Positions 1 through 64,000 of a stretch of 64,000 nucleotides of DNA are shown piece by piece (position 1 is the stretch's first letter; the number at the start of each line of letters is the position of its first letter). The notes beneath the pieces were generated by a model that saw only the letters and a list, made by a program, of their open reading frames with translations, was not told the origin of the DNA and did no database searches. The translations under genes were made by a program, and so were the position numbers. The stretch spans positions 124,001 through 188,000 of IMG/VR virus record IMGVR_UViG_3300033233_000001. The stretch is one strand, 5' to 3'.

Positions 1-630
1 TCAGGAACTTGAATAGTTGTCCGAGGCAGTGCCCTGTTCCGGCAAGCTCTTGAGCGCGCACAGACGGCACGTAGCCAGGATGGCCGCCGTGCCAGAAGTT
101 GACGTGATGCCCGAAGGCCGCGATGAAACCGTCCTTGAAGGCGTGGTGCTCTCGATAGCGAACCCAGTCGCGCGCTCAGAGTATCCGCCCCACTCGTTCT
201 TCGGCTCCTGCGGCACGAAACTGTTGTCGTGGTAGAGCGGCCTGCCAGCAATGCGCTCGAACAGGTTGAGGTACGCAGCGTGACAGCCGTGATCGACGGC
301 GGGGTCAGCGACGCGCGTGGTCTTGGGCCAGACGTGAACGCTCATCCAGGGGGCGGCGAGGATGCGTTGAAGCTGCTGGAACTTCTCCTCGAACTCGGCG
401 TTCGTCTCGGTCGTCGCCCACTTGTAGCAGGAACCGTTGGGCCACGAGTACTGATGATGGAGCTTGAGCCCCACCGTACGCGCGGCGTTGTACGCGACGT
501 TCTCGACGAGCGTCAGCAGCTTGTTCTCGGCGTCTTCGTCTACGGCCAGCTGCACGTGGATGCCGTCAGCAAGCGAGCCGAATCCGCGCGGCGCTGACTG
601 GTAGCGGAATTGGATCGAGAAGTATTCCAC
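1..630 (-). CDS. hypothetical protein
   Basis: Long ORF. The upstream TTGACG-17-TACAAA promoter suggests a GTG start at 630 rather than the ATG at 639. Confidence 0.55.
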   Translation of the reverse strand: MEYFSIQFRYQSAPRGFGSLADGIHVQLAVDEDAENKLLTLVENVAYNAARTVGLKLHHQYSWPNGSCYKWATTETNAEFEEKFQQLQRILAAPWMSVHVWPKTTRVADPAVDHGCHAAYLNLFERIAGRPLYHDNSFVPQEPKNEWGGYSERATGFAIESTTPSRTVSSRPSGITSTSGTAAILATCRLCALKSLPEQGTASDNYSSS

Positions 631-1424
631 GCTGCGCATTTGTACCCGGTGTCGGACATGCCGTCAAGAGAGCTTGCGACACGCCGGCCACTAACCGGAA
701 CAAGGCTCTCCGGCGCAGTGTCGTCGGTAGGTCTCCTGCATCCGCTTGATGTCCTTGTCGTCCAGCGGCTCGTGCCAGCCCCAGTCCGGCCGGATGTCGA
801 GGTGGATGCCGAGATCTCCGGCTGCGTTCCGCAACGCGGACTTAGCGACGGCGCCGGCTTCCTTGTGCGTCTCGGCTGCGACGACGAGTCTGATGGACGA
901 CGGCCCCATTTCTTCGCGTGGCACGGCTCAGGCGACGCCTGGTTCGAGAGCCAGAAGAATGCACAGATTTCTCAGGTCGTCGTGCGGCGCGTGTTGTAGG
1001 TCCCACCAGTACTTCATCGTGCCCTCCTGTGCGATCAGAAGACCGAAAAGTGCGCAAGTGTCCCGTAGGCGGAGGACTCGCACTTCCCGCGGAAGAGCGC
1101 GTGCGCCTGCTTCAGTTCGGATTCGTCCGGCCATTTGTGCCGGTCGCGTGGCCACGCGCAGACGTAGAGGGCGCGCATCCCGCGCACCGTGTGCGCCGTG
1201 GCGTGGACCGACTCGGCCCAGGACGGGAGCCGCTGCACGGCGAGCGCGAGATAGGGCTCGGCGGCCGGGCCTGTGCCCGCGGGCATCTCGGTCCAGAGCG
1301 CGGGCTCGACCGCTAGCCAGTCGATTGCTGCTCGTAGCGTCATGTGTCGGACAGTACCCGATTGCAACGGCCGACGTCTATGGAGGTGAGACGCGCGGTA
1401 CCTGGACTTGGAAGGCGGCGTGCG

Positions 1425-1646
1425 ATGGGCTGGATCTCGGACAGGAAGATGCGCTCTGGCTCCGGCGTCGGCGGCAGGCGGAAGGGCCGCGTCTACGCGA
1501 AGGACGGCGCGCCGCTGCGGAAGGTCGTCGCCATCCGGTGGCACTCGGGCTCGATGTTCGTGCCGGACCGGGTGGCGCTCGAATGCGGGCACGAGGCTGA
1601 ATCGTGGGGAGGCGTGCGAGCGCGGTGTCCGGCCTGCAAGCCGTGA
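1425..1646 (+). CDS. small Zn-ribbon protein
   Basis: LECGH...CPAC motifs. Confidence 0.45.
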   Translation: MGWISDRKMRSGSGVGGRRKGRVYAKDGAPLRKVVAIRWHSGSMFVPDRVALECGHEAESWGGVRARCPACKP

Positions 1647-1846
1647 GGTTGCGGTCGGCCGGCGGCGATGGTACCGTCCGCAGACCATGCACGACAACGC
1701 CAAGACCTCCGAGCCGATCGCACCGACGCGTCCGCGCGTGCTGCTCGCGTGGCCCGAGGGGCGCGGACCGCTGCTCGCCGGGCAGCCGGCGCGGTGCCGG
1801 GTCGCCGGTCAGGCGCGCGGGCACTACGCGTTCGCGTGAGCACCGC

Positions 1847-2908
1847 GTGTCCTGGGACCTCGTCGAGTCTCTCCGTGGCCCGGAGGGGTATCGGCTCGTA
1901 CTGAGCCTCGGCGGCGGCGACAGGAGACGAGGCGAAGAGATTGCGCGTCTGATGGCCGCGTTCTTCGCGAACAAGCCGCCAACCACGCGTCGCACGTATG
2001 GTTACGGGGTCCGATACTTCCTGGATCTGGTGCAGTGGAAGGACATCCGCACTATCTCGTTGGCTGATGCGGTTCTGTACAAGCGCTATCTGATGGAGCC
2101 AGAGCGCAAGTACAGCAATAGCACGATCTGCACATATTTGGCGGCCATCGACAGCTTCCTTGCGTTCTTGACGAGGCCGGTTGGCGACAACGCAGCGCAG
2201 GTGATTCCGCGGAATCCATTCGACTTCATCGATCGCAAAGACGTGTCGCCGACGGCCTGGGCAAAGTCGCATTCCGACGCGGTAGCGCAAGATGACCTCA
2301 AGAGGATGCTCGACGCTCTGCCGACCGACCCGGTCGGCATGCGTGACCGAGCCGTGCTCGTCTTCCTGGCCAAGACTGGTCGCCGTCGTTCGGAAGTGGC
2401 AGGCCTGCGTGTCGGCAATCTCATCAACGTCAACGTTGAGGGCGTGCGTCCGAGTTATCGCTGCAAAGTGAAGGGCGGCAAGGACAAGGAGTTCGAGTTG
2501 CCCGCTGAGGCATACGAGGCGATGCGTGTGCATTGGATCAGCAGCGGTCGCCTCGACCGACTGAGGCCCGAGAGCGCGGTGTTCGGTGAAGCGGCTCCTT
2601 GCGCGTTGTCGGTCGGGCTCGACCTAGAGCGGCCGCTCCATCATACCGTGATCTGGAAGATTGTGAAGAACGCCGCGTCGCGCGCCGGGCTCGATCCGAC
2701 GAAGATCAAGGTACATGGCCTTCGTCACATGGCAGCGCGGACTCTGAACCGCGGCGGCGCCCGTCTCCAGGACATCCAGCAGTTCCTTGGTCACGAGCAT
2801 CCGAACACGACCGGTCGCTACCTCGGAAAGCTCGAAGGGCCCGCGCCCGCGCTCACGGAGTACATGGAGCGGGGTCGAGAGGCGGAGACGACGGGCCGGG
2901 ACGGCTAG
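1847..2908 (+). CDS. tyrosine recombinase/integrase (XerC/D-like)
   Basis: RDRA..TGRRRSE, KGGK, HGLRH and LGHEHPNTTGRY give the R-K-H-R-H-Y catalytic set; start uncertain. Confidence 0.93.
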   Translation: MSWDLVESLRGPEGYRLVLSLGGGDRRRGEEIARLMAAFFANKPPTTRRTYGYGVRYFLDLVQWKDIRTISLADAVLYKRYLMEPERKYSNSTICTYLAAIDSFLAFLTRPVGDNAAQVIPRNPFDFIDRKDVSPTAWAKSHSDAVAQDDLKRMLDALPTDPVGMRDRAVLVFLAKTGRRRSEVAGLRVGNLINVNVEGVRPSYRCKVKGGKDKEFELPAEAYEAMRVHWISSGRLDRLRPESAVFGEAAPCALSVGLDLERPLHHTVIWKIVKNAASRAGLDPTKIKVHGLRHMAARTLNRGGARLQDIQQFLGHEHPNTTGRYLGKLEGPAPALTEYMERGREAETTGRDG

Positions 2909-3357
2909 CTCTTCTTTCGCGTGCGCTTCAGGTAGTCGGCCGCAGCGCGCAGGAGAGCGTCGTCATCATCGGCACTGCGCACGATGGCGGCGCAGGTTCG
3001 GCAGAGGAAGCCGCGCAGGTTTCCGTGCTGGTCGACGTCGGCGATCTTCTTCGGTGCACGCGCACCGTCGCTGTCGGAGCCGAGGTTATCCATGCAGATC
3101 GGACACGCGTCGCCCTGGCGCGTGAGCGTCTCGCGTCGCAGGACCGGATCGATCGCGGGCGTTGCTGCCGGCGCCTCTCCCTTCTTCTGTGCACGGTAGT
3201 ACGCGCGCAGATGATCGAGACAGAGCCCGCTTCGTCTGTCTGCGAACGCGGCGCTCCAGTCGAGGTTGCACTCAGAGCAGTGGACGAACGTGCCGCGCTT
3301 CCGTTCTTCAGCGGTCGGCGCGGTGTACGGCACCTCGGGCTTCCTCGGCCTTCCCAT
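2905..3357 (-). CDS. Zn-finger plus degenerate endonuclease VII-like protein
   Basis: QGDACPIC...RGFLCRTC...LLRAAADYL pattern, but the catalytic DH and N are replaced. Confidence 0.7.
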   Translation of the reverse strand: MGRPRKPEVPYTAPTAEERKRGTFVHCSECNLDWSAAFADRRSGLCLDHLRAYYRAQKKGEAPAATPAIDPVLRRETLTRQGDACPICMDNLGSDSDGARAPKKIADVDQHGNLRGFLCRTCAAIVRSADDDDALLRAAADYLKRTRKKS

Positions 3358-3366
3358 CCTCAGATT

Positions 3367-3392
3367 CTACCATTTCTCCGGCCAGAGTGCCC
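3367..3392 (-). promoter_or_regulatory. 26-bp repeated promoter element, copy 1
   Basis: GGGCACTCTGGCCGGAGAAATGGTAG, identical to 20643-20668; runs into extended -10 TGgTAGAAT 6 nt before the ATG at 3357. Confidence 0.6.
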
Positions 3393-3916
3393 CGTCCGCG
3401 TTCCCTGGCGCGACTGTCGTGGTCGGCAAGCCCTTCAACGACGCCGCAGAGCATCTCGGTCGCAAACAGGCTCAGCAGGTCTCGTCGGCCTCGAACGCGA
3501 AGATCATCCATCAGCTGGGCTACAAGTGTTTCGGTGTTCGTGAAGTAGACGAGCACTACACCTCGCAGACCTGTCCGGTATGCGGGGAGCGTCGCCGCAT
3601 GAGGCGAGAGTACGAGTGCAAGCAGTGCGGGTTTCGGGCCCCACGAGATGTCGTGGGGCTGACGAACATCCGCAGCATCGGCCTGCATGGGAAGATGGTC
3701 TTCCCTGCCGAGGTGCCGAAGCGGGTCGTGTTCGTGCGGCCTGCCTCGGCCTTCAGGCCGAGGAGGGTCACCACCGGGAAACTTTCTCGTCTGGAATACT
3801 ATTCGTCTGGAATAAGGGCACGCTCGATAAGGGCCACTAAAGAGATCGCCGACGCTAAAATAGCTTGTTTTCCGGCAGAAAACCTAGTAGAACGCGGGGA
3901 TGGCTCGGCCGCGTGA
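3393..3916 (+). pseudogene. tnpB: N-terminally truncated TnpB (RuvC-II/III and Zn ribbon)
   Basis: VVVG..VDEHYTSQTCPVCG..YECKQCG..RDVVGLTNI; no RuvC-I and no credible start. Confidence 0.75.
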
Positions 3917-4274
3917 ACTTCGTGTCCTGCACGAGGCTCCGACTGAAGAGGAGGAGCGCTTGGGGTCCTTCTTCGAGTGCGCTGGTTGCGATCCGCCGCG
4001 CCGCTGGCCGCTGCGATTCAAGCACTCGCGCGAGAAGCTCTGCGTGAACTGCGGCCGGGACTTGAACCGCGCTCGGAAGGAAGCGCGTCGACAGGACGCG
4101 CCTATGCCGCGAGTGCCGCAGACGCGCGCGATCGATCTCGGCGACGGGCGCGTGGAAGTCATCGACGCTCCGTATGTGGCGTCGCCAGAGGCGAACGCCG
4201 CAGCGGACCGGAAGGTCGCGGCAGCGACGCGCGGTCGAAAGTCGAACAACACAGCCGGGCTCGTCCGGAGATAG
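3900..4274 (+). CDS. Zn-finger protein, paralog of the N-terminus of 2905-3357
   Basis: MARPR..APTEEE..GSFFECAGC..W..F..R..LC aligns with MGRPR..APTAEE..GTFVHCSEC..W..F..R..LC. Confidence 0.65.
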   Translation: MARPRELRVLHEAPTEEEERLGSFFECAGCDPPRRWPLRFKHSREKLCVNCGRDLNRARKEARRQDAPMPRVPQTRAIDLGDGRVEVIDAPYVASPEANAAADRKVAAATRGRKSNNTAGLVRR

Positions 4275-4279
4275 GCACA

Positions 4280-4774
4280 ATGCGCCCGCGAGAGCCAGAC
4301 GACGTATACACGTCACCGAGCGAAGCCGACCGCGCTCGCGCCTCGAAAGTTGCGATGAGGTGCTCCTACTGCAAGTCTCCGCTGCATCGCGCGCCCGACT
4401 GCCAAGCGCTGGCCGACGCCCCGATGATCGGCGGCCACGACATCATCGTCGACGGCAAGGTCTCCTCGAAGGCGCCGGATTTCGTGCGCCTGCGCTTGTT
4501 CGCCGTCTGGCCGCGCGGCGTGGTCATGCGCGCCGACGACAAGAAGGAAGACCTGCGTCCGCTCTCGGAGCCCGCTCCGTTCTGGCGCACGCGTCCGAAG
4601 TCCGAGCTTCTCGTCTGGCGATTGAAGCGGCTCGCCGCTGCCGACTACCCGTACCCCGGCATGCTGCACCTGTTCTTCGGACCGAAGCAGATCACGCTCG
4701 TGGCCGGTGACGACACGCTGGCGCTGGCGCGTGAGATTGCCGTCGCGCTGCGTACGGAAGGATTCGTCCGATGA
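4280..4774 (+). CDS. CCHC zinc-knuckle protein
   Basis: CSYCKSPLHRAPDC fits C-x2-C-x4-H-x4-C. Confidence 0.6.
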   Translation: MRPREPDDVYTSPSEADRARASKVAMRCSYCKSPLHRAPDCQALADAPMIGGHDIIVDGKVSSKAPDFVRLRLFAVWPRGVVMRADDKKEDLRPLSEPAPFWRTRPKSELLVWRLKRLAAADYPYPGMLHLFFGPKQITLVAGDDTLALAREIAVALRTEGFVR

Positions 4775-5112
4775 AGACGCGTCGTCGCATCCGACGCGAG
4801 CGCGTCGCGTTGAATCTCTTCGCGCGCTGGATGTCGGCCTTGGCCCCGAAGGAGACGCTGGACAACTCACCGTGGTTCCGCGAGCGCGCCGCTAAGAGCG
4901 CCGCTCAGCATCGCGCTGACGTAAGGGCGAGCCCGATGTACCTGCTGAGTGCTCATGCTTGGTGCGGACCGATCCCGGAGCCGTATTGCGCGCGTTGCGG
5001 CACATGGGTAGGGCGGTGGCCGAGGTTTGCCAGCGCTAAAGACGTCAAGAGCCGTCGCTCCTGCCACTTCTGTTCCGAACGGTGCATGCGAGGGCTCCCG
5101 TGCCGCGACTGA
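4771..5112 (+). CDS. Cys-rich hypothetical protein
   Basis: ATGA overlap with the previous ORF; CARCG and FCSERC motifs. Confidence 0.55.
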   Translation: MKTRRRIRRERVALNLFARWMSALAPKETLDNSPWFRERAAKSAAQHRADVRASPMYLLSAHAWCGPIPEPYCARCGTWVGRWPRFASAKDVKSRRSCHFCSERCMRGLPCRD

Positions 5113-5804
5113 TCTTCGTCTCGGACACGCACACGATGCACGGCCGTCTCACTCAAGCGATCATCGCTGCCAAGGCCGACATCCTCGTGCACTGCGGCGA
5201 CTTCACCGGCACCGGCAGGCTCACCGAAGTCGGCGATTTCGCAGACTGGTGCGCGGTGCTCTTGAAGAAGGGCTACGTAAAGCGCGTCGTTGCCATCGCC
5301 GGCAATCATGATCTTCTCTTTGACGAGACGCATCCGCGTACGCGTCGCGACTGGCCCACTGGACCAGAGATGTGCCGCAAGCGGCTGCGTGATGCCGGCG
5401 TCGTCTACCTCCGTGACTCGGCGACGATGATCGAGGGCTTGGTCTTTCACGGTATCCCCTGGACCGGCCGCTTTTACGACTGGGCCTTTCAGATCGACTC
5501 GCCCGAGCAGGACGAAGAGGTCTTCGGCGGACTGAGGCCCGGCATCGACGTGCTCATGACGCACGGGCCGCCGCATGGCATCCGAGACCTCGTGCCGCGC
5601 GGCGAGAACACGGGCTCTCCCGCGCTGCTGCGCGCACTCGACCGCGCGCGACCGCAGGTCAACGCCTTCGGCCACATCCATGAGGGCTACGGCATGACGC
5701 TCATGCCCAACGGCGCCCTGTGCATCAACGCCTCGACGTGCACAGGCGACTACAAGCCGACGAACCCGCCGATCGTTCTCGATCTGGAGCCTCGCGCGCG
5801 ATGA
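5100..5804 (+). CDS. calcineurin-like metallophosphoesterase
   Basis: SDTH, GDF, GNHD, THGPP and GHIHE motifs. Confidence 0.92.
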   Translation: MPRLIFVSDTHTMHGRLTQAIIAAKADILVHCGDFTGTGRLTEVGDFADWCAVLLKKGYVKRVVAIAGNHDLLFDETHPRTRRDWPTGPEMCRKRLRDAGVVYLRDSATMIEGLVFHGIPWTGRFYDWAFQIDSPEQDEEVFGGLRPGIDVLMTHGPPHGIRDLVPRGENTGSPALLRALDRARPQVNAFGHIHEGYGMTLMPNGALCINASTCTGDYKPTNPPIVLDLEPRAR

Positions 5805-6369
5805 GAGCGCGCGAGACGCTCGTGCCCGGCGGCTGGGTGCTCTACGAGCCTGGCTTCGTGCGCTCGTCCGGCGCGCTCATGGAGGCCCTGCTCGCCGTCC
5901 TGCCGCTGCGTGCAGAGACTCTGCGCGTTGCCGGCCGGGACGTGCTCACGCCGCGCTTGGTCAGCTGGCACGGGGATCCGGGCACCTCGTACGCGTACTC
6001 CGGAAGCCGCTTCGAGCCAGGGCCCTGGCCAGCCGTGCTCGACGTGCTGCGTGCGCAGCTGGCCGAGGTCGGCGTGTTCAACTCGATGCTAGCGACGGCC
6101 GCGACTCTATCGGCTTCCACGCTGACGACGAGCCCGAGCTAGGACCGGCTGCGCCCGGCGACGTACTGATCGCTTCGATCTCGCTGGGCGCGCGCCGCCG
6201 CTTCGTACTGAAGAATCGGACGGGCGAGAAGCGCGAGTACCCGTTGGGACTCGGAGACCTCCTCGTCATGGGCGGGACGACGCAGCGGCACTGGGTGCAC
6301 GGCGTACCGAAGACGTCGCTCGCGGTCGGTCCGCGACTGAACCTTACCTTCCGGCAGGTGCGAACGTGA
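5801..6369 (+). pseudogene. alkB: frameshifted AlkB-family 2OG-Fe(II) dioxygenase
   Basis: The N-half (TPRLVSWHGD..YAYSG..FNSML) and the C-half (DSIGFHADDEPELG..HGVPK..RLNLTFR) are in different frames; junction near 6093. Confidence 0.85.
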
Positions 6370-6731
6370 GCGTGCCTGATATTCTCTACTATGGTTGCTA
6401 CGGGGAAAGCGGGCACCACTTCTGGACCGAAGACCTGTTTTTGAATCCGCGATGGGCCATGGTTACGAAAGAGATCCCCTGGGGCACGGAGGTCGACGGC
6501 GGACTCTGCCCGCGCGGCCGGCAAGTTCAGGGGCTCGCGCTCCTTCACCAGAAGGATGGGTGGACGGCGCTTGCGTTCTGGGATCGGAGCGTCGACTCTC
6601 GTCCGGGGTCGCACAGCGCGTTCTTGGTGCGCCAGACGCTTGACTTCGAGGCCATGGTGGCCGTGTGCAAGGAGACGTTCCCGCGGGTGTGGGACAGGTA
6701 CACGTTCGAGGTGGTTACGAGCGATGTCTGA
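6366..6731 (+). CDS. hypothetical phage protein
   Basis: GTGA coupling to the previous gene; protein-like composition. Confidence 0.65.
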   Translation: MSVPDILYYGCYGESGHHFWTEDLFLNPRWAMVTKEIPWGTEVDGGLCPRGRQVQGLALLHQKDGWTALAFWDRSVDSRPGSHSAFLVRQTLDFEAMVAVCKETFPRVWDRYTFEVVTSDV

Positions 6732-6966
6732 CGAGGTCTATCTTCAGATCCACGCCGCCCTCGAACAGGTGCAGCGCGCGGAGCCGCACCATGGGCAGAT
6801 CGGATCTGTGGACAAGGACGGCGCGCGCATTCCGATCGACCTCATCTGTCGCGACTGCTCCTCGCGCCGGCCGTGCTGGAAGATCAGCCTCGTGCTCGGC
6901 GACCTCGGCAGCGGGCGCCTCACCGACGAGCAGGCGCTCGCTGTCGTCGAAGACGCGCGACGATAG
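6724..6966 (+). CDS. hypothetical protein
   Basis: Overlapping ATG start (MSDEVYLQ); CxxC motif. Confidence 0.55.
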   Translation: MSDEVYLQIHAALEQVQRAEPHHGQIGSVDKDGARIPIDLICRDCSSRRPCWKISLVLGDLGSGRLTDEQALAVVEDARR

Positions 6967-7000
6967 CGAAGACAACCAGCTGGCGCTGATCTGAGCGCCT

Positions 7001-7192
7001 CGCGAGCGGCCCCGATGCTCTCAAAAGTACCGGACCCGCTCGCAACGACCGAAAAGACGAGGCAAAACAAGCAGATGTCGGATACTGGCTGGACGAACAC
7101 GGGCCTGCTGCTAGAGTCGACGAGAGACCAAAACGGACCCGCTCGCAAGACGGCACCGAATGCTGCGTAATGATTGGAGTTTTTCAGAGTCT
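7001..7192 (+). promoter_or_regulatory. CRISPR leader
   Basis: GCGAGCGG..CCGCTCGC inverted motif and a second GGACCCGCTCGCA ending 46 nt before the first repeat. Confidence 0.65.
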
Positions 7193-7376
7193 ATCGCAAT
7201 GGCTGCCCGGTGCCCTGAAACCGGTGACACGTCGGCGTCCTGCTCTGGTTTCAGCACGGCATGGCCGATCGCAATGGCTGCCCGGTGCCCTGAAACCGGT
7301 GACGAGGACAAGCCGACGCGCGCGTTCCAGCTCGGCCAAGATCGCAATGGCTGCCCGGTGCCCTGAAACCGGTGAC
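7193..7376 (+). CRISPR. orphan CRISPR mini-array (3 repeats, 2 spacers)
   Basis: Identical 36-nt repeats ATCGCAATGGCTGCCCGGTGCCCTGAAACCGGTGAC at 7193, 7268 and 7341; spacers of 39 and 37 nt. Confidence 0.9.
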
Positions 7377-7389
7377 TTGCAGTACTCTG

Positions 7390-7749
7390 TCATGGCTGGC
7401 TCCGTGGTGAGTCACTCGCGTGCATGAACGTGACCGCATCGATGGAGATCTGCTCCCGGAAGAGCTTCGATGCGTTCTGGACGGCCGCGCGCAGCGTTTC
7501 GACGTCCGGGCCGACCCAGTCGACGTGCATGAGCGAGTCGTCGGACGGCCGTTCTCCGTCGCCCTCGGGCCCCAGCGGCGGCGCCTCTCCGCTTGTCTCG
7601 TTGCGTGAGTACGCCGCGAGCGACATGGCCGCCGTGTTGGCGAACGCCCGGAACTCGTCGGTGCGAGACGTGAAGTCCGATCCGCACTCGAAGCGGACGA
7701 GCACGCCGATGCTGCCGTCGTGGTGCACGTAGCTGACGATGGTCTTCAA
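7390..7749 (-). CDS. truncated elongation factor Ts-like protein
   Basis: SYVHHDGSIGVLVRFECGSDFTSRTDEF..AMSLAA resembles the EF-Ts core (SYIH..IGVLVE..CETDFVAR..F..AMHIAA). Confidence 0.7.
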   Translation of the reverse strand: MKTIVSYVHHDGSIGVLVRFECGSDFTSRTDEFRAFANTAAMSLAAYSRNETSGEAPPLGPEGDGERPSDDSLMHVDWVGPDVETLRAAVQNASKLFREQISIDAVTFMHASDSPRSQP

Positions 7750-8177
7750 AGCGAGTCCTTTCTGTCAGGAGCTACCTGTCGGCGGCCCCACATGAAGCGT
7801 CTTGTTCTGCCTGAAACTGACGTCTCTGTCCACGTGTCTCGCCAGGGACCGCAGATCGTTACGGACACGGCGTTCTTCGTAGACTTCATGATGCGGTGCT
7901 CCAAGTGGCGCGGCAGGTACATGACGTCGCGGGTGCGCAGCCGGGTCTCGACGACAGCGTCCTGGCGGCGGATCTCCTCGGCGTACGAGCCGCGTAGCAT
8001 GACGGACCACGCGTTGAACGCGTGTGTGTGAAAGCGGTCTTGTTCGATCGAGTTGAACACGTTGAGGATGATGCCGCCGATGGGCTTGAACTCGAAGAGG
8101 GTGAAGCGATCGATGCGACCTTGTCCGAGGCGTACGCTGTCGAAGTGCATGAGCTTACCGTAACGACCGAGGCGCAT
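7746..8177 (-). CDS. cupin-fold protein
   Basis: FHTH..LRGSYAEE..HLEHRI motifs. Confidence 0.6.
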   Translation of the reverse strand: MRLGRYGKLMHFDSVRLGQGRIDRFTLFEFKPIGGIILNVFNSIEQDRFHTHAFNAWSVMLRGSYAEEIRRQDAVVETRLRTRDVMYLPRHLEHRIMKSTKNAVSVTICGPWRDTWTETSVSGRTRRFMWGRRQVAPDRKDSL

Positions 8178-8581
8178 CAGCGCGGATTCTTCGGCGCGCT
8201 CTCGATCGCGTTCTTGAGCGCGATGTAGACGCGATCGCAGACCGGCGATTCGTTGCCGGTGTTGGCGTTCGACTCGGCCAGGAACTCGCGTGCGGCAGCG
8301 AGTAGGATCTCGTAGGCACGCTCGGCCTTCTGCGCTCGGTCCAGCGTTGCCGATGCGTCACGGGTTGATGGGTCGATCACGGCTGCCATGCTGAGGTGTA
8401 ACGTCGCCGTCACTCCATCGCGGAGCGCCGCAAGCTCGCGTTCGGCCTTCTCAGCGCGAGCTTGCCATCCTAGCGCTTCGTCGAGTGCGTCGAACACCTC
8501 GGCCATTTCATGGGCCTGCGGGATGCCGCGCTCTTTGTGGCGAATGTCATCCAGCCGTTTGGTCAGCTGACCGACCGTCAT
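8177..8581 (-). CDS. hypothetical protein
   Basis: Coupled ORF in a minus-strand gene run. Confidence 0.5.
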   Translation of the reverse strand: MTVGQLTKRLDDIRHKERGIPQAHEMAEVFDALDEALGWQARAEKAERELAALRDGVTATLHLSMAAVIDPSTRDASATLDRAQKAERAYEILLAAAREFLAESNANTGNESPVCDRVYIALKNAIESAPKNPR

Positions 8582-8957
8582 CGCGCGCTCGCCTTGGCTC
8601 GACGAGTCGCTCGCCGCCGCTTCGGGGTGAGAAACCGCGCAGCCTTCCGCAGTTTACTGGCGTCGGTGGCGAAGTCGGTCCCGAAGCCGTGGAGGCACTC
8701 TTCTGCGTCGCCGAGGCGGCTGGCGAGCGCGTGAAGGCGGCTGCCGGCGCGCACGACGCGCTCCTCGCCATGTTTCCGCACGGCGAGGTCGAACTCGCGC
8801 CGACACTCGTACTTAAGCGCCGCCCGCCAGCGTTTGACGATGCGTTTCCAGGCCAAGAGATCGACGGCGATGGATTCTAGCTCCTGCGCGCATGTCTCGA
8901 TGTCGAGCACGCCCTTGGTGTCTCGCAGGTCGTCGTACGGCAGCTTTCGCGCTCGGG

Positions 8958-9359
8958 TCACCACACGTCCTCCGAAAAGAGCCCGATGTGCGGCCCGGTC
9001 TCGCGAAGCACCTGTCCGGCCGCACGCGCGACGAGAAGGGCCTCGCGCCGCGTGGCGAACGTCCCGTCGCTCAGCAGAAAGCCCTGACGCCACGACTCCT
9101 CGCTAGGATAGTCGGCCTCGCCGAGCGCGCGTATGACGTGGTGATGCCGTGCCGGAGGCGGCAGCGAGTGCGTCACGAGATCGTCGCCGGTCTGCACCGC
9201 AGCGGCTACGACACGCGCTGCCGAGTACTCGTGCACGGCCGACCTCGCGACGATAGCGCGGACGTGCTCGCGTTCCAGTGTGTGTGGCTGCGCGTCGAGC
9301 CATGCGATGTCTTCGGCGATCATCGCCTCATAGGCTGTGCGCGTTAGCGGTCCGGTCAT
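8958..9359 (-). CDS. conserved hypothetical phage protein
   Basis: RHHHVI..QGFLLSDGTFATRREA..LFSEDVW motif. Confidence 0.65.
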   Translation of the reverse strand: MTGPLTRTAYEAMIAEDIAWLDAQPHTLEREHVRAIVARSAVHEYSAARVVAAAVQTGDDLVTHSLPPPARHHHVIRALGEADYPSEESWRQGFLLSDGTFATRREALLVARAAGQVLRETGPHIGLFSEDVW

Positions 9360-10345
9360 CGTCCACCCCGCGCAATCGCAGCGCGTATGACGTCGGCTGC
9401 GGTGGCCAGGCCTCTGTCGAAGTTCTCGGCTTCGAGGCCGCTCGCGTTGCGCGGACCCTCGTGGGTACGCTCCTTCTCGATCAACGCGACTGCTTCGTCG
9501 AACGCCCGCGCCCGCGCCTCGCGTAGTTCGGCCAGCGCCGCGTCGGCGTCGGCAATCGCCGCGTTCGTCGTACACAACTGACACCAGACCTGACGGCCAG
9601 GCGCGTCGACGACCGGATGGCCGCACTTAGGACATGTGCCGAGTCTCTCGCTCGTTGGTCGGTCGAGGGCTTCTCGAAGCCGAGCGAGTTCGGCATTCAG
9701 GCTCGTCGCGGCGGTGAGGGCGGTGTCGCGCTCGGCGCGTAACGTCGTATTCCGACTCTCGGCGGCATCGAGGTCGGCAGCCCATGCCGCCAGATCGTTG
9801 CCCGCCTCGGCTGCTACACGAGCCAGGGCGGCGTCGCGCTCGGCCTCGGCCTTCTCGGCTTTGGCGCGCAAGGCCGCGACTCCCTCGATCTCATCGCGGA
9901 CCTTCGCGACCTCTTCTGGCGTCGGGTTCGGCGTACTGCCACGGAACGGATTGCGACCGTGAAGCAGAGACACAAGCTCTACGGGATCGAACCCGCCGCG
10001 CTCGCAGAGCCGCTCGTGCGATTGATTCTCGTGGCCGAACGCCGCGTACTGCGACCACGCGCGCTCCGAGAGCGCCCACGGGACTCGCGGGGGGAACGAG
10101 AAGCCTGGGATCTGCTTGACCGGGGCCCAGCGCTCCTTGGTCGGCGGCGCGGCCGGTGCGGTCGCAGCGGCTGTCTCACCTCGGGCGAGCGCGGCACGCC
10201 GTTCTTGGGCGAGCGCGGCACGCCATTCTTGGGCGATCGTGGCACGCCGCGGGCGATACGAACACGAGTCCGCCGTACAGCCGTCCTCCACGCGCTCGTG
10301 CAGCGGCCAGTCGCAGATCGCGCACCGTGATGTCGTGTCGGTCAT
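9356..10345 (-). CDS. Zn-finger/coiled-coil hypothetical protein
   Basis: CAIC, CPKC and CQLC motifs; coupled to neighbours. Confidence 0.55.
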   Translation of the reverse strand: MTDTTSRCAICDWPLHERVEDGCTADSCSYRPRRATIAQEWRAALAQERRAALARGETAAATAPAAPPTKERWAPVKQIPGFSFPPRVPWALSERAWSQYAAFGHENQSHERLCERGGFDPVELVSLLHGRNPFRGSTPNPTPEEVAKVRDEIEGVAALRAKAEKAEAERDAALARVAAEAGNDLAAWAADLDAAESRNTTLRAERDTALTAATSLNAELARLREALDRPTSERLGTCPKCGHPVVDAPGRQVWCQLCTTNAAIADADAALAELREARARAFDEAVALIEKERTHEGPRNASGLEAENFDRGLATAADVIRAAIARGGR

Positions 10346-10690
10346 CGTCCGGCCTTCTAGTGCGCGCCGAGCGACGCGTTTTTCGTCATCGTCCGCCCTG
10401 CCCACCAGTGATAGGCAAGAACTCTTCCGCCGGCATCGGCAGTCGCCGATCAAGCTCGGCGGTCAGCGCCCGCTTCTTCACCGGGTCCATGCGCCAGGAC
10501 ACCTCATCCGATGCCCACTCGCGGACAAGCTCTTCGAGCAACGCACTCGTCGCCATGGCGCGCGCCTCTTTGGCGGCAACGCGCTCTGGCGGCAGACATC
10601 GGCGGCACAGCTTCTCCGGCGGAATGGTAATGCCGGGAGTGTACCTGTCGACCGTGCCGCACTGCGGACACGCGTGCTCCGTCCAGTTGA

Positions 10691-11164
10691 TCATCGTTCG
10701 CGCTCGTTGACGGCTCGCTCGATGATGCGGGCCCAAGTCTCGATGATCTCGGCCTTGACGTCATCGTCGACGGTGGCCCATTCGCGCTTGAGGCCGCGTC
10801 GGTCGCTCAGGTTGTCCACGATCGCGCGTGCGGCCGCGTAAAACCGCGGTCCCACCAGCGAAACCGGCTTCGCGGAGTCGCGGTAACCGGCGGTCGGCGG
10901 CGAATGACCGGCCGGCGTGCCTCCGAAGCCGAAGAAGTCGGTCGGCGGCTTACTCAGCGTGGCGGCTTCCGCCATGAGATCACGAAGTACCGTGTAGTGC
11001 TGGTTCGCTTGCAGCATCTGCTCTTGGTCGAACGCCATGTAACGTTCGACTGCCAGGCGCGCGTCCTTGTCGGCGAGGTCAGCAATGTACTCATGCGGCG
11101 CACCGTTCACACGACTACCGGCGACCGACGCGGCGTACACGTCGAGGTAGACCTTGACGGTCAC
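10691..11164 (-). CDS. hypothetical protein
   Basis: Coupled ORF. Confidence 0.5.
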   Translation of the reverse strand: MTVKVYLDVYAASVAGSRVNGAPHEYIADLADKDARLAVERYMAFDQEQMLQANQHYTVLRDLMAEAATLSKPPTDFFGFGGTPAGHSPPTAGYRDSAKPVSLVGPRFYAAARAIVDNLSDRRGLKREWATVDDDVKAEIIETWARIIERAVNERER

Positions 11165-11718
11165 GGCTTCCTCTTCGTACGAATCGACGGCAGCGACTTG
11201 AGCGCGCGGTCGAGCGCAGCGCGGATCTGGACGATCGCCTCGATCTTTGCGTCGTCAGCGGTCTCAGCTTCGAGCCCGTAGTTGTCGATGCCGACGTCTG
11301 AGAACAGCCGCCAGCCATCGTAGTGGATGTGGCGCGTGACCGTGATGTCGATCTCGCCGGTGTGGAGCGTCCACGAGCGCGGCTCGTCCTTGCCGCGCAT
11401 GCCTTTCGAGTAGCTGGTGCTGTCGACCCAGTCCGCAAGTGGATGCCGGCGCGTCATAGCGTCAGACCTCGCCGTCGCGGTCGACGGAGACCTCGACGAT
11501 CAGCGCGATCGGTATCGCCAGCCGGAACGCATCGTCGAGCCAGGTCAGTTCGGCCTGCTCGTGCTCGCTGTCGTCGATGTGCTGGTTATCGACGAGGTAG
11601 TTGAAGATGGCACTCGCCACCTCTTCCTTCGTCAGCTGGAACTTGACTCGCATGTCGTCCTTCGCGTTTTCTCGGCAGACCATACTTCTCTCTGTAGACC
11701 TGTAGACCAATAGCAGTT

Positions 11719-12081
11719 CTAAACGAACCGCACGTCGAAGCCGTGCTTACGGAGGTACGTCTTCAGCTGCGGGAACTTGCGAGCGTCCGAGAGTCCGTAG
11801 ACCCGTTCGATCCACGGGAGCAGCGGGTCGATGGTCTCGTCGAGGTCATAGCTGTCGACCTCTTCAACCGTCTCGCACTCAAACATCAGGCTCGGCAGGA
11901 CGCCGAGCGCGGCGAGTATGTGCCCGCTGACGCAGCCGCAGAACTCGCCGCGCTCCTTCAATAGCTCCCGGTAGCAGAGCGTGCCATGCACGACGTTCGC
12001 CTTCTTGATCGTGAGCTTGACGGGCTTCGGCTTGGTCGGCTTCGGCGCCGGCTTCTTCTTCTTCGACGACGGCTTCTTCAC
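11719..12081 (-). CDS. hypothetical protein
   Basis: Lys-rich N-terminus; directly downstream of the ligase. Confidence 0.55.
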   Translation of the reverse strand: MKKPSSKKKKPAPKPTKPKPVKLTIKKANVVHGTLCYRELLKERGEFCGCVSGHILAALGVLPSLMFECETVEEVDSYDLDETIDPLLPWIERVYGLSDARKFPQLKTYLRKHGFDVRFV

Positions 12082-12084
12082 GGG

Positions 12085-13068
12085 TCACCTTTCCAGGTAG
12101 CGATTCGAGACGAGCTTGAGCATGACGCGGCCGATCTCCGGGTCGGACCGCTCTGCTGCCGGCTTGATGACGATGCCCTCCGAGAGGTGCTTGGCGATGG
12201 CGCTGTTGCCGATCGCAAGCTCCTCCATCTTGGCCTCCGAGTACGGGCCGACGTAGAGCAGCGGCACGCGCGTGTTCTTCGAGCCCTCTTCGTCCATGGT
12301 GAAGCCCCAGAAGTCGACCGACGAGTCCCAGACGTTGCCACGCAGGATGTCGAAGGCGCGAAAGAAGACCTGCCCCTTGTCCGCATCGTACCGGAGGTCT
12401 TGCACCTGGCCGAAAACCTCTCCGTAGAGGACAGCGTCCTGGTTGGCCTTACACCACTCGGCGATCCACGGGTTCTGCTTCAGCGCCTGCCACCAGGGAT
12501 CTCCCGGCTGCTGGCCTTCGGCCGGCGGGCGCTTCCACTGCGTACGCGAGCCGCACCACATGCGGTCCTCGCGGTAAGCCATGCGAGCGTTCCCTCCGTG
12601 CAACTTCTCGCTGACGTAGACCGTCTCGCCCTCGACGAACAGGTGCTTGTAGCGTCTCCAGTTCTCGACGTCGTACTTCGGGACGTAGGCCAGCGCCTCG
12701 CACGGGCGCTCCGCGTCACCGTCGGTGCCGAACTCGATGGGAGGCTCCCAGCGCTTGATGCCGAGGGCTTCCATGACGTCGTCGCCCTCGGCCGCTCCTT
12801 CGGGAGCACGGATCAGTAGCCCCTGCGACCACGTGCCTCGAAGCCGCTTGGCTTTGATGCGCGTCTTGCCCGCAAGGAAGGCCGCCCAGGGCGCGTCGGC
12901 CGGGACGACGTAGTCGGGCTCGATGTACGCACAGAGGTCACCGGGTGAGAAGTCGCCGAGGCGTACCGCGCAGGTCCAGCCGTGGATCTGCACGAGCCCG
13001 AGGCTGTCGGCGTTCGGGTGCTTGACGATCTCTTTGATGCGGACGACGTCGACGCGGTGCGTGCTCAT
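12085..13068 (-). CDS. ATP-dependent RNA ligase (Rnl5/DRB0094-like, N-terminal OB fold)
   Basis: HPNADSL..LRGTWSQGLL; motif I EKLHG, YGEVFG, FDI, EGIVIK and motif V KLVS. Confidence 0.9.
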   Translation of the reverse strand: MSTHRVDVVRIKEIVKHPNADSLGLVQIHGWTCAVRLGDFSPGDLCAYIEPDYVVPADAPWAAFLAGKTRIKAKRLRGTWSQGLLIRAPEGAAEGDDVMEALGIKRWEPPIEFGTDGDAERPCEALAYVPKYDVENWRRYKHLFVEGETVYVSEKLHGGNARMAYREDRMWCGSRTQWKRPPAEGQQPGDPWWQALKQNPWIAEWCKANQDAVLYGEVFGQVQDLRYDADKGQVFFRAFDILRGNVWDSSVDFWGFTMDEEGSKNTRVPLLYVGPYSEAKMEELAIGNSAIAKHLSEGIVIKPAAERSDPEIGRVMLKLVSNRYLER

Positions 13069-14690
13069 GTTCGGACCTCCGGTCGGTATTCGCCGGGTCC
13101 GACGGACCAGATCCATTCCTGCGCCGCAAGCGCGGTGGGCACTTCTGGCGGTACCGGCATGACGAACATCCGACCTGTCCCGCAGCGCACACGAAGAAAC
13201 CTCTCGCCAGGAGAATCAGGCAGATCGACGCGCAGAAGCGTGCCGATTTCAGGGTCAGGATCGGTGTCGATCGTCTCGTGCGGTAGTGCCGCGAGAATGC
13301 CGTCCCAGCCCACGATCTCTGCGGCCGCGCGCCGCTGTTCGATCTGCGGCCAGGTCAGCGCGGTCGTCGGGTCGAGAGACCCTCGGCGTTCGATCCACTC
13401 CCGCGGAACGCGCGTTCCATGCCATGAATACACCGACCATCCGTCGCGATAGCTGAGTGCCGGACCATGCTCGGCGTGTGAGCGGTGATCGACGTCGCGC
13501 GAGATAGTCTTCGGAAAGTCGGAGACGAGGCAGAAGCGGGAGTGCATGAATCGGTGACAGCCGTAGATCGCAGCACGCTCGTAGTGAATCCAGCGGTCGT
13601 ACTCCGGCAGCCGCAGACCGGCCACTTCACGGAAGAACGATAGGTACGAGCACCATTGCCCCCAGTGATTGCCGCCGTTCCAGTTACGAGACCATTGTGC
13701 CAGCGAAGCGAGTAGAAGCCGGACCAGAGGCCCGTCCGTGGCGTCGTTCGTGGCGTCGTTCGTGGCGTCGCGCGTGGCGGCGTGCGTGGCGGCGTGCGTG
13801 GCGTCGTGCGTGGCGGCGGCGTTCGTGGCGTCGCGCGTGGCGTCGTGCGTGGCGGCGTGCGTGGCGGCGCGCGTGGCGTCGTGCGTGGCGACGTTCGTGG
13901 CGACGTTCGTGGCGTCGCGCGTGGCGTCGTGCGTGGCGGCGTTCGTGGCGTCGCGCGTGGCGTCGTGCGTGGCGGCGTGCGTGGCGGCGCGCGTGGCGAC
14001 GTTCGTGGCGGCGCTCGTGGCGACGCGCGTGGCGACGCGCGTGGCGTCGTGCGTGGCGTCGCGCGTGGCGTCGCGCGTGGCGACGCTCGTGGCGTCGCGC
14101 GTGGCGACGCTCGTGGCGACGTTCGTGGCGGCGCTCGTGGCGACGTTCGTGGCGGCGCTCGTGGCGACGCGCGTGGCGACGTTCGTGGCGACGCTCGTGG
14201 CGACGTTCGTGGCGTCGCTCGTGGCGACGTTCGTGGCGGCGCTCGTGGCGACGCGCGTGGCGACGTTCGTGGCGACGCTCGTGGCGACGTTCGTGGCGTC
14301 GCTCGGCTTTGGCAGCGGATCCAGCGGCAACCCGTGCGCCGCTTTAGCGATCCGAGCGGACGCCACTCGGATGGCAGCCGCGTAGTCCGTCTCGGTCAGC
14401 GTACGACCGCAGAGCGCCACATGCTTTTCGGGATGCTCTCGCAGCCACCAAACCATTGACGCAAAACACCAAGCGGCAGCACCGACGATTGGGCTCGGAA
14501 CGTAGATCACCGGAACCGTCGGCAGCTTAGCTGCCCGGTAGAGCCCGTCGATCGCCTCGGTGCAGAAGCGTCGATCTTCGTCCGTCTGCGGCGCGGTCCG
14601 GAGAATTCTGGAAAGCCACAGATCACGCCACTCCGGCAGGCGAGCGCGGTGCTCGTCCGTCAGCGAGTAGACAGCGCGCTTCTTGGCCAT
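13065..14690 (-). CDS. DUF6745-like protein with an internal tetrapeptide repeat
   Basis: GPALSYRDGWSVYSWHGTRVP..IEQRRAAAEIVGWD..LRVRCGT. Confidence 0.75.
   Translation of the reverse strand: MAKKRAVYSLTDEHRARLPEWRDLWLSRILRTAPQTDEDRRFCTEAIDGLYRAAKLPTVPVIYVPSPIVGAAAWCFASMVWWLREHPEKHVALCGRTLTETDYAAAIRVASARIAKAAHGLPLDPLPKPSDATNVATSVATNVATRVATSAATNVATSDATNVATSVATNVATRVATSAATNVATSAATNVATSVATRDATSVATRDATRDATHDATRVATRVATSAATNVATRAATHAATHDATRDATNAATHDATRDATNVATNVATHDATRAATHAATHDATRDATNAAATHDATHAATHAATRDATNDATNDATDGPLVRLLLASLAQWSRNWNGGNHWGQWCSYLSFFREVAGLRLPEYDRWIHYERAAIYGCHRFMHSRFCLVSDFPKTISRDVDHRSHAEHGPALSYRDGWSVYSWHGTRVPREWIERRGSLDPTTALTWPQIEQRRAAAEIVGWDGILAALPHETIDTDPDPEIGTLLRVDLPDSPGERFLRVRCGTGRMFVMPVPPEVPTALAAQEWIWSVGPGEYRPEVRT
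13738..14304. repeat. 12-bp coding tandem repeat GTGGCGnCGnnC (about 47 units)
   Basis: Encodes ATNV/ATSA/ATRD/ATHD units on the minus strand. Confidence 0.95.
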
Positions 14691-14693
14691 GAC

Positions 14694-15032
14694 TCAGTCC
14701 TCGACGCGACGCCAGCCGGCCGGCGTGTGCTCGCGCGCTCGCCTGACCTCGTAGCAGCCGGGAGCGAGCAACAGAGACTCGTGCGTGTCATGTGGGCGCG
14801 CATGCAATAGCTCGGACGGCTGCTCGCAGCGCAGATACGCGACGAGCGGGCTCTCCGCCGTGAAGTGCGCGACACCGATCGCCGCGAGGTAGTGGTGGTG
14901 ACCGGTCTCGCTGTGCGAGACGATTACCGTGCCATCTGTAGTTGGTGGCTGTCGCACGGCCGACGACGGGATTACGTCGATACGTCGCAGCCAGCAGTCA
15001 CCCTGTGCGCCCTGAAGTCGAAAAGTCTGCAT
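14694..15032 (-). CDS. small partner protein of the DUF6745-like gene
   Basis: QGD..SETGHHH..H..APGCYEVRRARE pattern. Confidence 0.7.
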   Translation of the reverse strand: MQTFRLQGAQGDCWLRRIDVIPSSAVRQPPTTDGTVIVSHSETGHHHYLAAIGVAHFTAESPLVAYLRCEQPSELLHARPHDTHESLLLAPGCYEVRRAREHTPAGWRRVED

Positions 15033-15394
15033 CGCGGCCCGTCCTTCCAGTGGTGTGTCGTAAGCTACCGTGTCCGCCATCTTCGTGCAAGCCAGAAACG
15101 CACGCGTTTTGCCTAGTCTTTCGCGTCGGCCTCCTCCGGATCGGATGGCGTCCAGTCCGGCCGGGCCTCCCGGTAGTCGTCGACCCAGGGCGAAGTAGGA
15201 GCGCGCCCTGCCTCGTGCTCGACAAGGTATTCGAGGCAGTTCACGACGTCTGTGTGGCTCTCTTCGCCGAGCACGAGCAGCGAAACGAGTTTACGCATGA
15301 CGTCGTCGTACCGAAGCGCGGTTGCGGGATCCTGCGGAGCGTGGACGTTCTTCTTGCGGTCGCTCATGGATCTGTTCTCCTTTTCCAGTCGGAG

Positions 15395-15871
15395 CTAGGA
15401 TCGCTCCATGATGTAGGCGACGAAGTCCGCCGGCAGCTGCACGCCGTGCTCCTCGATGTAGTGCGGCAGCCCTTCGGGCCAGACCCAGACGCCATCGGTG
15501 AGGTCGGCGCCGCCGGGCGTAGGCTCTTCGCAGCCGCATCGACAGTAGGATGAGCCCATCCATTGCTGATGCACTTGGCCGCTGCGTAGGTACGCGATGA
15601 CGGCGCGGCGTTCTTTCGGGTTCCACGCGCGGTCGCGCAAGTCGTCTGGGTGCGGTAGGAGCGAGTCTTTTCCCGTCGACCAGAAGCCTGCCGGCTTGAG
15701 CTTACGCGGCGGCTTGTTCCAGTGGTGGATGACCAAGATCGTCGAGGACCCGATCTCACGCTCGACCGGTGAGAGCATCGCATCGAGACGCGCATCATGC
15801 TCGTCCATCTCGGCGATCCTCTCCTGGTCCGTTTTCGAGCGCCAGTCCGCCTCGTCCTGTTCGTCGGTCAT
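15395..15871 (-). CDS. conserved hypothetical protein
   Basis: MGSSYCRCGC..TDGVWVWPEGLPHYIEEH. Confidence 0.65.
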   Translation of the reverse strand: MTDEQDEADWRSKTDQERIAEMDEHDARLDAMLSPVEREIGSSTILVIHHWNKPPRKLKPAGFWSTGKDSLLPHPDDLRDRAWNPKERRAVIAYLRSGQVHQQWMGSSYCRCGCEEPTPGGADLTDGVWVWPEGLPHYIEEHGVQLPADFVAYIMERS

Positions 15872-16217
15872 GAGCGGGCCTGTTCGTCGCGCCGCAGGCT
15901 CGCGAGCGCGATGTCGAATGCCTGCCCAGCCTCGCGTACGAACGCCTCGCGCATCAGCGCCGCGCCGCCGTCGCTGAGAAAGCCGCCCGCTGCGTCTCCG
16001 AAGACCTCGCCGTCGATCATCGTGACGTTGGCCGCGACCAGCAAAAGGACGGTGATCGCCGGCTCGCGGCCGATCTGATCTTCTTGCAGCGCTCTCGACA
16101 CGAGCGCGGCCGCCCGGTCGATCTGTTCATCGCGAGCCGGGTCGCTATGCGTCGTGGGCCTCATCGCGTATCTCCAGAGAGCGCGACCTTCACAGTCCGT
16201 CCTTCACAGTCCGTCCT

Positions 16218-17081
16218 TCACAGTCCGAGCTTCCGCAGGTTCTCGACGTGTTCGACGCGAGCCGCGTCGATCGACTCCTCTAGTTCTTCGCGTGCGAGTT
16301 GGGTCTGCCGGTCTGCATCAGTGCGTTGAGCTTGTAGACGTTCGATACGGAGCACAAGCTCGACGAGCAGCGGCGACGGCACGATGCCGATGTGTCTGAG
16401 AGCGTCTTCGGCCGTCGAGCGCCAGTGGCCGTCCGGTCCACGGCGCGACAGCGCATGACAGCAGAACAGGTCGGGCTGTCCTGAGTCTGAGTCTCTTACG
16501 ACCCACGCCTCACCGACGGGAATGTCGGTCGAGCGGCTCCTGGTTGCCGCGTCCCTGACGGCGACCTTGAACCCGTGAGCACGCAGCATGGTCAAAGCAC
16601 GGTCGTTGCGATTCAGCTGCTCCGTCGACGGCCGTCGCAGGTTTTTCACGTGCCACTGCCAGATATTGCCATCGACGGAAACGTGTTTGCCGAGGGCGCT
16701 GTTGCCGCAGCGATTGACACGCGCGACCGTCCCCACGAACTTGTCCATGGCCGAGGCCCAGTTCACGGGCCGTCCGTCGACCGAGTACGAATCGTGCCGT
16801 CCGAGGACCACGAGGTCGCCGACCTTCGGCCAGTCGTCGGCCACGGGCGTGGCTGCCGTCGAAGCCGCTTCATGGATGAACACGGATTCGATCCTTTCGA
16901 TCGAGTCGAACTGCCCCCACGACGATTCGCAGCCGCTGTCGTGCCTGACGAGGATTCTCCCGTCCTCCAAGACCGCGGTAACGGTTCCCGGGCCGGGATC
17001 CAGTCCGCCGTGGCACCGCACGCCACTTGGGCTCAGCCGCACGCGCGTTCCGACCGGCGGCCACTGTGTGATCGTGGACAT
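16218..17081 (-). CDS. hypothetical protein (SH3-like beta-barrel segments)
   Basis: Leaderless start after TTGACG-17-TAGACA. Confidence 0.6.
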   Translation of the reverse strand: MSTITQWPPVGTRVRLSPSGVRCHGGLDPGPGTVTAVLEDGRILVRHDSGCESSWGQFDSIERIESVFIHEAASTAATPVADDWPKVGDLVVLGRHDSYSVDGRPVNWASAMDKFVGTVARVNRCGNSALGKHVSVDGNIWQWHVKNLRRPSTEQLNRNDRALTMLRAHGFKVAVRDAATRSRSTDIPVGEAWVVRDSDSGQPDLFCCHALSRRGPDGHWRSTAEDALRHIGIVPSPLLVELVLRIERLQAQRTDADRQTQLAREELEESIDAARVEHVENLRKLGL

Positions 17082-17088
17082 CGTAGCC

Positions 17089-17117
17089 TGTCTACACGCT
17101 TACGACACACTCGTCAA
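17089..17117 (-). promoter_or_regulatory. sigma70-like promoter with the GTGTGTCGTAAGC box in its spacer
   Basis: TTGACG-17-TAGACA-7-ATG. Confidence 0.65.
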
Positions 17118-18191
17118 GAGCAGAAAGAAAACACTGTCGAACAGCGGCTTGCGCGTGGTCACGGTCCGTCTTCTTCGACAACTTCGTCGGGCAGTCGTCG
17201 CAGACAATCATGTCCACCGGGCGACATGACGACGAGTCGCAAGATGCGTAGCAGAAACTGTCCCCGCACGGACCCGTGTAGTTCGAGAGCCGCAGACTCC
17301 GATGCCGCGTGGACTACGTCTTCTCGACACCGAGTGTAATCTTCACGCTCACCGCTTCCTCCTCGCGAGTACGTCGCGGATGATCTTGTCGAGGCGATCG
17401 TCTGATGGCGGCACGTCGCGGAATCGCAGATCGAGCACCGTCTCTGCACGTACCTCCCGCGCCACCTCTCGGAGCAGCGCATCGCTGTCGGCCATCAGTG
17501 CATCGATCGCCATGAGCACTTTGTTGAAGGCCCCGCCGGTTCGCGTCAGGTTCGTCGTGGTGCCGGCTGCCGCTGTTTCCGAGAGCAGGCGAATGACCTC
17601 GGCGAGGGCGATGTCGCGTGCTCGGATCTCGGCGTCCGTTGCCAGCGGGATGCCGTCATGCTCGCGCGCAGGTACGAGGCCCGGCGTCTGGTGCGGTCCG
17701 GCATGTCCAGGTGGCAGCACGCAGAGCGACGATCCCGGGTCGCGCGTATCGCCGACGGGGCCGCATACGACCTTGGCGGCGGGCCAACCCCGCAGCACGG
17801 TCCATGAGCCGCAGCACTTGTCCGCCGTCACGCGACTGCCGTCGATCGACACCGCGTAGTAGCCGTGTGCGCGGCACGTCAGGATCTCGATACTCATCGC
17901 CGCCTTGCCGCCTTTCGTAGCTCCACGACCGCATCGCGGAGCGCGCCGTCATGGTGCAAAGCGCGGTAGCCGCCCACGCTATCGGCCCACGCCTTTGCCG
18001 CTGCGATGACCGCGCGCTCGGCGATGGCGATGCGATTCCCAGCGCGGTACTGGCGCAGGTGAGCGCCGCAGTAGAACACGTCGTCGTGTTCGCTTGTTGC
18101 GAGTCGCACACACGCACAACACATGCGATCAGCGGCTATGTGCTTGCGGTCACTGGAGCCTCCGTTGGGGTCCTCCGGTGTGGTCGGTCGG

Positions 18192-18482
18192 TCAGCCACG
18201 TTCGCCGTCCCGATGCGGGGCGCGTAGGCCGCCATCGTTTGCGCGCCGATAGTTCTCGGCGATCATCATCGCGAAGTTCGCCACGTCGGCGGCCTCGGAC
18301 TCGATGTGTTCGACGTTCGACTTCTGCTCGATCGCCGAAGCGAGTTCGCCCATCTCCTGCCGCATCCGATTGAGCAGCCACTTCGGCGAGAGATCCGCCC
18401 ATCCATCCTTGTGGTCGTTTGTTTGAAGTTCGCGCTCCATCGCGAGAGCGAAGTCCACCACTGACTGGCGCATTCTGCTCAT
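18192..18482 (-). CDS. MazG-like NTP pyrophosphohydrolase-fold protein
   Basis: QEMGEL..ESEAADVANFAMM. Confidence 0.6.
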   Translation of the reverse strand: MSRMRQSVVDFALAMERELQTNDHKDGWADLSPKWLLNRMRQEMGELASAIEQKSNVEHIESEAADVANFAMMIAENYRRANDGGLRAPHRDGERG

Positions 18483-19927
18483 CGCCGTCCTCCGAGCGCG
18501 TAATCGACCAGTGCATCGATCGGCATCGACCGCACCGCGTCTTCGTACGCCGCCGGGTCGTAGTCGTTGTCATGCTCGGACATGTGCGAGATCGTGTTGC
18601 CCGCCTTCGCGCACACGCTTTCTGCCAGCCGCAACGCCCACTCGCGCGCGTCGGGGTGCTCGCGCTCAATGAGGTCAGCCGCATCGCCAAGGGTCGTCGA
18701 CATCACCGCTGACCTCTCGCTGATACCGCCTATCGACTCACGGACCCCTGCGGCGTCTGCCCGCAGTTGCGCCACGATCGTGGCGACCACCGGGCTCGCC
18801 GCGACCGGCGGGTGCGGGCGCCCGCGACCGACCTTGGCGATGGCGCGGTCGCACCACGGCGGGCTCCCCGCGTCGGGTCCGTGCCAATCGTTACGCTTCG
18901 AGCCCTCCCGCACGAGTGCCCGGTCCCTTTCGCTCGGCGCAGGCGGCGGATCCGTCGTCTCGACCCACGTCGTGCGGACGTCGAGTTGCGTCGGGTTGTC
19001 GGACACCACGCGAATCTCGCCGCGTCCGCCGGGCGGCACCACAAGCGGCAGTCCGCCTGGGGTCATCCACTGGCCAGGGCCGAGCACGAGCGACGGCGGT
19101 GATGCCAGCGGCTGTGCATCCGCGGCGCAGTGCCCGCAAAGCCAGCCATCGGCGGTCAGCTTGCAGCCCTCGGCGTTCATGGTTCCCGGCATGATCTCAT
19201 CTCCGCAGAGACAAGGAGTGAAAACTACACTCTTCGGATCAGCCTTCATGACTCCACCTCGGACCGTTCGATCTTCGTAGCCTCGATCGCCTCGTACGCC
19301 GCGCGGCACTTGCCGATGACGGCGCGGACCTCCGCGTTGCTCCGTCGATCGAAGAGACCCGGGCCGCTGTAGACCCGCTCCGGAAACGTGCGCGCTCGTC
19401 GCGCGCAAGCCCGAAGCATGTCGCCGGCCCACTCGCAGAGCTTATCCGATCGGTAGACCTCCGTTTCGTGTCGGCAGCGGATGCCCGAAAACTCATCAGC
19501 CTTGCTCAGGGCCCTGTGCTGCGGCTCCCACTTGAGTTGCACGCGGCGACTGTGCTCGACCGCAGCGCGATACGCATCGAGCGCGAGTGCGAAGGCGCGG
19601 TCGTCGACCGGTGGGAGCTTGTACTTTCGCGCCGCCTTGTCAGTCACAGGCGCCCCACGAGTCGGCGCCGACGACGAAGACGACGCCATCGTCTCGGCAG
19701 AAGCATCCGTAGTCGGTCACGTCTGCGTACTCGTCGCCGAGCAACGCGCAGGAACGCCGGCACTCAGCGCTACGGCGCGCGATCACTGGCACTGGCAGCA
19801 TCGGCAGCGGCACGCCGAGCATCCACTGCACGAGACCGTAGAGCATGATGGCAATGGCTGCGACGCTGAAGCAGATGCCCATCACGCCGCCGACTCCGAG
19901 TCCGCCACGTCGTTCGGGCTCCATCGG

Positions 19928-20293
19928 TCAGCCTGCCTTTCTCGTCCGCGGCGTCCTGCGCTTCTGAGCGCGCGCTGCGCGCGCACGCTCTTGCATCACC
20001 CCAAGGGCCGCGCTCTTGGCGTGGAACATGATCGTGTGCATCTCCTCGGTCGTGAACGGCGGGTCGGGTACGAATCCCAGATCTGCCGTCACCCTTCCGC
20101 GCTGCATGTGCGGCTTCTCGTCAGGCCGCTTCGGGTCGAAGCCGCTGTAGTAGACGTGCAGCATGCACTCGGCCGCGCCCCTGATCGGAGCGAGATTCGC
20201 GAACGCCGTCTTGGTAGCCCCGTCTTCGTACCATGGCTTGCCGTCGATGAGCGCTACCGCTCCTTCGGCGCCGGATGTCTTTTTCTTCGTCAT
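19928..20293 (-). CDS. hypothetical protein
   Basis: ATG ORF in a gene run. Confidence 0.5.
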   Translation of the reverse strand: MTKKKTSGAEGAVALIDGKPWYEDGATKTAFANLAPIRGAAECMLHVYYSGFDPKRPDEKPHMQRGRVTADLGFVPDPPFTTEEMHTIMFHAKSAALGVMQERARAARAQKRRTPRTRKAG

Positions 20294-20642
20294 CGGAGTC
20301 AGTCCCTCACGTCACGTCGAAGCAAAACCGGACCGCCCTCACGGAAGTCACCGCGGCAGACGCAACCGTATTCCGTAACGCCGAGGTACTCCATCTCGAC
20401 GAGCATGCACGTCCGCCGGCACTCGTCCTGACGCGCTCGCTCCGGCGCGGTGGCCAGCATGCGCCAGACGAAACAGCCGCCGACCGCGAGCAGCAAGATC
20501 GTGATCGACCAGAAGACGTTTGCAGTCAGCCCAGCCCAGTCAGAGCGCATGAGTCGGTCCTAGCACCTCCGGCAACGGCCGACAAGTGCTTACGACACAC
20601 TTTCGAGCGGATGCCGGAAGCGGCTGGCTTACTTGAAGGACT

Positions 20643-20668
20643 GGGCACTCTGGCCGGAGAAATGGTAG
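20643..20668 (+). promoter_or_regulatory. 26-bp repeated promoter element, copy 2
   Basis: Identical to the reverse complement of 3367-3392; TGgTAGGAT lies 6 nt before the GTG at 20678. Confidence 0.6.
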
Positions 20669-20677
20669 GATACGGCC

Positions 20678-21094
20678 GTGAGCGTCGGGGCCGGCATTTT
20701 GTTCGTGGCCGAATCGACCGGGCGCGTGCTTCTCGCGCTCCGGAGCCGTGAGGTCACGTTTCCGGGCACCTGGTGCGTCGTCGGCGGCATGGTCGAGCGC
20801 CGCGAGACCCCGGCGGAGGCGGCAATCCGCGAGGCCGAGGAGGAGGTCGGGTACTCGGGGCCCATCGACCTCTACCGGGGGCTGGTCTTCAAGAGCCCGA
20901 CCTTCACCTACCACAACTTCGTCGGCTTCGTGCCGGCGCAGTTCCGGACGGTTTTGAACGACGAGTCGATGGAGGCCGGCTGGTTCGATCCGCATCATCT
21001 CCCCGAGCCACTGCATCCGGGGACTGACGAGTTCCTGGCGTCGATCGAGAAGATGCTTCGGCGCGCTGGCCGGACCAAGCTCAGCCGGCGCTAG
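20678..21094 (+). CDS. Nudix hydrolase
   Basis: Nudix box GGMVERRETPAEAAIREAEEEVG. Confidence 0.92.
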   Translation: MSVGAGILFVAESTGRVLLALRSREVTFPGTWCVVGGMVERRETPAEAAIREAEEEVGYSGPIDLYRGLVFKSPTFTYHNFVGFVPAQFRTVLNDESMEAGWFDPHHLPEPLHPGTDEFLASIEKMLRRAGRTKLSRR

Positions 21095-21398
21095 CGGCGA
21101 AGGCGCTCGGTTCTCCTGGCGCGACTGCTAGGCGGTTTTCTTCGGCGACGGCGGAGGAGGAGGCCCCTTCACCTCGCGTTCAGCGAAGTCCTCGCCGCAG
21201 ATGGCGAACGTAGACCAGACGTCGCTGGTCACCTTGATGTCTTCCACTTTTCCGAGTGCCTTGATCACTTGCTGGATCGCCTCATGGCCTTCGTTCGCCC
21301 CCAGGCCCAGCTAGCGTCACTGAACTCGCAGTTGTTCTTCGTGTATGAGTACGATACGTACCAGAGCCGTGGGACTCTAGGAGCAGGCTGTCGGTAGC

Positions 21399-21872
21399 TC
21401 ATGCGTGATCTCCGTCGTCCCGAGCGCCCCGGACATACGTGTTGGGGTCCTTCTCTGGGATAAGCGGCTGCTCGCCCAGGTCTGCGCGCAACTCGGCGCC
21501 GCACGCTGGCGAACATATGCAGTTGCAGACGCCCTTGTCAGCTGGTGCCCAGATCTCATAGCCGCAGTTCATACACCGGCCGAGGCGCACGGGGTCGCCT
21601 TCTTTGAACTCGTCGTACTCGAAGACGCCGCCGGGGAACTGCCGCGCGGTCGGGTCCACGATATCGCCGTCGGGCGTCTTGCACCACCAGTGTGCGCGGC
21701 GGCCCCAGGACGTCTCGACGTGCCCTGGCACTCGCATGAGTTCCGGGAAGCGCTCGGCCATCGCCTGCGTGGCCTCGGCGCATTTTGCGTACGTGCGGGC
21801 GGGGCCGCCGATCTCTTGCTCGTAGCTGCGAATCCAATTGTCGTACGCAGACTTGGACACGGTGACGGTCAC
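21399..21872 (-). CDS. hypothetical protein
   Basis: C..HWW..DPTARQF (transglutaminase-like C-H-D pattern) plus a Cys-rich tail. Confidence 0.55.
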   Translation of the reverse strand: MTVTVSKSAYDNWIRSYEQEIGGPARTYAKCAEATQAMAERFPELMRVPGHVETSWGRRAHWWCKTPDGDIVDPTARQFPGGVFEYDEFKEGDPVRLGRCMNCGYEIWAPADKGVCNCICSPACGAELRADLGEQPLIPEKDPNTYVRGARDDGDHA

Positions 21873-24150
21873 TTGTTCTTCTTCCGCTCTCGGCGCTTCC
21901 TAGCGGCTTCCGCGTTGGCCTCGGTTTCGAGGCGCTGTTTGAGCACGCACGCGGCGCAGCTGACGCCGTCACTGCGCCATCCTGCATATCCGGCATGGCC
22001 GCGCTCCCATCCAGACGGCAGTGTCTCGATCGTGAGCGCCGCTGCGACCTCCGTTGGGATTCCGTTTAGTTCCTGCAAGTCGTCGGTTCCGCGAAGGCAC
22101 GCGGCGTCGGCTTCGCGCTTGCCGCAGCCACCGCATTCGAGCCAGACGCTGCCGCCGCCGATGAAGAATGTCGTCACGGCAGCGCCCACAGGTCGTGCGT
22201 GAGTCCGTCCATCCCGCAGCGCGAGCATGAAGCGCGCGCGAGGCGCCGGACGAGCAGATCCGAACCCTCGCGCGCGCCGAACGCGACGAACTTCGACGGG
22301 CCGTCCCAGACGTGTTCGCACGGGCCTGCCGGACACTTGCAGGCGCACCGCTGGTTCTGCGGTCCGCGCGAGAAGACGGTCACGGGCTGCGGCCGCGTGT
22401 CCTCGGGCTTCATCGAGGTGCACCGCAGCGCGAGCAGGCCGTATCCCCGACCGAGAGCGCTTTGCAGTAGTCGCAGCGCCGAGGCTCAGACCACGACAGC
22501 GCGATCGCGCCGTCTCTGCGACCGCCAGGCGAGACACGGACGTCCGTGTGCGTCACGCCCGCCGGGATAGTGAACGCACCGGAGAGATTGATGACTGCGC
22601 TTTTCTCTTGGTTCCGATGACCTTCGGCATGGTTACTCCTCGGCGGCGGCAGCCTGCCCCGGCCGCTGTGTCTCGCATGCGTCCTTCAAGCGCCGTCCGT
22701 CGTGCTCGCTACGGGCGAGCAGGCGGATCTGCTCGTCCGGCGCCTCGCGCGCGATGCGGTCGAGCGCGTAGCCCGGCAGGCTCCGAAGCCACGCGGTCAC
22801 GGTGATGTCGCTCTGTGCGACCTGATCGACGACGATGCGGGTCATGGGCGACGCGATGTAGCACAGGTCGTTCACGTTGGCATCAGTGCGCTGCTGCGCA
22901 GGTGCAGAACATCAGGCCAAAGCAGACCAGGAACCCGGCCCAGGACACCGCATCGCCCAGCTTCTCGACCGCTTTGATGAGCCGCTCTGCCTGGTGGGGC
23001 GTCATCGGATCCACCACAAGCACGCCGCTGCGAGCGCGAACACGGCGAGTGGCCCAACCACTGGGTAGCAGGCGATTGCCCAGCAGAGCGCGCCGAGGAC
23101 GACCAAGAAGACCGCGAACACGCCGCCGAGGATCCAAGGGCCCCAGCGGTTGTCCCAGTCACGCTGCTTCTTCCGCGCGTCCGTGATCGTTCGTAGTTCA
23201 GGTACTCGCTGCACGTAACCTCGACCCCGTGCAGAAGCACCGTCGCTTCACGAAAGCGCACACGCGGCGCATTGTCAGCAGCAGCGGCATCTCGGTATCC
23301 GGCTGGGTGGATCATGGCTTCGTCTCCACGGTTGCGACAGGGCGCTCCGCCTCGTCGGCGAGAGCGCGGAGATGCGCCGCGTTTGCCGCGGCTTGCTGCA
23401 TGCGCCCCTCCATCCACACGTTCGTGTGTTCACCCGGCGAGTCCTTCCAGTCGATCGCGTCCGCTGCCTCGCGGAGCGCCGATGCCCGTGCCTTGGCGAG
23501 CGCTCGGGCGGCGAGATCGGCGGGGGTCGCGGCGAGAGCGGCACGGGCACGCGGGCGCAGGCTCACGAGTCGCTCGACGGCCTCCGGCGTGTCGCCGGAC
23601 AGATCGGGGTCGAGCACCTCGGCGACGGCCTCCCGTAGCCCGTGCAGCGCGGTGAGCGCGGTGTCGCGTTCGGACTCGGCCTTCTCGGCTCGTTCGGCCC
23701 ACTCCGCGCGTTCCAGCTGGTGCCGTGCGTCGCGCGCGTCGGCGGGCCATTCGCCGAGCGGTAGGCCGTCGAGAGACAGCGCTGTGTCACGCTCGGCACG
23801 TGCCAGATCACGCTCGGCGCGGAGCGCGCTCATTTCCTTGCCAGCCTGTTTGATCGCAGTGATCAACGATTCCAGCGCTTCCCTGATCACAGCCTCTTGC
23901 GTGGGGTCCGTGCCCACGCCTGCTTCTGTGACCGAGGACGGCTTTCCGCCGAAGATCGACTCCTCGTACGTCTTGTCGGCCGCGACCCGAAGTTCGGCGA
24001 CCTCCTCTTCCGTCGGCGGTCGCGCTACAACTCCAGCGAGCGGCGACTTCAGACGCACAGGCGAGCGCGACCAGAGCGAGCCGTTGCGCGCAGACTCGAT
24101 CACGGACACCGGCTGCTCGTCCGTGCTGCCTGCTAACTCCTTCTCGTCGT

Positions 24151-24744
24151 TCACGACGCGCCTCCGTCCGGCGGACCATCGTGAGCGACGATCTCCCCGA
24201 GAGCCGCCTTGAGCGCTGGGATGCACACGTCGCGCACCATCTTGAGCCACCGGGAGTCCGAGTAAACGAGCAGGTTGTGCGCGTCCTCGACAACGTCGTC
24301 GAGAGGGTCGGTCTCTCGTCCGGCTTCGACATCGTCCCAGTCCGCCGTGTCGATCTCGTCTCTGATGAATTCGTCGCCGGCAAGACCGGCTTCCGCTGCC
24401 GCCTCGCGATGCGCGGCAATCGTCGCTGGCTCGTCGAGCGCGAACTTCTTGTCACTCGGCACGAGCTTGTCGGCAAGATAGCCCGCACTCGCCTGACGCA
24501 CAAAGCTCGTCAGCGACTGTGCCGGTCCGTCGGGAGTCTTCTGGCCTCCGAGATGCCGCAGGTCCCAGCGGTGCCCCCAGCAGCCGTCGTACTCGTAGAT
24601 GACCAGCAGGCCGCTCTCGTCGTCCACGAGCGCGATCATCGAGTCGCCGGACGGCAGCTTGATGCGGTAGCTTCGGGCGGTGCCGACCGAGCACCTCGGC
24701 GGGTAGGGCTCCAACAGATCGAGACTGCAATCCGGGTCGGTCAC
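24151..24744 (-). CDS. hypothetical phage protein
   Basis: GTG start overlapping the upstream stop. Confidence 0.5.
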   Translation of the reverse strand: MTDPDCSLDLLEPYPPRCSVGTARSYRIKLPSGDSMIALVDDESGLLVIYEYDGCWGHRWDLRHLGGQKTPDGPAQSLTSFVRQASAGYLADKLVPSDKKFALDEPATIAAHREAAAEAGLAGDEFIRDEIDTADWDDVEAGRETDPLDDVVEDAHNLLVYSDSRWLKMVRDVCIPALKAALGEIVAHDGPPDGGAS

Positions 24745-25040
24745 GTCTCGTCCTCGGTGGTCATCCGGAAGTCGTCGAGGTGCATTCCCCACCAGATCTT
24801 GCCGGCGCCGTCGACGAACGCGCCGTGCCCCGGCATGTTCTCGATCTCGAAGAGGAACAGAAACGTCTGCCCGTTCTTCCACGCGCGGTACTTGTAGTGC
24901 TCGGCGGACGGCAGCGCTTCGAGCACGACGATGCAGCCGGGTCGCAGGTGCCCGTGCAGCGGGCCATGGCCCTTGCTGCGCTTGATTTTCTTCGGCGGCA
25001 CCTGGCGCTTCTCGAACTTCGGGTGCTCGGCCGTGGCCAT
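24741..25040 (-). CDS. hypothetical protein
   Basis: MATAEHPKFEK..EIENMPGH..GMHLDDFR. Confidence 0.5.
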   Translation of the reverse strand: MATAEHPKFEKRQVPPKKIKRSKGHGPLHGHLRPGCIVVLEALPSAEHYKYRAWKNGQTFLFLFEIENMPGHGAFVDGAGKIWWGMHLDDFRMTTEDET

Positions 25041-25063
25041 CGCTCGTTCGTCGCCCTTCACGG

Positions 25064-25435
25064 TCACCCCAACTCGCTGAGGTCGATCTCCTCGCCGGTG
25101 ATCGCCTCCTTGCACACGATGACGGTCCCGATGCCCGTGGGTGTGAAGCTCCACGTGTAGCCGCCGCCGACCGCGCCATAGTACGGAGCCACGCCGAAGC
25201 CGGCCTCTTCGCTGCCGTCGCTGCCGTCTTCCCACGCCGCGACCTGCTTCTGCTTCGCGCGTTCTCGAACCTCCGCATACCAGGCGCGGTAGCGAGCGTC
25301 CTGTTCAGCCGTCAGCGTGAACGTGAGCGATCGGCGCGTCCTGCTCGCCGTGAGCATGTCGCCGATGATGTCGACGGCATCGATTTTCGGGCTCTCGTCC
25401 TCGTTCGGGCCTGGAAACTCGAACCAGTCCTTCAT
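25064..25435 (-). CDS. conserved hypothetical phage protein
   Basis: GAVGGGYTWSFTPTGIG..TGEEIDLS. Confidence 0.6.
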   Translation of the reverse strand: MKDWFEFPGPNEDESPKIDAVDIIGDMLTASRTRRSLTFTLTAEQDARYRAWYAEVRERAKQKQVAAWEDGSDGSEEAGFGVAPYYGAVGGGYTWSFTPTGIGTVIVCKEAITGEEIDLSELG

Positions 25436-25497
25436 CGCCGGCACGTAGGCTTCGACGTCCAGAGACGGCGCAGGCGGAAGCAGCCTGTGCCGCTCTC

Positions 25498-25860
25498 TCA
25501 CGACGCCGCCAGCTTGATGGCCTTGTCGAACGCGGCGACGACCTGTTTTTGCGTGCGCCTCGGCCTGTCGTTCCACTTCGAGACGCCATGGCGTCCGCGC
25601 ACACCGATGCCCTTCCGCAGAACACGGAGGGCCTCGCCCTGAAGACTCGGCGCGACCGACGCTGCGGCCTTCGCACAGGCTCCGCCAGCGCAGAATGCGA
25701 CCGCGGCGGGGTCGTCCCATGCGACGAGCGTGCCGAGATGATTGACGGCGTCCGATCCAGATGTCCAGCCGTTCTTCTTCGCGACCAACTTCTGAGCTTG
25801 GCGAAGAATCTTGGCTGTCAACGCGCTACGATTCTCGACTGTCACCGTCTTTGGCGTCAT
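25498..25860 (-). CDS. DUF6197-like hypothetical protein
   Basis: FCAGGA..WNDRPRRTQKQVVAAFDKA. Confidence 0.6.
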   Translation of the reverse strand: MTPKTVTVENRSALTAKILRQAQKLVAKKNGWTSGSDAVNHLGTLVAWDDPAAVAFCAGGACAKAAASVAPSLQGEALRVLRKGIGVRGRHGVSKWNDRPRRTQKQVVAAFDKAIKLAAS

Positions 25861-25889
25861 CGTCCCCTCGTACGTACGACCTGAAGAAG

Positions 25890-26430
25890 AGAAAGGGTAA
25901 GCGCTGGAGTCGAACCAGCCTTTGTCCCGTCACGGTCTTCCGTGCACCGGGGCGTGCCCACGCACGCTCACCCATAGGCGGGCCGAAGTGAAAGTAACCT
26001 TTCCATCCCGGCCCTGTTTGTCGTTGTATAGCTTGGTAGCCATAAGACGCGCACCTAGCGCTGTTCACGTCCGGCATGGGGCACCCTTAGATCGGAGTCC
26101 CGGCGCTCTGCCTCTGAGCTACCTCTCCGTAAAAGTGGAGAGGGCTGGATTTGAACCAGCGACCTCCGGAAATTTGGATACCGTAGTGATGACGTGTCGA
26201 GCAGTGCGTTCTCAGCTTGTCCACTAGAGCTTGACGCTGCGATTCACCTTGAATGGGCGTGTGCGAAACCTTGCCTCTGCTATTCGGCTACTCCCCGGAG
26301 ATGTCGTCAGAACGGAACGAGTGTTCCGATCGGGGAGGCAGGACTTGCACCTGCAAATTTGGGTTACGCGCCCGAGATTGAGATTGGTGGTCCTTTGGCG
26401 ACGAGCACCATTGCCCGCCGCGCCATCTGT
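25890..26430 (-). ncRNA. long structured RNA with permuted tRNA-like modules
   Basis: T-arm / closed acceptor stem / D-arm modules at 26273-26354 and 26100-26169; a further T-arm at 25903-25919. Confidence 0.7.
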
Positions 26431-26440
26431 GTGCCGGGGA

Positions 26441-27184
26441 TCAGCCCAGCAGGTAGCCGAGCAGCTTCTCGCCGATGCGCCGCTCCTCGACCTCGAACAT
26501 GTTGGCGCGCTCTCGCGCCTCCTTCACGGCCTTCTGGAGGATCGCGACGCGCCGGACTAGACCGCGACGCGCGTCGTCAGGGATGGCCCCCGAGTGCTTC
26601 ACCATCGTCCAGGTGCCGACCGTGACGTCGTCGTCGATCAGCTGGGTCTGCGCCGGGTGCTTGTCCGAGTGCGGGTAGAGTACGATCGCCTTCTTGACCT
26701 TCTTCGTCTTGATGGTCTCGACCGGCGGCGTGACGTGATAGCCCTTGGCATTGTCGAACGTCCAGGCCTCGGCCGGGTCGAGCGTCGGCAGCTTCTCGCA
26801 GAAGGTGTGCAGGTCCGTCAGCTGCTTCTCCAGAAAGAGCAGCGTCGGCGCCGGGATGTCCTTCCCGATCTCGGTCCCGTCGTCGAGCACGATGTCCGCG
26901 CCGGTGCCACGGTTGCCGTGGTCCTTCGTGAGCGTCGCGTCGAACAGGTCCCGCATGTCCTCGCCGAACAGCTGCTTGAGCGCGTCCATCACGCGCATCT
27001 GGACGAGCTTGCTCTCGGCCGGGAAGCGCTCGCCCTCCTCGTCCTTCGGCGAGTACGTCTTCGCGAACCCGAAGACGACGTCCGGCCTCTGGAGCAGGTG
27101 GTGCTCCTTCGTCAGGTCTTTGTACGCGCGCGCCTTGATGTCGCGCTCGGTGGCAACCACCGCATTCAGCCTCTTCTTGCCCAT
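26441..27184 (-). CDS. conserved protein of unknown function (DUF7873-like, from recollection)
   Basis: LLFLEKQLTDL..KLPTLDP..KTKKV..KHPAQ..HSGA..AVKEARERAN. Confidence 0.75.
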   Translation of the reverse strand: MGKKRLNAVVATERDIKARAYKDLTKEHHLLQRPDVVFGFAKTYSPKDEEGERFPAESKLVQMRVMDALKQLFGEDMRDLFDATLTKDHGNRGTGADIVLDDGTEIGKDIPAPTLLFLEKQLTDLHTFCEKLPTLDPAEAWTFDNAKGYHVTPPVETIKTKKVKKAIVLYPHSDKHPAQTQLIDDDVTVGTWTMVKHSGAIPDDARRGLVRRVAILQKAVKEARERANMFEVEERRIGEKLLGYLLG

Positions 27185-28125
27185 GATCTCGTCGTCCCTT
27201 CCGTGCGCCCAGCACGAGAGCCCTGTCTACCACGCTTGGAACCGAATGCAACAACAAAACGCAGCATCGTCGGACGATTTTCCTGCCGCTAGACCTTCGT
27301 CAGGCCTCCGGTCGTGGCCGGTGTCCAGCCGAGCTTTACCGCGAGTACGTTTGCCTGATCGCCTTCGACCTGAAACTCGTCGCCGCTGAATGTCCGGAGA
27401 TGCGTGCGGCGCGTCTCCGAATTGTACATGACGCTCTCGATGCGGTCCGACCGGAGGTAGTACACCTGCCCCTGGCCGACGATCTGCAACGTCCCGATGG
27501 CCGAGACGCTCTTCGTGTGCGTCGCGCACATCGGAAACACGCAGCGACCGCCCATGAGCGCCATGCCACAGACAGGACAGAGCGGTGTCATCAGGCGCTC
27601 CTCGTCAGTCATGGTCCGAACGTCTCCTTCGCCTTGATCAACAACTCGTCGATGCGCTTGACGACTTCTGCCGTACTGCCGGCCGGGCCTGTGACATCGC
27701 TCCTGTCGCTCCTGTCGCTCCTCATCGCCGCCCGAAGCGCGTCACGCAGGCCGGCGCGGTACGCCTGTTGAACAGCATGGCGCGCAGAGTCCGCAACAGC
27801 GCCGCGCAGACCTGCGTCCGAGAGAATCGCGTCGAGCCGGTCTTTCAGGCCGTCGCTCATCGGCTCGTAACCCAGCCACCCGTCATCTCGTGCAACCGAA
27901 CGCGCGCCATGTCGAATGCCTCTTCGCGCCTTGTTAGCGGACCGACGCTCTACCGTTGGACATCTGGCGGACCGTCGGTGTCCTCGTCGTAGATGTGCGC
28001 CATCCACCCCTCATCCACGCGTTCCAGAAGGATCCAGAGCGAGGAGCCCCGTACACACGGATACGCGACGACGACATCTAGCAGCACGTGAGTCGGGCTC
28101 GTAGGCGGAATCCGGTGCCCCTCGC

Positions 28126-28896
28126 TCACGGCGTCCCCTTGAGCGGCGCGCCAAGCCAGCCACCAATCTCGTCTTCGCGGCCGGTGAACAGCGCGCGACG
28201 ATAGAGCGCAAGCTCGTCGCGCGACCAGAGGCAATCCGGAAGTGCCCGATGCACCGTCTCGCCCTTCGGACCCGCGTAGCCCGGCAGCACCCAGCGGCGT
28301 ACGAGGCCTCGCAGCGCGCTGACGTCGACCATGCGGTACGACAGGAACTCGTGAAGCGCCGGCATCTGCGTCGCGATCCAGACCCTGTCTACCCCGATGC
28401 TGCTGCCAGCGATGACCGCCTCGCCCTTCTTGAAGCCCTGTGCCTCTAGCCAGGCGATGAAAGCGCCTTCGACGACGTTCAGCGGCACGCGCCGGTCTGC
28501 TGCCAAGCTCTCTGCGCGCAGCCCGGACTCTGTGTGCATCTTTGCGACGACTTCGTGTACGTCGTTCCACTCGACCTCGTGCTGGAAGACCACGGCGGTC
28601 TTCGTCGCGAGCACGTTCAGGTCCGGCGAGCACGCCGCCATCGCGATCTCCACGATGGACGAGTTCGGCATCAGCCCGAGCGTTTCGAGGTCGGTGAAGA
28701 CCAGCCGGTCACGCACCTCGGGCGGCGAGCGCGGCGCCTCCTCCGGCACGGCGATGGCAGCGCCGAGCGCGGCGCGCGCGTCTGCGCAGGCGATTACCCA
28801 CGCGTCGTGCGTCTCGGCTGTAGTAGCGTGGCCATGCGCCGCCATCAGCGCGCGCGCGGCTTCCTCGATCGCCTTGTCGCGTTCGCTTCTTGCCAT
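28126..28896 (-). CDS. orn: oligoribonuclease (DEDDh)
   Basis: DLETLGL, MHTESGL, SYRMVDVS and HRALPD. Confidence 0.88.
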   Translation of the reverse strand: MARSERDKAIEEAARALMAAHGHATTAETHDAWVIACADARAALGAAIAVPEEAPRSPPEVRDRLVFTDLETLGLMPNSSIVEIAMAACSPDLNVLATKTAVVFQHEVEWNDVHEVVAKMHTESGLRAESLAADRRVPLNVVEGAFIAWLEAQGFKKGEAVIAGSSIGVDRVWIATQMPALHEFLSYRMVDVSALRGLVRRWVLPGYAGPKGETVHRALPDCLWSRDELALYRRALFTGREDEIGGWLGAPLKGTP

Positions 28897-29154
28897 GGGT
28901 CAGCCCTGCCGGAGACCGAGGCGGATGGCCGCGAGCGCGCCTTCCTTCACGGTCTTGATCCCGGCCCTCTCCATGAACGCGAGCAGCATGGCGTAGGTCT
29001 CTGCGTCGACCTTGACGCCGATCGTCTTCACCGTGCCGGGAAGCGGCACCTCTCTTGTTCCTGTGCTGGGCATAGCCCTCACCTTCTTCTGCGGAAGCGC
29101 GGCCTCGAACGCCGCGAGCCGTCGGTTGATCTGTTCGAGCAACATCTGAAAATC

Positions 29155-29682
29155 CTAGCCTTCGTCCTCGCGAGTCCGCCACTCCTCTTTCCAGGAGTCG
29201 TCTTGTTCGTCACGGTCGTTCCACGTGGACATCGAGCCTATCAGCGCCAGCAGCGGCTCGGTACGACGACCCGACTCCACCATCCAGTCGAGCAGCCTCC
29301 CCGCCGCTGCAAGACGAGTCAACGTTACGTTCCTGCGCCCCTCTGGACTGCCGTAGCGCTCACGCTTTTTCTGCCACTCCGGGAACTTCCAGTACTTGCA
29401 GAGGTTGATCGGCAGAAAGAGGTGCTGCTCCACACTTTCAAGCGTGGTTTCCAAGACGATGAGGTCGTTGTACACGAGCCCCAGCATGTTGTGACTGTGA
29501 TTGACCTCGCACTCGGCGCGCAGCAGGTCTTGCTCGGTGGACGCGAGAGCGTCGCGTGCGGTATTTCGTTCGTCGACGAGCTTCTCGATCTCGGCATACG
29601 CGGCGGTCGCCGGCATGCTCGGCGGCACGAATAGCATCTCGCACAGGCGATCGTAGGCAGCGGCTTTCTCGTCGTCGGTCAT
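29155..29682 (-). CDS. hypothetical protein
   Basis: Coupled ORF. Confidence 0.5.
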   Translation of the reverse strand: MTDDEKAAAYDRLCEMLFVPPSMPATAAYAEIEKLVDERNTARDALASTEQDLLRAECEVNHSHNMLGLVYNDLIVLETTLESVEQHLFLPINLCKYWKFPEWQKKRERYGSPEGRRNVTLTRLAAAGRLLDWMVESGRRTEPLLALIGSMSTWNDRDEQDDSWKEEWRTREDEG

Positions 29683-30736
29683 CGCTCGCCCTCGGCCATG
29701 CGGCGTCCCGCGTCAGTGATTCGCAGGTACCGGACGGTGCCCCTCTTGGTCTTGTACGGGTTCGGAAGCCAGCAGGTCTCGACGAGACCGCCTTCCTCCA
29801 GCTTCCAGCATAGCCCAGCGTTGATTTCCTGCCGAGGGACAGGCGCTGTCAGCAGCGACCGAAGCGTCTTCTTGGCCAGTGCCGAAAGTGGCTTCGCCGG
29901 ATTGGGCCTACCCGGATCGGAAGCCGTCACGGTGCGATCTCCACTCCGCGCTCGGTACTACACGAGATGCCGTAATGTATGCCGCCGATCGTGATGCCGA
30001 AGAGCAGTGCCCACGCCAGCAACACGAACACCACGCATCCGAGACAGCCGCCGCAACCAGCACTTCCGCTCATGCTCGTCTTGTCGCTCATCTCGCGCGC
30101 TTCCTCTCCGACTGCGGCGCCGGATCGGGCGTGGCGACAAGGGCGCTTCGCAGCGCGTCGATCGCATCGGAGTATCGCTGCTCGGCCGGCGACATCTGCT
30201 CCCTGTCGACCCACCACGACCCCATCCCGCGATCGGCCGCGCTGACCTTCTCCGCCGCCTCGCGCAGCCCCACAAGCGCCTGCTTGGCGTCCCACTCACG
30301 CGCCGCAGCCTCTCTCTCGGCCTGCTGCGTGACCTCGCAGAGGGCTCGGGCGTCCGCCAGCGCCGCCTGCGCCTCGTTGCGGTCGGCCTCGGCCTGCTCA
30401 GCGCGAAGGAGCGTGATCGCAAGCAGTCGGTCGATCTCCGACTTCGGAATCGGAAGACCGGTCATCGAGACCTCGGCGTGTACCAGTAAAACTGGTCGCA
30501 CTCGGCAACGGACACGCCGTTCTCCAGATGATGATGCAGGCACTCGTGGTCCTTGTGTGCCGGACACGCCTGCCGATCGGAAGACCGTACACGCACCTGC
30601 CCTCCGCCGAGACTCGCCGGCAACCGAACCCAATCCGGTCGGTCAGTTCCGATCAGCAGCATCTTGCCGTCGCCCTCGTGCTCGGCGTCCCCCTGGGCGA
30701 CTGTGTCCCCCGGGCCCCGGTCGAACCACTCGACAG

Positions 30737-31561
30737 TCATGGCGCTGCCTGCAACTCGACGCGCACGACGCGGTCCTCCGGCGACGACCGTCTCGGCATG
30801 ATCGCCAGGCGCCAGCGCGGCAGACCATGTCCGCACGCGCGGAAGCCGATCGGATCGAGCGGATCTGCCGACTTCGAGACGAAGAAGCCGCTGTCGAGCC
30901 AGCGCGGCATGAAGTGATGGACGAGCAGCGGATCCACATGCGTTTCACCGAACACGAGGTCTGCGCGACACGTCCCGCCGTCTCGGTCATCGCCCGTCTC
31001 CGTCATCGCGTACGCAACCAGCGGCATGAAATCGTCGTACTGGAGAACCCACGGCATGTTCGCCCAGTCGACATCGCGCGTCGTCGCCTCCCATGGAGTC
31101 ATGTCGACCGTCACACCGGCCACCACGAGGCCCTTCCTCGGCGGTGGCCGCCCGTTCTCGACTACGCGGGCTCCGACGACCGAGAGGATCGCGTTACCGT
31201 CCGTCACACACGCGTGTTCCGTCTCGCCGCTACCCTCCATCCACGAGCGCATACGTCGGGCTCCGACATCGTGACCGTTCAGCGGACGACGACAAAGCCA
31301 GGCCGGCGCGTCCAGAAGTGACGCTAGCCCCGCCTTCGGACGCGCGGCCAGCCACTCGGCGCACTCGCTGTCGTAGAGCGCCTCTCGCAGTGACCGGACG
31401 TGCCCGTCGACGTCGTTTCTGTCGTCAACCGCTCCGCTCACGAGCGAGCGAGCCGCCTCGTGCACTCGCCGAAGCCGCTCGACCTCGACCCGCAGACGAT
31501 TCGCTTCCGAGACGGCCCACGCGGCAACTTCTTCGGCCTCCTCACGCTTCTGATCGGTCAT
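30737..31561 (-). CDS. hypothetical protein
   Basis: ATG just downstream of a box-containing promoter. Confidence 0.55.
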   Translation of the reverse strand: MTDQKREEAEEVAAWAVSEANRLRVEVERLRRVHEAARSLVSGAVDDRNDVDGHVRSLREALYDSECAEWLAARPKAGLASLLDAPAWLCRRPLNGHDVGARRMRSWMEGSGETEHACVTDGNAILSVVGARVVENGRPPPRKGLVVAGVTVDMTPWEATTRDVDWANMPWVLQYDDFMPLVAYAMTETGDDRDGGTCRADLVFGETHVDPLLVHHFMPRWLDSGFFVSKSADPLDPIGFRACGHGLPRWRLAIMPRRSSPEDRVVRVELQAAP

Positions 31562-32070
31562 GGTCGAGTAGTGTGTCGTAAGCTGCGTAGGCAGTCAACT
31601 AGTTCGAGACGCGGGTCCGCAGGTGCGTCCGCACTTTTTCGATCTGCGCGAGGTCGGTCTCGGACAGCGTGGCGACATCGAACGCTCGCAGCTGCATCGC
31701 CTGGTCGTACTTGCTGACGGCGAGGCAGTAGACGCACACAGTGAGGTCTTCGGGCTTCGGACCGAGATGGCCCTCCATGACGCCCGCCGCGTCGACCTGA
31801 GTCTTACACTCGGGACACGAGGTCAGCGAGAGACGCACGGAACGCAGCGTCATGGATTGTCGCTGGCGTCATCGTCAAGACCGCCGCCTGCAATGTAGAG
31901 CAGGCCGCACTCGGTGCAGTGCGTCTTCATCAGCATCATCACGCCGCGCTCGTGGTCGTCGCCGTACGTCCAACGCCAGATCTCGACCAACGGCTCGTGA
32001 CACACCGAGCAGTAGCGGTTGACCACGCGGTCGGCGTTCTCCTTCGGCGGAACGTACTCGTCATCGCTGC

Positions 32071-32670
32071 TCACAGGAGTTCCTCAGCTTTCTCGCCGTA
32101 CTGCGCCTTCACTCGCGCGATCCACGCCTCGGACTTCCACTTGTACATGTACGGCGGCGTCCACTTTTTCTCGGACGGCACCTTGCACACGACGCCCTCG
32201 AACGTCTGGCCCTCGAACGCACCAGCACGCACGGCATCCTGCGATTCCTTGTTGAAGCGTCGGCCGATGCACGGCGCCGAATGGGCGTATCCACCGAACA
32301 GCGCGATGAAGTCCCGTGGGTCGATCTGACCGCGCTTGTAGACGTCGACGTCGATCAACGTCGCGACCTTCGGTTCGCCTGGTACATGTAGACCCGCGAA
32401 CGAACCGTCGCCGTAGAACTCGAAGAAGCACGTCACCCTCTCCCAGCGCTCCTTCTCGAAGATCGGAACGAGCGCAGACTCCTGCTGCTCGATGAGCGCG
32501 ATGGCGTCGCCGAGATGGCTGTCCGAACCGATGAGCACCTTGCGCGAGCCGAACTTGTCGAAGCCGCGCTTCTTCGTCCACTCGACGCGGACGTTCGAGC
32601 CGTCGTACTTCGGAAACACGTAGCACGGTCCGTAACGCGGCTCTCGGCTGATGCTCGGATACTGCTTCAC
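32071..32670 (-). CDS. minimal RNA-ligase-like nucleotidyltransferase
   Basis: Motif I KYDGSN, FGSR, FEFYG, EGVVCK and KWKS. Confidence 0.75.
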   Translation of the reverse strand: MKQYPSISREPRYGPCYVFPKYDGSNVRVEWTKKRGFDKFGSRKVLIGSDSHLGDAIALIEQQESALVPIFEKERWERVTCFFEFYGDGSFAGLHVPGEPKVATLIDVDVYKRGQIDPRDFIALFGGYAHSAPCIGRRFNKESQDAVRAGAFEGQTFEGVVCKVPSEKKWTPPYMYKWKSEAWIARVKAQYGEKAEELL

Positions 32671-33862
32671 AGGGCGAGACTTCTAGCACGCTGTCAGACA
32701 CGCCGCAACAAACCGCAGCAGCACGGTCCGGGGTGCTCAGGCTGAGCGGGCCTCGCCATCGATGCCGAGATGCTCACTCGCGGCGTACAACGCGCGGATG
32801 ACGCTCGTCCGGAACTCGGACTCGGTGTGAAACGCCGCCTTACTTCCGACGGTCATGCCCTTGACCGCGCCAGAGCCAGCGCCGGCTCCCATGAGTTCGA
32901 GACCAGCGCCCATCGTAGTCGCAGCATTTGCAAGAACTGCACGCGATGACTGAACCGTGCCGGAGTACCTCAGCACCGCGACCTCGCGCTTACACGCTTC
33001 CGACCGCAGCCTCGTGGCGAGCAGGCGACGCACGGTCTCGTCGAGCGTCCGCCACACATCGCTCTCGCCACGAAGGAACTGGAGCGCGAGCGAACACGCC
33101 GTGATCTCGGCGACAGCCGCCATCGCCTCGGAATTCGCGGCCGTCGTCAACGCCTCGCCCTGGGGGACGCTACAATCGCACGGACCATGTCAGCCATCTC
33201 CGCGTCGACGCCCATGCTCTGCATCAGCGCGTCGATCGCGATGGCCGACGATGCGACGATGCGCGCGGCACGCAACTTTGCGACCGTGAACGTCTCGTCC
33301 CCTTCGGCGTGGAACCGACGGAGCACCGCGTACACGACCGCGCGCAGTTCCTCCGGCACTTCCGCCCACGTCTTCACGGGCGTCCGCCGTGAGTGCGCTC
33401 GATTCCGGCCTCGCGACACGCGCGACAGCAGCGCTCCGGCTCGTCCTCGAAGCACACGGTCACCCCCTGGCACCTCGGACACGTACCAGACCGAAGCCGC
33501 TTCCACTCGGGCCCGAGCTTGTCGGCACCGCCGGTCTCGTGGCACTCCTCGCAGAGATAGGGGTACGAGCGGATCGCAACGACCCGTTGGCCGTTCGGCA
33601 GCTTGATTGACCCCTCGCTTTTGAGGTGCCGATGATCTATCCCGCCCTTGCGAAGAACGATGCCGACGCGTCCTTCGATGACAACGCGGGCCGGCGCCGC
33701 GCCATCGCCGGGGTACGACATCCACTTCTCGGCATGATCGCTCGCGACGACACACACGGCACGGCACGCGTCGCAGCTGATGGTCATCGCCTGCTCGGTC
33801 TTCTCGTACATCGCTCTGGAGTACCAGGAGCGGCTCGCCGGTGTCAACGGGGCCCCGGCGCC

Positions 33863-33919
33863 GTGTGTCGCAAGCGGCTTCCGATCGCGCTTGACTGTCC
33901 GACAGCCCGCACGTAACCT
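33863..33919 (+). promoter_or_regulatory. promoter with operator box upstream of the XRE regulator
   Basis: GTGTGTCGCAAGC, then TTGACT-17-TAACCT with TGTCCGACA in the spacer. Confidence 0.65.
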
Positions 33920-33972
33920 CGCCCCACGGTTGGGCGCCTCGGTTTTGCACTCGTTTTCGCACGGAGGAAGAA

Positions 33973-34575
33973 ATGACGGAGTTCGGAGATCGAATCAGGG
34001 AGTTGCGCGTGAAGAACGGCTGGACCGGGGCGGACGCCGCCGACAAGCTCTTCCCGGTCACGCACGCGAGCAGCACGAAGGCCTCGAAGATCAGCTACAT
34101 CAGCGGCTTCGAGACGAGTCGGATGGTGATGCAGGAGTCGAACCCCGACTTCATCCACGTCGCACGCGCGTTCCGTTGCACCGAGACGGAACTGTTGAAG
34201 CTGATCCACCAAGGTCAGAAGGAGATCCGCGCGAAGAAGGCGTCGGCGCCGGCCGAGGCGTCGTCGTCCGTCACTGTCGACGCGCTCGCTGGTGATGCTG
34301 CGGCAGCTGCAACGCCCACCGCGAAGCCGAAGGGCAAGAAGAAGAAGTCGACGAACGGGGCGGCGAAGGCCGTGTCCTCGACGGCGTTCTCCGATGCGAC
34401 ACAGGGCGCATCCGGGGACGACGTGGCACACGATGAGACGCTGCTGTTTGCGATCGGACTACTCCAGAAGCAGTCGCGGTCGGCGCACATCCGTGACGCG
34501 CAGCGCGAAACGCTCGCCTCGTTCGTCGTGAACGCAGTCGAGATGGCGGCAAGGATCGCGGACGCGGTTCGGTGA
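33973..34575 (+). CDS. XRE-family HTH regulator
   Basis: FGDRIRELRVKNGWT..SYISGFE..VARAF; GGAGG ribosome-binding site. Confidence 0.75.
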   Translation: MTEFGDRIRELRVKNGWTGADAADKLFPVTHASSTKASKISYISGFETSRMVMQESNPDFIHVARAFRCTETELLKLIHQGQKEIRAKKASAPAEASSSVTVDALAGDAAAAATPTAKPKGKKKKSTNGAAKAVSSTAFSDATQGASGDDVAHDETLLFAIGLLQKQSRSAHIRDAQRETLASFVVNAVEMAARIADAVR

Positions 34576-35036
34576 TCGACAACGAAAGCCAGGCCAGCGC
34601 GGGCACGCCGCGCGGCAAGATCTACATCGCGGCGTGGTCGAACGACGTCGAGCGTGCGCGACGCTGGATGCACGAGATCGCCGCTGCCGGTTACGTCATC
34701 ACGTGCGACTGGACGCCCGAGGTCGAGCGCTTCCGCGGTCTCGGTCGACCGGCGACGTTCGAGGAACGCAAGGTCGCGGCCGACATGGACGCCGAAGGCG
34801 TACTGACGGCCGACATCGTCTGGGTCCTCTGTCCGGCCGAAGGCGGCGCGGGTGTGCACAGCGAACTCGGAATCGCCATCGGCTGGAACGCGGCGCTTAC
34901 TGCGTTCGGCAACGACGTCGAAGATCCTATCCGCATCGTCGTCAGCGGCGCGCATGCCCGCAACGTCTTCGGCACCCGTGCTGATCACTGCTTCGACACT
35001 GACGAGCAGGCGTTCGAGCACCTGACGCACTGGTAG
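34572..35036 (+). CDS. nucleoside 2-deoxyribosyltransferase-like protein
   Basis: KIYIAA..D..ADIV..GVHSELGIA. Confidence 0.7.
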   Translation: MIDNESQASAGTPRGKIYIAAWSNDVERARRWMHEIAAAGYVITCDWTPEVERFRGLGRPATFEERKVAADMDAEGVLTADIVWVLCPAEGGAGVHSELGIAIGWNAALTAFGNDVEDPIRIVVSGAHARNVFGTRADHCFDTDEQAFEHLTHW

Positions 35037-35469
35037 TAGGAGGCTCGGCCGGCAAGCTGCGTCCCTACAAGTCGTCATCAAGGCGGCGCAGAAGAAGGCC
35101 CGAAGTTCGTGGGGAAGAAGCGGAAGAAAAGAGGTAGCCCGTGGCACGCCCACCGAATAGAGCGCATCTGATCTACGGGCCGAACGGCGCGAAAGGCAAC
35201 AGATTCGACGCGTTCTTGCCAGTGAGCGGAGCGCGTTGGATCCGAACGTCCTGGCATGCGTTGTTCGCCGACTGCCCGGCATGCGGCGCGGTTGTCGGCA
35301 GGCCGTGCACCAATGACGCGCAGGACTGCCCCGAGATCCACTATGCTCGGCGCGCTCCGGCCATAGTAGCCGTAGCAGGCATGCCGATGGTCAAGGTGCA
35401 GAACGCAGAGCCGTCGGCAGCGCTCCTGCTCCAGTCGCTGCGTGACGCCGTGAAGGGCAAGGCCGCTCG

Positions 35470-36234
35470 ATGACGACACGAGTCAAGAGTCGGGCGCCGA
35501 GTGTCCTTCCGAGCGCGCCGCAATTCCTTCAGTTCAAGATTGCGCCTCATGTCACTCTGCCGCTGACGCCCGAGCAAAGCGGCCAGGCGAATCTCGATTT
35601 GCTTGCAACATCCAGCGACGACGCGCTTTCGACGTCGGTCGACCCTCCTCCGGCAGACGGCATGAAGTACCAACGCGGCGATAAGGTCCAAGCGCGACGG
35701 CCCCATGGCGGTGACTGGCAGAACGCGGTCGTTGACTGGGTCTATGCCGTCTCCCAGACGTACCGGGTCGTCTTCGACGATGCACCAAACCTTCCCGGCT
35801 ACCGACTGTACGCGTATGAGGTCCAACCGCGCCCGATTTACGGGCCGTCGGCCACGGAATACAAGTGCGGTGACAAAGTCCAGGCGCGCTTTGGCGGCCG
35901 CGCGTGGCGAGACGGTACGGTCCGCCATGTCTATGCGAAAGCGCGTCCACACAGCAATCAGTACCGGATCGTCTTCAACGACGACCGGACCGCTCATGTC
36001 GTTTCCGCGCCTGACGTTCGACCGAGAACGCTAGACGAGACGTCGCCGGCCGGAAACCTAGACCTAGATCGAGCACGAGAGGAGATCGCGCGACTCAAGA
36101 GGGCCAACTCCGCAGCTGCCGTGCTGCTCGAACGACTCGGCATCAACAACGAGGAGAACGGCAACGCCGTGCTCGCGTGGCTTGACGGAGAAGGACCAGA
36201 GGTCGCGCGATCAAACGAGGGAGACGGCACGTGA
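35470..36234 (+). CDS. tandem Tudor/Agenet-like domain protein
   Basis: Two YxxGDKVQAR..W..V..YRxVFxD repeats. Confidence 0.6.
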   Translation: MTTRVKSRAPSVLPSAPQFLQFKIAPHVTLPLTPEQSGQANLDLLATSSDDALSTSVDPPPADGMKYQRGDKVQARRPHGGDWQNAVVDWVYAVSQTYRVVFDDAPNLPGYRLYAYEVQPRPIYGPSATEYKCGDKVQARFGGRAWRDGTVRHVYAKARPHSNQYRIVFNDDRTAHVVSAPDVRPRTLDETSPAGNLDLDRAREEIARLKRANSAAAVLLERLGINNEENGNAVLAWLDGEGPEVARSNEGDGT

Positions 36235-36605
36235 CACTACGCAAGCTATCTGGCGCCGCCAAGCGGAGCGTCGATAACGCTGCGCCACGGACTGACCTCG
36301 GGTCGAAGAAGGCGTATATGATCGCCTGGCTCGGCGAGCTAGGCGGCATCCAGCGCATCCAGATCACGAGCGACTCGCCATGGACGATCACACGCGTCTC
36401 GACTTGGCCGGTACCAGTGCTCGTTGTCGAAGGCGAGGGGAAGTCTTACGACGCGGCCGCCAAGCGCTGCATGGAATATCTGCGTATCTACATTCCCAGC
36501 TGGACGAGCTTCATTCGCGGGCCCGTCCGCGCACAGAACAAGGGCCTGCTGGGGCACGCCGCGCCACCGAAGGACTGGTCGAAGAAGCCGTCCACGAGCA
36601 GGTAG
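36231..36605 (+). CDS. hypothetical protein
   Basis: GTGA coupling. Confidence 0.5.
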   Translation: MTLRKLSGAAKRSVDNAAPRTDLGSKKAYMIAWLGELGGIQRIQITSDSPWTITRVSTWPVPVLVVEGEGKSYDAAAKRCMEYLRIYIPSWTSFIRGPVRAQNKGLLGHAAPPKDWSKKPSTSR

Positions 36606-37389
36606 AGCATGACCGCTCCGGACGCTAGCCGACTGACTCGCCTCGTAGTAGACTCGGGGCCATGAGCTACCACGGCGTGCATCCCTCGACCGACGAGTAC
36701 TGCTTTCCCGAGCAAGCCATCCTGCGGCTTCAGCCGCGGGCGGCCGGACCGCTGTACCGCGAGCTTGTCACACAGACAGGACCGTACGAGACCTATCCGA
36801 TCTCGTGGGATCGCGGCCTACTCGTGATCGACCCGCGCTACGACAACCTGCCGATCGGGCGCGGCTGGGAACCGAAGACGGTCTGACCATGCCGACTATG
36901 TTCATACTCGGGTTTGTTGTCGCCGGTCTGCTTGCTGGCGTCACAGATGACGTAGACTTCATGTCTGTCGACGAACTTCGAGCCGAGGTACGACGACTTC
37001 GACAGGCGTGTGCACAGCAGGAATGGAGGCCATGAACGTCGAGGTTTACGATGGCAGCCGCCGACTCGGCGAGATCTTCGTCGAGAACGGCCGCCGCATC
37101 TACGAGCCGAAAGACGTCTGGAAGCTCGCGGTCCGCCGCTACCCCGACGCGCAGCGGCTGACCGTGACGGGCCGCAACGGCTGGCTGCTCTACGAAGAAT
37201 ACGTCCGGCGCTCGGACGGCGCATGGGTCAACATGCACGAGAAGCCAGCAGCAGAAAACGTCGGCAGTGCGCTAATAGAAGTGCTCCGACTGCTGCTTTC
37301 CAGGCGCCGCGGCTGACCGTCCGCTCCGGCAGACGATGCTGCGTTTTGTTGTTGCGCGGCGGTCGACGCTCGCGTAAGAAGTGTGTCGT

Positions 37390-38025
37390 ATGCCGCCCTA
37401 TCGGACGAACCCGCTGGCCGAGGAACGTGAGAGGCTCGCCCGCGCCTGGGACGAGATCCAGGAAGACCGCGACGATCTCGAACAAGAGAGAGAACGGCTC
37501 GACGAAGACCAGGCCACTCTGTCCGCGCGGCAGAAGGCGGAGGACGAGACCTGGCATCGCAAGTCTCGTTCCGATCTCCGACGCGGTGGAGCATTGCTGC
37601 TCTGGACGTTAGTGCTCGCCGGCTGGGCCGGCCTGAACGCCGCGTGGTCGCACAACATCGAGGCGCGCAACACGTCGATACACGTGGTCATGCCGGCCGA
37701 CTTCTGCGCCCCCGAAGTCATCCGAGAGCATCAAGAGCAGCGTGACTCGCAGATGGAGTTCTTCGGCTGGTGCGTGGACGACCTGGAGGATGCCGAGGCC
37801 GAACGCGACCATCTGCGTGTCTCGGTCAGCGAGCTAAACGACATGATCGCGAACGACGAGATGGCGCTCTATACCTTCCGAGAGGACGCCAGGGCCTACC
37901 GTCGCGAGTGTCGCAGTCTTGGCGGGTGCCGGCACACGACCTGGAACGAATGGCCGCACTGGGGCGACGCGCACGAACACGAAGTGGAAGTGTTCGACGA
38001 GCCCTACCGAGAGCCGGACGAATGA
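37390..38025 (+). CDS. membrane-anchored coiled-coil protein
   Basis: TM segment GALLLWTLVLAGWAGL flanked by coiled coils. Confidence 0.6.
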   Translation: MPPYRTNPLAEERERLARAWDEIQEDRDDLEQERERLDEDQATLSARQKAEDETWHRKSRSDLRRGGALLLWTLVLAGWAGLNAAWSHNIEARNTSIHVVMPADFCAPEVIREHQEQRDSQMEFFGWCVDDLEDAEAERDHLRVSVSELNDMIANDEMALYTFREDARAYRRECRSLGGCRHTTWNEWPHWGDAHEHEVEVFDEPYREPDE

Positions 38026-39335
38026 CCCGCGTCAAGCGACGCTGGTCGGTCGAGCACACGTGGACGTGTTCCGCGTGCAGAGCGCTCAACAAGGGGCGAG
38101 ACCTCTCGTGCACGAAGTGCGGAAAGCCCAAGAGCGACGAGTCGTACGACGAGCGAGATGCAGTCGGTAAGCCGGCAGTCACTGACCCGAAGCTCGTCGC
38201 GATGTCCAAGGCTGGCCCGAACTGGGACTGCGTGTTCTGCCGCTTCGAGAACAGGGCCGGCGCGGCGCTCTGCGTTCAGTGCGGTGCGGATCGTGCGCTC
38301 GCAACAACGGCGACAGTAGACGCCGAGAGACGGTCTATCGATCGCCACATCGATGACGTGATGTCCACCTACGAGGCCGCCCGGTCGGACGAACCGCGGC
38401 GCTCGGATGCCATCTTCCCGCCGCCGCCAGATCCCACGCCGCCCCCAGATCCGCCGCGCACTCAAGTCGCAGGCGCCGGCTACCGCGACGCGGCCGTGCT
38501 CCCGATCGACCCTCTGCCCGCGCCGGAACCGTCTGATGAACCACAGGAGCTTCCCCTCCGGCCGCTTCCGTTCTACTGGCGCGCCGCCATCGCCCTGACT
38601 GACTACGATCGGAATCGGCCGATCCTGATGGCCACACTCGCGCTCGCCGCCATCGCTCTGTTCGCGTGGTTTCTGATGTGGCTCTTCATGCCCTGGCACG
38701 AGCACGTACGCGTGACCTCCGCCACGTGGCAGCGTACGACTGAGCTTCAGCACCGCGTCACGCTGCACGGTCAGGACTGGGGGACGCCGCCCGGCGCATT
38801 CAACACGTCGTGCGTGACGCGGCAGCACGGTACGCACGACTGCAACCCCTACGACTGCAATCCGCACTCCGTCAACTGCCACTGCCACGACGTCGAGACC
38901 GGCGAATCGTGCTCGACCAGCTGTACCTCGGGCGAGAACGGCTTCAGCGAGTGCGAGGAGTCGTGCTCGCCGACGTACACGGAAGAGTGCGATACCTGCA
39001 CCGAGTACGACACGTGCTACGAGCAGTGCCCGACGTACGACCAGTGGTGCGACTACGACTACTACGACTGGCCGACGGTCAGAACCGAGCACACGTCGGG
39101 GACCGATCGCGATCCGATCGTCTGGCCGGCGATCTCGATGCCGGACGACGGCGAGACGTACCGCTTCGAGCGCGCCGAGCACTACGACGTGCACTTCGGC
39201 AACGGCAACGGGACGTGGACGACGACGCCGGATTCGGCCAGTACGTTCGGCCACTACCATGTCGGCGCACGCTGGGACATCGAGGTCACGCATGCCGGGT
39301 CCGTGAGCCCGGTACGAGAGGAAACAGGAACATGA
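38022..39335 (+). CDS. RanBP2-type Zn-finger, TM and Cys-rich repeat protein
   Basis: WTCSAC..N..CTKCG and WDCVFC..N..CVQCG, a TM helix, then a Cys-rich region. Confidence 0.75.
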   Translation: MTRVKRRWSVEHTWTCSACRALNKGRDLSCTKCGKPKSDESYDERDAVGKPAVTDPKLVAMSKAGPNWDCVFCRFENRAGAALCVQCGADRALATTATVDAERRSIDRHIDDVMSTYEAARSDEPRRSDAIFPPPPDPTPPPDPPRTQVAGAGYRDAAVLPIDPLPAPEPSDEPQELPLRPLPFYWRAAIALTDYDRNRPILMATLALAAIALFAWFLMWLFMPWHEHVRVTSATWQRTTELQHRVTLHGQDWGTPPGAFNTSCVTRQHGTHDCNPYDCNPHSVNCHCHDVETGESCSTSCTSGENGFSECEESCSPTYTEECDTCTEYDTCYEQCPTYDQWCDYDYYDWPTVRTEHTSGTDRDPIVWPAISMPDDGETYRFERAEHYDVHFGNGNGTWTTTPDSASTFGHYHVGARWDIEVTHAGSVSPVREETGT

Positions 39336-39806
39336 ACGAGACCGAAAAGACGAGAACGCTGTTCTGGCTGCGCCGCATGCTCCGCGACAAGGAGGCGCTC
39401 GTCGCGGCGCCGTCGCACGAGCAGATGGCGGAGGCCGGCATCACCTACGGTGACCGCGCCGAGCGCGAGAAGGCGGTCGAGCGCATGCGGGAGAAACTCA
39501 CGCCGGAGATCGAGGCGCTGACGAATGCGATCACCGCGGTGGAGAAGGCATGACCAAGCGCGTGTTGATAGGCGACTTCCTGGCCGACACGCTCGCAGCG
39601 GCCGGCGTAGCACTCGGATTCGCCTACTCAGACAGCGCCTACTGTCGCGCGTTCGCCGCGTTCACCGCCATGCTCTTCCTCTCGCGGAAGTTCAGCGCCA
39701 TCAGTCACGAAATCCGGATGGTGCGCTTCGGCACCGACGCATCTGCTGACCGGCTGTTCACGATGGCCACCGGTCGTGCGCCACTACCGCGCGACAAAGA
39801 CATCGA

Positions 39807-40400
39807 ATGAGCCGACCCGAGATCTACATCAGTCTCGACATCGAGGCGGACGGACCCTGCCCCGGCGTCAACTCGATGTTGTCGCTCGGCGCGGCCGCGT
39901 TCGATCCGACCAAGGGCGCCGGCCTCGCCGGCCTCATCGCACAGTGGGAGTCCAACTTCGAGCTACTGCCTGGCGCGGCGCAGAACGCGGAGACGATGGC
40001 CTGGTGGGCAACAAAGCCAGAGGCGTGGGCCGAGTGCCGGAAGAACCCACAAGACCCGATCTTCGCGATGGCCTCGTTCGCGGCATGGGTCAAGGCACTG
40101 CCGGGTAAGCCTATCGCGGTCTGCTATCCAGCGGGCTTCGATTTCACGTTCGTGTATTACTACCTGATGCGCTTCAACAGAAGTTCGCCGTTCGGGTTCT
40201 CCGCGCTCGACGTCAAGAGCTACGCGATGGGCTCGCTCGGAACGGGCTTCGCGGAGTCGTCCAAGAGGAACTATCCGAAGACGTGGTTCGACACCAGCCT
40301 GAAGCACACGCACAAGGCGATCGACGACGCGATCGAGCAGGGCGTGATGTTCATGAACGCGCGCGCGAGTCGACTCGCGACGCTGCAAGAGGAGCGGTGA
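39807..40400 (+). CDS. DEDDh 3'-5' exonuclease
   Basis: LDIEADGP, GFDF and HKAIDDA. Confidence 0.85.
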   Translation: MSRPEIYISLDIEADGPCPGVNSMLSLGAAAFDPTKGAGLAGLIAQWESNFELLPGAAQNAETMAWWATKPEAWAECRKNPQDPIFAMASFAAWVKALPGKPIAVCYPAGFDFTFVYYYLMRFNRSSPFGFSALDVKSYAMGSLGTGFAESSKRNYPKTWFDTSLKHTHKAIDDAIEQGVMFMNARASRLATLQEER

Positions 40401-40402
40401 GT

Positions 40403-41245
40403 ATGACGAAGAAAAGAAAGATTCTCGGGGTCTGCGCCAGCGAGACCTCGGAGCCCGGAGACACCGGCGGTCCGATGATTCGCGTGGGACGTAGCGCACG
40501 AGGCGACGAAGACGCTCCGATCGGACTCAACTGCGTCTACCCGACTCTACTTCCATCGCCTGGTGAGGAGGTCGTCGAGATCTGCGTCCGCCGCCATGTC
40601 CATCCCAACGGCTACGTCGTCGTTTCGGCATGGGCGGCCGAGGCGATCGAGGCGCTCGATGCGGCGAGATTCGTCGTGCGCAAAGGGACGCCAGGCAGGA
40701 CAGTGCCGGACGGCGAAGTATGGCTCAGCGGCCATAGATATAGATGCGATCAATTTCATACCATCGGTTTTCCTGGTACCGAGTGGGGCAAGTATCGGAT
40801 CTGTATGCTCACCGCCGAGAACGTGAAGCAAGAGATCGAGCGCTGGCGAGCGATCCGCGTGAGCGGCGAGAAGGCCGATGCTCCCGCTGGCGACGTGCCG
40901 GCTCCGACGTCCGTTCAACAGGCAGCGATTCAGCAGGAAGCGCCGCTCGCACACAAACAGCGCTGCCCGCGCTGCGGCGGCCACGCGTACGTCGGGCTTC
41001 TCAAGGTCGAGTGCGAACGCGTCGGAGGCTGCCAGACGCTCGACGAGCGGATGGGTGAGCCGTCGGTCCAGTCGACCTCGTTCGGCCACGGCGAGGTCTA
41101 CTACATCGCGTACGGCGAACACGAGGAGAGCCTCGGCGAGGCCGCGCGGAAGGACGAGGTGGGCACGCATCCGACGCGCGATGGCGCGATCGAGGCATGG
41201 CGCGCGAAGATGCGCACGAAGCTCATCAAGGAGGACGCGTCGTGA
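40403..41245 (+). CDS. hypothetical protein
   Basis: ATG after the previous stop; CPRCG motif. Confidence 0.5.
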   Translation: MTKKRKILGVCASETSEPGDTGGPMIRVGRSARGDEDAPIGLNCVYPTLLPSPGEEVVEICVRRHVHPNGYVVVSAWAAEAIEALDAARFVVRKGTPGRTVPDGEVWLSGHRYRCDQFHTIGFPGTEWGKYRICMLTAENVKQEIERWRAIRVSGEKADAPAGDVPAPTSVQQAAIQQEAPLAHKQRCPRCGGHAYVGLLKVECERVGGCQTLDERMGEPSVQSTSFGHGEVYYIAYGEHEESLGEAARKDEVGTHPTRDGAIEAWRAKMRTKLIKEDAS

Positions 41246-41711
41246 CCTGGGCAGAAGCAGATCCCATGACCTGGGCAGAGGCGCTGTCCGCGTGTCTCTG
41301 TCTCGGCGTCGGTTGGGTCAGCGGTTGGATCGCACGCAGTCGATCCGTGCCGCCACCCGCGCATCTCGCACCAGCGCCGAAGCCGCCGCCCGAGCCCATC
41401 GCGTTCGAGACGGAGTACAAGATCGGCGCGCGCGTGAAGTGCCATCTCCGCAAAGGCGGCTACTTCATCGGCACGATCGTCGATTTCGAGAGCGAATGCG
41501 ACGACTGCGATTGCGACGATAGGAAGTCCGCACACGCCGAGGTGCTTCCGGAAGGACGGCCTTCAACTGACGACGAACGGCTGTGGGCTTTCAAGATCGG
41601 CAGTCCGGAAATCGCGCTGATTCCCCCAGGTCCAGACCCAGGCTATCGTGAACCTGCTAAGCCGGACGCATCGTCCAGCGAGTCACGGCCACCGGCGAGC
41701 GAGCCACAGCC

Positions 41712-42347
41712 ATGACGTATCGCGAGGAGACGGTCGACACTCTGCGCGCGAAGCTCGACGATGCCGAGCGCGAGATCGAGCGCCTGCGGACTGACAAAGA
41801 CGGACGCGCCGAAGCGCGCGAGAAAGAACGGCGGACGCAGCGATGGGCGCTCTTGCGCCGTGCAGTCGCGGTGGTCCTCGGCGGTGCGGCGATCTGGTTC
41901 GCGATCTTCGCCGCGCTGACGTGTGTCGACAGCTGCAACGCGACGATGGCGGCCGACAGAGAGGCGCGTCGCGAAGCGCACAGACAGCACCTCGAACAGA
42001 TGCGCGCACACGTGCCAGAGCACGTCGATCCACGCCTCTGGTCCTGGTGCATCGACCACTGCGAGCGCTGGCATGCCGAGGGCGTCGCCGAAGGCGTACT
42101 CGTTCAGGCCTTCGTGGACTACGGCATCAACGGTCAGACGACTACGCGCGTAACGGTGCGCGGTCCGTGGATGACTTCCGAGGGCGCCGACGTCATCAGC
42201 GTGTCGCTAACCAGCAGCGGCGTCGACGCGTCGAGCGTTCTACACGCTGGCGACCTCGTAAGGCTTCATTCCATCGGCGGGGAGAACAATGACGAGCGGG
42301 TAGAGTTCATCCCGTCGCCGTTCACAGATCTGCCGCCGACACCGTGA
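41712..42347 (+). CDS. membrane protein
   Basis: TM segment AVAVVLGGAAIWFAIFAAL. Confidence 0.6.
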   Translation: MTYREETVDTLRAKLDDAEREIERLRTDKDGRAEAREKERRTQRWALLRRAVAVVLGGAAIWFAIFAALTCVDSCNATMAADREARREAHRQHLEQMRAHVPEHVDPRLWSWCIDHCERWHAEGVAEGVLVQAFVDYGINGQTTTRVTVRGPWMTSEGADVISVSLTSSGVDASSVLHAGDLVRLHSIGGENNDERVEFIPSPFTDLPPTP

Positions 42348-42865
42348 CCACGCACGCAGAACTCGTACTGCGCGCGGTACGCTGGCTGCGCAACACGCGG
42401 AACTGCAACCCCGTGTACGCCGAGATGGGCACGCAGTCGGGAGAGATTCCGGACGCCATCGGCTGGCGTAACGGCCGCTCTCACGTCGTCGAGGCCAAGG
42501 TTTCGCGCGCAGATCTGTTTGCCGACAAGAAGAAGGCGATCCACGGTGCGGGCATCGCGATGGGTCGACAACGCTGGATTCTCGTCCCCGCCGGCCTCGT
42601 CAAACCAGACGAGGTGCCGGAGTCGAGCGGGTTGCTCTACGCACACGCACGCAGCGTCGTAGCCGTGAAGGACGCGCCGGCACGTGACATCGGCGAGACC
42701 GCGGCGATTCGCGAGGCCCTGATGCTCGCGAGCGCCATCCGCCGTCTAGAACTCGGGACGCGCTTCGATGCCAACACCGGCCGCTGGGAAGGGCTGCTCG
42801 TCCGGATGGCCAGAGAACAGGCCGACACGGCTACCCCCGTTGCAGTCGACGAACCGGAGGTGTAG
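42344..42865 (+). CDS. MmcB-like PD-(D/E)xK nuclease
   Basis: EIPDAIGW..VEAKVSRADLFAD. Confidence 0.75.
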   Translation: MTTHAELVLRAVRWLRNTRNCNPVYAEMGTQSGEIPDAIGWRNGRSHVVEAKVSRADLFADKKKAIHGAGIAMGRQRWILVPAGLVKPDEVPESSGLLYAHARSVVAVKDAPARDIGETAAIREALMLASAIRRLELGTRFDANTGRWEGLLVRMAREQADTATPVAVDEPEV

Positions 42866-42877
42866 CTTCCGTCCACG

Positions 42878-43786
42878 ATGTACCGAACTCGGAACGGAGA
42901 CGGGCGCTCTCACGGCAACAACATCTCGTACGGCGGCAACACCTCTCCGCCAACGCCACGACAGGGTTTCGCTGGCGGCATCTTCGCCGAACACGCTTTC
43001 AGCGAAGGCACGATCGGCGACGACGCGCTCGGAGAGGACTTCGTCAACGACGTGCTCGACCGCTCGGAAGAGGGGGTGCGTCCCGAGCATCTGCTCCATC
43101 ACGACGACCAGGAGGCCCTGGCGCTCGGCAGGAGCGTTCTCGGCGTCGCGAAAGCCGTCGGCGGGCTCGTGCGCGCGGTCGCCTCTGTGGGCCGTGTAGC
43201 GGCCGGCGACGTCGAGCGCGGCGGTCTGCGCGGAGCACTCGTCGAGGGACTCCGGCGGGCGGCCGACAAGTTCGACCCCGGAACGCGTCGAGCCAAGCCC
43301 GGCCTCGTCGAGAACCAGCCCGGAAACTTCATCGAGGACCAGGCCTGGCCATCCCGTCACTGGCCATCGAGAGCCGCGGACGAGGCGTACGCAGAAGCAC
43401 ATGCGGAAGCGGCGATGTCTACGCCTTGGCCAGAAGAGGACCCGTACACTGCTCGCGCGTCGCACGACCCTCGTGACCCGTACCGGCGGTTCGAGCGCGA
43501 TTACGTCCGACCACGTCGACCGCTTTCGACGCCCGCAGGCATCGGCTGGTCGCACTTGGCCGCGGCCGAAAAAGACATCCGACCGTCCACAACGACGACC
43601 GTCGAGAACGCGGCCCTCGGCGGTCGACCGCCAGGCGATCCAGAGCACGAGATGCTCGGCGACGACCTCGACGACCTCTACCGTGAAGCCGAGCGAGACG
43701 GGCCGCTCGTGATCCCCGCGACCGGAGCCGCGGAAGAAGACATCTTCCGTGAAGAGCCTTCCGAGACCGAAACCGAGACGCCCTAG
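42878..43786 (+). CDS. hypothetical protein
   Basis: 302-aa acidic ORF. Confidence 0.5.
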   Translation: MYRTRNGDGRSHGNNISYGGNTSPPTPRQGFAGGIFAEHAFSEGTIGDDALGEDFVNDVLDRSEEGVRPEHLLHHDDQEALALGRSVLGVAKAVGGLVRAVASVGRVAAGDVERGGLRGALVEGLRRAADKFDPGTRRAKPGLVENQPGNFIEDQAWPSRHWPSRAADEAYAEAHAEAAMSTPWPEEDPYTARASHDPRDPYRRFERDYVRPRRPLSTPAGIGWSHLAAAEKDIRPSTTTTVENAALGGRPPGDPEHEMLGDDLDDLYREAERDGPLVIPATGAAEEDIFREEPSETETETP

Positions 43787-44384
43787 TCGTCGTCTGGCTC
43801 GTCACCACCTACGGCGCTGCCGAGAGCATCGAGAGCACGCGACGCGTGCTCTCGCGCGGCTGCCGCGTGCTGCGCCGCCTCGCCGATAGCTGGCAGCGCT
43901 GTCACGGAGATGCGGCGACCACGGCGCGCAGCGCCGCGTACGAGCCGCCAAGCGACGCGCTGGTCCTCCGGCCAGGAGACCGCGGCGTGATCGAGCAGAG
44001 CAACGGCGGCATCTAGATCTGGCTGCATGGCCGCAGACTAGCAGCCCGGTCGCGTTTTACCTACTCGTCGTCCTCGTCGTCCGGGGCGTTCTTGTTCGGA
44101 CGCGTTGGATTGCGATACGGCGAGCGCGGCGCGGTTCCTGGCGGCGGCGACAGAAGCTCGTCGTCGAGCATGCGCATGAGTTTCACGTTCTGCGCGACGA
44201 TCTTCCGCGCCGCGAAGAAGCCGGTTACGCTTGCCAGCGCCCAGCCGAGCACGCCCCACCATGGCACTGTGCCGGAGACGGCCGTCAGAAACGTCATCGT
44301 GCCCGCTCCGCCCCCGACGGCAGACGAGAGAATCACCACCCGCCAGCCGGTCGCGAGCAACCGCGCGTCGCGCGCCTGCACCAG

Positions 44385-45206
44385 TCACTTCTTCTTGCTG
44401 CTGCCGCGCGGCAGCGTCGAGCGCTTGAGCGGCACGCCCTTCGGCACCGAGCCGAGCGGCGGCGCGATGCCGACGCTCACGCTGGCCCCGGAAAACCCGA
44501 CGAGCGACGACGACGCGTCGCCGGTCGCCATCGCGTGCACCTCGTTCTGGCTGAAGAACGACGACTCGCCGCGCACGACCGACTCGTAGCTCTCGGACTT
44601 CATCCCGCGACTGCGCAGCACGGCTGCACTCGTCGAGCCATAGAGAGCCTTGACGCCACCAGCATGGCCCGCGTAGTTCGCGGTCGACATGCCCTTCATG
44701 CCGTAGCTCTGGCCGGTCTGGAACGAGTCGATGTTCGCGCCAGCGAAGACGAAGAGCCAGCCGGCTTCCTGCTGCTGCTCCTTCACGAGCGTGCGGACCT
44801 GCTCGATCTTGTACTCCTTCGACGCGTTCTCCTCGCCGTCGGTGTGCACGATGACGATGACCTTCTCCGGTCGGTCCTTCGCAGCGAGCTTGTCGACTCT
44901 GGTTCCGAGCGAGACGATCGCACGCCCGAGCGCGTCGAGAAGCGCGGTGCCTCCGCGCGGCTCGTACGTCAGCGCCGTGAGCGCCGGCACGTCCGCGAGC
45001 GGCATGTCGAGGTAGTTCTCTTCGTACGCGTTATCGAACTGCACGAGGCTGACCGAACACGGGCTCTGGTCTTCGCGCTGGTCAGCAATCAGCTTGTTGA
45101 AGCCATCGATCACGGCGTTTCGCAGGCCAGCCATCGAACCTGACCTGTCGAGCACGAACATGATGTGCGTGCGCCCTGCTTCCATCGCCTTCTTCTTCGT
45201 CATCAT
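44385..45206 (-). CDS. vWA domain protein
   Basis: MIDAS DRSGSM, GGTALLDA and TDGEENAS. Confidence 0.9.
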   Translation of the reverse strand: MMTKKKAMEAGRTHIMFVLDRSGSMAGLRNAVIDGFNKLIADQREDQSPCSVSLVQFDNAYEENYLDMPLADVPALTALTYEPRGGTALLDALGRAIVSLGTRVDKLAAKDRPEKVIVIVHTDGEENASKEYKIEQVRTLVKEQQQEAGWLFVFAGANIDSFQTGQSYGMKGMSTANYAGHAGGVKALYGSTSAAVLRSRGMKSESYESVVRGESSFFSQNEVHAMATGDASSSLVGFSGASVSVGIAPPLGSVPKGVPLKRSTLPRGSSKKK

Positions 45207-45625
45207 TTCCTGCGCAAAAAGGGTCGGTCATCGATGTGCGCGCTCCGCTCGCACCTTCTCAGTCGCCGTCTTCTCGTCGTAGCCGCACGTCTTGCAGTGC
45301 CTGCCGTCCTCCGCCCAGTCGATGTCGCAGCACCACTTGCACTGCTCTGGACGAAGCGGTGAGATCGTCACGTGCCGGTCGTCAGAGGGGCCGCCGCGAC
45401 CGCCGCGAATCGCGACGAGCGCGTCGGCAGCGCTGTAGGCCTCAAGCGCGCTTCGCATGCCGCCGCTGCCGCCGCCGAGACGCCAAGCGGCCTCGTACCA
45501 GCGCGCCGTAGCTCGATCTGGATGCGCGACGGTTTCCAGCGCTGTCGCGACGCGACCGAGACGCTCCGCGATCTGTTCGAGAACGGCCGCGTAGTTGGGC
45601 TCGTAGTGATCTGCCACGACTGCCG

Positions 45626-45670
45626 AATCTACGGCGTGTCGGACAGAATGTCAAGCGGCTTCCGACACAC
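45626..45670 (-). promoter_or_regulatory. promoter with operator boxes
   Basis: GTGTGTCGGAAGC, then TTGACA-17-TAGATT-8-GTG. Confidence 0.7.
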
Positions 45671-45724
45671 CAGCTTCCGGCCATACCGCCACGCAGTCCG
45701 ACGTAAGGCCTGGGGCTTCATCGC

Positions 45725-46028
45725 CCCGACGCACCTAACACTTCGATCTCGCATGTGTCGTACCAGCATGAGTCCGAGCGACCTGACCTGCTTGACCCTT
45801 CGATCTCGCCTGTCGAGGGGCGCTGGCGTGACGCGCGTCACGGCCCGACCTGCTTGACCCTTCGATCTCGCCTGTCGAGCAGCTGGCTAACACTGCGTGG
45901 CCATCCGATCAAAGACTACCCGACCTGCTTGACCCTTCGATCTCGCCTGTCGAGGCCTACGGCGACCTCGACGCCGGGGCCCGCGACCGTGTCCCGACCT
46001 GCTTGACCCTTCGATCTCGCCTGTCGAG
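45725..46028 (-). CRISPR. Cas12f-associated array (4 repeats plus a divergent terminal repeat)
   Basis: 36-nt repeat CTCGACAGGCGAGATCGAAGGGTCAAGCAGGTCGGG at 45993, 45919, 45844 and 45782; variant at 45725; spacers of 38, 39, 26 and 21 nt. Confidence 0.92.
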
Positions 46029-46090
46029 AGCCGTCGAAAAACACCAGCGATTCCGCGGGCCTCGTAGCCGGTCTGCGAGCGGTCCCTGTT

Positions 46091-46287
46091 CTCGACATGT
46101 GAGATCGAAGTGCCAAGCACGTTCGAGCGCTTCGTGGCCAACGCATCGAACTGGATTTCCGAACAAGTACCATTACTTGCTACGGTCCACGTACCTTCGC
46201 GAGCGGGTCCGGTACTTTTGCAAGCACCGGGGCCCCTCGCGTTCGTGCCCATCGGGGGGCACATCACCGAACTTGCGTTCGGAGAAA
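46091..46287 (-). ncRNA. tracrRNA, copy 1
   Basis: Inverted repeat copy (anti-repeat) at 46091-46126 plus hairpins; paralogous to 48632-48812. Confidence 0.8.
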
Positions 46288-47805
46288 TCATTCGGCCGCC
46301 TGCGCCTTCTCCGTGCGGGCCTTCTTTCGGATTCGACCGGACGCGCGCTTGATCGCTGCGATCTGATCCGGCAGCGGCAGCGGCTTACCGTCCCGCAGGA
46401 GCATGTTCCACGCGTAGATGACGTCGACGGGACGCTCTAGCCTGCACGTCACGACCTCACAGCAGAACTTGCCGCTCTTGCCGAAGGTCGCGCTGACCTC
46501 GGCCGAGTGCTCGTGCAGGCACGACGGACACGTCCGCGAGTTCATGTCGCTCGGCACGATCTCGACCGTCAGCCCCCGCTTCTTCGCCGCCCACTCGATG
46601 GACTCTCGCAGCTGCGCGAGCGGGAAGCTCCGCACGAGGTACTCGACGTGTTCGCCAAGCTCGGGAGCGCCATCCTTCGCTGGATTGCCCCAGTCTTCGA
46701 CGAGGATCCGCGACACGCCGCGCCTTTCGGCGAGGCGCATCGCGTGCGACGCGATCTCCTGGCACTTCGTGCGTACCCACCTGGCCTCCGCGTCTTCGAG
46801 TCGCGTGAAGTGCTCTTCGCGCCGAGCAGTGCCGTGACCCTTGGCACCGTCACCAAGCTCGCGCTTGTGCCGACCGAGTGACGAGCGCCGCGCACGGTAC
46901 GCCGCCTTGTGGGCGAGCACGTCGCCGCCGTCGGCGAGCACAGTCGTGTACGCTTCACGCCCGTCGTCGCCGCGGGCGATTGCCGCGGTCAGGAACGTCC
47001 GCACGCCTCGATGCAGAGCCATCGTGCGGCCGGTCTCGGTCTTACGGACCTCGGAAGTGAAAGACACGAAGGCCATCCACTTCCGTTTGCCATCGCGATC
47101 GTCGTCTTCGACCAGGCGGCAGTCGCCGAGGCAGGCCGGATCGGCCAGAACACGCTTCAGCGACGCGAAGCCGCTTCCGCCGTAGGGCTTCACGACCAAG
47201 CGCACCTGTGTCGGCCGGTCGCTGTCCTCGCCGAACAACGGCAGCGTCAAGATCGCCAGGCCGTCGCTCGGTTCGAGACGGATCGCGCCGTTGCCTGACG
47301 CGATGTAGATCGGAGAGCCACCCCTGAAGGTGGGAAGCGACATCTTGCCCTTCCATTTTTCCTTCCGCCACTTCTTCCAGCGCGTGAAGGCCGCACCGGC
47401 CGTACCAAGCAGGACTTTCGCGCCGGGGTACGTCGTCGCGACCTTCTCGTCGCCGTAGTACGGCTTGCCCTTCTTGACGCGTGCGGCCGCGGCCTCGCGT
47501 TCGTTGAGCCAGAGGTCACGCGTCAGCTGGTAACTCCGCGACCGCGCTAGGATCTTTCCGGCCTTCTTTGCGCCGAGCTTGCCGGCGCGCTCCTCGACTT
47601 CGAGATCGGTGATCACGCCGTTGAGGACGCGATGGATCGGAGCGCGCAGCGCGCGCAGGAGCGGCCCGAGTGCCGCCCAGTCGTGGTCGAGCGGGCGGAT
47701 CACCTCCAACCGCAGGGTCGAGACGATCTGCGCATCGACCGCCGCATCGTCTAACGCGGCCTCGACGACGAGCGGCCCCGTCTCTTCTTCAGCGGGCTCA
47801 GTCAC
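46288..47805 (-). CDS. cas12f: Cas12f1-like effector, predicted nuclease-dead (about 505 aa)
   Basis: Colinear with AsCas12f1 as recalled (LEVIRPLDHDW, GKMSLPTF, DGGD..GHG, ILVED, CPSC/CCEV Zn ribbon); RuvC-I reads MALHRG in place of MGIDLG. Confidence 0.85.
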   Translation of the reverse strand: MTEPAEEETGPLVVEAALDDAAVDAQIVSTLRLEVIRPLDHDWAALGPLLRALRAPIHRVLNGVITDLEVEERAGKLGAKKAGKILARSRSYQLTRDLWLNEREAAAARVKKGKPYYGDEKVATTYPGAKVLLGTAGAAFTRWKKWRKEKWKGKMSLPTFRGGSPIYIASGNGAIRLEPSDGLAILTLPLFGEDSDRPTQVRLVVKPYGGSGFASLKRVLADPACLGDCRLVEDDDRDGKRKWMAFVSFTSEVRKTETGRTMALHRGVRTFLTAAIARGDDGREAYTTVLADGGDVLAHKAAYRARRSSLGRHKRELGDGAKGHGTARREEHFTRLEDAEARWVRTKCQEIASHAMRLAERRGVSRILVEDWGNPAKDGAPELGEHVEYLVRSFPLAQLRESIEWAAKKRGLTVEIVPSDMNSRTCPSCLHEHSAEVSATFGKSGKFCCEVVTCRLERPVDVIYAWNMLLRDGKPLPLPDQIAAIKRASGRIRKKARTEKAQAAE

Positions 47806-48422
47806 GCTGCATCTCGACGTGACGTGCGCTTCTGTGCCTCGACGGCCGACGGGCTCGTCTCCGAGCCGGCGGCGCGCTTCGGCGTCTTCCGCAGCTGCCT
47901 GATCTCGGCACGCAGCGTGGCGTTCTCGACGCGCAGACGGTCGCACTCTTCCTTGGCCGCGACGAGTTCACTCGCGAGCGCCGTGTAACTCTTGTGACCC
48001 GCGCCCGCTCCGAGAATTCGAGAGCGCAGATCGCTCGCGAGACGACTCACGGTCTGAGCCGAGATCGGCGTCCCGTTCGTACGCTCCCACGTCCGCGCCT
48101 CGTCGAGCATCTCGCGCTGCTTGCCGGCGTCGCGGAAGCGACCGGCGGCCACAACCGCATGAATTCCCACGCCTTCGATGCCCTTCGCGCCCAGACCGTT
48201 ACGCGCTGCCCTGTACCCGTCGTATCGCGACGGGCGGCACAGGTTCGTCTGCTCCAGGAACTGGAGGAACGTGAGGCCCGTGTCCTTCCACAGGCCGGTC
48301 ACCTGTTCCGCCTCGTAGAGATACGAGAGGAAGTCGCCCTCTGCATCGTCCGCCAGCGTTCGGAGACGCTTGGCCTCGGCGATGAACTGTTCGAGCGTCG
48401 TCGACTTGTTGATTCGCGGCAT
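47802..48422 (-). CDS. 206-aa protein translationally coupled to cas12f
   Basis: GTGA overlap with the cas12f start; C-terminal coiled coil. Confidence 0.75.
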   Translation of the reverse strand: MPRINKSTTLEQFIAEAKRLRTLADDAEGDFLSYLYEAEQVTGLWKDTGLTFLQFLEQTNLCRPSRYDGYRAARNGLGAKGIEGVGIHAVVAAGRFRDAGKQREMLDEARTWERTNGTPISAQTVSRLASDLRSRILGAGAGHKSYTALASELVAAKEECDRLRVENATLRAEIRQLRKTPKRAAGSETSPSAVEAQKRTSRRDAA

Positions 48423-48429
48423 GTTCGTA

Positions 48430-48473
48430 GGTCTACACGGCCCAGGACCGTGAGTCAAGAGCTTGCGACACAC
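48430..48473 (-). promoter_or_regulatory. promoter of the partner-cas12f operon
   Basis: Box GTGTGTCGCAAGC, then TTGACT-17-TAGACC-7-ATG. Confidence 0.7.
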
Positions 48474-48506
48474 CTCGTTCCGTGAAGTCGCGAACGCTGG
48501 AACCTA

Positions 48507-48594
48507 CCGGCACGGTCGACCTCTCGATCTGGCGCTGCGAGGTCGCTCTTGCGGCTCGCCCGACGCGCTTGACCATCGATCTCGCCGTCGCGAG
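48507..48594 (-). CRISPR. second degenerate mini-array (2 variant repeats, 17-nt spacer)
   Basis: 48559-48594 resembles the main repeat; 48507-48541 pairs with the anti-repeat at 48632-48666. Confidence 0.7.
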
Positions 48595-48631
48595 TGAGGA
48601 TGGATCGCTCTGGACCGATTACCCCGTCACG

Positions 48632-48812
48632 CTCGCAGCTCCAGATCGAAGGGCCGAACGTGTCCGAGCGCTTCATGGCCAACGCATCGAACTGGATTTC
48701 CTCATGAGCACCAGCGCTCACGAGGTCCACGTACCTTCGCGAGTGCGGCCGAGACCACCTCGCGTTCGGGCCAATCGGGTGGCCCATATCGCCGAGCTTG
48801 CGCTCGGAGAAG
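48632..48812 (-). ncRNA. tracrRNA, copy 2
   Basis: Shares GAGCGCTTC.TGGCCAACGCATCGAACTGGATTTCC, GGTCCACGTACCTTCGCGAG and CTTGCG.TCGGAGAA with copy 1. Confidence 0.8.
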
Positions 48813-49059
48813 TTCTTGTCGGACGTCATCGGCCGTCCCAGCCCTCGCGACGAGCGCGCTCCAACAGGTCGACGCGCTCGGGTCCGACCGCTGCGTGCTG
48901 CCACATCTGGACGTGGGCCTCCTCGACGTCGACGAGACGCACGATCTCGGCGTCCTCGCCGGCAAGCTGGACGAAGCCGGCCTCCGGGCGCCAAATCCAG
49001 ATCGGCCCGCAGAGTACGTTGCCGGACTTTAGCTTGATGGTGGCGTCACGCATTGGGCA

Positions 49060-49131
49060 TTCGGGGGCCAGGACTCGAACCTGGACGGGCGACTTCAAGG
49101 GACGCTGGCCTGCCGATTAGCCGAACCCCGA
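49060..49131 (-). tRNA. tRNA-Gln(TTG), atypical loop
   Basis: Cloverleaf; loop CCTTGAA. Confidence 0.7.
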
Positions 49132-49515
49132 GCAGCATTCAGGCGCTGGCTCGTTGGCGTTCGGTCTTCGCCTTCCGTCTCTCGGCCGAGCGCGCCTTGC
49201 GTTCCACAGCAAGCCGTATGCGCTCTATGCAAACCGAACACGAGTCGGACGAGAAGTCCAAGTGGACGCCGTACTCGCAGCCGTCGCTACACGCCCAGTC
49301 GTCTTCGACGTAGGGGCGCGCCTGCTCGTGCCGCATGCTCAGCATGGCAGCGGCAGGATCGAAGCCTGCCCTACGCGCTAGCGCCGCAAGCCCTTCAAGC
49401 GAGACCGCGAGGTCGCCGAGATCGTCGACGGTCACCGAGCACGTCACGCCCCGACGACGACCACTGCCATCTACGGCGTGGTTCACGTGCGGAGGCCGAT
49501 CTTCGTCCTTGGCCG

Positions 49516-49848
49516 TCATGCGGCGCTCTCCCGCGTCCGCTCGGCACGCTCGGCCTTCTCCGCCAACTCCGCATCGAAAAGCCGGCGTGCGCGTCGGCAC
49601 ACCTTGCACGCGTCCGGCGAGCAGCAGAGTTCGATCTTGTAGCCGTCCTCGCACCACTCGGTGATGTAGTTATGCTCGATCCACACGTCGCTCGGCTTGA
49701 AGCCAGCACGTTTCGCGAGCGCGGAGAGATCTGCGAGCGACCAGCCGTTCGCGCCGTCGCTGATGATGACGCAGCACTTGCCGGCGATCCAGCCGGTCCG
49801 CTTCGGCATGTCATGGACGACAACTACGGTCTTTTCAGTCTTGGCCAT
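49516..49848 (-). CDS. hypothetical protein
   Basis: MAKTEKTVVVV start; similar layout to the neighbouring ORF 49139-49519. Confidence 0.5.
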   Translation of the reverse strand: MAKTEKTVVVVHDMPKRTGWIAGKCCVIISDGANGWSLADLSALAKRAGFKPSDVWIEHNYITEWCEDGYKIELCCSPDACKVCRRARRLFDAELAEKAERAERTRESAA

Positions 49849-49850
49849 TA

Positions 49851-49921
49851 TACCCCGTACGGGAGTCGAACCCGTCTCGTCTGCGTGAAAAACAGATGGC
49901 CTCCCAGAAGCCGAACGGGGC
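49851..49921 (-). tRNA. tRNA-Glu(TTC)
   Basis: Cloverleaf. Confidence 0.8.
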
Positions 49922-49925
49922 AAAA

Positions 49926-50008
49926 GTTCCTGACAAGGGGTGCCGGCGGAAATGGGCTTGCGCCCAGTTTGTTTGGTAAACGGTAACCGCGTAGCGTCGG
50001 CCAGGAAC
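49926..50008 (-). ncRNA. Y-RNA-like element
   Basis: GCCGA..GGTTACC..CCTTGTC within a closed terminal stem. Confidence 0.7.
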
Positions 50009-50079
50009 CGGGAAAGAATACACAGGCCGAGGTCTTGCGACGAACCTCATCGAGCACGGCCTGTGGGGGAGTGATTGAA

Positions 50080-50169
50080 GTCGAGCAAGGGGAGTGACCT
50101 CGGGATCGGTGCGTGCCGGGTTAAATGCCCGGTGCGATTGAGGTGATAACCCGTGATCGTCGGCTCGAC
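50080..50169 (-). ncRNA. Y-RNA-like element
   Basis: GCCGA..GGTTATC..CCTTGC within a closed terminal stem. Confidence 0.72.
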
Positions 50170-50209
50170 TGTTGGTTTTGGTGAGACCCTTTCTAGCTGA
50201 TTGAAACTC

Positions 50210-50266
50210 CGAGCAAGGTGGTGTCCGACGGGTTTCAACCAAAGATAACCATCGGACTTCGGCTCG
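50210..50266 (-). ncRNA. Y-RNA-like element
   Basis: GCCGAAG..GGTTATC..CCTTGC immediately after the Ro60 stop. Confidence 0.72.
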
Positions 50267-50274
50267 AAGCAGAA

Positions 50275-51999
50275 CTAGTCGCGGATGAAGTCGGCGATGA
50301 CGGCCGGCGCCGCTGCGTCGAAGCCTACCACGTCGATCATGCCGGCGTCGGTCGGATCTGCGATCGTGAACTCCGACGCGTCGGTCGCGACCACGATGAG
50401 CTTGGACGCGATGCCCATGTTCTCGCGGTACTGCTTGAGCGCCACGTGCGGATGCACGGCGCCGGCCCACGTCTCGTTGTCCGTCGCGACGTAGAACGCC
50501 TCGACCTTCTGCTTCTGCGCGAGCGCGTGGAGCATCGGCAGCGCGCAGTCGGTGCCGCCCATGGGAACGGCCTCCATGGCCTTGATGACGTCGGGCAGCG
50601 TCGTCTTCGCCGTGATGTTGACCGGGAGCAGACGCGAGGGCTGGCCGCCCCAGCGTCCGCCGTAGCCAGCCGCGTGACCGGCCGAGCCGCTCGCGAAGCC
50701 CACGATGTCGTAGTCCGACTCGCGCCGCGCCGTGACCATCGCCATGCAGCCGACGGCCTCGCGTGCCGTGAGCGTCGTGCCCGCGATGAAGCTCGACGCC
50801 ATCGAACCTGACACGTCGAGCGCGAGCATGATGGACTTGCCGGTGGGCTCGACAGTCTCGAACGCCAGGTAGAACGCGTCGTCGAGGGCGTCGATGATGG
50901 ACTGCACCGGCGACCACGTCAGCTTGCCCTTCTCGCCGTGGCCGGCTGCGTACGTCTTGAGCGCGAGGAGCACTGCGATCGGATGCAGCCGCGACTTCTT
51001 GATGGCGTCGGCGTTCTTCAGCTGCTTCACGACGAGCTTCGATGCGTCCGAGCCAGGAACGAGCAGGCCGTTCGCCGTCATGCGCCCGAGGTTGCGCACG
51101 CAAGCGTGCATCGGCATGCGCTGGAGCAGCGCATCCCATACAACCGCGTGCTTCTGGTGCTCTGACGGCACCATCTCGTGAGTGAGCCCGTACTCACGGA
51201 TGATCGTGGCCGCCTCGTTCGCGTCCTTCGCAGCGCGCACCTTCTCGACGCCCTCGATCAGCGCCGGCAGGGCTCCGGCGGCGACCGCCTCGTACGAGAC
51301 GCCCGCCTCCTGCTGCTTGCGCTTGACGGAGCGCTCCCCGAGGCCGTCGCGTCCCGCGATGGTCCAGCGCAGGATGGACGAGACGATCGGATCCGTCGTC
51401 TTCGGGTGCGCCTGCCGAAGCAGGTCGCGGTGCGAGCGTCCGCCGCGCTGCTGGTACTTCAGCAGCTGGTAGGCGAGGTCTCGCCCCTCCTTGCTCGTGT
51501 ACCACGCGCCGACCGCGCGGCGCAGGCCCGAGCCCCAGCCGCGAAGCTGCTCGACCTGAGCGACGAACTCGAAGAGGTGCGTGCCGGTCCGGCACACGCG
51601 TGGCAGCGCGGCAAGCGCGAGGCGCCGCACAACCGCGTCCTCGTGGGCAGCGGCGACGGCGAGCGCGAAGATCGCCGCATCGTTCTTCGGCGCGCGACCC
51701 GACTCGCTGAGCGCAGCGATGTGCTCGACAGCGGCCGCAGCGTCGTCCTTGAGGCAGCGGCCGAGCGCGGTCGCGTTCTCCTTGACGAGCTTCTTCTCGC
51801 CGACGTGGAACGTCCCGCCCTCGGCGCCGAGGATCAGAAAACGGTCCAGCCGCTTCCAGTCGTCCACTTCAAACGTGAAGCCACCGGCCGCGTTCTTGAC
51901 CTGACGCACGTCGGCCTTCGCCGACTGCGGCGCGTCCTCGCGCGCAGCGGACACGGACTTCTTCTTCGACGCACCGAGGTGCGCGGCGTAGTTGGACAT
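50275..51999 (-). CDS. rsr: Ro60/Rsr TROVE-vWA RNA-binding protein
   Basis: NAAGGF..RFLILG, KYQQRGG..HRD, DVSGSM, GGTDCALPM, TDNETW and GFD. Confidence 0.95.
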   Translation of the reverse strand: MSNYAAHLGASKKKSVSAAREDAPQSAKADVRQVKNAAGGFTFEVDDWKRLDRFLILGAEGGTFHVGEKKLVKENATALGRCLKDDAAAAVEHIAALSESGRAPKNDAAIFALAVAAAHEDAVVRRLALAALPRVCRTGTHLFEFVAQVEQLRGWGSGLRRAVGAWYTSKEGRDLAYQLLKYQQRGGRSHRDLLRQAHPKTTDPIVSSILRWTIAGRDGLGERSVKRKQQEAGVSYEAVAAGALPALIEGVEKVRAAKDANEAATIIREYGLTHEMVPSEHQKHAVVWDALLQRMPMHACVRNLGRMTANGLLVPGSDASKLVVKQLKNADAIKKSRLHPIAVLLALKTYAAGHGEKGKLTWSPVQSIIDALDDAFYLAFETVEPTGKSIMLALDVSGSMASSFIAGTTLTAREAVGCMAMVTARRESDYDIVGFASGSAGHAAGYGGRWGGQPSRLLPVNITAKTTLPDVIKAMEAVPMGGTDCALPMLHALAQKQKVEAFYVATDNETWAGAVHPHVALKQYRENMGIASKLIVVATDASEFTIADPTDAGMIDVVGFDAAAPAVIADFIRD

Positions 52000-52037
52000 G
52001 ACGAATCTCCCAGAGACAAGAGCCCAGAGAATCAGAG

Positions 52038-52112
52038 CGTCCCATGGGGGACTCGAACCCCCGTTGCCGACGTGAGAGGCCGGCGTCCTTTGGCCATCTA
52101 GACGAATGGGAC
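52038..52112 (-). tRNA. tRNA-Glu(CTC)
   Basis: Cloverleaf. Confidence 0.88.
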
Positions 52113-52409
52113 AGGGAACTGTACAGGAACCGAAGACGAGATCAGGCCGCGACTTCTTCACCCGCGCGCGCCGGGGGCTTCGCTTCGACCTTCGGCGCGC
52201 ACTCCTTGCACACGAGCTTTTCCTTGGCGACCTCGTGTCCGAACCGCGTGTTCATCGGCCGGTCGAGGTGGTCGCGCTCGTACATGGCCACGCGGTACGA
52301 CGAGACGACGCGGACTGGGCGCGGGTCGAGCACGGTGCCGTTACGCATCGAGCCGTCGAACGCGATCCGGCAGACCTCACAGCGATAGCTCATCGGAATC
52401 ACCTTTTTC

Positions 52410-52492
52410 TGGAGAGCGGAGGACTCGAACCCCACAGCCGAAGCTGCTAACCGGTCTTCAAAGCCGGGCCGCGCCTTGCGACTTCGCCCTCC
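52410..52492 (-). tRNA. tRNA-Ser(TGA)
   Basis: Long variable arm. Confidence 0.72.
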
Positions 52493-52758
52493 GGATACGA
52501 CACACTGACATGCTGCGAAACGCTGTGCAAGCACAAACACTGCCCCCCCCCCGCAATAGACCAAGCCGCTCCGTCGCTCGCGCCGACTCGGCTAAAGGAG
52601 GCCCCAGATACGACCACCGATCTCCCAGCCGATCCGCAAGACGCATCCGCAGACCAACATGCCGAGCGTCCAGAGCAGGAAGCCGGCCGGCGTTTTCATG
52701 TCTGGCATCGCAGGTATCCTTTCGTGGCGTGACTAGGGGCTGACCAGGGACAGGAGAC

Positions 52759-52840
52759 AGGAAGGAGGAAGAGTCGAACTTCTGCGCCGAAACGCCGCGG
52801 GTTTTCGAGGCCCGTCCCACGCCGTGTGGGTTCACCTTCC
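52759..52840 (-). tRNA. tRNA-Ser(CGA)
   Basis: Long variable arm. Confidence 0.75.
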
Positions 52841-52844
52841 AGAA

Positions 52845-52932
52845 CGGAGAGAGGTGGTATCGAGCCACTGCGCCGAAGCGCCACGCGGTATTCCAAACCG
52901 GCCCGAGACCTTCTCGGTTCACCCTGCTCTCC
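52845..52932 (-). tRNA. tRNA-Ser(GGA), 5' end altered by insertion
   Basis: Anticodon GGA; the 5' strand GGAGAGCAG is supplied by the element end. Confidence 0.65.
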
Positions 52933-54223
52933 AAAATGTGATCGAACGTGTTCGTTCGGTCACGACTTGGCTCCTGCTTCCGCCACGACACTTGCTCGAC
53001 GCTGAGGCCGTCGAGTAGAGGCAGCCGTGTCCACAGGCGTAGCCTTGCGGCTGTTCCCCGAAAGCCTCGGGTACGCTTCCAAATTCAACGCGGCGTTGCG
53101 GTCTCGGTCCAGGACCAGACCGCATGCCTCGCACTCGTACGTCCTCGTGCCCAGCGACAACTCGGCCTTCACGACTCCGCAGCCGCTGCACGTCTTACTC
53201 GACGGGAACCACCGGTCAGCCACGATCACCTCGCAGCCGTAGACAGGTCCCTTCTGTATCAGCAGCGTCCTGAACATCCCCATCCCGACATCCGAGAGCG
53301 CACGCGCCAGCGAATGGTTTCTGAGCATCCCTGCCACGTTCATGCCCTCGATGACCGCCGCTTGGGTTTCACGCGCGATCTTCGTGGTCGTCTTGTGCAG
53401 GAAATCCTTCCGGATGTTCGCGACGTCTCGGTGAATCTTCGCCAGTTCCTCACGAGCCTTACGCCTGTTCGCGCTTCCCTCCTGTCTACGATGGAGCTTC
53501 CTGTTCGCACGCCGCAGCTTCTTCAACGCCTTCCGAAGCGGCTTCGGCGCGTCTAGGGGCTCTCCTCGTGACGGCACGACCGCAGTCTTGAGGCCCAGGT
53601 CGATGCCGAGGATCTCGTGCTCCGGGACGTTCGGCACCCGGAAGTCGCCCTCGACCTGAACCGACAGATACCAACGGTCGGCGATGCGCTTCACGCGACC
53701 GCCGAGGATCTTGCCGTGCAGCCTGAGCGGCTCGCGCGTCTTCACGCTGCCGATGACCGGGAGGTGAACGTGCTTGCCATCGGCAAGGAAATGGAATTTG
53801 TCGTTCGCGACGTAGAAGGCGTCACGGGTCTTGCCCTTCTTCTTGAAGTTCGGTGGTCCGACGCGTGGGCCCTGGCGCTTTCCCGTGATGCTCTTGATGT
53901 AGTTCGAGAACGCCGTGTCCAGGTCGGAGAACGCGCCGGCATTCGCGTCTCGCGGCGACTCGAAGATCCAGGGGAACGCTTCGCCCTTGATGGCGTTGAA
54001 CTGCTTCTTGAGCTTGGTCCCGCTGGGCTTCTGGCCGGCCCTGTACTGGCGGTTCCACTCGTGAAGTGCCCAGTTGTACGTGAAGCGCGCGACACCGCAT
54101 GCACGCAGCATCGCCTGGCGCTGCCGTACTGTCGGGTCGAGAGCTATGACGTGTCCGTGGATCATGTGATCGTGCGTCTGTAGTTTGTCCGTAAATGTCC
54201 GCGAAGACAAGAGCTAGCTATGG
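52924..54223 (-). mobile_element. non-autonomous IS607-like TnpB element
   Basis: Removing it rejoins GGAG|GGTGAACC, the tRNA 5' end; CGATCACAT occurs near both ends; no tnpA. Confidence 0.65.
52960..54165 (-). CDS. tnpB: TnpB RNA-guided endonuclease (intact D-E-D)
   Basis: N-terminal HTH, GIDLGLK, IEGM, CSGC/CEAC and DRDRNAALNL. Confidence 0.93.
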   Translation of the reverse strand: MIHGHVIALDPTVRQRQAMLRACGVARFTYNWALHEWNRQYRAGQKPSGTKLKKQFNAIKGEAFPWIFESPRDANAGAFSDLDTAFSNYIKSITGKRQGPRVGPPNFKKKGKTRDAFYVANDKFHFLADGKHVHLPVIGSVKTREPLRLHGKILGGRVKRIADRWYLSVQVEGDFRVPNVPEHEILGIDLGLKTAVVPSRGEPLDAPKPLRKALKKLRRANRKLHRRQEGSANRRKAREELAKIHRDVANIRKDFLHKTTTKIARETQAAVIEGMNVAGMLRNHSLARALSDVGMGMFRTLLIQKGPVYGCEVIVADRWFPSSKTCSGCGVVKAELSLGTRTYECEACGLVLDRDRNAALNLEAYPRLSGNSRKATPVDTAASTRRPQRRASVVAEAGAKS

Positions 54224-54474
54224 CTCCTACCAGAACCAGCCAGCGTCGCGCTTCGGCGGCACGATGCGCTCGTACCGTGCGATGCGGATGAGATGCGCGA
54301 CACGCGCCCGGTAGCGCTGGTTCAACCAGCGACGATACCATGAGGGCGAGCCGTCCGGGAACCGTCCGTTCTTGCCGACGCTATTGTGATGGAACGTCCG
54401 AGCCATGGTCCTCCAGGCTCGGGGCGATAGGCCCCGGGCACTAGAAGACCGCGCCTTTTCGATCACAGCGCACG

Positions 54475-54774
54475 TCAGCGTCGCCGATCGTCTCGGCGCT
54501 CGTAGCCGCCGCCGCCGCCAGGCCGCGGCTTGTCCTGCGCCTCGTTCACGTTGATCGTGCGCCCGTCCAGCGTCGAGTTGTTCATGCCCTTGATGGCGGC
54601 CTCCATCTCAGCCGGCGTGTTGTACGACACGAAGCCGAAGCCGCGCGAACGGCCGGTCTCTCGGTCGGTGATGACCTTGGCCTCGGTGACCTTGCCGAAG
54701 GGCGCGAACGCCTCCATCAGCCCCTCGTCATCGATCGACCACGGCAGGTTACCTACGAACAGCTTCTTCGCCAT
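54475..54774 (-). CDS. RRM RNA-binding protein
   Basis: RNP2 LFVGNL, RNP1 RGFGFVSY and a Gly-rich tail. Confidence 0.93.
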   Translation of the reverse strand: MAKKLFVGNLPWSIDDEGLMEAFAPFGKVTEAKVITDRETGRSRGFGFVSYNTPAEMEAAIKGMNNSTLDGRTINVNEAQDKPRPGGGGGYERRDDRRR

Positions 54775-55533
54775 CGCTCTCTCCTCAGCTAGAACAGATC
54801 ACTCATCACTCATCGGTCTCCGGCACAGGCTCGATCAGCCCAGCCTTCTCCGCTTCTTCTCTTAGCACGCCCATCGCGCAATGACACGGACCCGGATACC
54901 AACCGCCGGCACTGTACCCGGTGTCGTTGCACAAGGGACACTCGGTTGTCGAACGGTTCGGTGGCTCGTACGAGTCTGCCACGTTCTCCGCGGCGGCGTC
55001 GATCGCGTCGGCAGTCACGCGACCGGCCTCGCTCATCTTGTCGGTTGCGATGCGCACGGCGTTCGCAAGCGCTTCGAGTGCGCGCACTACGGCACGTCGA
55101 CCGCCAAGTAGCTTTCGTGCGCGCATCAGCATCGTCGTGCCCTGCTAGTAGTATCGGTTGTACGAGCACTCGGAACGGTGCCCTCGCGGCCGCATGCAGA
55201 AATCCGCACCGAGACGAGAACGCAAAAGCGGCTTGCCGCACGGCGGCTCTTCGTGACGGCTCGACCCGTCAAACCGCGACAGGCTCGGCTCGCCGATCAG
55301 TTGCGTCGGCACCGCAAGACCAAGCCGCTTCGCGGTTGCCTCACCGCGCTTTGGGCTGACCCGCCAGAGCACGAGGAGCGCTCGCGTCCGGGCGTCAGCC
55401 GCCTCATACCAAGCAGAGTGCAAGCAAAGCGGAGTGCCGCGCCTACGAGGAGGCTCAGGCGGAACGAGCGCGTGCAGCCGTGCGACCTCGGCCTGGAGAT
55501 CGACGACACGTAGTGCGCCGCGGAGCTTGCGCT

Positions 55534-55806
55534 TCATGTCTCGCGCCAGCCTTCGAGGTCGTCGATCCAGATCGGCGTCCCAGGCCCAACCCAGCCGCCG
55601 CCGATATTGAAATCGAAATACTCGTTCGCCTCCTCGTAGGTCATCCCATCACGCGTCATCAGGATGTCGAGGATCTTCTTCGTCGAGTACGCAGCCAGCG
55701 TCGGCTGACCACACCGTCGCGCGAAGCCGATGAACGCGTCGTCGAGGCCGTCAGCCGTCAGGGCATCTGGGTTCTCGTCGGCGAGTAGCTCGCGCCAAAA
55801 GATCAT
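55534..55806 (-). CDS. conserved hypothetical phage protein
   Basis: ADGLDDAFIG..EEANEYFDFNI..TP. Confidence 0.7.
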   Translation of the reverse strand: MIFWRELLADENPDALTADGLDDAFIGFARRCGQPTLAAYSTKKILDILMTRDGMTYEEANEYFDFNIGGGWVGPGTPIWIDDLEGWRET

Positions 55807-56882
55807 CGTGAGGCCTCACGTTTGTGGAAGAACCACCTTCCGAGCAGGCGTGTTTGGTGCTCCGCCTGAGCACGCGCCGCCTCAGTAAAGATCGGCGCGT
55901 CCTCTACCTGCTTCGCCAAGTGCAACATTTCCGGCTGACGGTCGAGGAACGGCATCCACTCGACCGCGATGCCGCACTGCCAACAGAACCGATCGAGCCC
56001 CCGCAGTAGCTCGTCGCGCGACATGCTCGACCAAAGACCGTGGTCCAAGCGCAAGCGCGGGAGCGGCTCCGGAAGCGACCGCGCTTGCAGCCATGCACCG
56101 CAGGAGCCGCAGCAGATTGCCAGGCCGGTCGGATCGCCACCGACCCTAGGCCCGTCGAGCATCGGCCAGCACCAGGTTCCCGGCGAGTCACTCATCGCGA
56201 GAACTCCCGCAGACGAACGACCTCATGGAGCAGCGCGCGGACGAACATCGCGTGCCGCGAGCGGTCGATCTTCTTGTCGTTCTGGACGTACTCGTGGACG
56301 ATCTCCATCGCGGCGTACCACTCCGGACTCGTCGCCCCAGCGCGGAGATATCCTGGATCGGACTCCGCGAGCTTTAGCCACGAGCGGATCGAGGTAAGCA
56401 TCTCGTCAGTCAGCGACTCGCCCTGTGCAGCGGTGATGAGCTTCCGCTCGCTAGCCTCCTCACCGGTTTTCGTTCGCTCCGGACCGGTGACCGGATCTAC
56501 CGCGCGCCCGAGCCCGCGGTTCGCCCACCACCACGTCCAATGATCTTCGGTACGGTCGACGATGGTCTGCAAGCTCTCGGTTGCCACGGCGCACACAGCA
56601 TGCATCCGCTTCGCCCACTCGCGCAAAGCCTCTGGAGTCTTCAGCTGGTCGAGTTCGTCGTAGAGCGAACACGTCGGGAGATGGTTGTCCTCCCAGAGCC
56701 CGCACTGGATGCAGCGATCGACGCTCACGCCGAAGCCCTCTTCGAGACGACGACCGTGCGCACGTACGGGCCGTCCCCTGGCACGCGTACGATCGTCGTT
56801 ACCTTGACGCCTCCGCACTTGACGCAGACGCGCGTCCTGTCCTTCTGGACATTCCAGCGCTTCCACTTGTGCTTGCAGGCGC

Positions 56883-57395
56883 TCACGCCGCCACCAGGTA
56901 CGGCCGCCAGGTTTCCGGCACCGTGCTCATGTCGAAGCGCTTGCTGACGATCGGCAGCCACTCGGGCTTCCGAGGTGCACGCCTGAGTGGCATCTTGGCC
57001 TCTGCCGGCGTCCGGTCACCCTTCTTGGCGTTGCAGACGTAGCAGGCCATCACGATGTTGTCCCACTCGGTCCGGCCGCCACGCGATCGCGGCAGCACAT
57101 GATCGTAGTTGAGAGCGCGAGGCTCGAAGACATGATGACAGTACCCGCACTCGTTCCCGTCGCGGAGAAGTACGTTCTGACGCGAGAACTTGATCGAGAC
57201 CTTCCGCGTCCTCGACTTCTTCACCTTCCTGATGACGGAAGGCATTTTCATCGAGACCGAAGGCGAGCGCAGCACCTCGTCGAATTCCTCGATCACCTCG
57301 ACCTTGTTGTCGTAGATGAGGCAGACCGCGCGCTGCCAGTCGACGATGCGCTCAGGTCTGTAGAACATGTCCAGTACCAGTACTCGGGTCTCCAT
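56883..57395 (-). CDS. HNH endonuclease
   Basis: RDGNECGYC..DHVLPRSRGG..NIVMACYVCNAKK. Confidence 0.9.
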   Translation of the reverse strand: METRVLVLDMFYRPERIVDWQRAVCLIYDNKVEVIEEFDEVLRSPSVSMKMPSVIRKVKKSRTRKVSIKFSRQNVLLRDGNECGYCHHVFEPRALNYDHVLPRSRGGRTEWDNIVMACYVCNAKKGDRTPAEAKMPLRRAPRKPEWLPIVSKRFDMSTVPETWRPYLVAA

Positions 57396-57414
57396 GACGA
57401 ACCTCGTTCAGTTG

Positions 57415-57487
57415 TGCGGACCGTGGGAGTCGAACCCACACTTTTCGGTATTTGAAGCCGATGCCTCTGCCGTTGGGCTACGTCCGC
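57415..57487 (-). tRNA. tRNA-Leu(CAA), short variable arm
   Basis: Cloverleaf; loop TTCAAAT. Confidence 0.78.
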
Positions 57488-58194
57488 AGGGTTACTTCTT
57501 CTCGCTCTCGTCCTTCTTCTCCTTCCATCCGATACGTCTTGTCACCGACCTTGATCTCGGTGTCACCGATCTCGACCGTCAGCGTCGTCTTGTACGTCGG
57601 ATTGTACCGCGGATCTGCGTCGACGCCGTTCTTCTCGGCCTCGTCGTCCGCTTCTTTCATCAGCGCGAGGAAGAGGCGCATCCAGGCGATCTCGGCGTCG
57701 CAGAAGCGCTCGGTCACGCGCAGACGACGAGAACCAGCGCCGACCTCCTTCCAGAGCTTCACGTCGCCGTCGAGCACGTTGGCTTGCTGCCCCGAGACCT
57801 TCACGAGCCGCGCCGCCGATGCCGCACGCACGAGAGACGGCAGCCTCGACCAGTCCTCGATGAAGCGTGATGCGGCCTCAGCGAGTGTCGGGCCGGCGTT
57901 CGTGCCGTTTCGCAGGATCGCGATCTCCGACGCGCCGAGCGACAGCGCCTCGCGTGCCGCCGCTTCTAGCATCTCGACGGTTTCGGCCGACGACCCCGAG
58001 CCCGACGACCCCGAGCCCGGCACGCTCAGCGTGCCGAAACGCGTCGTGACGTGTGCGCTCCACGAGTCCGGTGCGGTCGCGATCAGCGTGATCTGCACGC
58101 CGATGCCTCGACGTCCGCCCTCGTAGATGCCTTTGCTCTTGCGTGCACACTCGATGCCCAGGAACGTGATGCTAGTCTTCGTCTCGTCGGCCAT
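57478..58194 (-). CDS. hypothetical protein
   Basis: MADETKTS start with GGAGGG ribosome-binding site. Confidence 0.55.
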   Translation of the reverse strand: MADETKTSITFLGIECARKSKGIYEGGRRGIGVQITLIATAPDSWSAHVTTRFGTLSVPGSGSSGSGSSAETVEMLEAAAREALSLGASEIAILRNGTNAGPTLAEAASRFIEDWSRLPSLVRAASAARLVKVSGQQANVLDGDVKLWKEVGAGSRRLRVTERFCDAEIAWMRLFLALMKEADDEAEKNGVDADPRYNPTYKTTLTVEIGDTEIKVGDKTYRMEGEEGREREEVTLRT

Positions 58195-58272
58195 GGTGAA
58201 CCCTCCGGGGCGGAGAGTATGTCGTAAGCGGCTTCGGAGCAAGCGCGAACGGCATGTGGTAGCATCCAGCCC

Positions 58273-58938
58273 ATGCCCACGTACTCGATGAGCCCAAGCC
58301 GTCTCGGTTACACCTGCGACTCCGGCGACGATCCGGTGCACGACCGGATCACCGGCGACTGCTACGACAACGCCTGCGAGGCCGAAGCGGCTGGCGCCCG
58401 CCTCTGGGACTACGGGTGCGCAGAGCCGGTCGCGGAGCCGGCGTACGCCTGGGGACCAAGCGGCTGGTGGGGCGGCGACGGTGGCTGGTGGGGCGGAAAC
58501 GGTGGCAGCGCGTTTCCGTGGCGTCGTCGCGGTCGACGGCACGGCGGCGGCGGAGTTCCACGCGCTGGTGGTCCGCGCGGCGGCGGCCGGCTGCGCCTGC
58601 CTAGCCCTGGACAGCCGGGCATCACGATGCCGCCGGTCGGCACGCCGGGAACGCATCCGAACGTCTCGTTCCATCCATCGCCGCGGATGACCGCGCCGAC
58701 GACGACGACTCGCATGCAGATCTCGCCAGCTGGCAGCGGAGCCCGAACGATGCCGTCGCGCGGCGGCGCCGCACGCATGGCCAGCCCGACCAGCCGCGGC
58801 ATGCGCGGACTCGGACAGGACACCGCGACGGTCGACACGAGATGGAAGTACGCCGCTCTCGGACTCGGCGCGCTCGTGATCGTGCAAGCGTGGTGGTGGA
58901 ATAAGAAGGCCCCGAACGTCTTGAAGCTCGGCTACTAA
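58273..58938 (+). CDS. Kazal-like, Gly-rich protein with a C-terminal TM
   Basis: C..DPV..G..Y.N.C.A..AG..GC pattern. Confidence 0.5.
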   Translation: MPTYSMSPSRLGYTCDSGDDPVHDRITGDCYDNACEAEAAGARLWDYGCAEPVAEPAYAWGPSGWWGGDGGWWGGNGGSAFPWRRRGRRHGGGGVPRAGGPRGGGRLRLPSPGQPGITMPPVGTPGTHPNVSFHPSPRMTAPTTTTRMQISPAGSGARTMPSRGGAARMASPTSRGMRGLGQDTATVDTRWKYAALGLGALVIVQAWWWNKKAPNVLKLGY

Positions 58939-58939
58939 C

Positions 58940-59023
58940 TGGGGTCGACAGGAGTTGCACCTGCACGTCCTTTCGGACACACGGCCCTCAACCGTGCTCG
59001 TCTGCTCGTTCCGACACGACCCC
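58940..59023 (-). tRNA. tRNA-Leu(GAG)
   Basis: Cloverleaf with variable arm. Confidence 0.8.
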
Positions 59024-59027
59024 AAAG

Positions 59028-59110
59028 TGCGGAAAAAGGGAGTCGAACCCCCACGGGCTTTCGCCCACACCGGCCTGAACGGTGCGCGTCTTCCATTCCG
59101 CCATTCCCGC
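59028..59110 (-). tRNA. tRNA-Leu(CAG)
   Basis: Cloverleaf with variable arm. Confidence 0.85.
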
Positions 59111-59118
59111 TTATGTGA

Positions 59119-59190
59119 TGCACGGTAAGGGATTTGAACCCCTGTAAACCTGCGTGTAAAACAGGCGCCTCGCCTCTCGGCCAACCGTGC
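59119..59190 (-). tRNA. tRNA-Val(TAC)
   Basis: Cloverleaf. Confidence 0.85.
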
Positions 59191-59310
59191 AGTTGCTCGT
59201 CAGGGTCCGGCGGCGACAGTCCTAGGTGCCTTACCCGGTTTTACGGGAGAGAGCTAGGGCTGGCATCCGCTAATCGTCTGACGAGCGCCCCCGGCGCGAG
59301 CCGTGAGCCA

Positions 59311-59382
59311 TCGGGGTAGCCGGGATTGCACCGGCGATCTCTCCGCCCCGAACGGAGCGCGATACTACTTCGCCATACCCCG
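59311..59382 (-). tRNA. tRNA-Pro(CGG)
   Basis: Cloverleaf. Confidence 0.85.
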
Positions 59383-59546
59383 AGAAAGCTCTCGCGTCGT
59401 CGAGCCCTGCCTCGCCGCCTTGCTTAGAGGCGTTTGTCGCATTCGTGCATCCGGTGATCAGGTCGGCTTGCACGAACGTCTATGCGTCGCTCTCGGACTC
59501 GACAAACGTCGCGGGCTTTTCAGGCTTGCGCGACGCTGACGCGAGA

Positions 59547-59616
59547 TCGCTACGGTCGGAATCGAACCGACGTACAAGCCCGTATGAGAGGCTGCCCTGA
59601 CCATCAGGACGTAGCG
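59547..59616 (-). tRNA. tRNA with CAT anticodon (Met/Ile2)
   Basis: Cloverleaf. Confidence 0.75.
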
Positions 59617-59620
59617 TTGG

Positions 59621-59692
59621 GAGCGAGGGCCGGAGTCGCACCGGCGTTCTTCGGCTTATGAGGCCGACGGATTACTGCTTTCCCACCTCGCA
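59621..59692 (-). tRNA. tRNA-Met(CAT)
   Basis: Cloverleaf with a 1:72 mismatch. Confidence 0.75.
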
Positions 59693-59697
59693 CAAGA

Positions 59698-59766
59698 TTG
59701 CGGTCGCCGGAACTGCCCACGGTCCTAAGCGTTATGAGCGCTTTGTGCACTGTACACCACCCCGCA
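59698..59766 (-). tRNA. tRNA-Met(CAT)-like, degenerate T arm
   Basis: Clear anticodon arm, poor T loop. Confidence 0.55.
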
Positions 59767-59838
59767 CGTTCCCACGGTGAGTTGAACACCGATTCCTAGC
59801 TTCGGAGGCTAGTGCCCTTCCATTTGGACGATGGGAAC
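59767..59838 (-). tRNA. tRNA-Arg(CCG)
   Basis: Cloverleaf. Confidence 0.82.
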
Positions 59839-59847
59839 AGATCGTAT

Positions 59848-59919
59848 CGCTCTCGGACTGAATCGAACAGTCGTTCCTGGTTTCGTAGACCAGTGCCCTA
59901 TCCGCTGGACGACGAGAGC
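59848..59919 (-). tRNA. tRNA-Arg(ACG)
   Basis: Cloverleaf. Confidence 0.85.
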
Positions 59920-59924
59920 ATCAG

Positions 59925-59999
59925 CACCCCTGGCGGGACTCGAACCCGCGGCCTCTCCGTCCGTAGCGGAGCACTCTGATTCCACTGAGCTACAGGGGC
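59925..59999 (-). tRNA. tRNA-Arg(ACG)
   Basis: Cloverleaf. Confidence 0.88.
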
Positions 60000-60000
60000 A

Positions 60001-60074
60001 CGCTGCGGACAGGAGTCGAACCTGCAACCTCTCGTTTAGAAAACGAGCGCCGCTTCCGGTGCGGCTTCCGCAGC
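60001..60074 (-). tRNA. tRNA-Arg(TCT)
   Basis: Cloverleaf. Confidence 0.82.
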
Positions 60075-60076
60075 AT

Positions 60077-60206
60077 TTCTGGCAAGGGATGCAGACCGGC
60101 GTTTAGCGTTCTAACCGTTTAAACTACCGCCGCCTTTCGGCCGCGACCGGGAGTCGAACCCGGACCTCTCGAATACAAGTCGATAACCGCTCTGCTTCGG
60201 CCAGAA
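60077..60206 (-). ncRNA. yrlA: YrlA-type Y RNA
   Basis: GCCGAAG..GGTTATC, then T arm, closed acceptor stem and D arm, then CCTTGCC. Confidence 0.82.
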
Positions 60207-60207
60207 G

Positions 60208-60276
60208 AGGCGCGAGCCAGGGTCGCACTGGCCTTCATCGGGTTGCAGCCGATGTCCTTCGCTGGAAGATCGCGCC
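60208..60276 (-). tRNA. tRNA-Cys(GCA)
   Basis: Cloverleaf with U73. Confidence 0.78.
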
Positions 60277-60280
60277 TAAC

Positions 60281-60318
60281 TCTCGGGCAAGGGGCGTCGT
60301 CGGAGATTCGGCCCGAGA
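60281..60318 (-). ncRNA. minimal Ro60-binding-stem hairpin
   Basis: TCTCGGGCCGAA..CCTTGCCCGAGA. Confidence 0.5.
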
Positions 60319-60390
60319 AGCGACAGGCGAGACTCGAACTCGCGTAGACCTGAATGGAAGTCAGGCGCCTTACCTCTAGGCTACTGTCGC
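60319..60390 (-). tRNA. tRNA-Gly(TCC)
   Basis: Cloverleaf. Confidence 0.85.
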
Positions 60391-60393
60391 GGA

Positions 60394-60465
60394 AGCCGCC
60401 ATCGAGATTCGCACTCGACTAGCCCGCATACCAAGCGGGTACCTCGCTATCTAGGATTTGGCGGC
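60394..60465 (-). tRNA. tRNA-Thr(GGT)
   Basis: Cloverleaf. Confidence 0.78.
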
Positions 60466-61044
60466 CAAGATTCGTGCGATTCGCCTGTGAACCGCCTGGT
60501 TTGAGCAGCCGACCGTATCGGCGATAGCCTGTAGCGTCATGCGCTGACGCATCTCAGTCAACACCGCATCCGGCGGCCACCGAACGCGCCTGTTGGACGG
60601 GTGTTCTGGCTGCCTTGCTCGCGGAGGCATGCGGCGCTCCGCCGCATGCAGGTTGGCATGCGCCATCTTGGTTAGCACCTCCAGATTGTCCGGATTGTCA
60701 TTCTCCCTGTTCTTGTCCCTGTGATGGACTTCTTCGTCGCGATAGAGGGCACGCCCGATCTTCGCCTCGGCCACCAATGTGGCTCGCTTGACGTAGCCGG
60801 ATTTCATCGCCCGGTGATGCGTCGGCGCCTTCACGTACCAGTATCCACGACTCCCTCGCGTCTCGCCGCCCTTCCAATGCCCGTTCTTGTCCCCCGGTCC
60901 GCTGGGGGGCACATGTCCAGAGTGGAGTGACCTACAGGAGCGGCCGCAGAACCGCGCAAAACCGCGAGCGCGATCTGTTGTTCGCGCTGAGAATGCGGCC
61001 CCGCAGTGATCGCAAAAGTAGGCTTCCTTTTTTGGAATCGACAC
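60451..61044 (-). CDS. HNH homing endonuclease with C-terminal HTH
   Basis: CDHC..FCGRSC, WKGG, EEVHHRDKNRENDNPDNLEV..HANLH. Confidence 0.85.
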   Translation of the reverse strand: MSIPKKEAYFCDHCGAAFSARTTDRARGFARFCGRSCRSLHSGHVPPSGPGDKNGHWKGGETRGSRGYWYVKAPTHHRAMKSGYVKRATLVAEAKIGRALYRDEEVHHRDKNRENDNPDNLEVLTKMAHANLHAAERRMPPRARQPEHPSNRRVRWPPDAVLTEMRQRMTLQAIADTVGCSNQAVHRRIARILAAKS

Positions 61045-61091
61045 CCGATCACCATGAACCGTGCGGAGATTCTCGTCAACCGTTTATTTGA

Positions 61092-61163
61092 AGCCACCGG
61101 AGGTGCTCGCATCCTCCTCGCCGGTCTACAAGTCCGGCACGTCGCTTTCTACGCTTCGGTGGC
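61092..61163 (-). tRNA. tRNA-Thr(TGT)
   Basis: Cloverleaf, atypical T arm. Confidence 0.68.
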
Positions 61164-61173
61164 ACTACGAAAA

Positions 61174-61245
61174 AGCTCGCAGTCGAACTCGAATCGACCT
61201 TTCCGACTTACGAGGCCGGCGCGTCGCCATCTACGCTTTGCGAGC
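61174..61245 (-). tRNA. tRNA-Thr(CGT)
   Basis: Cloverleaf. Confidence 0.82.
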
Positions 61246-61251
61246 CAATAC

Positions 61252-61325
61252 TGGACCTGACCGGCTCCGCCCCGGTCGCCTCCTGAGTGCAAGTCAGGCG
61301 CTCTCCTAAAATGAGCTACAGGCCC
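61252..61325 (-). tRNA. tRNA-Ala(TGC)
   Basis: G3:U70; atypical T loop. Confidence 0.78.
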
Positions 61326-61390
61326 TTGGAGCCGGACCGTCAGAGGCGTTTGTCCCGTCCCTGGGCGCGTGACGGTGGGATTCCGGCGTA

Positions 61391-61464
61391 AGCGGCGCGG
61401 GAGACTCGAACTCCTTGTTTACCGGTGTGGCACACCGGTGGCAGACCTTCCGCCTGCGCGCCGC
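61391..61464 (-). tRNA. tRNA-Gly(GCC)
   Basis: Cloverleaf. Confidence 0.72.
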
Positions 61465-61472
61465 AGAGACTT

Positions 61473-61543
61473 TGGAGTCGGCGGGAGTCGGACCCGCACT
61501 TCGTCGATGCCATCGACGTGTGATCCCGCTTCACTACGACCCC
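61473..61543 (-). tRNA. tRNA-Ala(GGC)
   Basis: Cloverleaf with G3:U70. Confidence 0.78.
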
Positions 61544-61545
61544 GA

Positions 61546-61631
61546 TGGAGCGGACCGGGCTCGAACCGGTACCTCGTCCGGGGCCACTCGCCCCGGTCGC
61601 GCGCTGCCGTTGCACTTTGCGCTACCGTCCC
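61546..61631 (-). ncRNA. tRNA-like RNA with Ala acceptor identity and a non-canonical anticodon arm
   Basis: G3:U70, A73, normal T arm; extended stem CCGGGGC-GAGTG-GCCCCGG. Confidence 0.6.
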
Positions 61632-61644
61632 GTATCGTCGGCCA

Positions 61645-62055
61645 ATGCCGACCACAGATCTGCCCGCGAAGCTGCTTCAGGAACTCTCTGACGGCCTGCT
61701 CATCGCCTACCGCGTCAAGAACCACAAGCTCGACTACTCGCTGATGAACCGGCCCGAGCCGACGCTCAGTGGCGTCGATGACCACGCGCTCGCGACCGCC
61801 ATCATCATCGCCGGCCGAGAGTTCGATCTCGTCGTCGACGAGAACATCATGCAGTCCGAGCGCGTCGTCCGCAGCGACGGTCGAGAGGTGACGTACAACG
61901 AGGCGATCGACATCAACTGGGAGGATCGCGTCATCCGGTCGAGCCGCCGGAAGGAGATGACCATGGACGTGCTCGCCGGGATCGTCACCGCGCTCATGCA
62001 GCAGGCTGCGGCGCCGACGCCGGATGCGCTGGCGCCCGAGTCGAAGTCGAACTGA
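61645..62055 (+). CDS. hypothetical protein
   Basis: Fills the gap between two tRNAs. Confidence 0.6.
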   Translation: MPTTDLPAKLLQELSDGLLIAYRVKNHKLDYSLMNRPEPTLSGVDDHALATAIIIAGREFDLVVDENIMQSERVVRSDGREVTYNEAIDINWEDRVIRSSRRKEMTMDVLAGIVTALMQQAAAPTPDALAPESKSN

Positions 62056-62126
62056 TCGTCGCGCCGAGAGTCGCACTCGGGTCTTCCGCGTGTCGGGCGG
62101 GTACTCTTCTGTTGAGCTACGCGACG
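62056..62126 (-). tRNA. tRNA-Val(GAC)
   Basis: Cloverleaf, atypical loop. Confidence 0.68.
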
Positions 62127-62198
62127 TTGGTCCAGACTGATTGCGATGGCCATCGCTGCTCGGCCCAAGCCGGCCGACACGGAACGAGCCCAGCTGGA

Positions 62199-62270
62199 TC
62201 GGCGCAGGTGGAATCGGACCACCAACTCAACCTTATCAGGGTTGCGTTAAGACCACTTAACTATGCGCCG
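62199..62270 (-). tRNA. tRNA-Ile(GAT)
   Basis: Cloverleaf. Confidence 0.8.
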
Positions 62271-62273
62271 CGA

Positions 62274-62346
62274 CGTCCTCGACAAGAATCGAACTTGTGG
62301 CCTGCTTTTTAGGAAAAAGCTGCTCTTCCAGCTGAGCTACGAGGAC
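62274..62346 (-). tRNA. tRNA-Arg(CCT)
   Basis: Cloverleaf. Confidence 0.88.
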
Positions 62347-62351
62347 AATAA

Positions 62352-62426
62352 GGGTGACCAGGGGGACATCGAACCCCTCATCCTCCGGACCACAACCGGA
62401 TGCTCTACCTTTGAGCTATGGCCACC
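62352..62426 (-). tRNA. tRNA-His(GTG)
   Basis: Cloverleaf with G-1. Confidence 0.85.
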
Positions 62427-62434
62427 ATGAACCA

Positions 62435-62507
62435 TGGAGTTAGCCGGGATCGAACCGGCGACCTCTTGAGTGCGATTCAAGCGCTCTCCCAGCTGAGCTA
62501 TAACCCC
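62435..62507 (-). tRNA. tRNA-Ala(CGC)
   Basis: Canonical cloverleaf. Confidence 0.9.
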
Positions 62508-62618
62508 TCTTTCATTAAGACTGCGACGATCGAAGTGTTCCTCAGTCTTAGTTTTGCCGCATTTAGGACAGCGCTTTGTCCTCATCTTCAACCTCATCGG
62601 GGTGCCCTCACCCAGTTA

Positions 62619-62692
62619 CGCCCCCACGGGGAATTGAACCCCGCTCGACCCTGCTTGACAAGCAGGCGTCCACGCCAGTGGACTTTGGAGGC
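62619..62692 (-). tRNA. tRNA-Asp(GTC)
   Basis: Cloverleaf. Confidence 0.82.
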
Positions 62693-62821
62693 ATTGGTGT
62701 GGCGGGTCCTACTCAGCGCGGACGCTGAGCCTTCGGTACCAAGGTGGACCTCACCACGATCACGCCGAGAGCTACCCGGCATGACTCGACGCAACACGGA
62801 GAGCTACTCCGCCTTGGCCGA

Positions 62822-62894
62822 TGGGACGCCCTGGAGTCGAACCAGGTTCCGCGGCTTTTCAGACCGCTGCAATGACCGCACTTGCTCACGTCCC
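62822..62894 (-). tRNA. tRNA-Phe(GAA)
   Basis: Cloverleaf. Confidence 0.82.
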
Positions 62895-62898
62895 GTGA

Positions 62899-62969
62899 CA
62901 GGCCAGGCAGGCGTCGAACCTGCTCGACGCGCGATTTGGAGTCGCGCCGGCTACCTCAGCCTCTGACCT
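62899..62969 (-). tRNA. tRNA-Trp(CCA)
   Basis: Cloverleaf. Confidence 0.78.
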
Positions 62970-62974
62970 AAGGA

Positions 62975-63258
62975 CTCCTGGGGCTGGAATCGAACCAGCG
63001 ACCACTCGGTTACGTACCACTTCGGCTTTCGCCGCCCGCAGGCGCGGTTCGTGGTCTGGACTATCCCATCGTCCTCGACTTGCAGTCGGTCGGACGTCGC
63101 CCCTCTAGTCTCTACACCTTCCCCCGAGGGGGCTTGGCTCGGGATTGCCACGTCTCTTGCGACGAGGGTTCCCCGAGTTTGGGCGATTTTCACCGGCCGA
63201 TTACTCGGTCGGGCTGCCAACGGACAGCCGAGCGCTCTTCCATCTGAGCTACCCAGGA
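62975..63258 (-). tRNA. tRNA-Asn(GTT), intron-containing
   Basis: Exons 63224-63258 and 62975-63012 join to give CTCGG-CTGTTAA-CCGAG. Confidence 0.88.
63013..63223 (-). ncRNA. group I self-splicing intron (211 nt)
   Basis: P1 U-G pair (GGCTGT/GCAGCC), AATCCCGAGCCAAG, GTAGAGACTA, GATAGTCC and terminal G. Confidence 0.88.
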
Positions 63259-63339
63259 ATGTGGCTGGCGCCCGATGGCGCCAGCCGTCTTCTTCGGTTC
63301 CTATTCAGTTTTCAAAGAGGCCGCCGTGAAGCGGCTTCA

Positions 63340-63412
63340 TTCCGGGTCGAGGACTCGAACCTACGATTTTCTGAGTCAGAGTCAGACGGCCTGCCGATTA
63401 GCCGAACCCGGA
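63340..63412 (-). tRNA. tRNA-Gln(CTG)
   Basis: Cloverleaf. Confidence 0.85.
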
Positions 63413-63485
63413 TGGGATGGACGGGACTCGAACCCGCTTAGGCCGATGTAAGAAACCGGTGTAGTTCCTGATCTACATCCATCCC
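63413..63485 (-). tRNA. tRNA-Lys(CTT)
   Basis: Cloverleaf. Confidence 0.78.
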
Positions 63486-63494
63486 GAAAAACCA

Positions 63495-63566
63495 TGGGAG
63501 CGACGGGGGTCGAACCCGCGACCGTCCAGTTAAAAGCTGGCTGATCTACCTCTGATCTACGCTCCC
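63495..63566 (-). tRNA. tRNA-Lys(TTT)
   Basis: Cloverleaf. Confidence 0.85.
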
Positions 63567-63778
63567 GCTTTCACGCGGCAGCGCGTTTCTCCTCTCGTCC
63601 CTCGACGCCCAGCACGGTGCGCCGATCTGCTCCCGACATGAGCAGCCACAGGCCGTCGACTTCGTCCTGAAGCCGATCGACCTCGTCCTCTCCGCCGCGG
63701 GCGCGCGCAGCCCGAAGCCGCTCGCGCGCCAGCCGGTACCTCTCCACGATGTGCACGGTAGTCATGATCTTTCTCGAT

Positions 63779-63858
63779 TGGAGCCGGAGGGAATTGAACC
63801 CCCTGTGCCGTGAGGCGCCCGGTCTACAGCCGGGTGGGGACCATTCCCCATCGACTCC
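63779..63858 (-). tRNA. tRNA-Tyr(GTA)
   Basis: Cloverleaf with variable arm. Confidence 0.78.
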
Positions 63859-64000
63859 AGAAATGCGAAGAGGGCGCTCGGTTTCCCGCGCGCCCTCGTA
63901 GTTTCTGGATGGTGGTCCGTACTTACGAGGGCGATCTGGGCTTCCGATTCTGGTGCGCGTAGAAGCCCGTCCAGGCGCACACGACTCCGCGATCGCAACC

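What the first reader, a model, noticed from the sequence alone, without database searches (positions are those of the whole stretch)
7001..7192. Two unrelated arrays share a phased leader, and one leader motif sits inside the tracrRNA
Seen: 7001-7044 (CGCGAGCGGCCCCGATGCTCTCAAAAGTACCGGACCCGCTCGCA) matches the reverse complement of 46198-46241 at about 39/44 positions. A second CCGCTCGCA motif ends exactly 46 nt before the first repeat in both arrays. Motif-to-motif distances are 103 and 124 nt, a difference of about two helical turns. tracrRNA copy 2 has only a shortened hairpin at this position. Known: phased leader motifs direct Cas1-Cas2 integration. Inference: both arrays borrow host adaptation machinery, and a leader was grafted into the Cas12f scaffold to make it programmable.
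Basis: partly seen in the sequence, partly recalled or inferred. Interest (0 to 1): 0.75.

Follow-up and report, generated by a model that had tools for sequence, protein, structure and literature searches.

The report
Shared leader on two phage CRISPR arrays
In a 298-kb phage, an orphan CRISPR array carries a leader that copies two pieces of the phage's own Cas12f locus (one native tracrRNA stem-loop and the family's conserved array-proximal leader), so the shared motifs are real, but the tracrRNA was not built by grafting a leader into it.

Summary
7001-7043 matches the reverse complement of 46199-46241 at 39/43, with about 1e-8 such pairs expected by chance. A second CCGCTCGCA box lies 45 nt before repeat 1 in both arrays. 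The motif distances are 103 and 124 nt, and tracr copy 2 has a short hairpin.

The long hairpin is a native stem of this Cas12f family's tracrRNA. It occurs in 9 of 12 independent loci, its inner stem covaries, and it is ancestral on the Cas12f tree. The array-A leader copied it, not the reverse.

The A leader is not a tracrRNA. It has no anti-repeat, and the covariance model matches only the hairpin.

A CTCGCA box 45-46 nt before repeat 1 is conserved in all eight family loci with an intact leader, across unconserved sequence of fixed length. Array A shares this box, plus 29/45 identity with array B in the spacer segment. A second, 98% identical A leader heads another array outside the window, with different spacers.

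No Cas1, Cas2 or HU/IHF is encoded in this phage, and no Cas1 in a complete relative. A shared leader read in trans is therefore plausible but untested. Helical phasing is not conserved.

Verdict: a new variant of a known kind, of moderate interest.

The parts
6965..7000 (+). Start of the duplicated array-A leader unit. It holds the last 9 codons and stop (6992-6994) of the upstream ORF, and a small hairpin GGCGCT/AGCGCC (6982-6999).
   Evidence: The A1/A2 alignment becomes about 98% identical from here on. The fold shows the hairpin. There is no similarity to the B locus.
7001..7044 (+). Copy of the long tracrRNA stem-loop in the A1 leader. The outer stem GCGAGCGG/CCGCTCGC is perfect; the inner stem has 2 mismatches.
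   Evidence: It matches 46199-46241 at 39/43. It folds at -24.9 kcal/mol, z=-5.3. It matches tracr model R1 only at model positions 27-67, 15-17 bits.
7045..7134 (+). A-specific middle segment of the leader (90 nt). It is not a tracr core and has no anti-repeat.
   Evidence: Alignment to the B tracr core gives z=0.5. RNAduplex of the A leader against repeat A gives z=+1.0. There is no R1 match here.
7135..7147 (+). Motif 2 (GGACCCGCTCGCA), the CTCGCA box. With its flanks it is an exact 15-nt direct copy of the 3' end of the hairpin (7030-7044 region).
   Evidence: The position relative to repeat 1 is.
7148..7192 (+). Array-proximal leader of A1 (44-45 nt), with a TAATGA box and a GTTTTTC run.
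   Evidence: 29/45 identical to the B proximal leader, z=4.7.
7192..7376 (+). CRISPR array A1: three 37-nt repeats with spacers of 38 and 36 nt. No effector gene lies nearby.
   Evidence: (D9). Pfam on the neighbouring ORFs found no cas gene.
46288..47805 (-). Cas12f-like effector gene (about 505 aa). The start is inferred at the overlap with the upstream ORF.
   Evidence: Pfam PF07282 and NCBIfam Cas12f2/TnpB give weak hits. The family profile matches AsCas12f structures 8J12, 8DZJ and 7WJU at E about 1e-40. 37 homologues were found.
47802..48473 (-). Conserved partner ORF (about 200-223 aa, coiled-coil-like), found directly upstream of cas12f in every locus whose gene calls were examined.
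   Evidence: The gene tables show it. There is no Pfam family for it.
46090..46287 (-). tracrRNA gene. It has hairpin 0 (46282-46267), hairpin 1 (46262-46245), the long hairpin, the core stems, and an anti-repeat (about 46128-46090).
   Evidence: R1 scores 155.6 bits. The anti-repeat duplex gives z=-6.3. The whole fold gives z=-5.6.
46198..46241 (-). Long stem-loop of the tracrRNA. The inner stem is a perfect 9 bp with a GCAA loop. This is the partner of 7001-7044.
   Evidence: It folds at -32 kcal/mol, z=-5.2. Homologous long stems occur in 8 other loci.
46074..46086 (-). Motif 2 of the B locus (GGGACCGCTCGCA), directly after the anti-repeat.
46029..46073 (-). Array-proximal leader of B (45 nt), with a GGAATC box and a GTTTTTC run.
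45725..46028 (-). CRISPR array B: four 36-nt repeats plus one degenerate terminal repeat. Spacers are 38, 39, 26 and 21 nt, so the array decays towards the trailer end.
   Evidence: (D5, D6).
48520..48830 (-). tracr-like copy 2, with the short hairpin at 48765-48737. A degenerate B-type repeat (48594-48559) and a further remnant follow. It lies upstream of the partner-ORF/cas12f operon.
   Evidence: R1 scores 135 bits. Pairing with repeat B gives z=-3.4. L002, L003 and L004 also carry a tracr-like copy with the short hairpin upstream of the operon.

Best explanation
7001-7192 is the leader of an orphan CRISPR array (A1). A second array (A2), 43 kb away in the same 298-kb phage genome, has a near-identical leader.

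The leader is a mosaic. Two separate blocks are shared with the phage's own type V-F (Cas12f) locus.
(i) The first block is the long stem-loop of the tracrRNA. That stem is an ancestral structural stem of this tracrRNA family.
(ii) The second block is the family's array-proximal leader. It consists of a CTCGCA box held 45-46 nt before repeat 1, followed by a spacer segment of fixed length.

The tracr core and the anti-repeat between the two blocks are absent from A. The A leader is therefore not a tracrRNA, and nothing was grafted into the Cas12f guide scaffold. The direction is tracr locus to A leader, by recombination or gene conversion within this genome.

Inferred function. The array-proximal block is the cis signal read at the leader-repeat junction. 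Most likely it positions a spacer integrase supplied in trans by the host, since neither this phage nor a complete relative encodes one. It may also drive pre-crRNA transcription.

The phage has ported this V-F leader onto a heterologous array with the same geometry (36-nt repeat, spacers of about 38 nt).

In A the hairpin copy is probably kept for the sequence of its 3' arm. That arm repeats the box exactly over 15 nt. Alternatively the hairpin is a passenger.

Shown: the anatomy, the homologies, the direction of transfer, the absence of an anti-repeat, and the conservation of box and spacing. Inferred: what reads the box.
For: Hairpin is native to the tracrRNA:
- The long form occurs in winB, L023, L017, L018, L025, L026, L028, L050 and L027. 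Outer stem GCGAG/CTCGC is invariant. Inner stems differ in sequence but all pair; fold z-scores run from -3.7 to -6.7.
- The family alignment shows covarying stems elsewhere in the RNA.
- All outgroups on the Cas12f tree carry the long form.

A leader is not a tracrRNA:
- Model R1 scores 155, 135 and 94 bits on three true copies. On A1 and A2 it scores only 15-17 bits, restricted to the hairpin.
- There is no anti-repeat: z=+1.0, against z=-6.3 for B.
- The middle and upstream segments are unrelated to B.
- The A leader RNA is not otherwise structured (z=-0.9).

Leader block:
- CTCGCA lies at 44-46 nt from repeat 1 in winB, A1/A2, L023, L018, L025, L026, L028 and L050 (read).
- The 45 nt in between are near-random between lineages, with z between -0.9 and 2.5 for most pairs.
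- A vs B in that segment is 29/45 identical, z=4.7.

Polarity and turnover:
- A1 and A2 have 98% identical leaders and no shared spacer.
- Repeats and spacers degenerate at the end far from the leader.

No adaptation genes:
- Cas1, Cas2 and HU/IHF are absent from the phage.
- Cas1 is absent from the complete 392-kb relative G001.
- No Pfam hit to Cas1, Cas2 or Cas4 appears in the precomputed gene tables around the family loci read.

Precedents:
- Huge-phage CRISPR loci usually lack Cas1, Cas2 and Cas4 (PMC7162821).
- Type IV-A3 arrays acquire spacers with host I-E Cas1/2 in trans (10.1101/2023.06.23.546257).
Against: - No integrase, host or acquisition event has been observed.
- The only run holding this phage is kept as contigs, and they break at the repeated leader.
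- Known in-trans adaptation relies on similarity of both repeat and leader to the donor system. Here the A and B repeats are unrelated in sequence, which one integrase may not tolerate.
- A fixed 45-nt spacing could also reflect a promoter or processing constraint, or simply a lack of indels.
- A third array type in the genome (C) has no such leader.
- A1 and A2 are a recent duplicate pair. They give no independent evidence that the hairpin copy is under selection in A. Its inner stem carries two uncompensated mismatches.
Confidence: 0.5

Rival explanations
1. The shared blocks are expression signals. The CTCGCA box and the AATC-type box form a phage- or host-specific promoter, or a regulator binding site, for pre-crRNA. 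The hairpin is a 5' stabiliser or processing site. Arrays A and B are then simply co-regulated.
For: - The conserved blocks (CTCGCA, a GTAAC-like box, and GAAATC/GGAATC/TAATGA about 20 nt further on) resemble a two- or three-box promoter layout.
- A coiled-coil ORF with weak bZIP/HALZ-type hits is always coupled to cas12f and could be a DNA-binding regulator.
- The exact 15-nt direct duplication of the box sequence in the A leader looks like two sites for one factor.
Against: - No sigma-70-like promoter is found in either leader.
- The box is not a general promoter of this phage: CCGCTCGCA occurs at chance frequency elsewhere.
- A promoter does not need its distance to repeat 1 held to within 1 nt across lineages whose Cas12f proteins are only 47-58% identical to the window's.
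Confidence: 0.22
2. The similarity is a neutral relic. The A leader descends from a V-F tracr-leader region whose core was replaced, or it received two gene-conversion patches. The shared blocks have no function in A.
For: - Homology is patchy, and the hairpin's inner stem in A has two uncompensated mismatches.
- A1 and A2 are a recent duplication that even carries the last 9 codons of an upstream ORF. This suggests sloppy recombination rather than design.
- The A leader RNA is not structured overall.
Against: - Divergence is very uneven: hairpin 91%, box 12/13, proximal leader 64%, and the rest random. Uniform neutral decay from one event would not give this.
- The box keeps the family-wide 45-nt spacing in A.
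- A1 and A2 have completely different spacers, so the arrays were active after the duplication.
Confidence: 0.15
3. The hairpin copy works at the RNA level. It recruits Cas12f (or its partner protein) to the array-A transcript, for processing or loading, or as a decoy that titrates the protein.
For: - The copied element is a protein-facing stem of a tracrRNA whose outer stem and flanks are invariant in the family.
- It sits at the 5' end of the presumed A transcript.
- No effector for array A was found in the phage.
Against: - A lacks every other conserved tracr element, including the invariant GAAGGT that follows the stem, and it lacks any anti-repeat.
- Many family tracrRNAs do without the long form, so the copied distal part is probably dispensable for protein binding.
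- No complex prediction or binding test was done.
Confidence: 0.08
4. A host-type leader motif was inserted into the Cas12f tracrRNA to make it programmable, and the two motifs are helically phased integration signals.
For: The window's closest sequenced relatives L003, L021 and L022, and all copy-2 RNAs, have the short hairpin. On its own that could suggest an insertion in the window's tracrRNA.
Against: - L023, in the same clade, and all outgroups (L017, L018, L025, L026, L028, plus L050 and L027) have the long stem with covarying inner pairs.
- Motif-to-motif distances in the family are 113-127 nt, with no common phase.
- The anti-repeat explains programmability.
Confidence: 0.03

Closest known systems
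Type V-F CRISPR-Cas (Cas12f/Cas14) with tracrRNA, as in AsCas12f (PDB 8J12, 8DZJ, 7WJU)
   Same: - A small TnpB-derived effector; the profile match to AsCas12f is E about 1e-40.
- A tracrRNA lies between the gene and the array, with several 5' stems and a 3' anti-repeat that pairs with the whole repeat.
   Different: - The family was found only in phage or metagenome contigs. It is absent from 185,579 species genomes.
- It is always coupled to a coiled-coil ORF of about 200 aa.
- It carries extra tracr-like copies.
- An invariant His replaces the RuvC-I Asp.
- No cas1, cas2 or cas4 lies nearby.
CRISPR systems of huge phages (Al-Shayeb et al. 2020, PMC7162821)
   Same: - A phage genome over 200 kb with many tRNAs.
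- Compact arrays and class 2 effectors, including Cas14-like ones.
- No Cas1, Cas2 or Cas4.
- That paper also describes a Cas14 lacking a catalytic residue.
   Different: The held text of that paper was searched only for Cas1, Cas14 and spacer acquisition. The passages returned do not describe a leader shared between arrays of different repeat types, a conserved box at fixed distance, or multiple tracr-like copies.
In-trans adaptation of systems without Cas1-Cas2: type IV-A3 arrays served by host type I-E Cas1/2e (10.1101/2023.06.23.546257)
   Same: A mobile-element CRISPR locus without an adaptation module, whose arrays nevertheless differ in spacer content. Leader similarity is the proposed handle for a foreign integrase.
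   Different: In that system both repeat and leader resemble the host's, and integration was shown experimentally. Here the host is unknown, nothing has been shown, and the two arrays that share the leader have unrelated repeats.
Leader motifs for Cas1-Cas2 in type I-E/I-F systems: an upstream motif brought to the integrase by IHF bending (my own knowledge of the field, not checked here)
   Same: A short conserved box some tens of nt upstream of repeat 1, separated by DNA of fixed length and unconstrained sequence.
   Different: No clear IHF consensus is present in these leaders (read). The box lies at -45 to -51. No integrase is known for this system.
Stand-alone repeat / cr-like regulatory RNAs in cas loci (Shmakov et al. 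2023, PMC10120712)
   Same: Copy 2 is a tracr-like RNA plus one or two degenerate repeats. It sits upstream of the effector operon, like the mini-arrays proposed to autoregulate cas genes.
   Different: This concerns copy 2, not the finding itself. No target site in the operon promoter was identified.

Membership tests
Type V-F CRISPR-Cas locus (array B with its neighbours) | Cas12f-type effector: TnpB-like RuvC plus zinc-ribbon (TNB) domains, about 400-550 aa | tested here: met
   PF07282 scores 25.9 bits (cut-off 26.3) and NCBIfam Cas12f2/TnpB hits are weak. The family profile matches AsCas12f chains at E=2.5e-40 over residues 116-435.
Type V-F CRISPR-Cas locus (array B with its neighbours) | Complete RuvC catalytic triad (D-E-D) | tested here: not met
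   The family has ALHRGV where AsCas12f has GIDLGV. The His is invariant in all 23 aligned sequences. The Glu and the second Asp are kept. Nuclease activity is therefore uncertain.
Type V-F CRISPR-Cas locus (array B with its neighbours) | tracrRNA with an anti-repeat complementary to the array's repeat, next to the array | tested here: met
   The duplex is -50.5 kcal/mol, z=-6.3, and spans all 36 nt of the repeat. The RNA family is conserved and covarying.
This tracrRNA family (is the array-A leader 6965-7191 a member?) | Full-length match to the family covariance model (hairpin 1, hairpin 2, GAAGGT, core stem) | tested here: not met
   R1 matches only model positions 27-67, at 15-17 bits and E about 0.02-0.05, equally on both strands. 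True copies score 94-156 bits.
This tracrRNA family (is the array-A leader 6965-7191 a member?) | Anti-repeat complementary to the adjacent array's repeat | tested here: not met
   Best duplex of leader A with repeat A is -27.5 kcal/mol, z=+0.97 against shuffled repeats. The best scores of a genome-wide duplex scan were the arrays' own antisense strands; lower ranks were not inspected. A mismatch search on both strands found no inverted copy of repeat A elsewhere.
CRISPR leader with integrase-positioning motif | Conserved motif at a fixed distance from the leader-repeat junction in related loci | tested here: met
   CTCGCA lies 44-46 nt before repeat 1 in winB, A1, A2, L023, L018, L025, L026, L028 and L050. 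The intervening sequence is not conserved.
CRISPR leader with integrase-positioning motif | A cognate Cas1-Cas2 integrase (in cis or in the host) | tested here: not met
   No Cas1 or Cas2 is found in the phage. No Cas1 is found in the complete relative G001. No Pfam hit to Cas1, Cas2 or Cas4 appears in the gene tables of the other loci. The host is unknown.
CRISPR leader with integrase-positioning motif | Polarised, leader-end spacer gain | tested here: inconclusive
   Indirect support only. A1 and A2 share the leader but no spacer, and both array types decay at the far end. Contigs of the only run break at the repeats. L018 and L019 have identical arrays.
In-trans adaptation of the type IV-A3 / I-E kind | Repeat and leader resemble those of a co-resident host system that has Cas1-Cas2 | not testable with these tools
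   Part of repeat A (22 nt) has no exact match in the species-genome collection. Repeat A gives no array in IMG/VR. The hairpin 22-mer is absent from IMG/VR. No host genome could be named.

The most novel reading that the evidence does not exclude
A phage-only Cas12f lineage has no adaptation genes and carries an invariant His in place of the RuvC-I Asp. It keeps a dedicated, portable leader cassette: a CTCGCA box exactly 45 nt before repeat 1. Through this cassette a host integrase loads spacers in trans. This phage has moved the cassette onto a heterologous orphan array. The leader, rather than the repeat, would then decide which arrays a borrowed integrase serves.
Probability: 0.2. Interest if true: 0.75.

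Novelty: new variant of a known kind. Interest (0 to 1): 0.45.

Why it matters
Phage CRISPR loci nearly always lack Cas1-Cas2, and how their arrays gain spacers is an open question.

Here a whole phage-borne Cas12f family keeps one short box at a fixed distance from repeat 1. One phage has reused that leader for an unrelated array. This gives a concrete, mutable cis element, and a natural pair of arrays with the same leader but different repeats. With them the idea of adaptation in trans can be tested.

The work also corrects the attractive but wrong idea that a tracrRNA was assembled from leader DNA. Along the way it documents a tracrRNA family with variable-length stems, extra orphan copies, and an effector that has lost a catalytic Asp.

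Tried and rejected
- **Anti-repeat for repeat A.** RNAduplex of the A leader, the B tracr, copy 2, copy 3 and the 3' part of the TnpB gene against repeat A gave nothing above shuffles. The idea that the A leader is a second tracrRNA was rejected.
- **Are repeat A and the V-F repeats related?** Not significantly: z<=1.1 against six family repeats. A weak similarity to the third repeat type C exists (23/37, p=0.002).
- **Effector for array A.**
  - phmmer found no Cas12f paralogue.
  - The five largest proteins without Pfam hits also had no NCBIfam or PADLOC cas hits.
  - ORFs next to A2 are sugar-modification genes and a UvrD-intein helicase.
  - The 542-aa ORF beside array C is an ordinary, very abundant IS605 TnpB.
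- **Relatives and hosts.**
  - GenBank phages gave no match to the A locus and only an 82-nt weak hit inside the cas12f gene for the B locus.
  - IMG/VR exact scans for the hairpin and for repeat A gave nothing or single chance hits.
  - Species genomes had no repeat A and no Cas12f relative.
  - 'Relatives' cannot be drawn for a virus record.
- **Rfam.** No family matches either locus.
- **Promoter and terminator scans.** Nothing was found in either leader.
- **Self-targeting by spacers.** None was found.
- **Reads.** Only one DNA run holds the phage. Its contigs break at the duplicated leader, so nothing can be said on spacer turnover.
- **IHF-type site in the proximal leader.** I looked by eye and found no convincing consensus.

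Full report
**Setting**

The window is bases 124001-188000 of a single 297,749-bp contig of 65% G+C. It is an IMG/VR virus record from a sediment metagenome, about 90% complete by CheckV, with about 33 tRNA genes in the window. It is a jumbo phage.

**The observation**

- The repeat finder reports arms 7001-7043 and 46199-46241 as a 43-nt inverted pair at 91%. About 1e-8 such pairs are expected by chance in the window.
- Array A1 has three 37-nt repeats at 7192-7376 on the plus strand.
- Array B has four 36-nt repeats plus a degenerate one at 46028-45725. It is read on the minus strand, downstream of a Cas12f-like gene at 47805-46288.
- A second box, GGACCCGCTCGCA (7135-7147) or GGGACCGCTCGCA (46086-46074), lies 44/45 and 45 nt before repeat 1.
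- The motif-to-motif distances are 103 and 124 nt.
- A second tracr-like copy at 48789-48642 has a short hairpin at the homologous place.

1. The genome holds a second A-type array (A2, five repeats, genome 87309-87644, minus strand). Its leader is about 98% identical to 6965-7191, and all its spacers differ from those of A1. The duplicated unit even includes the last nine codons and the stop of the upstream ORF in both places.
2. The 45 nt between the box and repeat 1 are also similar in A and B: 29/45, z=4.7.
3. The segment between hairpin and box (90 nt in A, 111 nt in B) and the segment before the hairpin are unrelated in A and B.

The similarity therefore consists of two separate blocks.

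**The B locus is a type V-F system**

- The effector has 37 homologues at 35-74% identity, nearly all from metagenome assemblies.
- A profile of the family matches AsCas12f structures at E about 1e-40.
- I fetched loci from more than a dozen contigs carrying relatives.
- Downstream of every cas12f gene lies a conserved RNA with covarying stems. It ends in an anti-repeat.
- In the window the anti-repeat pairs with the whole repeat at -50.5 kcal/mol, z=-6.3. The entire tracr-leader-repeat RNA folds with z=-5.6.

**The hairpin belongs to the tracrRNA**

- At the position of 46241-46198, nine of twelve independent primary tracrRNAs have a long stem-loop of 41-44 nt. These are the window, L023, L017, L018, L025, L026, L028, L050 and L027.
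- The outer stem GCGAG/CTCGC and the following GAAGGT are invariant.
- Each locus has its own inner-stem sequence, and each still forms 6-10 pairs.
- L003, L021, L022 and all copy-2 RNAs have a short form.
- On the Cas12f tree the window falls in a well-supported clade that contains both forms, and all outgroup lineages have the long form.
- The long stem is therefore ancestral and structural. It was not inserted into the scaffold.
- The inner stem differs between lineages, yet the A copies match the window's own version at 39-40 of 43 positions. The A leader must have obtained it from, or been homogenised with, this genome's tracrRNA.

**The A leader is not a tracrRNA**

- A covariance model of the tracr core (R1) finds three full copies in the genome. 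These are the primary one (156 bits), copy 2 (135 bits) and a new orphan copy 3 at genome 71588-71721 (94 bits).
- In A1 and A2 it finds only the hairpin, at 15-17 bits.
- No anti-repeat to repeat A was detected in the A leader (z=+1.0) or elsewhere in the genome.
- The A leader RNA is not significantly structured beyond its two hairpins.

**The box is a conserved family leader element**

- CTCGCA lies 45 or 46 nt before repeat 1 in the window, L023, L018, L025, L026, L028 and L050, and 44/45 nt in A1 and A2.
- The intervening sequence is close to random between lineages, apart from a GTAAC-like and a GAAATC-like box.
- By contrast, the distance from the hairpin to the box varies from 113 to 127 nt, with no common helical phase. 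The '21 nt, two turns' relation has no support beyond the two cases.
- Length conservation to within 1 nt across DNA that has otherwise randomised, including in an array with an unrelated repeat, points to something measured from the leader-repeat junction.

**Adaptation genes**

- The phage has no Cas1, Cas2 or HU/IHF.
- The complete 392-kb relative has no Cas1.
- No Pfam hit to Cas1, Cas2 or Cas4 appears in the gene tables near any family locus read.
- This agrees with what is reported for huge phages in general (PMC7162821).
- Adaptation in trans has an experimental precedent in type IV-A3 systems (10.1101/2023.06.23.546257). There, however, the repeats also resemble the donor's.
- Here A and B share geometry (36-nt repeat if base 7192 is not counted, leader-proximal spacers of 36-39 nt) but not repeat sequence.

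**Conclusion on mechanism**

With good confidence, 7001-7192 is a mosaic leader that borrowed a tracr stem and the V-F family leader.

With moderate confidence, the array-proximal block is the functional part, read by a trans-acting integrase and/or the transcription apparatus.

In A the 3' arm of the hairpin is identical to B over 22 nt, while the 5' arm has drifted without compensation. The last 15 nt of that arm recur exactly as the box. This fits selection on the sequence of that arm rather than on the RNA stem. With only one recent duplicate pair, however, it is a hint and not a result.

**Limits**

- No RNA data and no independent population data exist for this phage.
- No effector for array A was found.

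Noticed in passing
L001:9309-9870 (genome 87309-87870, minus strand), outside the window: Second A-type array (A2): five repeats, four spacers that all differ from those of A1, and a leader about 98% identical to 6965-7191. It lies directly after a 1122-aa UvrD-type helicase that contains a LAGLIDADG intein. The duplicated unit supplies the last 9 codons and the stop of the upstream ORF at both sites.
   Followed up: yes
L007:8435-8537 and L007:10328-10511 (genome 48435-50511): A third CRISPR repeat type (array C, 36-nt repeat ending in a hairpin plus GAC). It is split into 1.5 and 3 repeats by an IS605-type TnpB gene with more than 1400 close homologues. It has no CTCGCA leader. Repeat C is weakly similar to repeat A (23/37, p=0.002).
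   Followed up: partly
L008:11588-11721 (genome 71588-71721, minus strand): A third, orphan tracr-like RNA (94 bits with the family model, short hairpin). It sits next to a GroES-like gene, with no repeat beside it.
   Followed up: partly
window 48830-48520 (-), also L002:4122-4267, L003:2570-2713, L004:3234-3377: A tracr-like 'copy 2' lies upstream of the partner-ORF/cas12f operon. In the window, one or two degenerate repeats follow it. In the window, L002 and L003 it lies just after a tRNA or tRNA-like sequence. The layout recalls autoregulatory cr-like RNAs, but no target in the operon promoter was found.
   Followed up: partly
window 46288-47805 (-), residues around ALHRGV: In all 23 aligned family members the RuvC-I catalytic Asp is replaced by His (ALHRGV against GIDLGV in AsCas12f). 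The RuvC-II Glu and RuvC-III Asp are kept. The effector may bind without cutting, or may use an altered active site.
   Followed up: partly
window 47802-48473 (-) and the ORF before cas12f in L002, L003, L004, L017, L018, L050, L051: An ORF of about 195-225 aa without a Pfam family (only weak coiled-coil or bZIP-like hits) precedes cas12f. In most loci it overlaps the cas12f start, so it is a conserved partner of unknown role.
   Followed up: no
L005:10354-11670 (genome 10354-11670, minus strand): A further TnpB/Cas12f-like protein of 438 aa (PADLOC Cas12f and Cas12u4 models, E about 1e-67). No array was seen next to it.
   Followed up: no
window 45654-45626 (-), 48470-48440 (-); L003:2755-2785; L023:5160-5180: A recurring promoter-like sequence GTGTGTCG.AAGC..TTGAC lies before the genes that follow the array and copy 2. 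The window copy at 45654 scores 10/12 as a sigma-70 promoter.
   Followed up: no
window 13695-14440: A long run of 12-nt tandem repeats (about 47-60 copies) inside a 541-aa ORF on the minus strand. ARAGORN calls a spurious tRNA-Thr there.
   Followed up: no
window 49060-63859 (-): A cluster of about 32 tRNA genes on the minus strand, covering most amino acids.
   Followed up: no
window 7192, 7267, 7340 and the A2 repeats: The first base of the A 'repeat' varies: T next to the leader, G five times, C once. It may be spacer-derived, like the PAM-derived base of type I-E. The true repeat would then be 36 nt, and the box spacing exactly 45 nt as in B.
   Followed up: partly

What the first reader, a model, noticed from the sequence alone, without database searches (positions are those of the whole stretch)
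45690..46126. Terminal 'degenerate' repeats track their local anti-repeats: a possible omegaRNA-to-CRISPR intermediate
Seen: the last repeat (minus strand ACATGCGAGATCGAAGTG) matches anti-repeat 1 (ACATGTGAGATCGAAGTG) better in this segment than the consensus repeat does (ACAGGCGAGATCGAAGGG). The same pattern holds in cassette 2. Spacers shorten distally: 38, 39, 26, 21 nt, and 17 nt in cassette 2. Inference: each cassette began as a tracr-repeat-guide unit, with terminal guides starting GCGATGAAGCCCCAGG and TAGGTTCCAGCGTTCG, and later gained repeat-spacer units. Short guides fit binding-only regulation.
Basis: partly seen in the sequence, partly recalled or inferred. Interest (0 to 1): 0.68.

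Follow-up and report, generated by a model that had tools for sequence, protein, structure and literature searches.

The report
Hard-wired guide RNAs of phage Cas12f
A 298-kb phage carries a Cas12f-like protein that lacks a key DNA-cutting residue, and the "decayed" last repeats of its two small CRISPR-like cassettes are kept able to pair with their own neighbouring tracrRNA, so they look like working fixed guides rather than relics.

Summary
Array 1 (minus strand) has four 36-nt consensus repeats, a degenerate fifth repeat, and spacers of 38, 39, 26 and 21 nt. Cassette 2 has two repeats and a 17-nt spacer. Each terminal repeat pairs strongly and specifically with its own anti-repeat: -48.1 and -56.6 kcal/mol, against about -26 for the other cassette's. 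Equally mutated random repeats give about -25 to -34 and reach the observed value in at most 1 of 1000 trials.

The effector (46288..47805, minus) is closest to AsCas12f. In it and in all 150 best relatives, the first RuvC Asp is replaced by His, Arg or Asn, as in the non-cutting Cas12m2. A conserved ~205-aa coiled-coil partner gene sits directly upstream.

The guide after cassette 2's terminal repeat (AGGTTCCAGCG) is conserved in four related phages. In three of them the cassette is a single scaffold-plus-guide RNA.

The best reading is hard-wired, orthogonal tracr:crRNA units for a binding-only effector, and no target was found. The proposed direction, omegaRNA to CRISPR, is not supported: the family lies closest to CRISPR-associated Cas12f, and more distant members have ordinary arrays. 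This is a new variant of a known kind.

The parts
48632..48822 (-). tracr-like scaffold 2, ending in anti-repeat 2 (48662-48632)
   Evidence: 79% identical to scaffold 1 over the core. nhmmer E 6e-60. Shared structure with compensatory pairs.
48559..48594 (-). repeat Ra of cassette 2 (array-1-like)
   Evidence: Pairs better with AR1 (-45.7) than with AR2 (-37.2).
48542..48558 (-). 17-nt spacer of cassette 2
   Evidence: Read from the sequence. No other match in the window.
48506..48541 (-). terminal repeat Rb, cognate to anti-repeat 2
   Evidence: Duplex with AR2 is -56.6, with AR1 -25.8. 0 of 1000 mutated controls reach it. Folds in cis with AR2 and loops out Ra.
48486..48505 (-). fixed guide of cassette 2 (AGGTTCCAGCGTTCGC...)
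   Evidence: The first 11 nt are identical in L001, L016 and L017. 16 nt are shared with L017, although the flanks have diverged.
48430..48458 (-). promoter-like site (TTGACT, 17 nt, TAGACC) of the partner/effector operon, 7 nt before the ATG
   Evidence: Read from the sequence. The motif GTGTCGnAAGCnnTTGAC is conserved in L001, L010, L016 and L017.
47802..48422 (-). partner gene: 206 aa, helical N-domain plus C-terminal leucine zipper
   Evidence: Homologue directly upstream of the effector gene in 10 related loci. AF2 pLDDT 83.6. No fold match.
46288..47805 (-). Cas12f-like effector with an H-E-D RuvC triad; probable GTG start at 47805 overlaps the partner's stop codon (GTGA)
   Evidence: Pfam Cas12f1-like_TNB. 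Profile against PDB: AsCas12f E 1e-38, with His aligned to the catalytic Asp. Family alignments. Start codon.
46091..46292 (-). tracr-like scaffold 1, starting at the effector's stop codon and ending in anti-repeat 1 (46131-46091)
   Evidence: Folds in cis with the first repeat.
45782..46028 (-). four consensus 36-nt repeats with spacers of 38, 39 and 26 nt; a 21-nt spacer follows at 45781-45761
   Evidence: Duplex with AR1 is -50.5, or -46.6 for the fourth repeat.
45725..45763 (-). degenerate terminal repeat of array 1, cognate to anti-repeat 1
   Evidence: -48.1 with AR1 and -27.1 with AR2. 6 G:U pairs; only -34.7 if read as plus-strand RNA. Simulation.
45705..45724 (-). terminal guide of array 1 (GCGATGAAGCCCCAGG...)
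   Evidence: Position only. No second match in the window or in IMG/VR. Not conserved in L010.
45626..45654 (-). promoter-like site (TTGACA, 17 nt, TAGATT) of the next gene, 8 nt before its GTG
   Evidence: 10 of 12 matches; 0.2 expected by chance.

Best explanation
The locus is a phage-borne, CRISPR-derived RNA-guided DNA-binding module, all on the minus strand.

Components:
- A Cas12f-type effector in which His replaces the first RuvC Asp.
- A dedicated coiled-coil partner, made from the same operon.
- Two tracr-like scaffolds, one downstream of the effector gene and one upstream of the operon.

Each scaffold ends in its own anti-repeat, and the last repeat of each cassette is kept complementary to that anti-repeat only. 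The two terminal units are therefore orthogonal, hard-wired tracr:crRNA pairs. In cis they fold like natural single-guide RNAs, and their guides are fixed genomic sequence. The consensus repeats of array 1, and repeat Ra of cassette 2, are an exchangeable set that uses tracr 1.

Shown: the anatomy, the pairing and its non-randomness, the transcribed strand, the active-site substitution, the conserved partner, and the conserved cassette-2 guide.

Inferred: the effector binds without cutting DNA and so silences or otherwise regulates transcription at targets matching roughly 11 to 20 nt of each guide; the partner acts in complex with it; and the fixed units arose from a CRISPR array rather than preceding it.
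For: - Pairing and specificity.
- Mutated-repeat simulations: 1 of 1000, 0 of 1000 and 0 of 1000.
- Strand asymmetry: -48.1 as minus-strand RNA against -34.7 as plus-strand RNA, from 6 G:U pairs.
- Scaffold homology and compensatory pairs.
- Active site: His312 aligns with the catalytic Asp of the AsCas12f MGIDLGV motif, while the Glu and the last Asp are kept. Across 150 representatives this position is H in 112, R in 27, N in 16, K in 2 and never D.
- Precedent: Cas12m2 has an HDD triad, holds one Mg ion, binds strongly and does not cleave (PMC10442227).
- Partner: conserved next to the effector gene in 10 loci.
- Complex prediction: ipSAE 0.52 against a best control of 0.00, which the tool rates as weak support.
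- Guide AGGTTCCAGCG is conserved in four phages with 68-74% identical effectors, while the neighbouring scaffold and spacing vary.
- In L016, four mutually divergent repeats all pair at -46 to -52 with one anti-repeat, with spacers of 15-17 nt.
- Ancestral arrays in distant members.
Against: - No target was found for any guide or spacer in the 64-kb window, IMG/VR, the phage collection or bacterial genomes.
- Loss of cleavage is inferred from sequence only. The Glu and last Asp are strongly conserved, so some catalysis, for example on RNA, is possible.
- The null model of the simulation assumes descent from the consensus repeat. Shared ancestry of anti-repeat and terminal repeat would also give complementarity.
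- The cassette-1 terminal guide shows no conservation.
- The partner has no recognisable fold, and the complex prediction is weak.
- No RNA data exist, so transcription, processing and loading are untested.
Confidence: 0.55

Rival explanations
1. Each cassette began as an omegaRNA-like tracr-repeat-guide unit of a TnpB-like protein and is on its way to becoming a CRISPR array, so this is a snapshot of CRISPR origin.
For: - In L001, L016 and L017 the upstream cassette is a single scaffold-plus-guide RNA.
- Scaffold 1 starts at the effector's stop codon, as omegaRNAs do.
- Ra looks like an added unit.
Against: - The profile matches AsCas12f at E 1e-38 but TnpB only at about 1e-11.
- Distant members (L002, L012, L013, L015, L031) have regular arrays with full-length anti-repeats, so tracr plus array is the ancestral state of the family.
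- The single-guide upstream cassette occurs only in one subclade, and L010 lacks it.
- The canonical TnpB 5 kb away is unrelated.
Confidence: 0.1
2. Neutral relics. Terminal repeats are simply the oldest and least homogenised repeats, and they resemble the anti-repeat because both keep ancestral bases. The sequences after them are not guides.
For: - Degenerate last repeats are common in CRISPR arrays (general knowledge).
- In L012 the last repeat pairs worst, at -35.
- No target was found.
Against: - All 10 changes in terminal repeat 1 keep pairing, four of them through G:U pairs that work on one strand only.
- Rb and AR2 share changes absent from every other repeat.
- The guide after Rb is conserved across four phages while its surroundings diverge.
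Confidence: 0.1
3. An ordinary interference-competent type V-F system used against competing phages. His substitutes functionally or another residue completes the site, and the short spacers are deletion products.
For: - RuvC Glu and the last Asp are conserved across the clade.
- Spacers are full length in many relatives.
- The first 20 nt of spacer 1 match a tailspike-like gene of another viral contig.
Against: - No member among 150 representatives has Asp at RuvC-I.
- The His-type triad of Cas12m2 does not cut.
- The 20-nt match does not extend over the rest of the spacer and may be chance for an 80% G+C word.
- No adaptation genes were seen near the locus, although only ORFs within about 10 kb were scanned.
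Confidence: 0.15
4. The conserved AGGTTCCAGCG block is a DNA-level element of the operon promoter region, such as an operator or UP-like site, and not an RNA guide.
For: It always lies 11-21 nt upstream of the conserved GTGTGTCGnAAGCTCTTGAC promoter block.
Against: - The spacing to the promoter varies (21, 13 and 11 nt).
- The block begins exactly at the repeat/guide junction in all four loci.
- Conservation decays from the 5' (seed) end: 7 nt in five cassettes, 11 in four and 16 in two. That is the pattern expected of a Cas12-type guide.
Confidence: 0.1

Closest known systems
Type V-F CRISPR-Cas12f (AsCas12f; PDB 8j12, 7wju)
   Same: - Best sequence match, E 1e-38.
- Compact WED/REC/RuvC/zinc-finger effector.
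- Long tracrRNA whose 3' anti-repeat pairs with about 36-nt repeats; the array lies downstream.
   Different: - The first RuvC Asp is His throughout the clade.
- The family is restricted to phage-like metagenomic contigs.
- There is a dedicated coiled-coil partner.
- There is a second tracr cassette.
- Repeats are heterogeneous and spacers range from 15 to 55 nt.
Cas12m2, type V-M (PMC10442227)
   Same: Non-canonical RuvC triad with His at the first position. It binds tightly and silences transcription without cutting.
   Different: - Cas12m uses no tracrRNA.
- Sequence similarity is marginal: the only Cas12m chain hit was at E 0.17.
- The triad here is H-E-D rather than H-D-D.
- Cas12m is mainly plasmid-borne.
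dCas12f-sigmaE RNA-guided transcription (Hoffmann et al., PMC13472631)
   Same: - Naturally cleavage-deficient Cas12f relatives with a co-encoded protein partner.
- Single guide RNAs with a 3' guide, which the authors suggest came from CRISPR repeat-spacer units.
   Different: - That group is inactivated by C-terminal truncation; here the C-terminus and last Asp are intact.
- The partner here is not a sigma factor.
- PDB 9n9c matches only at E 7e-5.
- This is a phage context and it retains arrays.
TldR / TnpB-omegaRNA (10.1101/2023.11.30.569447; PDB 8exa)
   Same: - Scaffold encoded at the 3' end of the protein gene, with the guide at the RNA's 3' end.
- Nuclease-dead derivatives act as repressors, some of them phage-encoded.
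   Different: - This family is far closer to Cas12f than to TnpB.
- It uses separate anti-repeat:repeat duplexes and arrays.
- No transposon ends were seen.
- The intact TnpB in the same window is unrelated.
CRISPR-derived regulatory RNAs (Cas9 tracr-L and scaRNA; CreR/CreA mini-arrays). Own knowledge, not checked here.
   Same: Degenerate repeat plus a short or partial-match guide, used by a Cas effector for repression rather than cleavage and located next to the cas promoter.
   Different: - Those systems use nuclease-active effectors with partial matches.
- Here the effector itself is altered.
- The degenerate repeat has a private anti-repeat.
- No promoter target was identified.

Membership tests
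Type V-F CRISPR-Cas12f | Compact effector homologous to Cas12f (RuvC plus zinc-finger TNB) | tested here: met
   Pfam Cas12f1-like_TNB. Family profile against PDB: AsCas12f E 1e-38, with other Cas12f chains at 1e-31 to 1e-18.
Type V-F CRISPR-Cas12f | tracrRNA with an anti-repeat complementary to the CRISPR repeat | tested here: met
   Duplexes of -43 to -66 kcal/mol in the window and in 7 relatives. Conserved scaffold structure. Expression was not tested.
Type V-F CRISPR-Cas12f | Adjacent CRISPR array | tested here: met
   5 repeats in the window and 3-6 in relatives.
Type V-F CRISPR-Cas12f | Canonical D-E-D RuvC triad and dsDNA cleavage | tested here: not met
   His at the first position here, and H/R/N/K in all 150 representatives. 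Cleavage itself cannot be tested with these tools.
Type V-F CRISPR-Cas12f | Adaptation module (cas1, cas2, cas4) in the locus; present in some V-F loci | tested here: inconclusive
   None among the ORFs scanned within about 10 kb or in the gene lists of related loci. The rest of the 298-kb genome was not seen.
dCas12f-sigmaE | Adjacent ECF sigma factor gene | tested here: not met
   The partner gives only coiled-coil hits in Pfam and no fold match.
dCas12f-sigmaE | C-terminal truncation that removes part of the RuvC site | tested here: not met
   The zinc finger and the last Asp (RPVDV) are present and conserved.
TnpB-omegaRNA / TldR | Closest homology to IS200/IS605 TnpB, and a single omegaRNA without an array | tested here: not met
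   TnpB chains match only at E about 1e-11, against 1e-38 for Cas12f. Arrays are present. Only the upstream cassette of L001, L016 and L017 is single-guide.
Cas12m (type V-M) | Sequence membership and tracr-independent crRNA | tested here: not met
   The only Cas12m chain matched at E 0.17, and a tracr-type anti-repeat is present. Only the His-type triad is shared.
CRISPR-derived regulatory guide (tracr-L, scaRNA, CreR type) | The guide matches a promoter or gene that it represses | tested here: inconclusive
   No second match to any guide in the window or the loci. The 16-mer occurs once in its own contig. Genome hits are scattered.

The most novel reading that the evidence does not exclude
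A large clade confined to phage-like metagenomic contigs (at least 461 clusters at 50% identity) of Cas12f-derived effectors with an H/R/N-E-D site works as RNA-guided transcription factors. In huge phages they act with a new coiled-coil partner and two orthogonal tracrRNAs. One tracr serves an exchangeable array. The other serves a hard-wired, evolutionarily conserved guide, released from a tRNA-Gln-scaffold fusion, that controls a host gene or the operon's own promoter.
Probability: 0.3. Interest if true: 0.8.

Novelty: new variant of a known kind. Interest (0 to 1): 0.62.

Why it matters
Three things would follow if this holds.

1. It adds a third independent route by which Cas12f/TnpB-type proteins became binding-only regulators, after Cas12m and dCas12f-sigmaE/TldR. 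This route is in huge phages and has an unknown partner protein.

2. It shows degenerate terminal repeats kept under selection to pair with a private anti-repeat. Array-end "junk" can then be a functional, orthogonal guide unit, and one locus can run two non-cross-reacting tracr:crRNA pairs. That would be useful for multiplexed compact dCas tools.

3. Within one small clade the relatives range from a regular array, through a heterogeneous array with short spacers, to a single fused guide. The transition between CRISPR arrays and single-guide RNAs becomes directly testable, whichever direction it ran.

Tried and rejected
**Target searches, all negative or uninformative**
- The first 12-20 nt of every spacer and guide found only themselves in the window.
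- Searches with 9-11-mers in the related loci found nothing.
- The array against 50,697 phage records gave only E 0.3 hits.
- In IMG/VR, the 20-mer of spacer 2, the 20-mer of spacer 4, the 18-mer of terminal guide 1 and the consensus repeat each found only the phage's own contig.
- The 20-mer of spacer 1 has one extra hit, in a beta-helix tailspike-like ORF of IMGVR_UViG_3300048851_000105. The remaining 18 nt do not match. I estimate the chance of such a hit at roughly 0.05-0.2 for an 80% G+C word.
- The 16-mer of the conserved guide gave 11 unrelated hits in IMG/VR.
- The same 16-mer gave more than 120 hits in bacterial genomes. It is the antisense of codons for E-R-W-N-L and recurs in several unrelated genes. 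These include aceE (15 of 119 hits; Pfam PDH_E1_M), a gene whose local translation reads like MucR/Ros by my recollection, and others.
- L017's guide extends to 22 nt against one Burkholderiales aceE, while the window's extends to 18 nt against the MucR-like site. The two point to different genes, so neither is accepted as a target.

**Other dead ends**
- Partner fold: Foldseek against PDB found nothing at E <= 0.001. VIA-align gave a best Z of 6.1 over 64 residues, which is in the helical-bundle noise range.
- Partner-effector complex: the median ipSAE of three runs was 0.52, against a best control of 0.00. The runs agree in at least 48% of contacts, and the partner's pLDDT is at least 77. 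The mark was reached by 58 of 80 solved complexes and 2 of 110 mismatched pairs. At 0.60 or under it was reached by only 7 of those 80 and by both of those mismatches, so the tool rates the support as weak.
- Bacterial genomes hold no close relative of the effector.
- Rfam has no family for the scaffolds.
- The neighbouring TnpB was rejected as an ancestor or partner: BLASTP E 0.44.
- "Terminal repeats track anti-repeats" is not a general rule of the family. Repeats are homogeneous in L002, L013 and L015, and in L012 the fourth of six repeats is the perfect match while the last is the worst.

Full report
**What is there**

The window is part of IMGVR_UViG_3300033233_000001, a 297,749-bp viral contig; contig coordinate = window + 124,000. 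It is G+C-rich and carries 33 tRNA genes.

The finding lies in a compact minus-strand locus. In order of transcription it contains:
- tracr-like scaffold 2, ending in anti-repeat 2 (48822-48632)
- repeat Ra (48594-48559)
- a 17-nt spacer
- terminal repeat Rb (48541-48506)
- a sigma-70-like promoter (48458-48430)
- a 206-aa gene (48422-47802)
- a Cas12f-like gene (47805-46288), whose GTG start overlaps the upstream stop codon as GTGA
- scaffold 1, ending in anti-repeat 1 (46292-46091)
- a 62-nt gap
- four consensus repeats, a degenerate fifth repeat (46028-45725), and a second promoter-like site (45654-45626)

**Observation check**

The quoted strings, the spacer lengths (38, 39, 26, 21 and 17 nt) and the better local match of the last repeats to the anti-repeats are all correct.

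| Pair | Duplex energy (kcal/mol) |
|---|---|
| AR1 : consensus repeat | -50.5 |
| AR1 : terminal repeat 1 | -48.1 |
| AR2 : Rb | -56.6 |
| AR2 : Ra | -37.2 |
| AR2 : consensus repeat | -42.5 |
| AR2 : terminal repeat 1 | -27.1 |
| AR1 : Rb | -25.8 |
| AR1 : Ra | -45.7 |

Each terminal repeat is therefore specific for its own anti-repeat, and Ra prefers AR1.

This is not chance. Repeats carrying the same number of random substitutions as the terminal repeats pair at -24 to -34 kcal/mol. They reached the observed values in 1 of 1000, 0 of 1000 and 0 of 1000 trials.

None of the ten differences between terminal repeat 1 and the consensus costs a pair. Three restore Watson-Crick pairs with AR1, four are transitions that give G:U pairs, and three are a 2-nt register shift. 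The duplex contains six G:U pairs and drops to -34.7 if the plus strand is read as RNA. That identifies the minus strand as the RNA strand and points to selection at the RNA level.

**The protein**

Pfam finds only the Cas12f1-like TNB domain. A profile of 16 family members hits AsCas12f structures at E 1e-38 and other Cas12f chains at 1e-31 to 1e-18. TnpB-type chains score about 1e-11, and the nuclease-deactivated Cas12f of PDB 9n9c scores 7e-5.

In those alignments the catalytic Asp of MGIDLGV is aligned with the His of MALHRGV, while the Glu (ILVEDW) and the last Asp (RPVDV) are kept.

An exhaustive HMMER search finds 461 clusters at E <= 0.001. Among the 150 best, the first catalytic position is H in 112, R in 27, N in 16 and K in 2, and it is never D.

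All sampled members come from metagenomes, on phage-like contigs. None was found in 185,579 bacterial and archaeal species genomes with the close-family patterns.

A His-first triad has a precedent. Cas12m2 (HDD) holds one Mg ion, binds the non-target strand and silences without cutting (PMC10442227). Loss of cleavage here is inferred, not shown.

**The partner**

A ~205-aa ORF sits directly upstream of the effector gene in the window and in 10 related loci, at 31-60% identity. In the loci where both gene calls were listed, its stop overlaps the effector's start.

It has a confident all-helical model (pLDDT 83.6) with a C-terminal leucine zipper, but no recognisable fold.

A complex prediction gave ipSAE 0.52 against a best control of 0.00, which the tool rates as weak support (counts under Tried and rejected).

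More distant clade members (L031, L032) lack this partner.

**Relatives**

- Every locus with enough flank has a homologous scaffold after the gene. The shared structure has 5 pairs with compensatory changes.
- L002, L013 and L015 have regular arrays with homogeneous repeats.
- L010 and L012 have heterogeneous repeats; in L012 the fourth of six is a perfect 29-nt match to the anti-repeat.
- L016, the closest relative (74% identical), has four mutually divergent repeats that all pair at -46 to -52 kcal/mol, with spacers of 55, 15 and 17 nt.
- L031 has start-to-start spacings of 74, 72, 60, 67 and 67 nt and a degenerate last repeat.

Irregular, non-homogenised arrays are thus a trait of part of this clade. 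They fit guide sets that are inherited rather than acquired.

**The upstream cassette**

A second scaffold upstream of the operon exists only in the window, L001, L016 and L017.

In L001 and L016, and in one of the two L017 copies, it follows a tRNA-Gln(-like) gene directly. It lacks a full anti-repeat/repeat duplex and folds as one scaffold-plus-guide RNA. L010 has only about 45 nt between the tRNA-like gene and the promoter.

In all four phages the sequence right after the last repeat-like element is AGGTTCCAGCG. Sixteen nt are shared by the window and L017. It is followed, after 21, 13 or 11 variable nt, by the conserved promoter block. A fifth cassette, the other copy in L017, shares the first 7 nt.

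Conservation that starts at the repeat/guide junction and decays towards the 3' end is what a Cas12-type seed predicts. A DNA operator remains possible.

**Mechanism proposed**

The effector, probably with the partner, uses two non-cross-reacting tracr:crRNA pairs. The terminal units are hard-wired single-guide-like RNAs; in the window, AR2 pairs with Rb in cis and loops out Ra. The consensus repeats and Ra use tracr 1. With a His-type RuvC site the likely output is binding, meaning silencing or another form of transcriptional control. Targets are unknown.

**Direction of evolution**

The family is closest to CRISPR-associated Cas12f. Its distant members carry regular arrays, and the fused single-guide cassette is confined to one subclade. 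The simpler history is therefore CRISPR to fixed guide, as Hoffmann et al. suggested for dCas12f guide RNAs, and not omegaRNA to CRISPR.

The intact ISDra2-like TnpB at 52960..54210 is unrelated to the effector.

**Verdict**

The system works like Cas12m or dCas12f-type binders but is a member of neither. It fails the D-E-D criterion of canonical V-F. I rate it a new variant of a known kind, with interest 0.62.

Noticed in passing
window 50275-52161 (-), 50206-50271 (-), 50078-50172 (-): The phage encodes a Ro60/TROVE protein (Pfam E 1e-47 to 1e-57). Two elements follow it that match Rfam RF01656, a nematode sRNA family that I recall as stem-bulge (Y-RNA-like) RNAs. They score 39.3 bits (gathering score 38) and 24.3 bits. 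Related repeats follow Ro60 in L001 and L010. These are likely phage Y RNAs.
   Followed up: partly
window 52960-54210 (-): A canonical IS605-type TnpB of 416 aa with an intact RuvC triad. Its best PDB matches are ISDra2 TnpB at E 1e-52. It lies 5 kb from the locus and is unrelated to the Cas12f-like gene (BLASTP E 0.44).
   Followed up: yes
L001 5050-5125, L016 2497-2570, L017 4161-4231, L010 3227-3298; window 49060-49131 (-): A tRNA-Gln(-like) gene directly abuts the 5' end of the upstream guide-RNA scaffold in L001, L016 and L017. This natural tRNA-guide fusion could be released by tRNA processing. In the window about 240 nt separate the two.
   Followed up: partly
window 48430-48471 (-), 45626-45665 (-); L001 5322-5345, L010 6169-6215, L016 2763-2785, L017 4493-4515 and 5334-5356: A shared extended promoter motif, GTGTGTCGnAAGCnnTTGAC, then 17 nt, then TAGnnn. 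It ends 5-8 nt before the start codon where I checked this (window and L010), which suggests leaderless transcripts and hints at an actinobacterial-type host.
   Followed up: partly
L017 4545-5162 and 5387-6004: L017 has two paralogous partner genes in tandem, each preceded by its own scaffold-guide cassette and promoter.
   Followed up: no
L008 793-1590, L011 3277-4074: In two relatives (67-69% identical effectors) the ORF upstream of the effector starts like Ro60 and ends out of frame. No intact partner ORF was found, so a deletion may have joined Ro60 to the operon.
   Followed up: no
window 45818-45843 (-); L010 6130-6160: Spacer 3 contains a perfect 14-nt palindrome (GTGACGCGCGTCAC). The L010 array ends in a long GC palindrome. 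Both could be hairpins or terminators inside or after the arrays.
   Followed up: no
window 45130-45172 vs 50798-50840: A 43-nt stretch of the vWA gene downstream of the array (44385..45206) is 84% identical to the vWA part of the Ro60 gene. This suggests a duplicated vWA module.
   Followed up: no
window 49-64 kb (-): A dense block of about 30 tRNA genes on the minus strand. An Rv2179c-like 3'-5' exoribonuclease gene lies at 39807..40400 (+).
   Followed up: no
L030 6231-6250 (IMGVR_UViG_3300048851_000105): The first 20 nt of spacer 1 match a beta-helix tailspike-like ORF of another viral contig exactly; the rest of the spacer does not match. This may be chance.
   Followed up: partly

Follow-up and report, generated by a model that had tools for sequence, protein, structure and literature searches.

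A compact module lies on the minus strand of the stretch of DNA that we analysed (hereafter the window: 64,000 nucleotides, positions 124,001 to 188,000 of the 298-kb contig IMGVR_UViG_3300033233_000001), where a 206-aa partner gene is followed by a 505-aa Cas12f-family gene, a structured tracrRNA-like element that includes an anti-repeat, and a five-repeat CRISPR array. These parts, their strand and their setting in a phage, here a large one of about 300 kb, agree with an earlier, sequence-only reading of this DNA. That reading had also taken positions 48473-48812 for a promoter stretch, in which we find instead a second tracrRNA-like copy and a two-repeat mini-array. The features are:

45626..45670, minus strand: promoter-like site just past the array (TTGACA, 17 nt, TAGATT), preceding the next minus-strand gene
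45725..46028, minus strand: CRISPR array of five 36-nt repeats, R1 to R5 (46028-45993, 45954-45919, 45879-45844, 45817-45782, 45760-45725)
46085..46287, minus strand: tracrRNA-like scaffold 1, beginning directly after the effector stop codon and ending in an anti-repeat
46091-46131, minus strand: anti-repeat 1, complementary to the repeats (inverted-repeat pairs I1-I4)
46288..47805, minus strand: Cas12f-family effector, 505 aa, with a GTG start, a His-Glu-Asp RuvC triad and a C-terminal zinc ribbon
47802-48422, minus strand: partner gene, 206 aa from its ATG, whose TGA stop overlaps the effector GTG start by 4 bp (GTGA)
48430..48473, minus strand: putative promoter for the operon of partner and effector, with TTGACT and TAGACC separated by 17 nt and its end 8 nt upstream of the ATG
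48486..48505, minus strand: guide-like 20-mer, directly after repeat Rb and just before the operon promoter
48506..48594, minus strand: upstream mini-array, comprising the array-like repeat Ra (48594-48559), a 17-nt spacer and repeat Rb (48541-48506)
48626..48812, minus strand: tracrRNA-like scaffold 2 (direct repeats D2, D9 and D10; inverted repeat I5)
48632-48662, minus strand: anti-repeat 2, within scaffold 2
52960-54210: TnpB gene with a canonical D-E-D triad

Many, though not all, type V-F loci include cas1, cas2 and cas4. As the sequence-only reading had stated, these genes are absent: a Pfam search of 20 window ORFs, either large or near the module, detected no Cas1, Cas2 or Cas4 domain, and the gene tables of related loci likewise show none. 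That reading needs a further correction in that the TnpB gene lies 5 kb from the module; derivation of the effector from this neighbour was considered and rejected, BLASTP similarity being absent. In a scan of viral contigs the CRISPR repeat was confined to the source contig. The same trio occurs in a GenBank virus of 197 kb (Rctr197k), where its annotation reads no more than "transposase-like" plus CRISPR, and the literature that we searched yielded no description of this exact effector and partner module.

The effector and its RuvC site

Our results support assignment of the effector to the Cas12f family, with AsCas12f (type V-F1; PDB 8J12, 7WJU, 8DZJ) as the best and nearly full-length match in both sequence and structure. 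The protein matches Pfam PF07282, and a phmmer search of the PDB aligned it with AsCas12f (E 4e-15); the profile of the effector family aligned with AsCas12f over positions 5-433 (E 1e-40), and AsCas12f structures were the top Foldseek matches of the AlphaFold2 model (pLDDT 87.5; E 5e-23, TM 0.60/0.71), these last two comparisons recovering the WED-REC-RuvC-zinc-ribbon architecture of Cas12f. The family and nearest relative had been named before from colinear motifs, which can be seen in the HMMER alignment. Because about 25 N-terminal residues are unconserved and modelled by AlphaFold2 with low confidence, the true start of the protein may be later than the GTG. The module resembles AsCas12f in its miniature size, its tracrRNA with a 3' anti-repeat beside the array, its zinc ribbon and its RuvC-II and RuvC-III residues, but differs from it in the RuvC-I His, an obligatory partner of about 200 aa and two orthogonal tracrRNA/repeat sets; unlike type V-F1 systems, it is phage-borne and lacks cas1, cas2 and cas4.

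In the HMMER alignment the effector motif MALHRGV stands opposite MGIDLGV of AsCas12f, a replacement of the RuvC-I Asp by His, and the RuvC-II Glu (ILVEDW) and RuvC-III Asp (RPVDVIYAWNM) are retained, giving the His-Glu-Asp (H-E-D) triad that had been read from the letters in place of an intact Asp-Glu-Asp site. Conservation of the His among homologues had been proposed as a check, and the substitution proves to be family-wide: His occupies this position in 35 of 36 close homologues (42-74% identity), with the Glu and Asp at least 90% conserved among these close relatives, and in our tree the window effector belongs to a well-supported clade in which 47 members have His and 3 have Arg. The wider clade comprises 254 representative clusters at E below 1e-30, and the catalytic Asp is missing from almost all of them. 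Among 165 wider-clade sequences, 163 lack the RuvC-I Asp, the triads including HED (93), NED (18), RED (12), HDD, REE and RAD (7 each) and DED (2), and some branches have lost the Glu as well (P0106, for example). Arg or Lys in the RuvC-I position cannot coordinate a metal. With these counts (35/36 and 163/165) we reject a sequencing error or a recent mutation as the source of the His.

Given the role of this Asp, and the precedent of Cas12m2, the H-E-D site is predicted to be catalytically dead, and the effector most likely binds DNA rather than cutting it. The His-Asp-Asp site of Cas12m2 holds one Mg2+ and clamps the non-target strand with no cleavage, the protein silencing through binding, and cleavage was not regained when this site was reverted to D-E-D (PMC10442227). 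An opposing explanation is that H-E-D is a rearranged and still working centre, using another metal or acting as a nickase, and that the module is an ordinary phage CRISPR system for interference with competitors. We consider this improbable. The strong conservation of Glu and Asp in close relatives, the presence of arrays with varied spacers and the argument that altered RuvC sites in TnpB/Cas12 branches stay active (PMC10691335) are in its favour, whereas sister branches with Arg, Asn or Lys, some of them without the Glu, point to relaxed catalytic constraint, and the non-cleaving Cas12m2, which reversion did not rescue, argues in the same direction. Within the preferred reading of the effector as a binder, residual nuclease, nickase or RNA-processing activity may persist, because His can bind metals and the Glu and Asp are strongly conserved.

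Cas12m2 (type V-M) is like the effector in having His first in its RuvC triad and in being carried by mobile elements, but its binding without cleavage and its silencing of mobile elements have been demonstrated (PMC10442227), whereas for our module they are predictions. Cas12m is also a different family. The effector falls outside it by sequence, the effector profile reaching Cas12m4a only at E 2e-3 and over the zinc-ribbon end, and Foldseek scores Cas12m at E 1e-11 against 5e-23 for AsCas12f; Cas12m proteins, whose non-canonical RuvC triads start with His or Asn, are moreover about 600 aa long, have a REC2 insertion and no partner protein, and use crRNA alone (PMC10442227 mentions no tracrRNA).

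Two guide modules and the search for targets

The downstream RNA elements are a tracrRNA and an array, as the sequence-only reading had proposed. Anti-repeat 1 pairs with R1 at a duplex energy of -50.5 kcal/mol, and the last repeat, R5, is diverged yet pairs nearly as strongly (-48.1 kcal/mol); the four spacers between the repeats measure 38, 39, 26 and 21 nt. The scaffold has a conserved core and covarying stems over 7-8 loci, shows compensatory changes in 11 of 45 pairs across the two window copies and that of L004, contains G-U pairs that fit the minus strand, and matches no Rfam family. Arrays and tracrRNA are likewise conserved in L001, L008, L024 and Rctr197k. At the sequence level, the five repeats, the anti-repeat and the conserved structured scaffold provide the combination of array and anti-repeat tracrRNA that characterizes type V-F.

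Scaffold 2 shares 83-89% identity with scaffold 1 in blocks, and its stems are preserved through compensatory changes. The duplex energy of anti-repeat 2 is -56.6 kcal/mol with Rb but only -42.5 with R1, -38.0 with Ra and -25.6 with R5; Rb is diverged and has co-varied with anti-repeat 2. The anti-repeat/repeat sets of the two modules are orthogonal. The first 16 nt of the guide-like 20-mer that follows Rb are identical in the related phage contig L010 and agree at 13 of 16 positions in another, L004, with differing flanks, and no second copy of the 20-mer occurs in the window or the rest of the source contig. This conserved element might be a protein operator or a promoter element rather than a guide. 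The adjoining putative operon promoter fell short of the sigma-70 rule in our promoter search. The motif GTGTGTCGCAAGCTC stands ahead of it, is conserved in both L004 and L010, and recurs upstream in the promoter-like site past the array.

When the five spacers and the upstream guide were each searched for in the window with up to 4-6 mismatches, nothing turned up beyond their own loci. Neither the window and source contig nor the viral and metagenome collections contained a protospacer beyond chance for any spacer, and no PAM emerged. Spacer 2 had no match among viral contigs and only the source contig in the metagenome scan. A single exact 20-nt match of spacer 1 in viral contig L007 was set aside as chance, the other 18 nt being random, as were 11 scattered viral-contig matches of the guide 16-mer, about the number estimated for chance. 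The guide 18-mer had 102 genome matches, clustered in aceE, which codes for pyruvate dehydrogenase E1, and in genes read from their translation as MucR/Ros-type regulators, all of which encode the peptide ERWNL in high-GC codons. We rejected these genes as the guide target, as the guide variant of L004 would misfit the site, and the coincidence is left unexplained.

The phage RNAs could also serve an anti-defence decoy, in which a dead effector and phage tracrRNA absorb the crRNAs or tracrRNA of a host type V-F system and blunt host immunity, a role similar to one proposed for a phage-encoded Cas9 whose RuvC domain is inactivated (review PMC11656645). We regard this as very unlikely. Arrays of its own and a dedicated partner protein come with the module; its clade, which occurs on phage-like contigs, is both large and old; and because a pattern scan of 185,579 species-representative genomes found no relatives, a host system that could be mimicked is not apparent.

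The partner protein and proposed modes of action

The partner, modelled by AlphaFold2 at pLDDT 83, has an all-helical N-terminal domain (residues ~1-140), then a leucine-zipper-like long helix (144-179) and finally a basic tail that is disordered. Searches of Pfam, NCBIfam, PHROGs and PDB profiles found no domain beyond the coiled coil, and Foldseek found no significant match to the fold in the PDB or BFVD. The partner adjoins the effector in nine loci (the window, L001, L004, L005, L008, L009, L010, P0035 and Rctr197k, adjacency in the last two being taken from gene tables), the genes overlap by 4 bp in most of them, and partner identity drops in step with effector identity across loci. In L024, a distant Arg-type relative with an 11-repeat array, a homologous partner (hhalign 96%, E 3e-9) sits downstream of the effector rather than upstream as in the close loci. 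The coupling of the two genes, claimed previously for this one locus, thus holds across nine loci and in L024.

Such coupling invites comparison with dCas12f-sigmaE of Bacteroidota (PMC13472631; PDB 9N9C), likewise an inactivated nuclease derived from Cas12f in an operon with a small co-working partner, and raises the alternative of an RNA-guided recruiter or activator, in which the effector would deliver the partner and the partner would engage RNA polymerase or another machine and thereby turn transcription on or redirect it, for example in phage gene timing. The strict operonic coupling and partner/effector co-evolution, kept despite a changed gene order, would suit such a role, as would the guide-like element right beside the operon promoter and the dCas12f-sigmaE precedent itself, whose guides can address their own operon (PMC13472631). 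We nevertheless consider recruitment of this kind unlikely. dCas12f-sigmaE is partnered by an ECF sigma factor whose C-terminal domain is special and extended, whereas the partner in our module is an unrelated coiled-coil protein. In the latter, Pfam and NCBIfam searches show no sigma-70 regions, and Pfam and fold searches reveal neither a recognisable domain for binding DNA, RNA or RNA polymerase nor any other transcription-factor domain. The effectors are only remotely similar (E 1e-7, against 1e-40 for AsCas12f), and those of dCas12f-sigmaE are C-terminally truncated, chromosomal and mostly bereft of arrays, in whose place there is a single fused guide, whereas the phage-borne module keeps its C-terminal RuvC-III, its zinc ribbon and its arrays. 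The spacers of Rctr197k, finally, have no self-target in the whole 197-kb record.

TldR offers another comparison, being a naturally dead RuvC RNA-guided DNA binder that phages in some cases use for gene repression (including a prophage fliC-associated clade) and that has a fixed conserved guide comparable with the upstream guide-like element. TldR, however, is derived from TnpB, has a truncated RuvC and a single omega-RNA-like guide that overlaps or abuts its gene, and lacks an array, a tracrRNA:crRNA duplex and a conserved coiled-coil partner, whereas the nearest relatives of our effector are Cas12f rather than TnpB, and both duplex and arrays are present. On our best reading, the module is related to Cas12f and follows a logic like that of Cas12m2 and dCas12f-sigmaE while being a member of neither.

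In function we read it as most likely an RNA-guided DNA binder of the phage, either a silencer or a recruiter, which may act on host or competitor DNA, as the sequence-only reading had inferred. We think it rather probable that this is a phage-borne, adaptation-less module derived from type V-F that silences or roadblocks together with its coiled-coil partner. The Cas12f-fold effector would be loaded with tracrRNA:crRNA guides and would bind complementary double-stranded DNA without cutting it, working with the dedicated, probably dimeric partner made from the same mRNA, which may stabilise the complex or supply a downstream contact; the likely outcome would be that the bound DNA, whether a competing mobile element or a host gene, is transcriptionally silenced or roadblocked. 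The upstream orthogonal tracrRNA/repeat pair would carry a hard-wired conserved guide beside the operon promoter, most plausibly for a regulatory task that is fixed, for instance autoregulation or action on one conserved target. More tentatively, we propose a hitherto uncharacterised, RNA-guided two-protein module of large phages in which an H-E-D Cas12f derivative acts with a dimeric coiled-coil effector protein of a new class, its orthogonal tracrRNA/repeat sets serving a variable array on the one hand and, on the other, a hard-wired guide directed at its own operon or at a single conserved target.

Naturally nuclease-dead RNA-guided proteins, among them Cas12k, Cas12m, TldR and dCas12f-sigmaE, have each brought to light a new way of using programmable DNA binding. 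To these the present clade, which is large and without a name and whose GenBank label is merely "transposase-like", adds a phage-borne, probably dead Cas12-type case, and its conserved partner, the fold of which matched nothing recognisable, would represent a third logic beside the recruitment of transposases and sigma factors. The compact proteins (about 460-510 aa) may serve as binding-only scaffolds, and the dual orthogonal tracrRNA/repeat sets suggest that one protein can naturally run two guide populations. If the two-protein reading is true, the partner would be a new converter of RNA-guided DNA binding to an output, being neither nuclease nor sigma factor nor transposase, and large phages would be using CRISPR-derived machinery for silencing or regulation rather than for cleavage.

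Cas12f kinship and the altered RuvC site

Profile comparison and structure modelling place the 505-aa effector in the Cas12f family on the grounds of both sequence and fold. The effector alone matched AsCas12f structures at E 4e-15 (HMMER), and a profile of 36 family members matched them over nearly the full length at E 1e-40, followed by other Cas12f proteins, then TnpB, then sigmaE-linked dCas12f (1e-7) and Cas12m4a (2e-3). An AlphaFold2 model of the effector (pLDDT 87.5) also returned AsCas12f as the top Foldseek match (E 5e-23, TM 0.60/0.71), with dCas12f at 3e-12 and Cas12m2 at 1e-11, so that the likeness to AsCas12f proposed in the sequence-only reading is borne out by both approaches.

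In this fold the first Asp of the RuvC site is indispensable. The HMMER alignment sets MALHRGV of the effector against MGIDLGV, placing His at the RuvC-I Asp, and the RuvC Glu (ILVEDW) and third Asp (VDVIYAWNM) are retained, which gives the same His-Glu-Asp triad that had been read by eye. We found 39 effector homologues at 42-74% identity, almost all on metagenomic contigs, and the question raised earlier, whether close homologues carry the His or an Asp, was settled by His in 35 of 36 aligned homologues and Arg in the remaining one. When all 1.84 billion representatives were scanned with HMMER, 254 proteins fell below E 1e-30, and a triad census of 165 sequences, each at least 400 aa, comprised HED (93), NED (18), RED (12), HDD (7), REE (7), RAD (7) and minor types, with DED in only two, the most distant. 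In a FastTree phylogeny rooted on these two, the effector falls in a 5-member clade nested within a strongly supported 50-member clade (47 His, 3 Arg). Conservation across homologues and clade indicates that the Asp-to-His substitution is ancient and selected; a sequencing error is ruled out by the 35 His-bearing homologues and the scarcity of DED (2/165). As sister branches carry Arg, Lys or Asn at the RuvC-I position and some have lost the Glu, we argue that conservation at this site is not for the sake of catalysis. That a site so altered still belongs to an active nuclease is, in our judgement, quite unlikely.

Locus, partner gene and phage setting

Within the window, all parts of the system have minus-strand orientation:

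48626-48812, minus: scaffold 2, a second copy upstream of the partner, with blocks 83-89% identical to scaffold 1
48594-48559, minus: array-like repeat Ra, after scaffold 2; a 17-nt spacer, also minus, separates it from Rb
48541-48506, minus: repeat Rb
48505-48486, minus: guide-like 20 nt directly 3' of Rb
47802-48422, minus: partner, 206 aa (ORF call)
46288-47805, minus: effector, 505 aa, GTG start (ORF call)
Directly 3' of the effector stop, minus: non-coding stretch of ~200 nt whose 3' end is the anti-repeat
46091-46131, minus: anti-repeat 1, 41 nt, complementary to the 36-nt repeat
45725-46028, minus: main array of five 36-nt repeats, the spacers between them 38, 39, 26 and 21 nt long

The partner's TGA stop and the effector's GTG start have three bases in common, in a gene overlap of 4 bp (GTGA), and the fifth repeat of the main array differs at 10 positions. 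No Cas1, Cas2 or Cas4 domain occurs in the 20 window ORFs scanned, in agreement with the earlier statement that the locus lacks these genes.

The effector gene is adjoined by a 194-224-aa ORF in L001/L002 (an NCBI assembly and a JGI contig of 392 kb), in L004, L005, L008, L009 and L010, and, according to its gene table, in P0035, with a gene overlap of 4 bp in most of these loci. These homologues are 31-60% identical to the window partner, declining in step with effector identity, as would befit the coupled gene that the sequence-only reading had described. A partner homologue (hhalign 96%, E 3e-9) also accompanies P0106, a distant relative of the Arg type (Arg in RuvC-I, Ala in RuvC-II), at its locus L024, where the order is effector, partner, then an array with 11 or more repeats. 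Since the linkage survives this change of gene order, it is strong evidence that partner and effector act jointly; that they do so as a partner-mediated activator we consider unlikely. Another distant member, P0053, lacks a partner-like gene upstream, and the contig breaks off immediately 3' of its effector gene. The partner is predicted to be all-helical, with a confident N-terminal domain, a long leucine-zipper-like C-terminal helix and a disordered basic tail; database searches gave coiled-coil similarities only, and Foldseek found no significant match in PDB or BFVD. L010 carries two tandem partner paralogues (4545-5162 and 5387-6004), each preceded by the same promoter motif; upstream of the second lie the conserved 16-mer and a truncated remnant resembling the tracrRNA.

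The window derives from a 297,749-bp IMG/VR viral contig and its phage DNA carries 33 tRNA genes; a tyrosine integrase gene (Phage_integrase and SAM-like N-terminal domains) lies at window positions 1604-2908 (plus strand) in this ~300-kb contig. The arrangement recurs in Virus Rctr197k (KX853510.1, Caudoviricetes, 197 kb), where a hypothetical protein is 35% identical to the partner and a "transposase-like protein" (MAVHRGM / LLLEDW / VDLIVVWNM) 45% identical to the effector, alongside a recognisable tracrRNA scaffold and an annotated CRISPR of four repeats. The capsid and terminase genes of Rctr197k are related to those of jumbo phage PaBG (PMC7412058), which supports a phage setting for the system.

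Other genes lie nearby. A canonical 416-aa TnpB gene (52960-54210, minus; HTH_OrfB_IS605, OrfB_IS605 and zinc-ribbon domains, RuvC-I and RuvC-III motifs with Asp) is located within the tRNA island at a distance of 5 kb, and its product has no BLASTP similarity to the effector. In the window and in two related phage contigs, a gene for a Ro60/TROVE and vWA protein is found upstream of the system at a distance of a few kb (window 50275-52161, minus; L004:6547-8292; L010:1619-3331), near tRNA genes, an RNA ligase (window 12085-13116) and exoribonuclease-like genes, which together look like an RNA repair or quality-control set. Rctr197k has a second, larger array (1.5 kb, different repeat) 5 kb from its His-Glu-Asp system (L134:10803-12317 and 12351-14219; KX853510.1 110803-114219), beside a ~620-codon feature noted as transposase-similar and not annotated as a CDS; these may form a second type V system in one phage.

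Scaffolds, guides and targets

Conservation of the stretch 3' of the effector gene extends over eight loci, with an invariant core of complementary segments CGCGAGG and CTCGCGAAGGT. Its RNAalifold consensus has compensatory changes at 9 of 23 pairs. G-U pairs are compatible with the minus strand only; no Rfam family matched. With the anti-repeat and five repeats, these changes uphold the tracrRNA-like RNA and array previously placed beside the effector, and the proposed unit of partner, effector, anti-repeat RNA and array stands, save that a second guide module upstream had been overlooked. Across the two window copies and the L004 upstream copy, 11 of 45 base pairs are altered on both sides with pairing kept. 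In predicted duplexes (kcal/mol), anti-repeat 1 pairs well with R1 (-50.5), R5 (-48.1) and Ra (-49.0) and poorly with Rb (-25.8), and anti-repeat 2 pairs well with Rb (-56.6) and poorly with R1 (-42.5), Ra (-38.0) and R5 (-25.6). We therefore reject Rb as a decayed repeat: its duplex with anti-repeat 2 is the strongest predicted, indicating co-variation with its own anti-repeat.

The first 16 nt of the guide-like 20-mer are identical in L010 and match at 13/16 in L004, with unlike flanks. Twelve nucleotides past it lies a conserved motif, GTGTGTCGNAAGCTCTTGAC, with the -35 of a putative operon promoter that ends 8 nt 5' of the partner ATG; another promoter-like site of this kind lies 3' of the main array. 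The 20-mer is possibly a hard-wired, autoregulatory guide, or alternatively a protein operator; guides against the system's own operon have been described for dCas12f-sigmaE (PMC13472631). The -35 of promoter-like sites (window 48454-48473, 45650-45670 and 20581-20600, all minus; L010:4483-4514 and 5324-5355; in L004, 5' of the partner gene) is overlapped by a conserved motif that these phages have in common, GTGTGTCG-N-AAGC(T)CTTGAC, which may represent a class of phage promoters or an operator. After the upstream tracrRNA-like copy, L004 (9230-9281) and L010 (4300-4470) have two to four small hairpin-like units of GGGAAAATCCCC type in place of a clear repeat.

Neither the spacers nor the upstream guide matched a target within the window, and the source contig held no further match at the exact 16-26-mer level; spacer 2 had no target match in the metagenome collection, and Rctr197k spacers no self-target in its 197 kb. 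Spacer 1 has an exact match over its first 20 nt at L007:6231-6250 (IMGVR_UViG_3300048851_000105, a 126-kb viral contig), in apparently coding sequence with no listed ORF of 80 aa or more covering the site; the match stops abruptly, leaving the rest of the spacer unmatched, and is compatible with chance. A conserved 18-mer of the guide has 102 genome matches (L045:5740-5757 and about 100 others, L029-L130), mainly one aceE site, in many Burkholderiales, Acidobacteria and others, and one in MucR/Ros-type regulator-like genes, the latter assignment being our own reading of the alphaproteobacterial genes. All encode ERWNL, to which the 18-mer is antisense, and the L010 guide matches the aceE site at 20/20. 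We rejected this site as a target because the L004 variant does not fit; the match is probably coincidence. No PAM was derivable from these searches.

Relation to known systems and proposed mode of action

The effector shares Cas12f sequence and fold but lacks the catalytic Asp-Glu-Asp of type V-F. It is not a member of Cas12m (profile 2e-3 to Cas12m4a) or of sigmaE-dCas12f (profile 1e-7), the partner being negative as a sigma factor in every available test, and the system is not a TldR. The Cas12f family and the existence of altered or dead branches within it are already known: a census mentions "large branches" with altered catalytic sites, without description (PMC10691335), and a dCas12f study notes a distinct array-linked dead cluster exemplified by a Chitinophagaceae genome assembly (PMC13472631). 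We found no description of the phage effector clade or its partner in the literature searched; judged by sequence, a phage Cas12f-family clade combining an altered site with this partner would be what is new.

The arrays, tracrRNAs and co-evolving partner favour a model in which the effector, its guides and the partner would form an RNA-guided DNA-binding complex, a silencer or recruiter; this is the best-supported model and, we judge, probably the right one, a decoy being very improbable. In Cas12m2 the His-Asp-Asp site holds a single Mg2+; the protein clamps the non-target strand and silences by binding, without cleavage (PMC10442227). By this analogy, the conserved His-Glu-Asp site of the effector may function in clamping a strand or processing RNA instead of cutting DNA.

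Follow-up and report, generated by a model that had tools for sequence, protein, structure and literature searches.

The locus analyzed here raises the question of what is done by a small protein whose gene ends within the start codon of a gene for a Cas12f-like protein. Both genes lie on the minus strand of a 64,000-nucleotide stretch of DNA, the window, which is part of a 298-kb phage genome. An earlier note, made from the letters alone, had proposed that the small protein is an accessory factor that gives a dead Cas12f its function. We refer to it as the partner.

The overlapping gene pair

47802..48422, minus strand: partner gene, encoding P0001 of 206 aa (characterized by its translation, AF2 models and a family of 413 clusters)
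46288..47805, minus strand: Cas12f-like gene, encoding P0002 of 505 aa; its GTG start overlaps the TGA of the partner gene

The peptide quoted in the earlier note, LVAAKEECDRLRVENATLRAEIRQLR, is present in the 206-aa translation of the minus strand from 48422 to 47802. The overlap that it described is also found: the TGA of the partner gene (47804-47802) and the GTG of the Cas12f-like gene (47805-47803) form a GTGA at 47805-47802, and this GTG is the sole in-frame start upstream of the conserved Cas N-terminus (IVSTLRLEV...).

P0002 is the single Cas12f-like copy in the phage genome. It matched NCBIfam Cas12f2 (3.4e-10) and TnpB (3.1e-9) as well as the Pfam TNB domain PF07282 (1.1e-5), and it was aligned at the level of residues with AsCas12f PDB chains (E~4e-15). 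In P0002 the RuvC-I Asp is replaced by His, and the RuvC-II Glu and RuvC-III Asp are present. The His aligns to the RuvC-I Asp of AsCas12f that was mutated to Ala in PDB entries 8dzj and 7wju. The RuvC-I residue is His or Arg in all Cas homologues examined, one of which (lineage L020) additionally lacks the RuvC-III Asp. This replacement supports the loss of nuclease activity implied by the word "dead" in the earlier note but does not prove it, because the Glu and the other Asp are in most cases retained and a His at RuvC-I alone is no proof of total nuclease loss.

The helical core and C-terminal coiled coil that had been claimed for the partner are both seen in its AF2 models, which have a pLDDT of 82 for the full-length protein and a pLDDT of 97.3 with a pTM of 0.89 for the N-domain. 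Its helical N-domain (residues ~1-141) is joined through a linker, short and basic, to a leucine zipper (~146-179), and the protein ends in a disordered tail that is also basic. In the zipper, L163/L170/L177 and E159/E166/E173 follow a 7-residue spacing and are invariant among close homologues; N167, three residues ahead of L170, places an Asn at a zipper "a" position. Searches of Pfam, NCBIfam and PHROG gave no family assignment beyond coiled-coil noise and, in agreement with what had been noticed earlier, no recognizable sigma factor, transposase or known Cas family. Matches to bZIP_1, bZIP_2 and HALZ span the zipper only and fall below the cut-offs, and a bZIP identity was rejected. The usual upstream neighbor of tnpB is the TnpA gene of IS605/IS607 elements. 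A TnpA-like transposase at this position was likewise rejected: no Y1 or serine recombinase domain was found with Pfam and NCBIfam, and the fold in the AF2 models is all-helical.

Conservation of the pair and of its guide RNAs

A profile search at E<=1e-3 yielded 413 clusters of partner relatives, nearly all of ~180-230 aa, matched over their full length and carrying no second domain. We sampled the neighborhoods of 12 lineages out of these 413 clusters, with identities down to 22%, and a Cas12f-like gene was adjacent to the partner gene in 12 of the 12 informative divergent contexts. Homologues independent of cas12f, which together with a lack of interaction would have spoken against the proposal of the earlier note, were not seen in these 12 contexts, an outcome in favor of that proposal. 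Adjacency was found in the window and in L002/L003/L004, L005-L007/L009, L008, L010, L011, L012, L018, L019, L020, L022 (GenBank Virus Rctr197k), L023, L024, L025/L026 and L028/L029; the 997-bp contig L027 is uninformative about neighbors. Most lineages have a 4-nt stop/start overlap (ATGA or GTGA). In two lineages, L025 and L028, the order is reversed, with the Cas gene preceding the partner gene, and adjacency is still kept in L025, L028, L022 and L024, where the flanking genes differ. Identities between partners and between their Cas proteins are correlated (r=0.85, Mantel p~5e-4; 12 pairs, 22-81% identity).

Outside these phages, a pattern scan of 185,579 prokaryote species genomes revealed no relatives of the partner, and there was no match in plasmids. 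When IMG/VR was scanned with P0064, P0157, the Cas alignment or the alignment of close partners, no usable relatives emerged. The partner family appears to exist only beside RuvC-mutated Cas12f-like proteins. A natural deletion variant (metagenome contigs L014, L015 and L017) keeps only the last 64 partner residues next to an intact cas12f, which counts against an indispensable role of the N-domain.

The guide RNA side of the locus comprises the following features.

46064..46290, minus strand: tracrRNA 1; begins at the stop codon of the cas gene and contains an anti-repeat (46122-46091) that pairs with the repeat of the CRISPR array
45725..46028, minus strand: CRISPR array 1; four spacers between five repeats of 36 nt, the last of which is degenerate
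48618..48814, minus strand: tracrRNA-like gene 2; has its own anti-repeat and lies upstream of the partner promoter
48506..48592, minus strand: mini-array 2; two units that resemble degenerate repeats (48592-48557 and 48541-48506)

TracrRNA 1 is supported by inverted repeats I1-I4, an alignment of 11 sequences with conserved stems, a fold z-score of -5.4 and an nhmmer E of 5e-56; it matched no Rfam family. Gene 2 is ~73% identical to tracrRNA 1 (blastn; nhmmer E=3e-43) and is marked by repeat families D2, D8 and D9 and inverted repeat I5, through which the units of mini-array 2 pair with its anti-repeat (31 nt, 84% complementary). The phage has three tracr-like genes for its one Cas gene, and related phages have two or three. 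Arrays are also present in L002, L008, L018, L019, L020, L022, L025 and L028, and most arrays in the family are small with decaying repeats; the one in L028 has 21 spacers. The genome of the window captures stages in the decay from array to fixed single guides, since it holds a complete array, a mini-array that has a tracrRNA to itself and a fused RNA resembling a single guide. The four spacers of array 1 measure 38, 39, 26 and 21 nt. No protospacers for these spacers, for the mini-array or for the third guide were found in the 298-kb genome of the phage itself, and searches of IMG/VR with the initial 22 nt of spacer 1 and of spacer 2 gave no exact match. Together these results show that the partner gene and the Cas12f-like gene are a conserved pair in large phages, accompanied by a conserved tracrRNA and a small CRISPR array.

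Predicted fold and role of the partner

Compared with predicted domain models, the N-domain gave TM values of 0.64 and 0.62 for DUF222(+HNH), 0.54 for HTH_ParB and 0.52 for DUF1016_N. A DUF222 protein in AFDB matched the partner with a probability of 0.99, language-model features pointed to DUF3102 (0.92, on few shared features), and comparison with the ParB DNA-binding domain on parS gave a Z of 5.8 over 102 residues. Searches of PDB (Foldseek, VIA-align) and BFVD with the full-length and N-domain models returned nothing above helical-protein noise, and a profile search against PDB sequences gave no match. At E<=0.01 nothing in the phage genome matched DUF222 (PF02720), which was also missing from the Pfam matches of P0001, and nothing there matched DUF3102 (PF11300) at E<=1; the HTH_ParB model (PF17762) matched another phage gene and not the partner, in which no ParB_N was found either. 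The resemblance of the N-domain to DUF222 and the ParB helix-turn-helix domain is confined to the predicted fold. DUF222 and DUF1016_N occur fused to nucleases, and HTH_ParB is part of a DNA-binding protein. The partner would share the overall N-domain fold with these domains (TM 0.52-0.64) and with DUF3102, but it has a leucine zipper instead of an attached HNH, PD-(D/E)xK nuclease or ParB CTPase. The partner may bind DNA, but the resemblance that suggests this is to predicted models of uncharacterized domains, and its PDB matches stay within the noise range for helical proteins.

In our judgment the partner is best explained, with a probability of roughly 0.45, as an accessory subunit dedicated to a type V CRISPR system that derives from Cas12f, is carried by phages and is unable to cleave. 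Cas12f1 enzymes act as dimers on one guide. The partner would form a parallel dimer through its zipper, the two helical domains and basic tails of which would bind nucleic acid, and this dimer would join the Cas12f-like protein loaded with guide RNA. Such a binding-only complex could hold, block or bridge target DNA picked by crRNAs or fixed guides, and targets would be silenced rather than cut. These targets are probably genes of the host or of rival mobile elements, since none was found in the phage's own genome. A single complex prediction for the Cas12f-like protein and the partner scored 0.16 against a mark of 0.32, which counts neither for nor against contact between the two. A more detailed picture, which we put forward tentatively and regard as rather doubtful, is a two-protein programmable DNA-binding machine in large phages, in which the cut-less Cas12f-derived protein, guided by CRISPR or fixed RNAs, would nucleate a zipper-dimerized ParB-HTH/DUF222-like protein that clamps, bridges or coats DNA, thereby silencing genes of the host or of rival elements.

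It is unlikely, though well worth weighing, that the partner acts outside the effector complex as a regulator of transcription of the locus, of an Aca-like or cas-regulator-like kind. A zipper-dimerized, HTH-like partner would then bind its own promoter or that of the array or tracrRNA, and so control how strongly cas12f and the guide RNAs are expressed. Repressors usually combine a domain for dimerization with one for DNA binding; the fold of the partner resembles DNA-binding HTH domains, its best Swiss-Prot fold match being NovE, a regulator of the LmbU type (probability 0.94). The partner gene lies directly before the array in L025 and L028, and the deletion variant in which cas12f persists without the partner N-domain also fits a regulator. 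The region upstream of the partner gene bears on this alternative as well.

48430..48473, minus strand: promoter-like element (based on sequence, motif enrichment and genome-wide motif counts)

The element consists, in order, of GTGTGTCGCAAGC (48473-48461), TTGACT (48458-48453), a 17-nt spacer and TAGACC (48435-48430). TAGACC, a -10-like hexamer, ends 7 nt before the partner ATG and there is no Shine-Dalgarno sequence, features that make the leaderless start proposed in the earlier note plausible. Among sequencing runs, only the DNA run of origin contained the locus. The spacer contains the 17-bp near-palindrome CACGGTCCTGGGCCGTG, as might be expected of a regulator's binding site, but this palindrome is not kept in related phages. 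TTGAC-N18-TAGA occurs three times in the window, against 0.13 expected, and the 298-kb genome has 20 copies of GTGTGTCGNAAGC, which often precede TTGAC; this motif is also found upstream of partner genes in related phages. A partner-specific operator built of GTGTGTCG motifs was rejected, since these promoter motifs are a genome-wide feature of the phage and not specific to the operon. Moreover, the position of the partner relative to the promoter is not conserved, and the exclusive linkage to one effector family at 22-62% identity, mostly with overlapping stop and start, and the co-divergence of the two proteins exceed what one would normally see for a generic regulator.

We give still less credence to the partner being an adaptor that would tie DNA-bound dead Cas12f to RNA polymerase, a part of the replisome or a nuclease, activating or recruiting a machine of host or phage origin as the sigma factor does in dCas12f-sigmaE. 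Nuclease-dead Cas12f homologues that act via an adjacent partner provide a precedent (PMC13472631; PMC10691335), and the partner has no enzymatic domain. Its structure weakly echoes sigma-factor domains (Z 4.3-4.8), but these matches are within noise, and a sigma factor identity was rejected: there is no Sigma70_r2/r4 match for P0001, nor is there one among the 25 families listed for 73 members. In addition, no candidate for a recruited protein is conserved in the neighborhood across lineages.

Marginally less probable again is a role on the RNA side, as a chaperone, stabilizer or processing helper of the guide RNA or as a factor for non-canonical spacer uptake, the latter being considered because cas1 and cas2 were not seen in the loci. 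The three tracr-like genes for one Cas gene, the irregular spacer lengths (21-39 nt) and the basic linker and tail of the partner are in line with such a role, as are the tandem partner paralogues that lie beside tracr-like fragments in L005/L009. Against it, no RNA-binding or nuclease fold was recognized in the partner, and small arrays with decaying repeats argue against active adaptation. Finally, it is very improbable that adjacency is inherited synteny with an unrelated phage protein that has no joint function with Cas12f, as the closest homologues, from related phages that share the RF-1, TROVE and vWA neighbors, might suggest, because adjacency survives changed flanking genes, changed gene order and a drop to 22% identity.

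Related systems and meaning of the pair

The dedicated accessory subunit that we favor can be compared with entries already described. V-U24 of Altae-Tran, Shmakov, Makarova et al. 2023 (PNAS, PMC10691335) is presented there as a noncanonical RuvC-I protein with an HTH protein that has no assigned function. Both the His/Arg at RuvC-I and a partner with a ParB-HTH-like fold fit that description, and by description the V-U24 entry probably catalogues the system of the window. The passages of the paper that describe V-U24 do not mention a function or structure, an origin in phages, a zipper, copies of the tracrRNA or an overlap of the genes, and no mention of V-U24 was found in the literature beyond PMC10691335.

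The dCas12f-sigmaE system, in which RNA-guided transcription proceeds via an adjacent sigma factor (PMC13472631; 10.1101/2025.06.10.658880), is similar in that a Cas12f-derived protein, with a RuvC site that is disabled there and probably disabled here, adjoins a small helical partner. Its guides derive from tracrRNA and repeat, and the phage of the window likewise shows decay from an array to a fixed single guide. The two differ in that the partner of the window is not a sigma factor by sequence, in that the pair is carried by a large phage here and by a Bacteroidota chromosome there, and in that the locus of the window still has CRISPR arrays and a separate tracrRNA.

With type V-F (AsCas12f, Un1Cas12f1) the system shares a homologous effector, the TNB zinc-finger domain, a ~200-nt tracrRNA and 36-nt repeats. 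Some V-F systems include the adaptation genes cas1/cas2/cas4. Genes called in the loci fetched here gave no Pfam match to Cas1, Cas2 or Cas4, and loci of the window type further differ from V-F in their obligatory extra gene and in a RuvC Asp-Glu-Asp triad that is not intact, with His/Arg at RuvC-I. Type V-M (Cas12m) and TldR, which are RNA-guided repressors, likely share with the window system, by analogy, a mode of DNA binding without cleavage (PMC11013384; 10.1101/2023.11.30.569447). They have no dedicated protein partner, unlike the system of the window, and are not close sequence relatives of it.

Nuclease-dead relatives of Cas12f and TnpB have recently been shown to be natural RNA-guided transcription factors, one of them acting through an adjacent sigma factor. 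The locus described here adds a second, unrelated partner family for Cas12f-like proteins that are probably nuclease-dead; this family is carried by large environmental phages, is unannotated and has a very confident predicted fold. If the partner is the functional half of the complex, it would define an accessory module of a new kind, through which programmable DNA binding could be had in a compact format (~500 aa plus 200 aa), and would offer a handle on the role of phage-borne, cleavage-less CRISPR systems. A machine that clamps, bridges or coats DNA, if that picture is true, would be an effector principle undescribed for any CRISPR type.

The partner gene and its linkage to a Cas12f-like gene

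Translation of the minus strand from 48422 to 47802 yields the 206 residues of the partner protein, including the zipper peptide quoted earlier. Its stop codon TGA (47804-47802) shares bases with the GTG (47805-47803) of the gene for P0002, the adjacent Cas12f-like protein. Since this GTG is the sole in-frame start before the conserved P0002 N-terminus, the GTGA overlap reported in the earlier note is real, as confirmed by the reading frames. The same note described the partner ORF as leaderless. In agreement with this, a promoter-like element lies 7 nt from the partner ATG and no Shine-Dalgarno sequence was seen on inspection of the sequence ahead of it. Against 0.13 expected, the window holds three copies of TTGAC-N18-TAGA, each on the coding strand, and GTGTGTCGCAAGC, present in 20 copies genome-wide and many times right ahead of TTGAC, stands before the partner TTGAC element. 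Because of this enrichment and of the phage-wide motif at the partner promoter, a leaderless partner transcript from the standard promoter type of the phage is plausible. The motif GTGTGTCGNAAGC, found 20 times in the phage genome, often followed by CTTGAC and the palindrome TGTC(C/G)GACA, and common to three related phages (L002, L005, L008), likely marks a promoter class.

Promoter-associated features
Ending 7 nt 5' of the partner ATG, minus strand: promoter-like TTGACT-17 nt-TAGACC, from sequence
48473, 45670, 20600, 17110, minus strand: GTGTGTCGNAAGC
15053, 31571, 33863, plus strand: GTGTGTCGNAAGC

Partner contexts were sampled across levels of divergence, leaving out an uninformative 997-bp contig. 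All four close partner homologues overlap by 4 nt a Cas12f-like gene of 497-505 aa. The partner relatives P0009, P0010 and P0014 likewise overlap truncated downstream genes that are Cas12f-like by BLAST, and a Cas12f-like gene also follows the relatives P0036 and P0055. In three more loci, located via the Cas protein, the partner precedes cas and the two genes overlap as ATGA or GTGA. Virus Rctr197k (GenBank KX853510) carries partner ("hypothetical protein"), Cas ("transposase-like protein") and an annotated CRISPR consecutively among otherwise different genes. The order is inverted (cas, partner, array) in loci L025/L026 (relative P0080) and L028/L029 (P0152), with either 4 nt of overlap or a spacer of 186 nt holding tracr-like sequence.

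Homologues apart from cas12f, which the earlier note had named as evidence against its proposal, were not encountered: the two genes are paired in 12 of 12 informative lineages. Scans of representative prokaryote genomes and of plasmids, at the sensitivity they had, turned up neither protein. Pairwise identities of partner and Cas co-vary (r=0.85, Mantel p~5e-4), a correlation that mainly reflects co-inheritance because related sequences share ancestry. Gene linkage provides strong evidence that the two proteins would act jointly, which does not in itself imply contact. The observation of the earlier note is confirmed, and its suggestion that the partner is a candidate accessory of a dead Cas12f is borne out in part: the dedicated linkage stands, and physical contact is a proposal.

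The Cas12f-like neighbour and its guide RNAs

P0002 (505 aa) matches the NCBIfam models Cas12f2 and TnpB and the Pfam TNB domain, and aligns with solved AsCas12f structures (E~4e-15). Its segment MALHRGV aligns with MGIDLGV of the wild-type AsCas12f chain, and the replaced position is the RuvC-I aspartate, because two deposited AsCas12f chains have Ala exactly there. The RuvC-II Glu (LVEDW) and RuvC-III Asp (RPVDVIYAWNM) are retained. The RuvC-I position is His across homologues down to 22% identity and Arg in L020 and L025; the L020 protein has lost the third RuvC Asp too. Since the RuvC-I Asp is replaced in all homologues compared, these proteins have likely lost cleavage. The phage genome holds a single gene of this kind. 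A separate TnpB/IS605 OrfB-like ORF of 416 aa (52960-54210, minus strand), with a canonical GIDLG RuvC-I motif and unrelated to the clade of P0002, adjoins tRNA-Ser (52410-52492) and tRNA-Glu (52037-52112).

The two genes belong to a complete guide-RNA locus. Immediately 3' of the cas stop comes tracr 1, a gene for a structured RNA of ~225 nt (fold z-score -5.4), the 3' portion of which is complementary to the 36-nt CRISPR repeat; five repeats and four spacers (38, 39, 26 and 21 nt) follow. Spacer lengths in this array (45725-46028) are irregular, at 21-39 nt. The RNA is alignable over 11 loci, its conserved segments coincide with the stems predicted for tracr 1, and it has no Rfam match. A sequence profile detects three tracr-like copies in the phage genome, and related phages have two or three each.

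Further guide RNA features
48618-48814, minus strand: tracr 2, found by sequence profile, with its own anti-repeat
48506-48592, minus strand: mini-array 2, two units, just upstream of the partner promoter
71533-71718 of the whole phage genome (G000:C1), minus strand, ~52 kb ahead of the window start: third tracr-like gene, placed at 71569-71718 by the sequence profile (nhmmer E=5e-23)

The third copy has a closed hairpin (CGTCAGA-TCGG-TCTGACG) in place of the repeat:anti-repeat duplex, followed by a candidate fixed guide, and looks like a natural single-guide RNA. It converges on a gene that by eye is GroES-like. Arrays at other loci are mostly small (3-7 repeats), with decaying repeats in several; that of L028 (5722-7152) has 22 repeats spaced 37-85 nt, and L005 has no CRISPR array and two tandem tracr-like units 3' of cas (3926-4114 and 4220-4350). 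The spacers and guides of array 1, mini-array 2 and the third copy match nothing elsewhere in the phage genome, and the loci retrieved show neither cas1 nor cas2.

The closest functional analogue of the pair is dCas12f-sigmaE (PMC13472631). For that lineage, the TnpB/Cas12 census of Altae-Tran et al. (PMC10691335) describes arrays decaying into fused guide RNAs, and intermediate stages of such decay are visible in the window's phage. Type V-U24, which the census characterizes by a noncanonical RuvC-I and an HTH protein, is probably this system or a close one, which would then probably have been catalogued once before, without study. The name V-U24 is not cited in the other literature searched, and full-text searches returned no description of the partner.

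The partner protein family

No family in Pfam, NCBIfam or PHROG matched the partner; coiled-coil models alone touched its C-terminal helix, below threshold. A word-indexed search retrieved four relatives, and an exhaustive profile search 413 clusters at E<=1e-3 (188 at E<=1e-10), nearly all of 170-230 aa and matched over their entire length. The family has a helical domain of ~140 residues, with conserved A17, L20, R21, L35, E39 and W45 and the segments GVGxxAVxAAG and WExTNGTxIS-QSA, and C-terminal to this domain come a linker rich in Arg, a zipper of heptad Leu/Glu and a tail rich in Lys/Arg. This zipper and the helical N-domain modelled by AlphaFold2 (73 sequences; pLDDT 97.3, pTM 0.89) bear out the helical core and C-terminal coiled coil recognized earlier. 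The partner zipper has Asn at an 'a' position, which in GCN4-type zippers favours parallel dimers.

Solved structures gave no clear match to the N-domain, the best extended one, the ParB DNA-binding domain on parS (Z 5.8, 102 residues), being within helical-fold noise. Among predicted structures the N-domain resembles DUF222 with or without HNH (TM 0.62-0.64), HTH_ParB (0.54) and DUF1016_N (0.52); further matches of the partner were DUF222 (probability 0.99) and NovE (0.94), and a language-model search led to DUF3102. The helical domains that it resembles are found in DNA-binding proteins (HTH_ParB) or as fusions with nucleases (DUF222, DUF1016_N). Membership of DUF222, DUF3102 or HTH_ParB was rejected, as these Pfam models do not match the partner sequence. 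Given fold likeness without any Pfam match, we describe the partner as a new family outside every named one, with a helical fold joined to a dimerising zipper.

Natural variants and the role of the partner

Four loci (L005-L007, L009) carry two tandem partner paralogues, 42% identical. A tracr-like fragment immediately follows the upstream paralogue, as if a duplicated module had lost its cas gene. The position of the second paralogue corresponds to that of tracr 2 and mini-array 2 in the window (48506-48814), suggesting that the entire module was long ago duplicated in tandem and later partly lost. In three contigs from three samples, a deletion has joined the 5' half of the TROVE gene to the last 64 partner codons, which encode the tail and zipper; cas12f and the ATGA junction before it are intact. 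The N-domain is thus dispensable for the persistence of that phage population.

Variant loci
L005:951-2411 and L009:5704-7163: tandem partner paralogues ahead of one cas12f-like gene
L014:793-1673, L015 and L017:3121-4001: TROVE-partner deletion fusion

Near the module, phage gene 50275-52161 (minus strand) has homologues in related phages with TROVE (Ro60) and vWA_Ro60 domains. Directly after it lies a match (50206-50271, minus strand; 39.3 bits, cut-off 38) to Rfam RF01656, a nematode sRNA family related to Y RNAs; the two may form a phage-borne Ro60/Y-RNA-like pair. The TROVE gene and an RF-1-like release-factor gene are syntenic in L002, L003 and L009. The stretch that separates the TROVE gene from the CRISPR module has tRNA-Gln and tRNA-Glu genes (49060-49131, 49850-49922, minus strand) scattered among small ORFs.

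We prefer, with a probability of roughly 0.45, the partner as dedicated dimeric nucleic-acid-binding subunit of a binding-only, cleavage-incompetent Cas12f-derived system, because this accounts for the exclusive linkage, the stop/start overlap and the lack of an enzymatic domain, and equally for a fold like that of DNA-binding proteins, a zipper that forms dimers and a nuclease that is disabled. The main rival, in which the partner regulates its operon, is rather unlikely: such a role agrees with the fold and with the N-domain deletion variant, and fits less well with the exclusive Cas12f-like linkage, the changing gene position and an operator that is not conserved. Slimmer chances attach to an adaptor role and, equally, to action on the RNA side; adjacency as mere synteny is disfavoured.

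The window covers bases 124001-188000 of the IMG/VR source virus record, which is from a sediment metagenome. This record comprises 297,749 bp (~65% G+C, estimated 90% complete), and its size assigns the finding to a large ("jumbo") phage. We regard the locus of this phage as a case of exaptation, in which a Cas12f with a mutated nuclease site has a partner dedicated to it.
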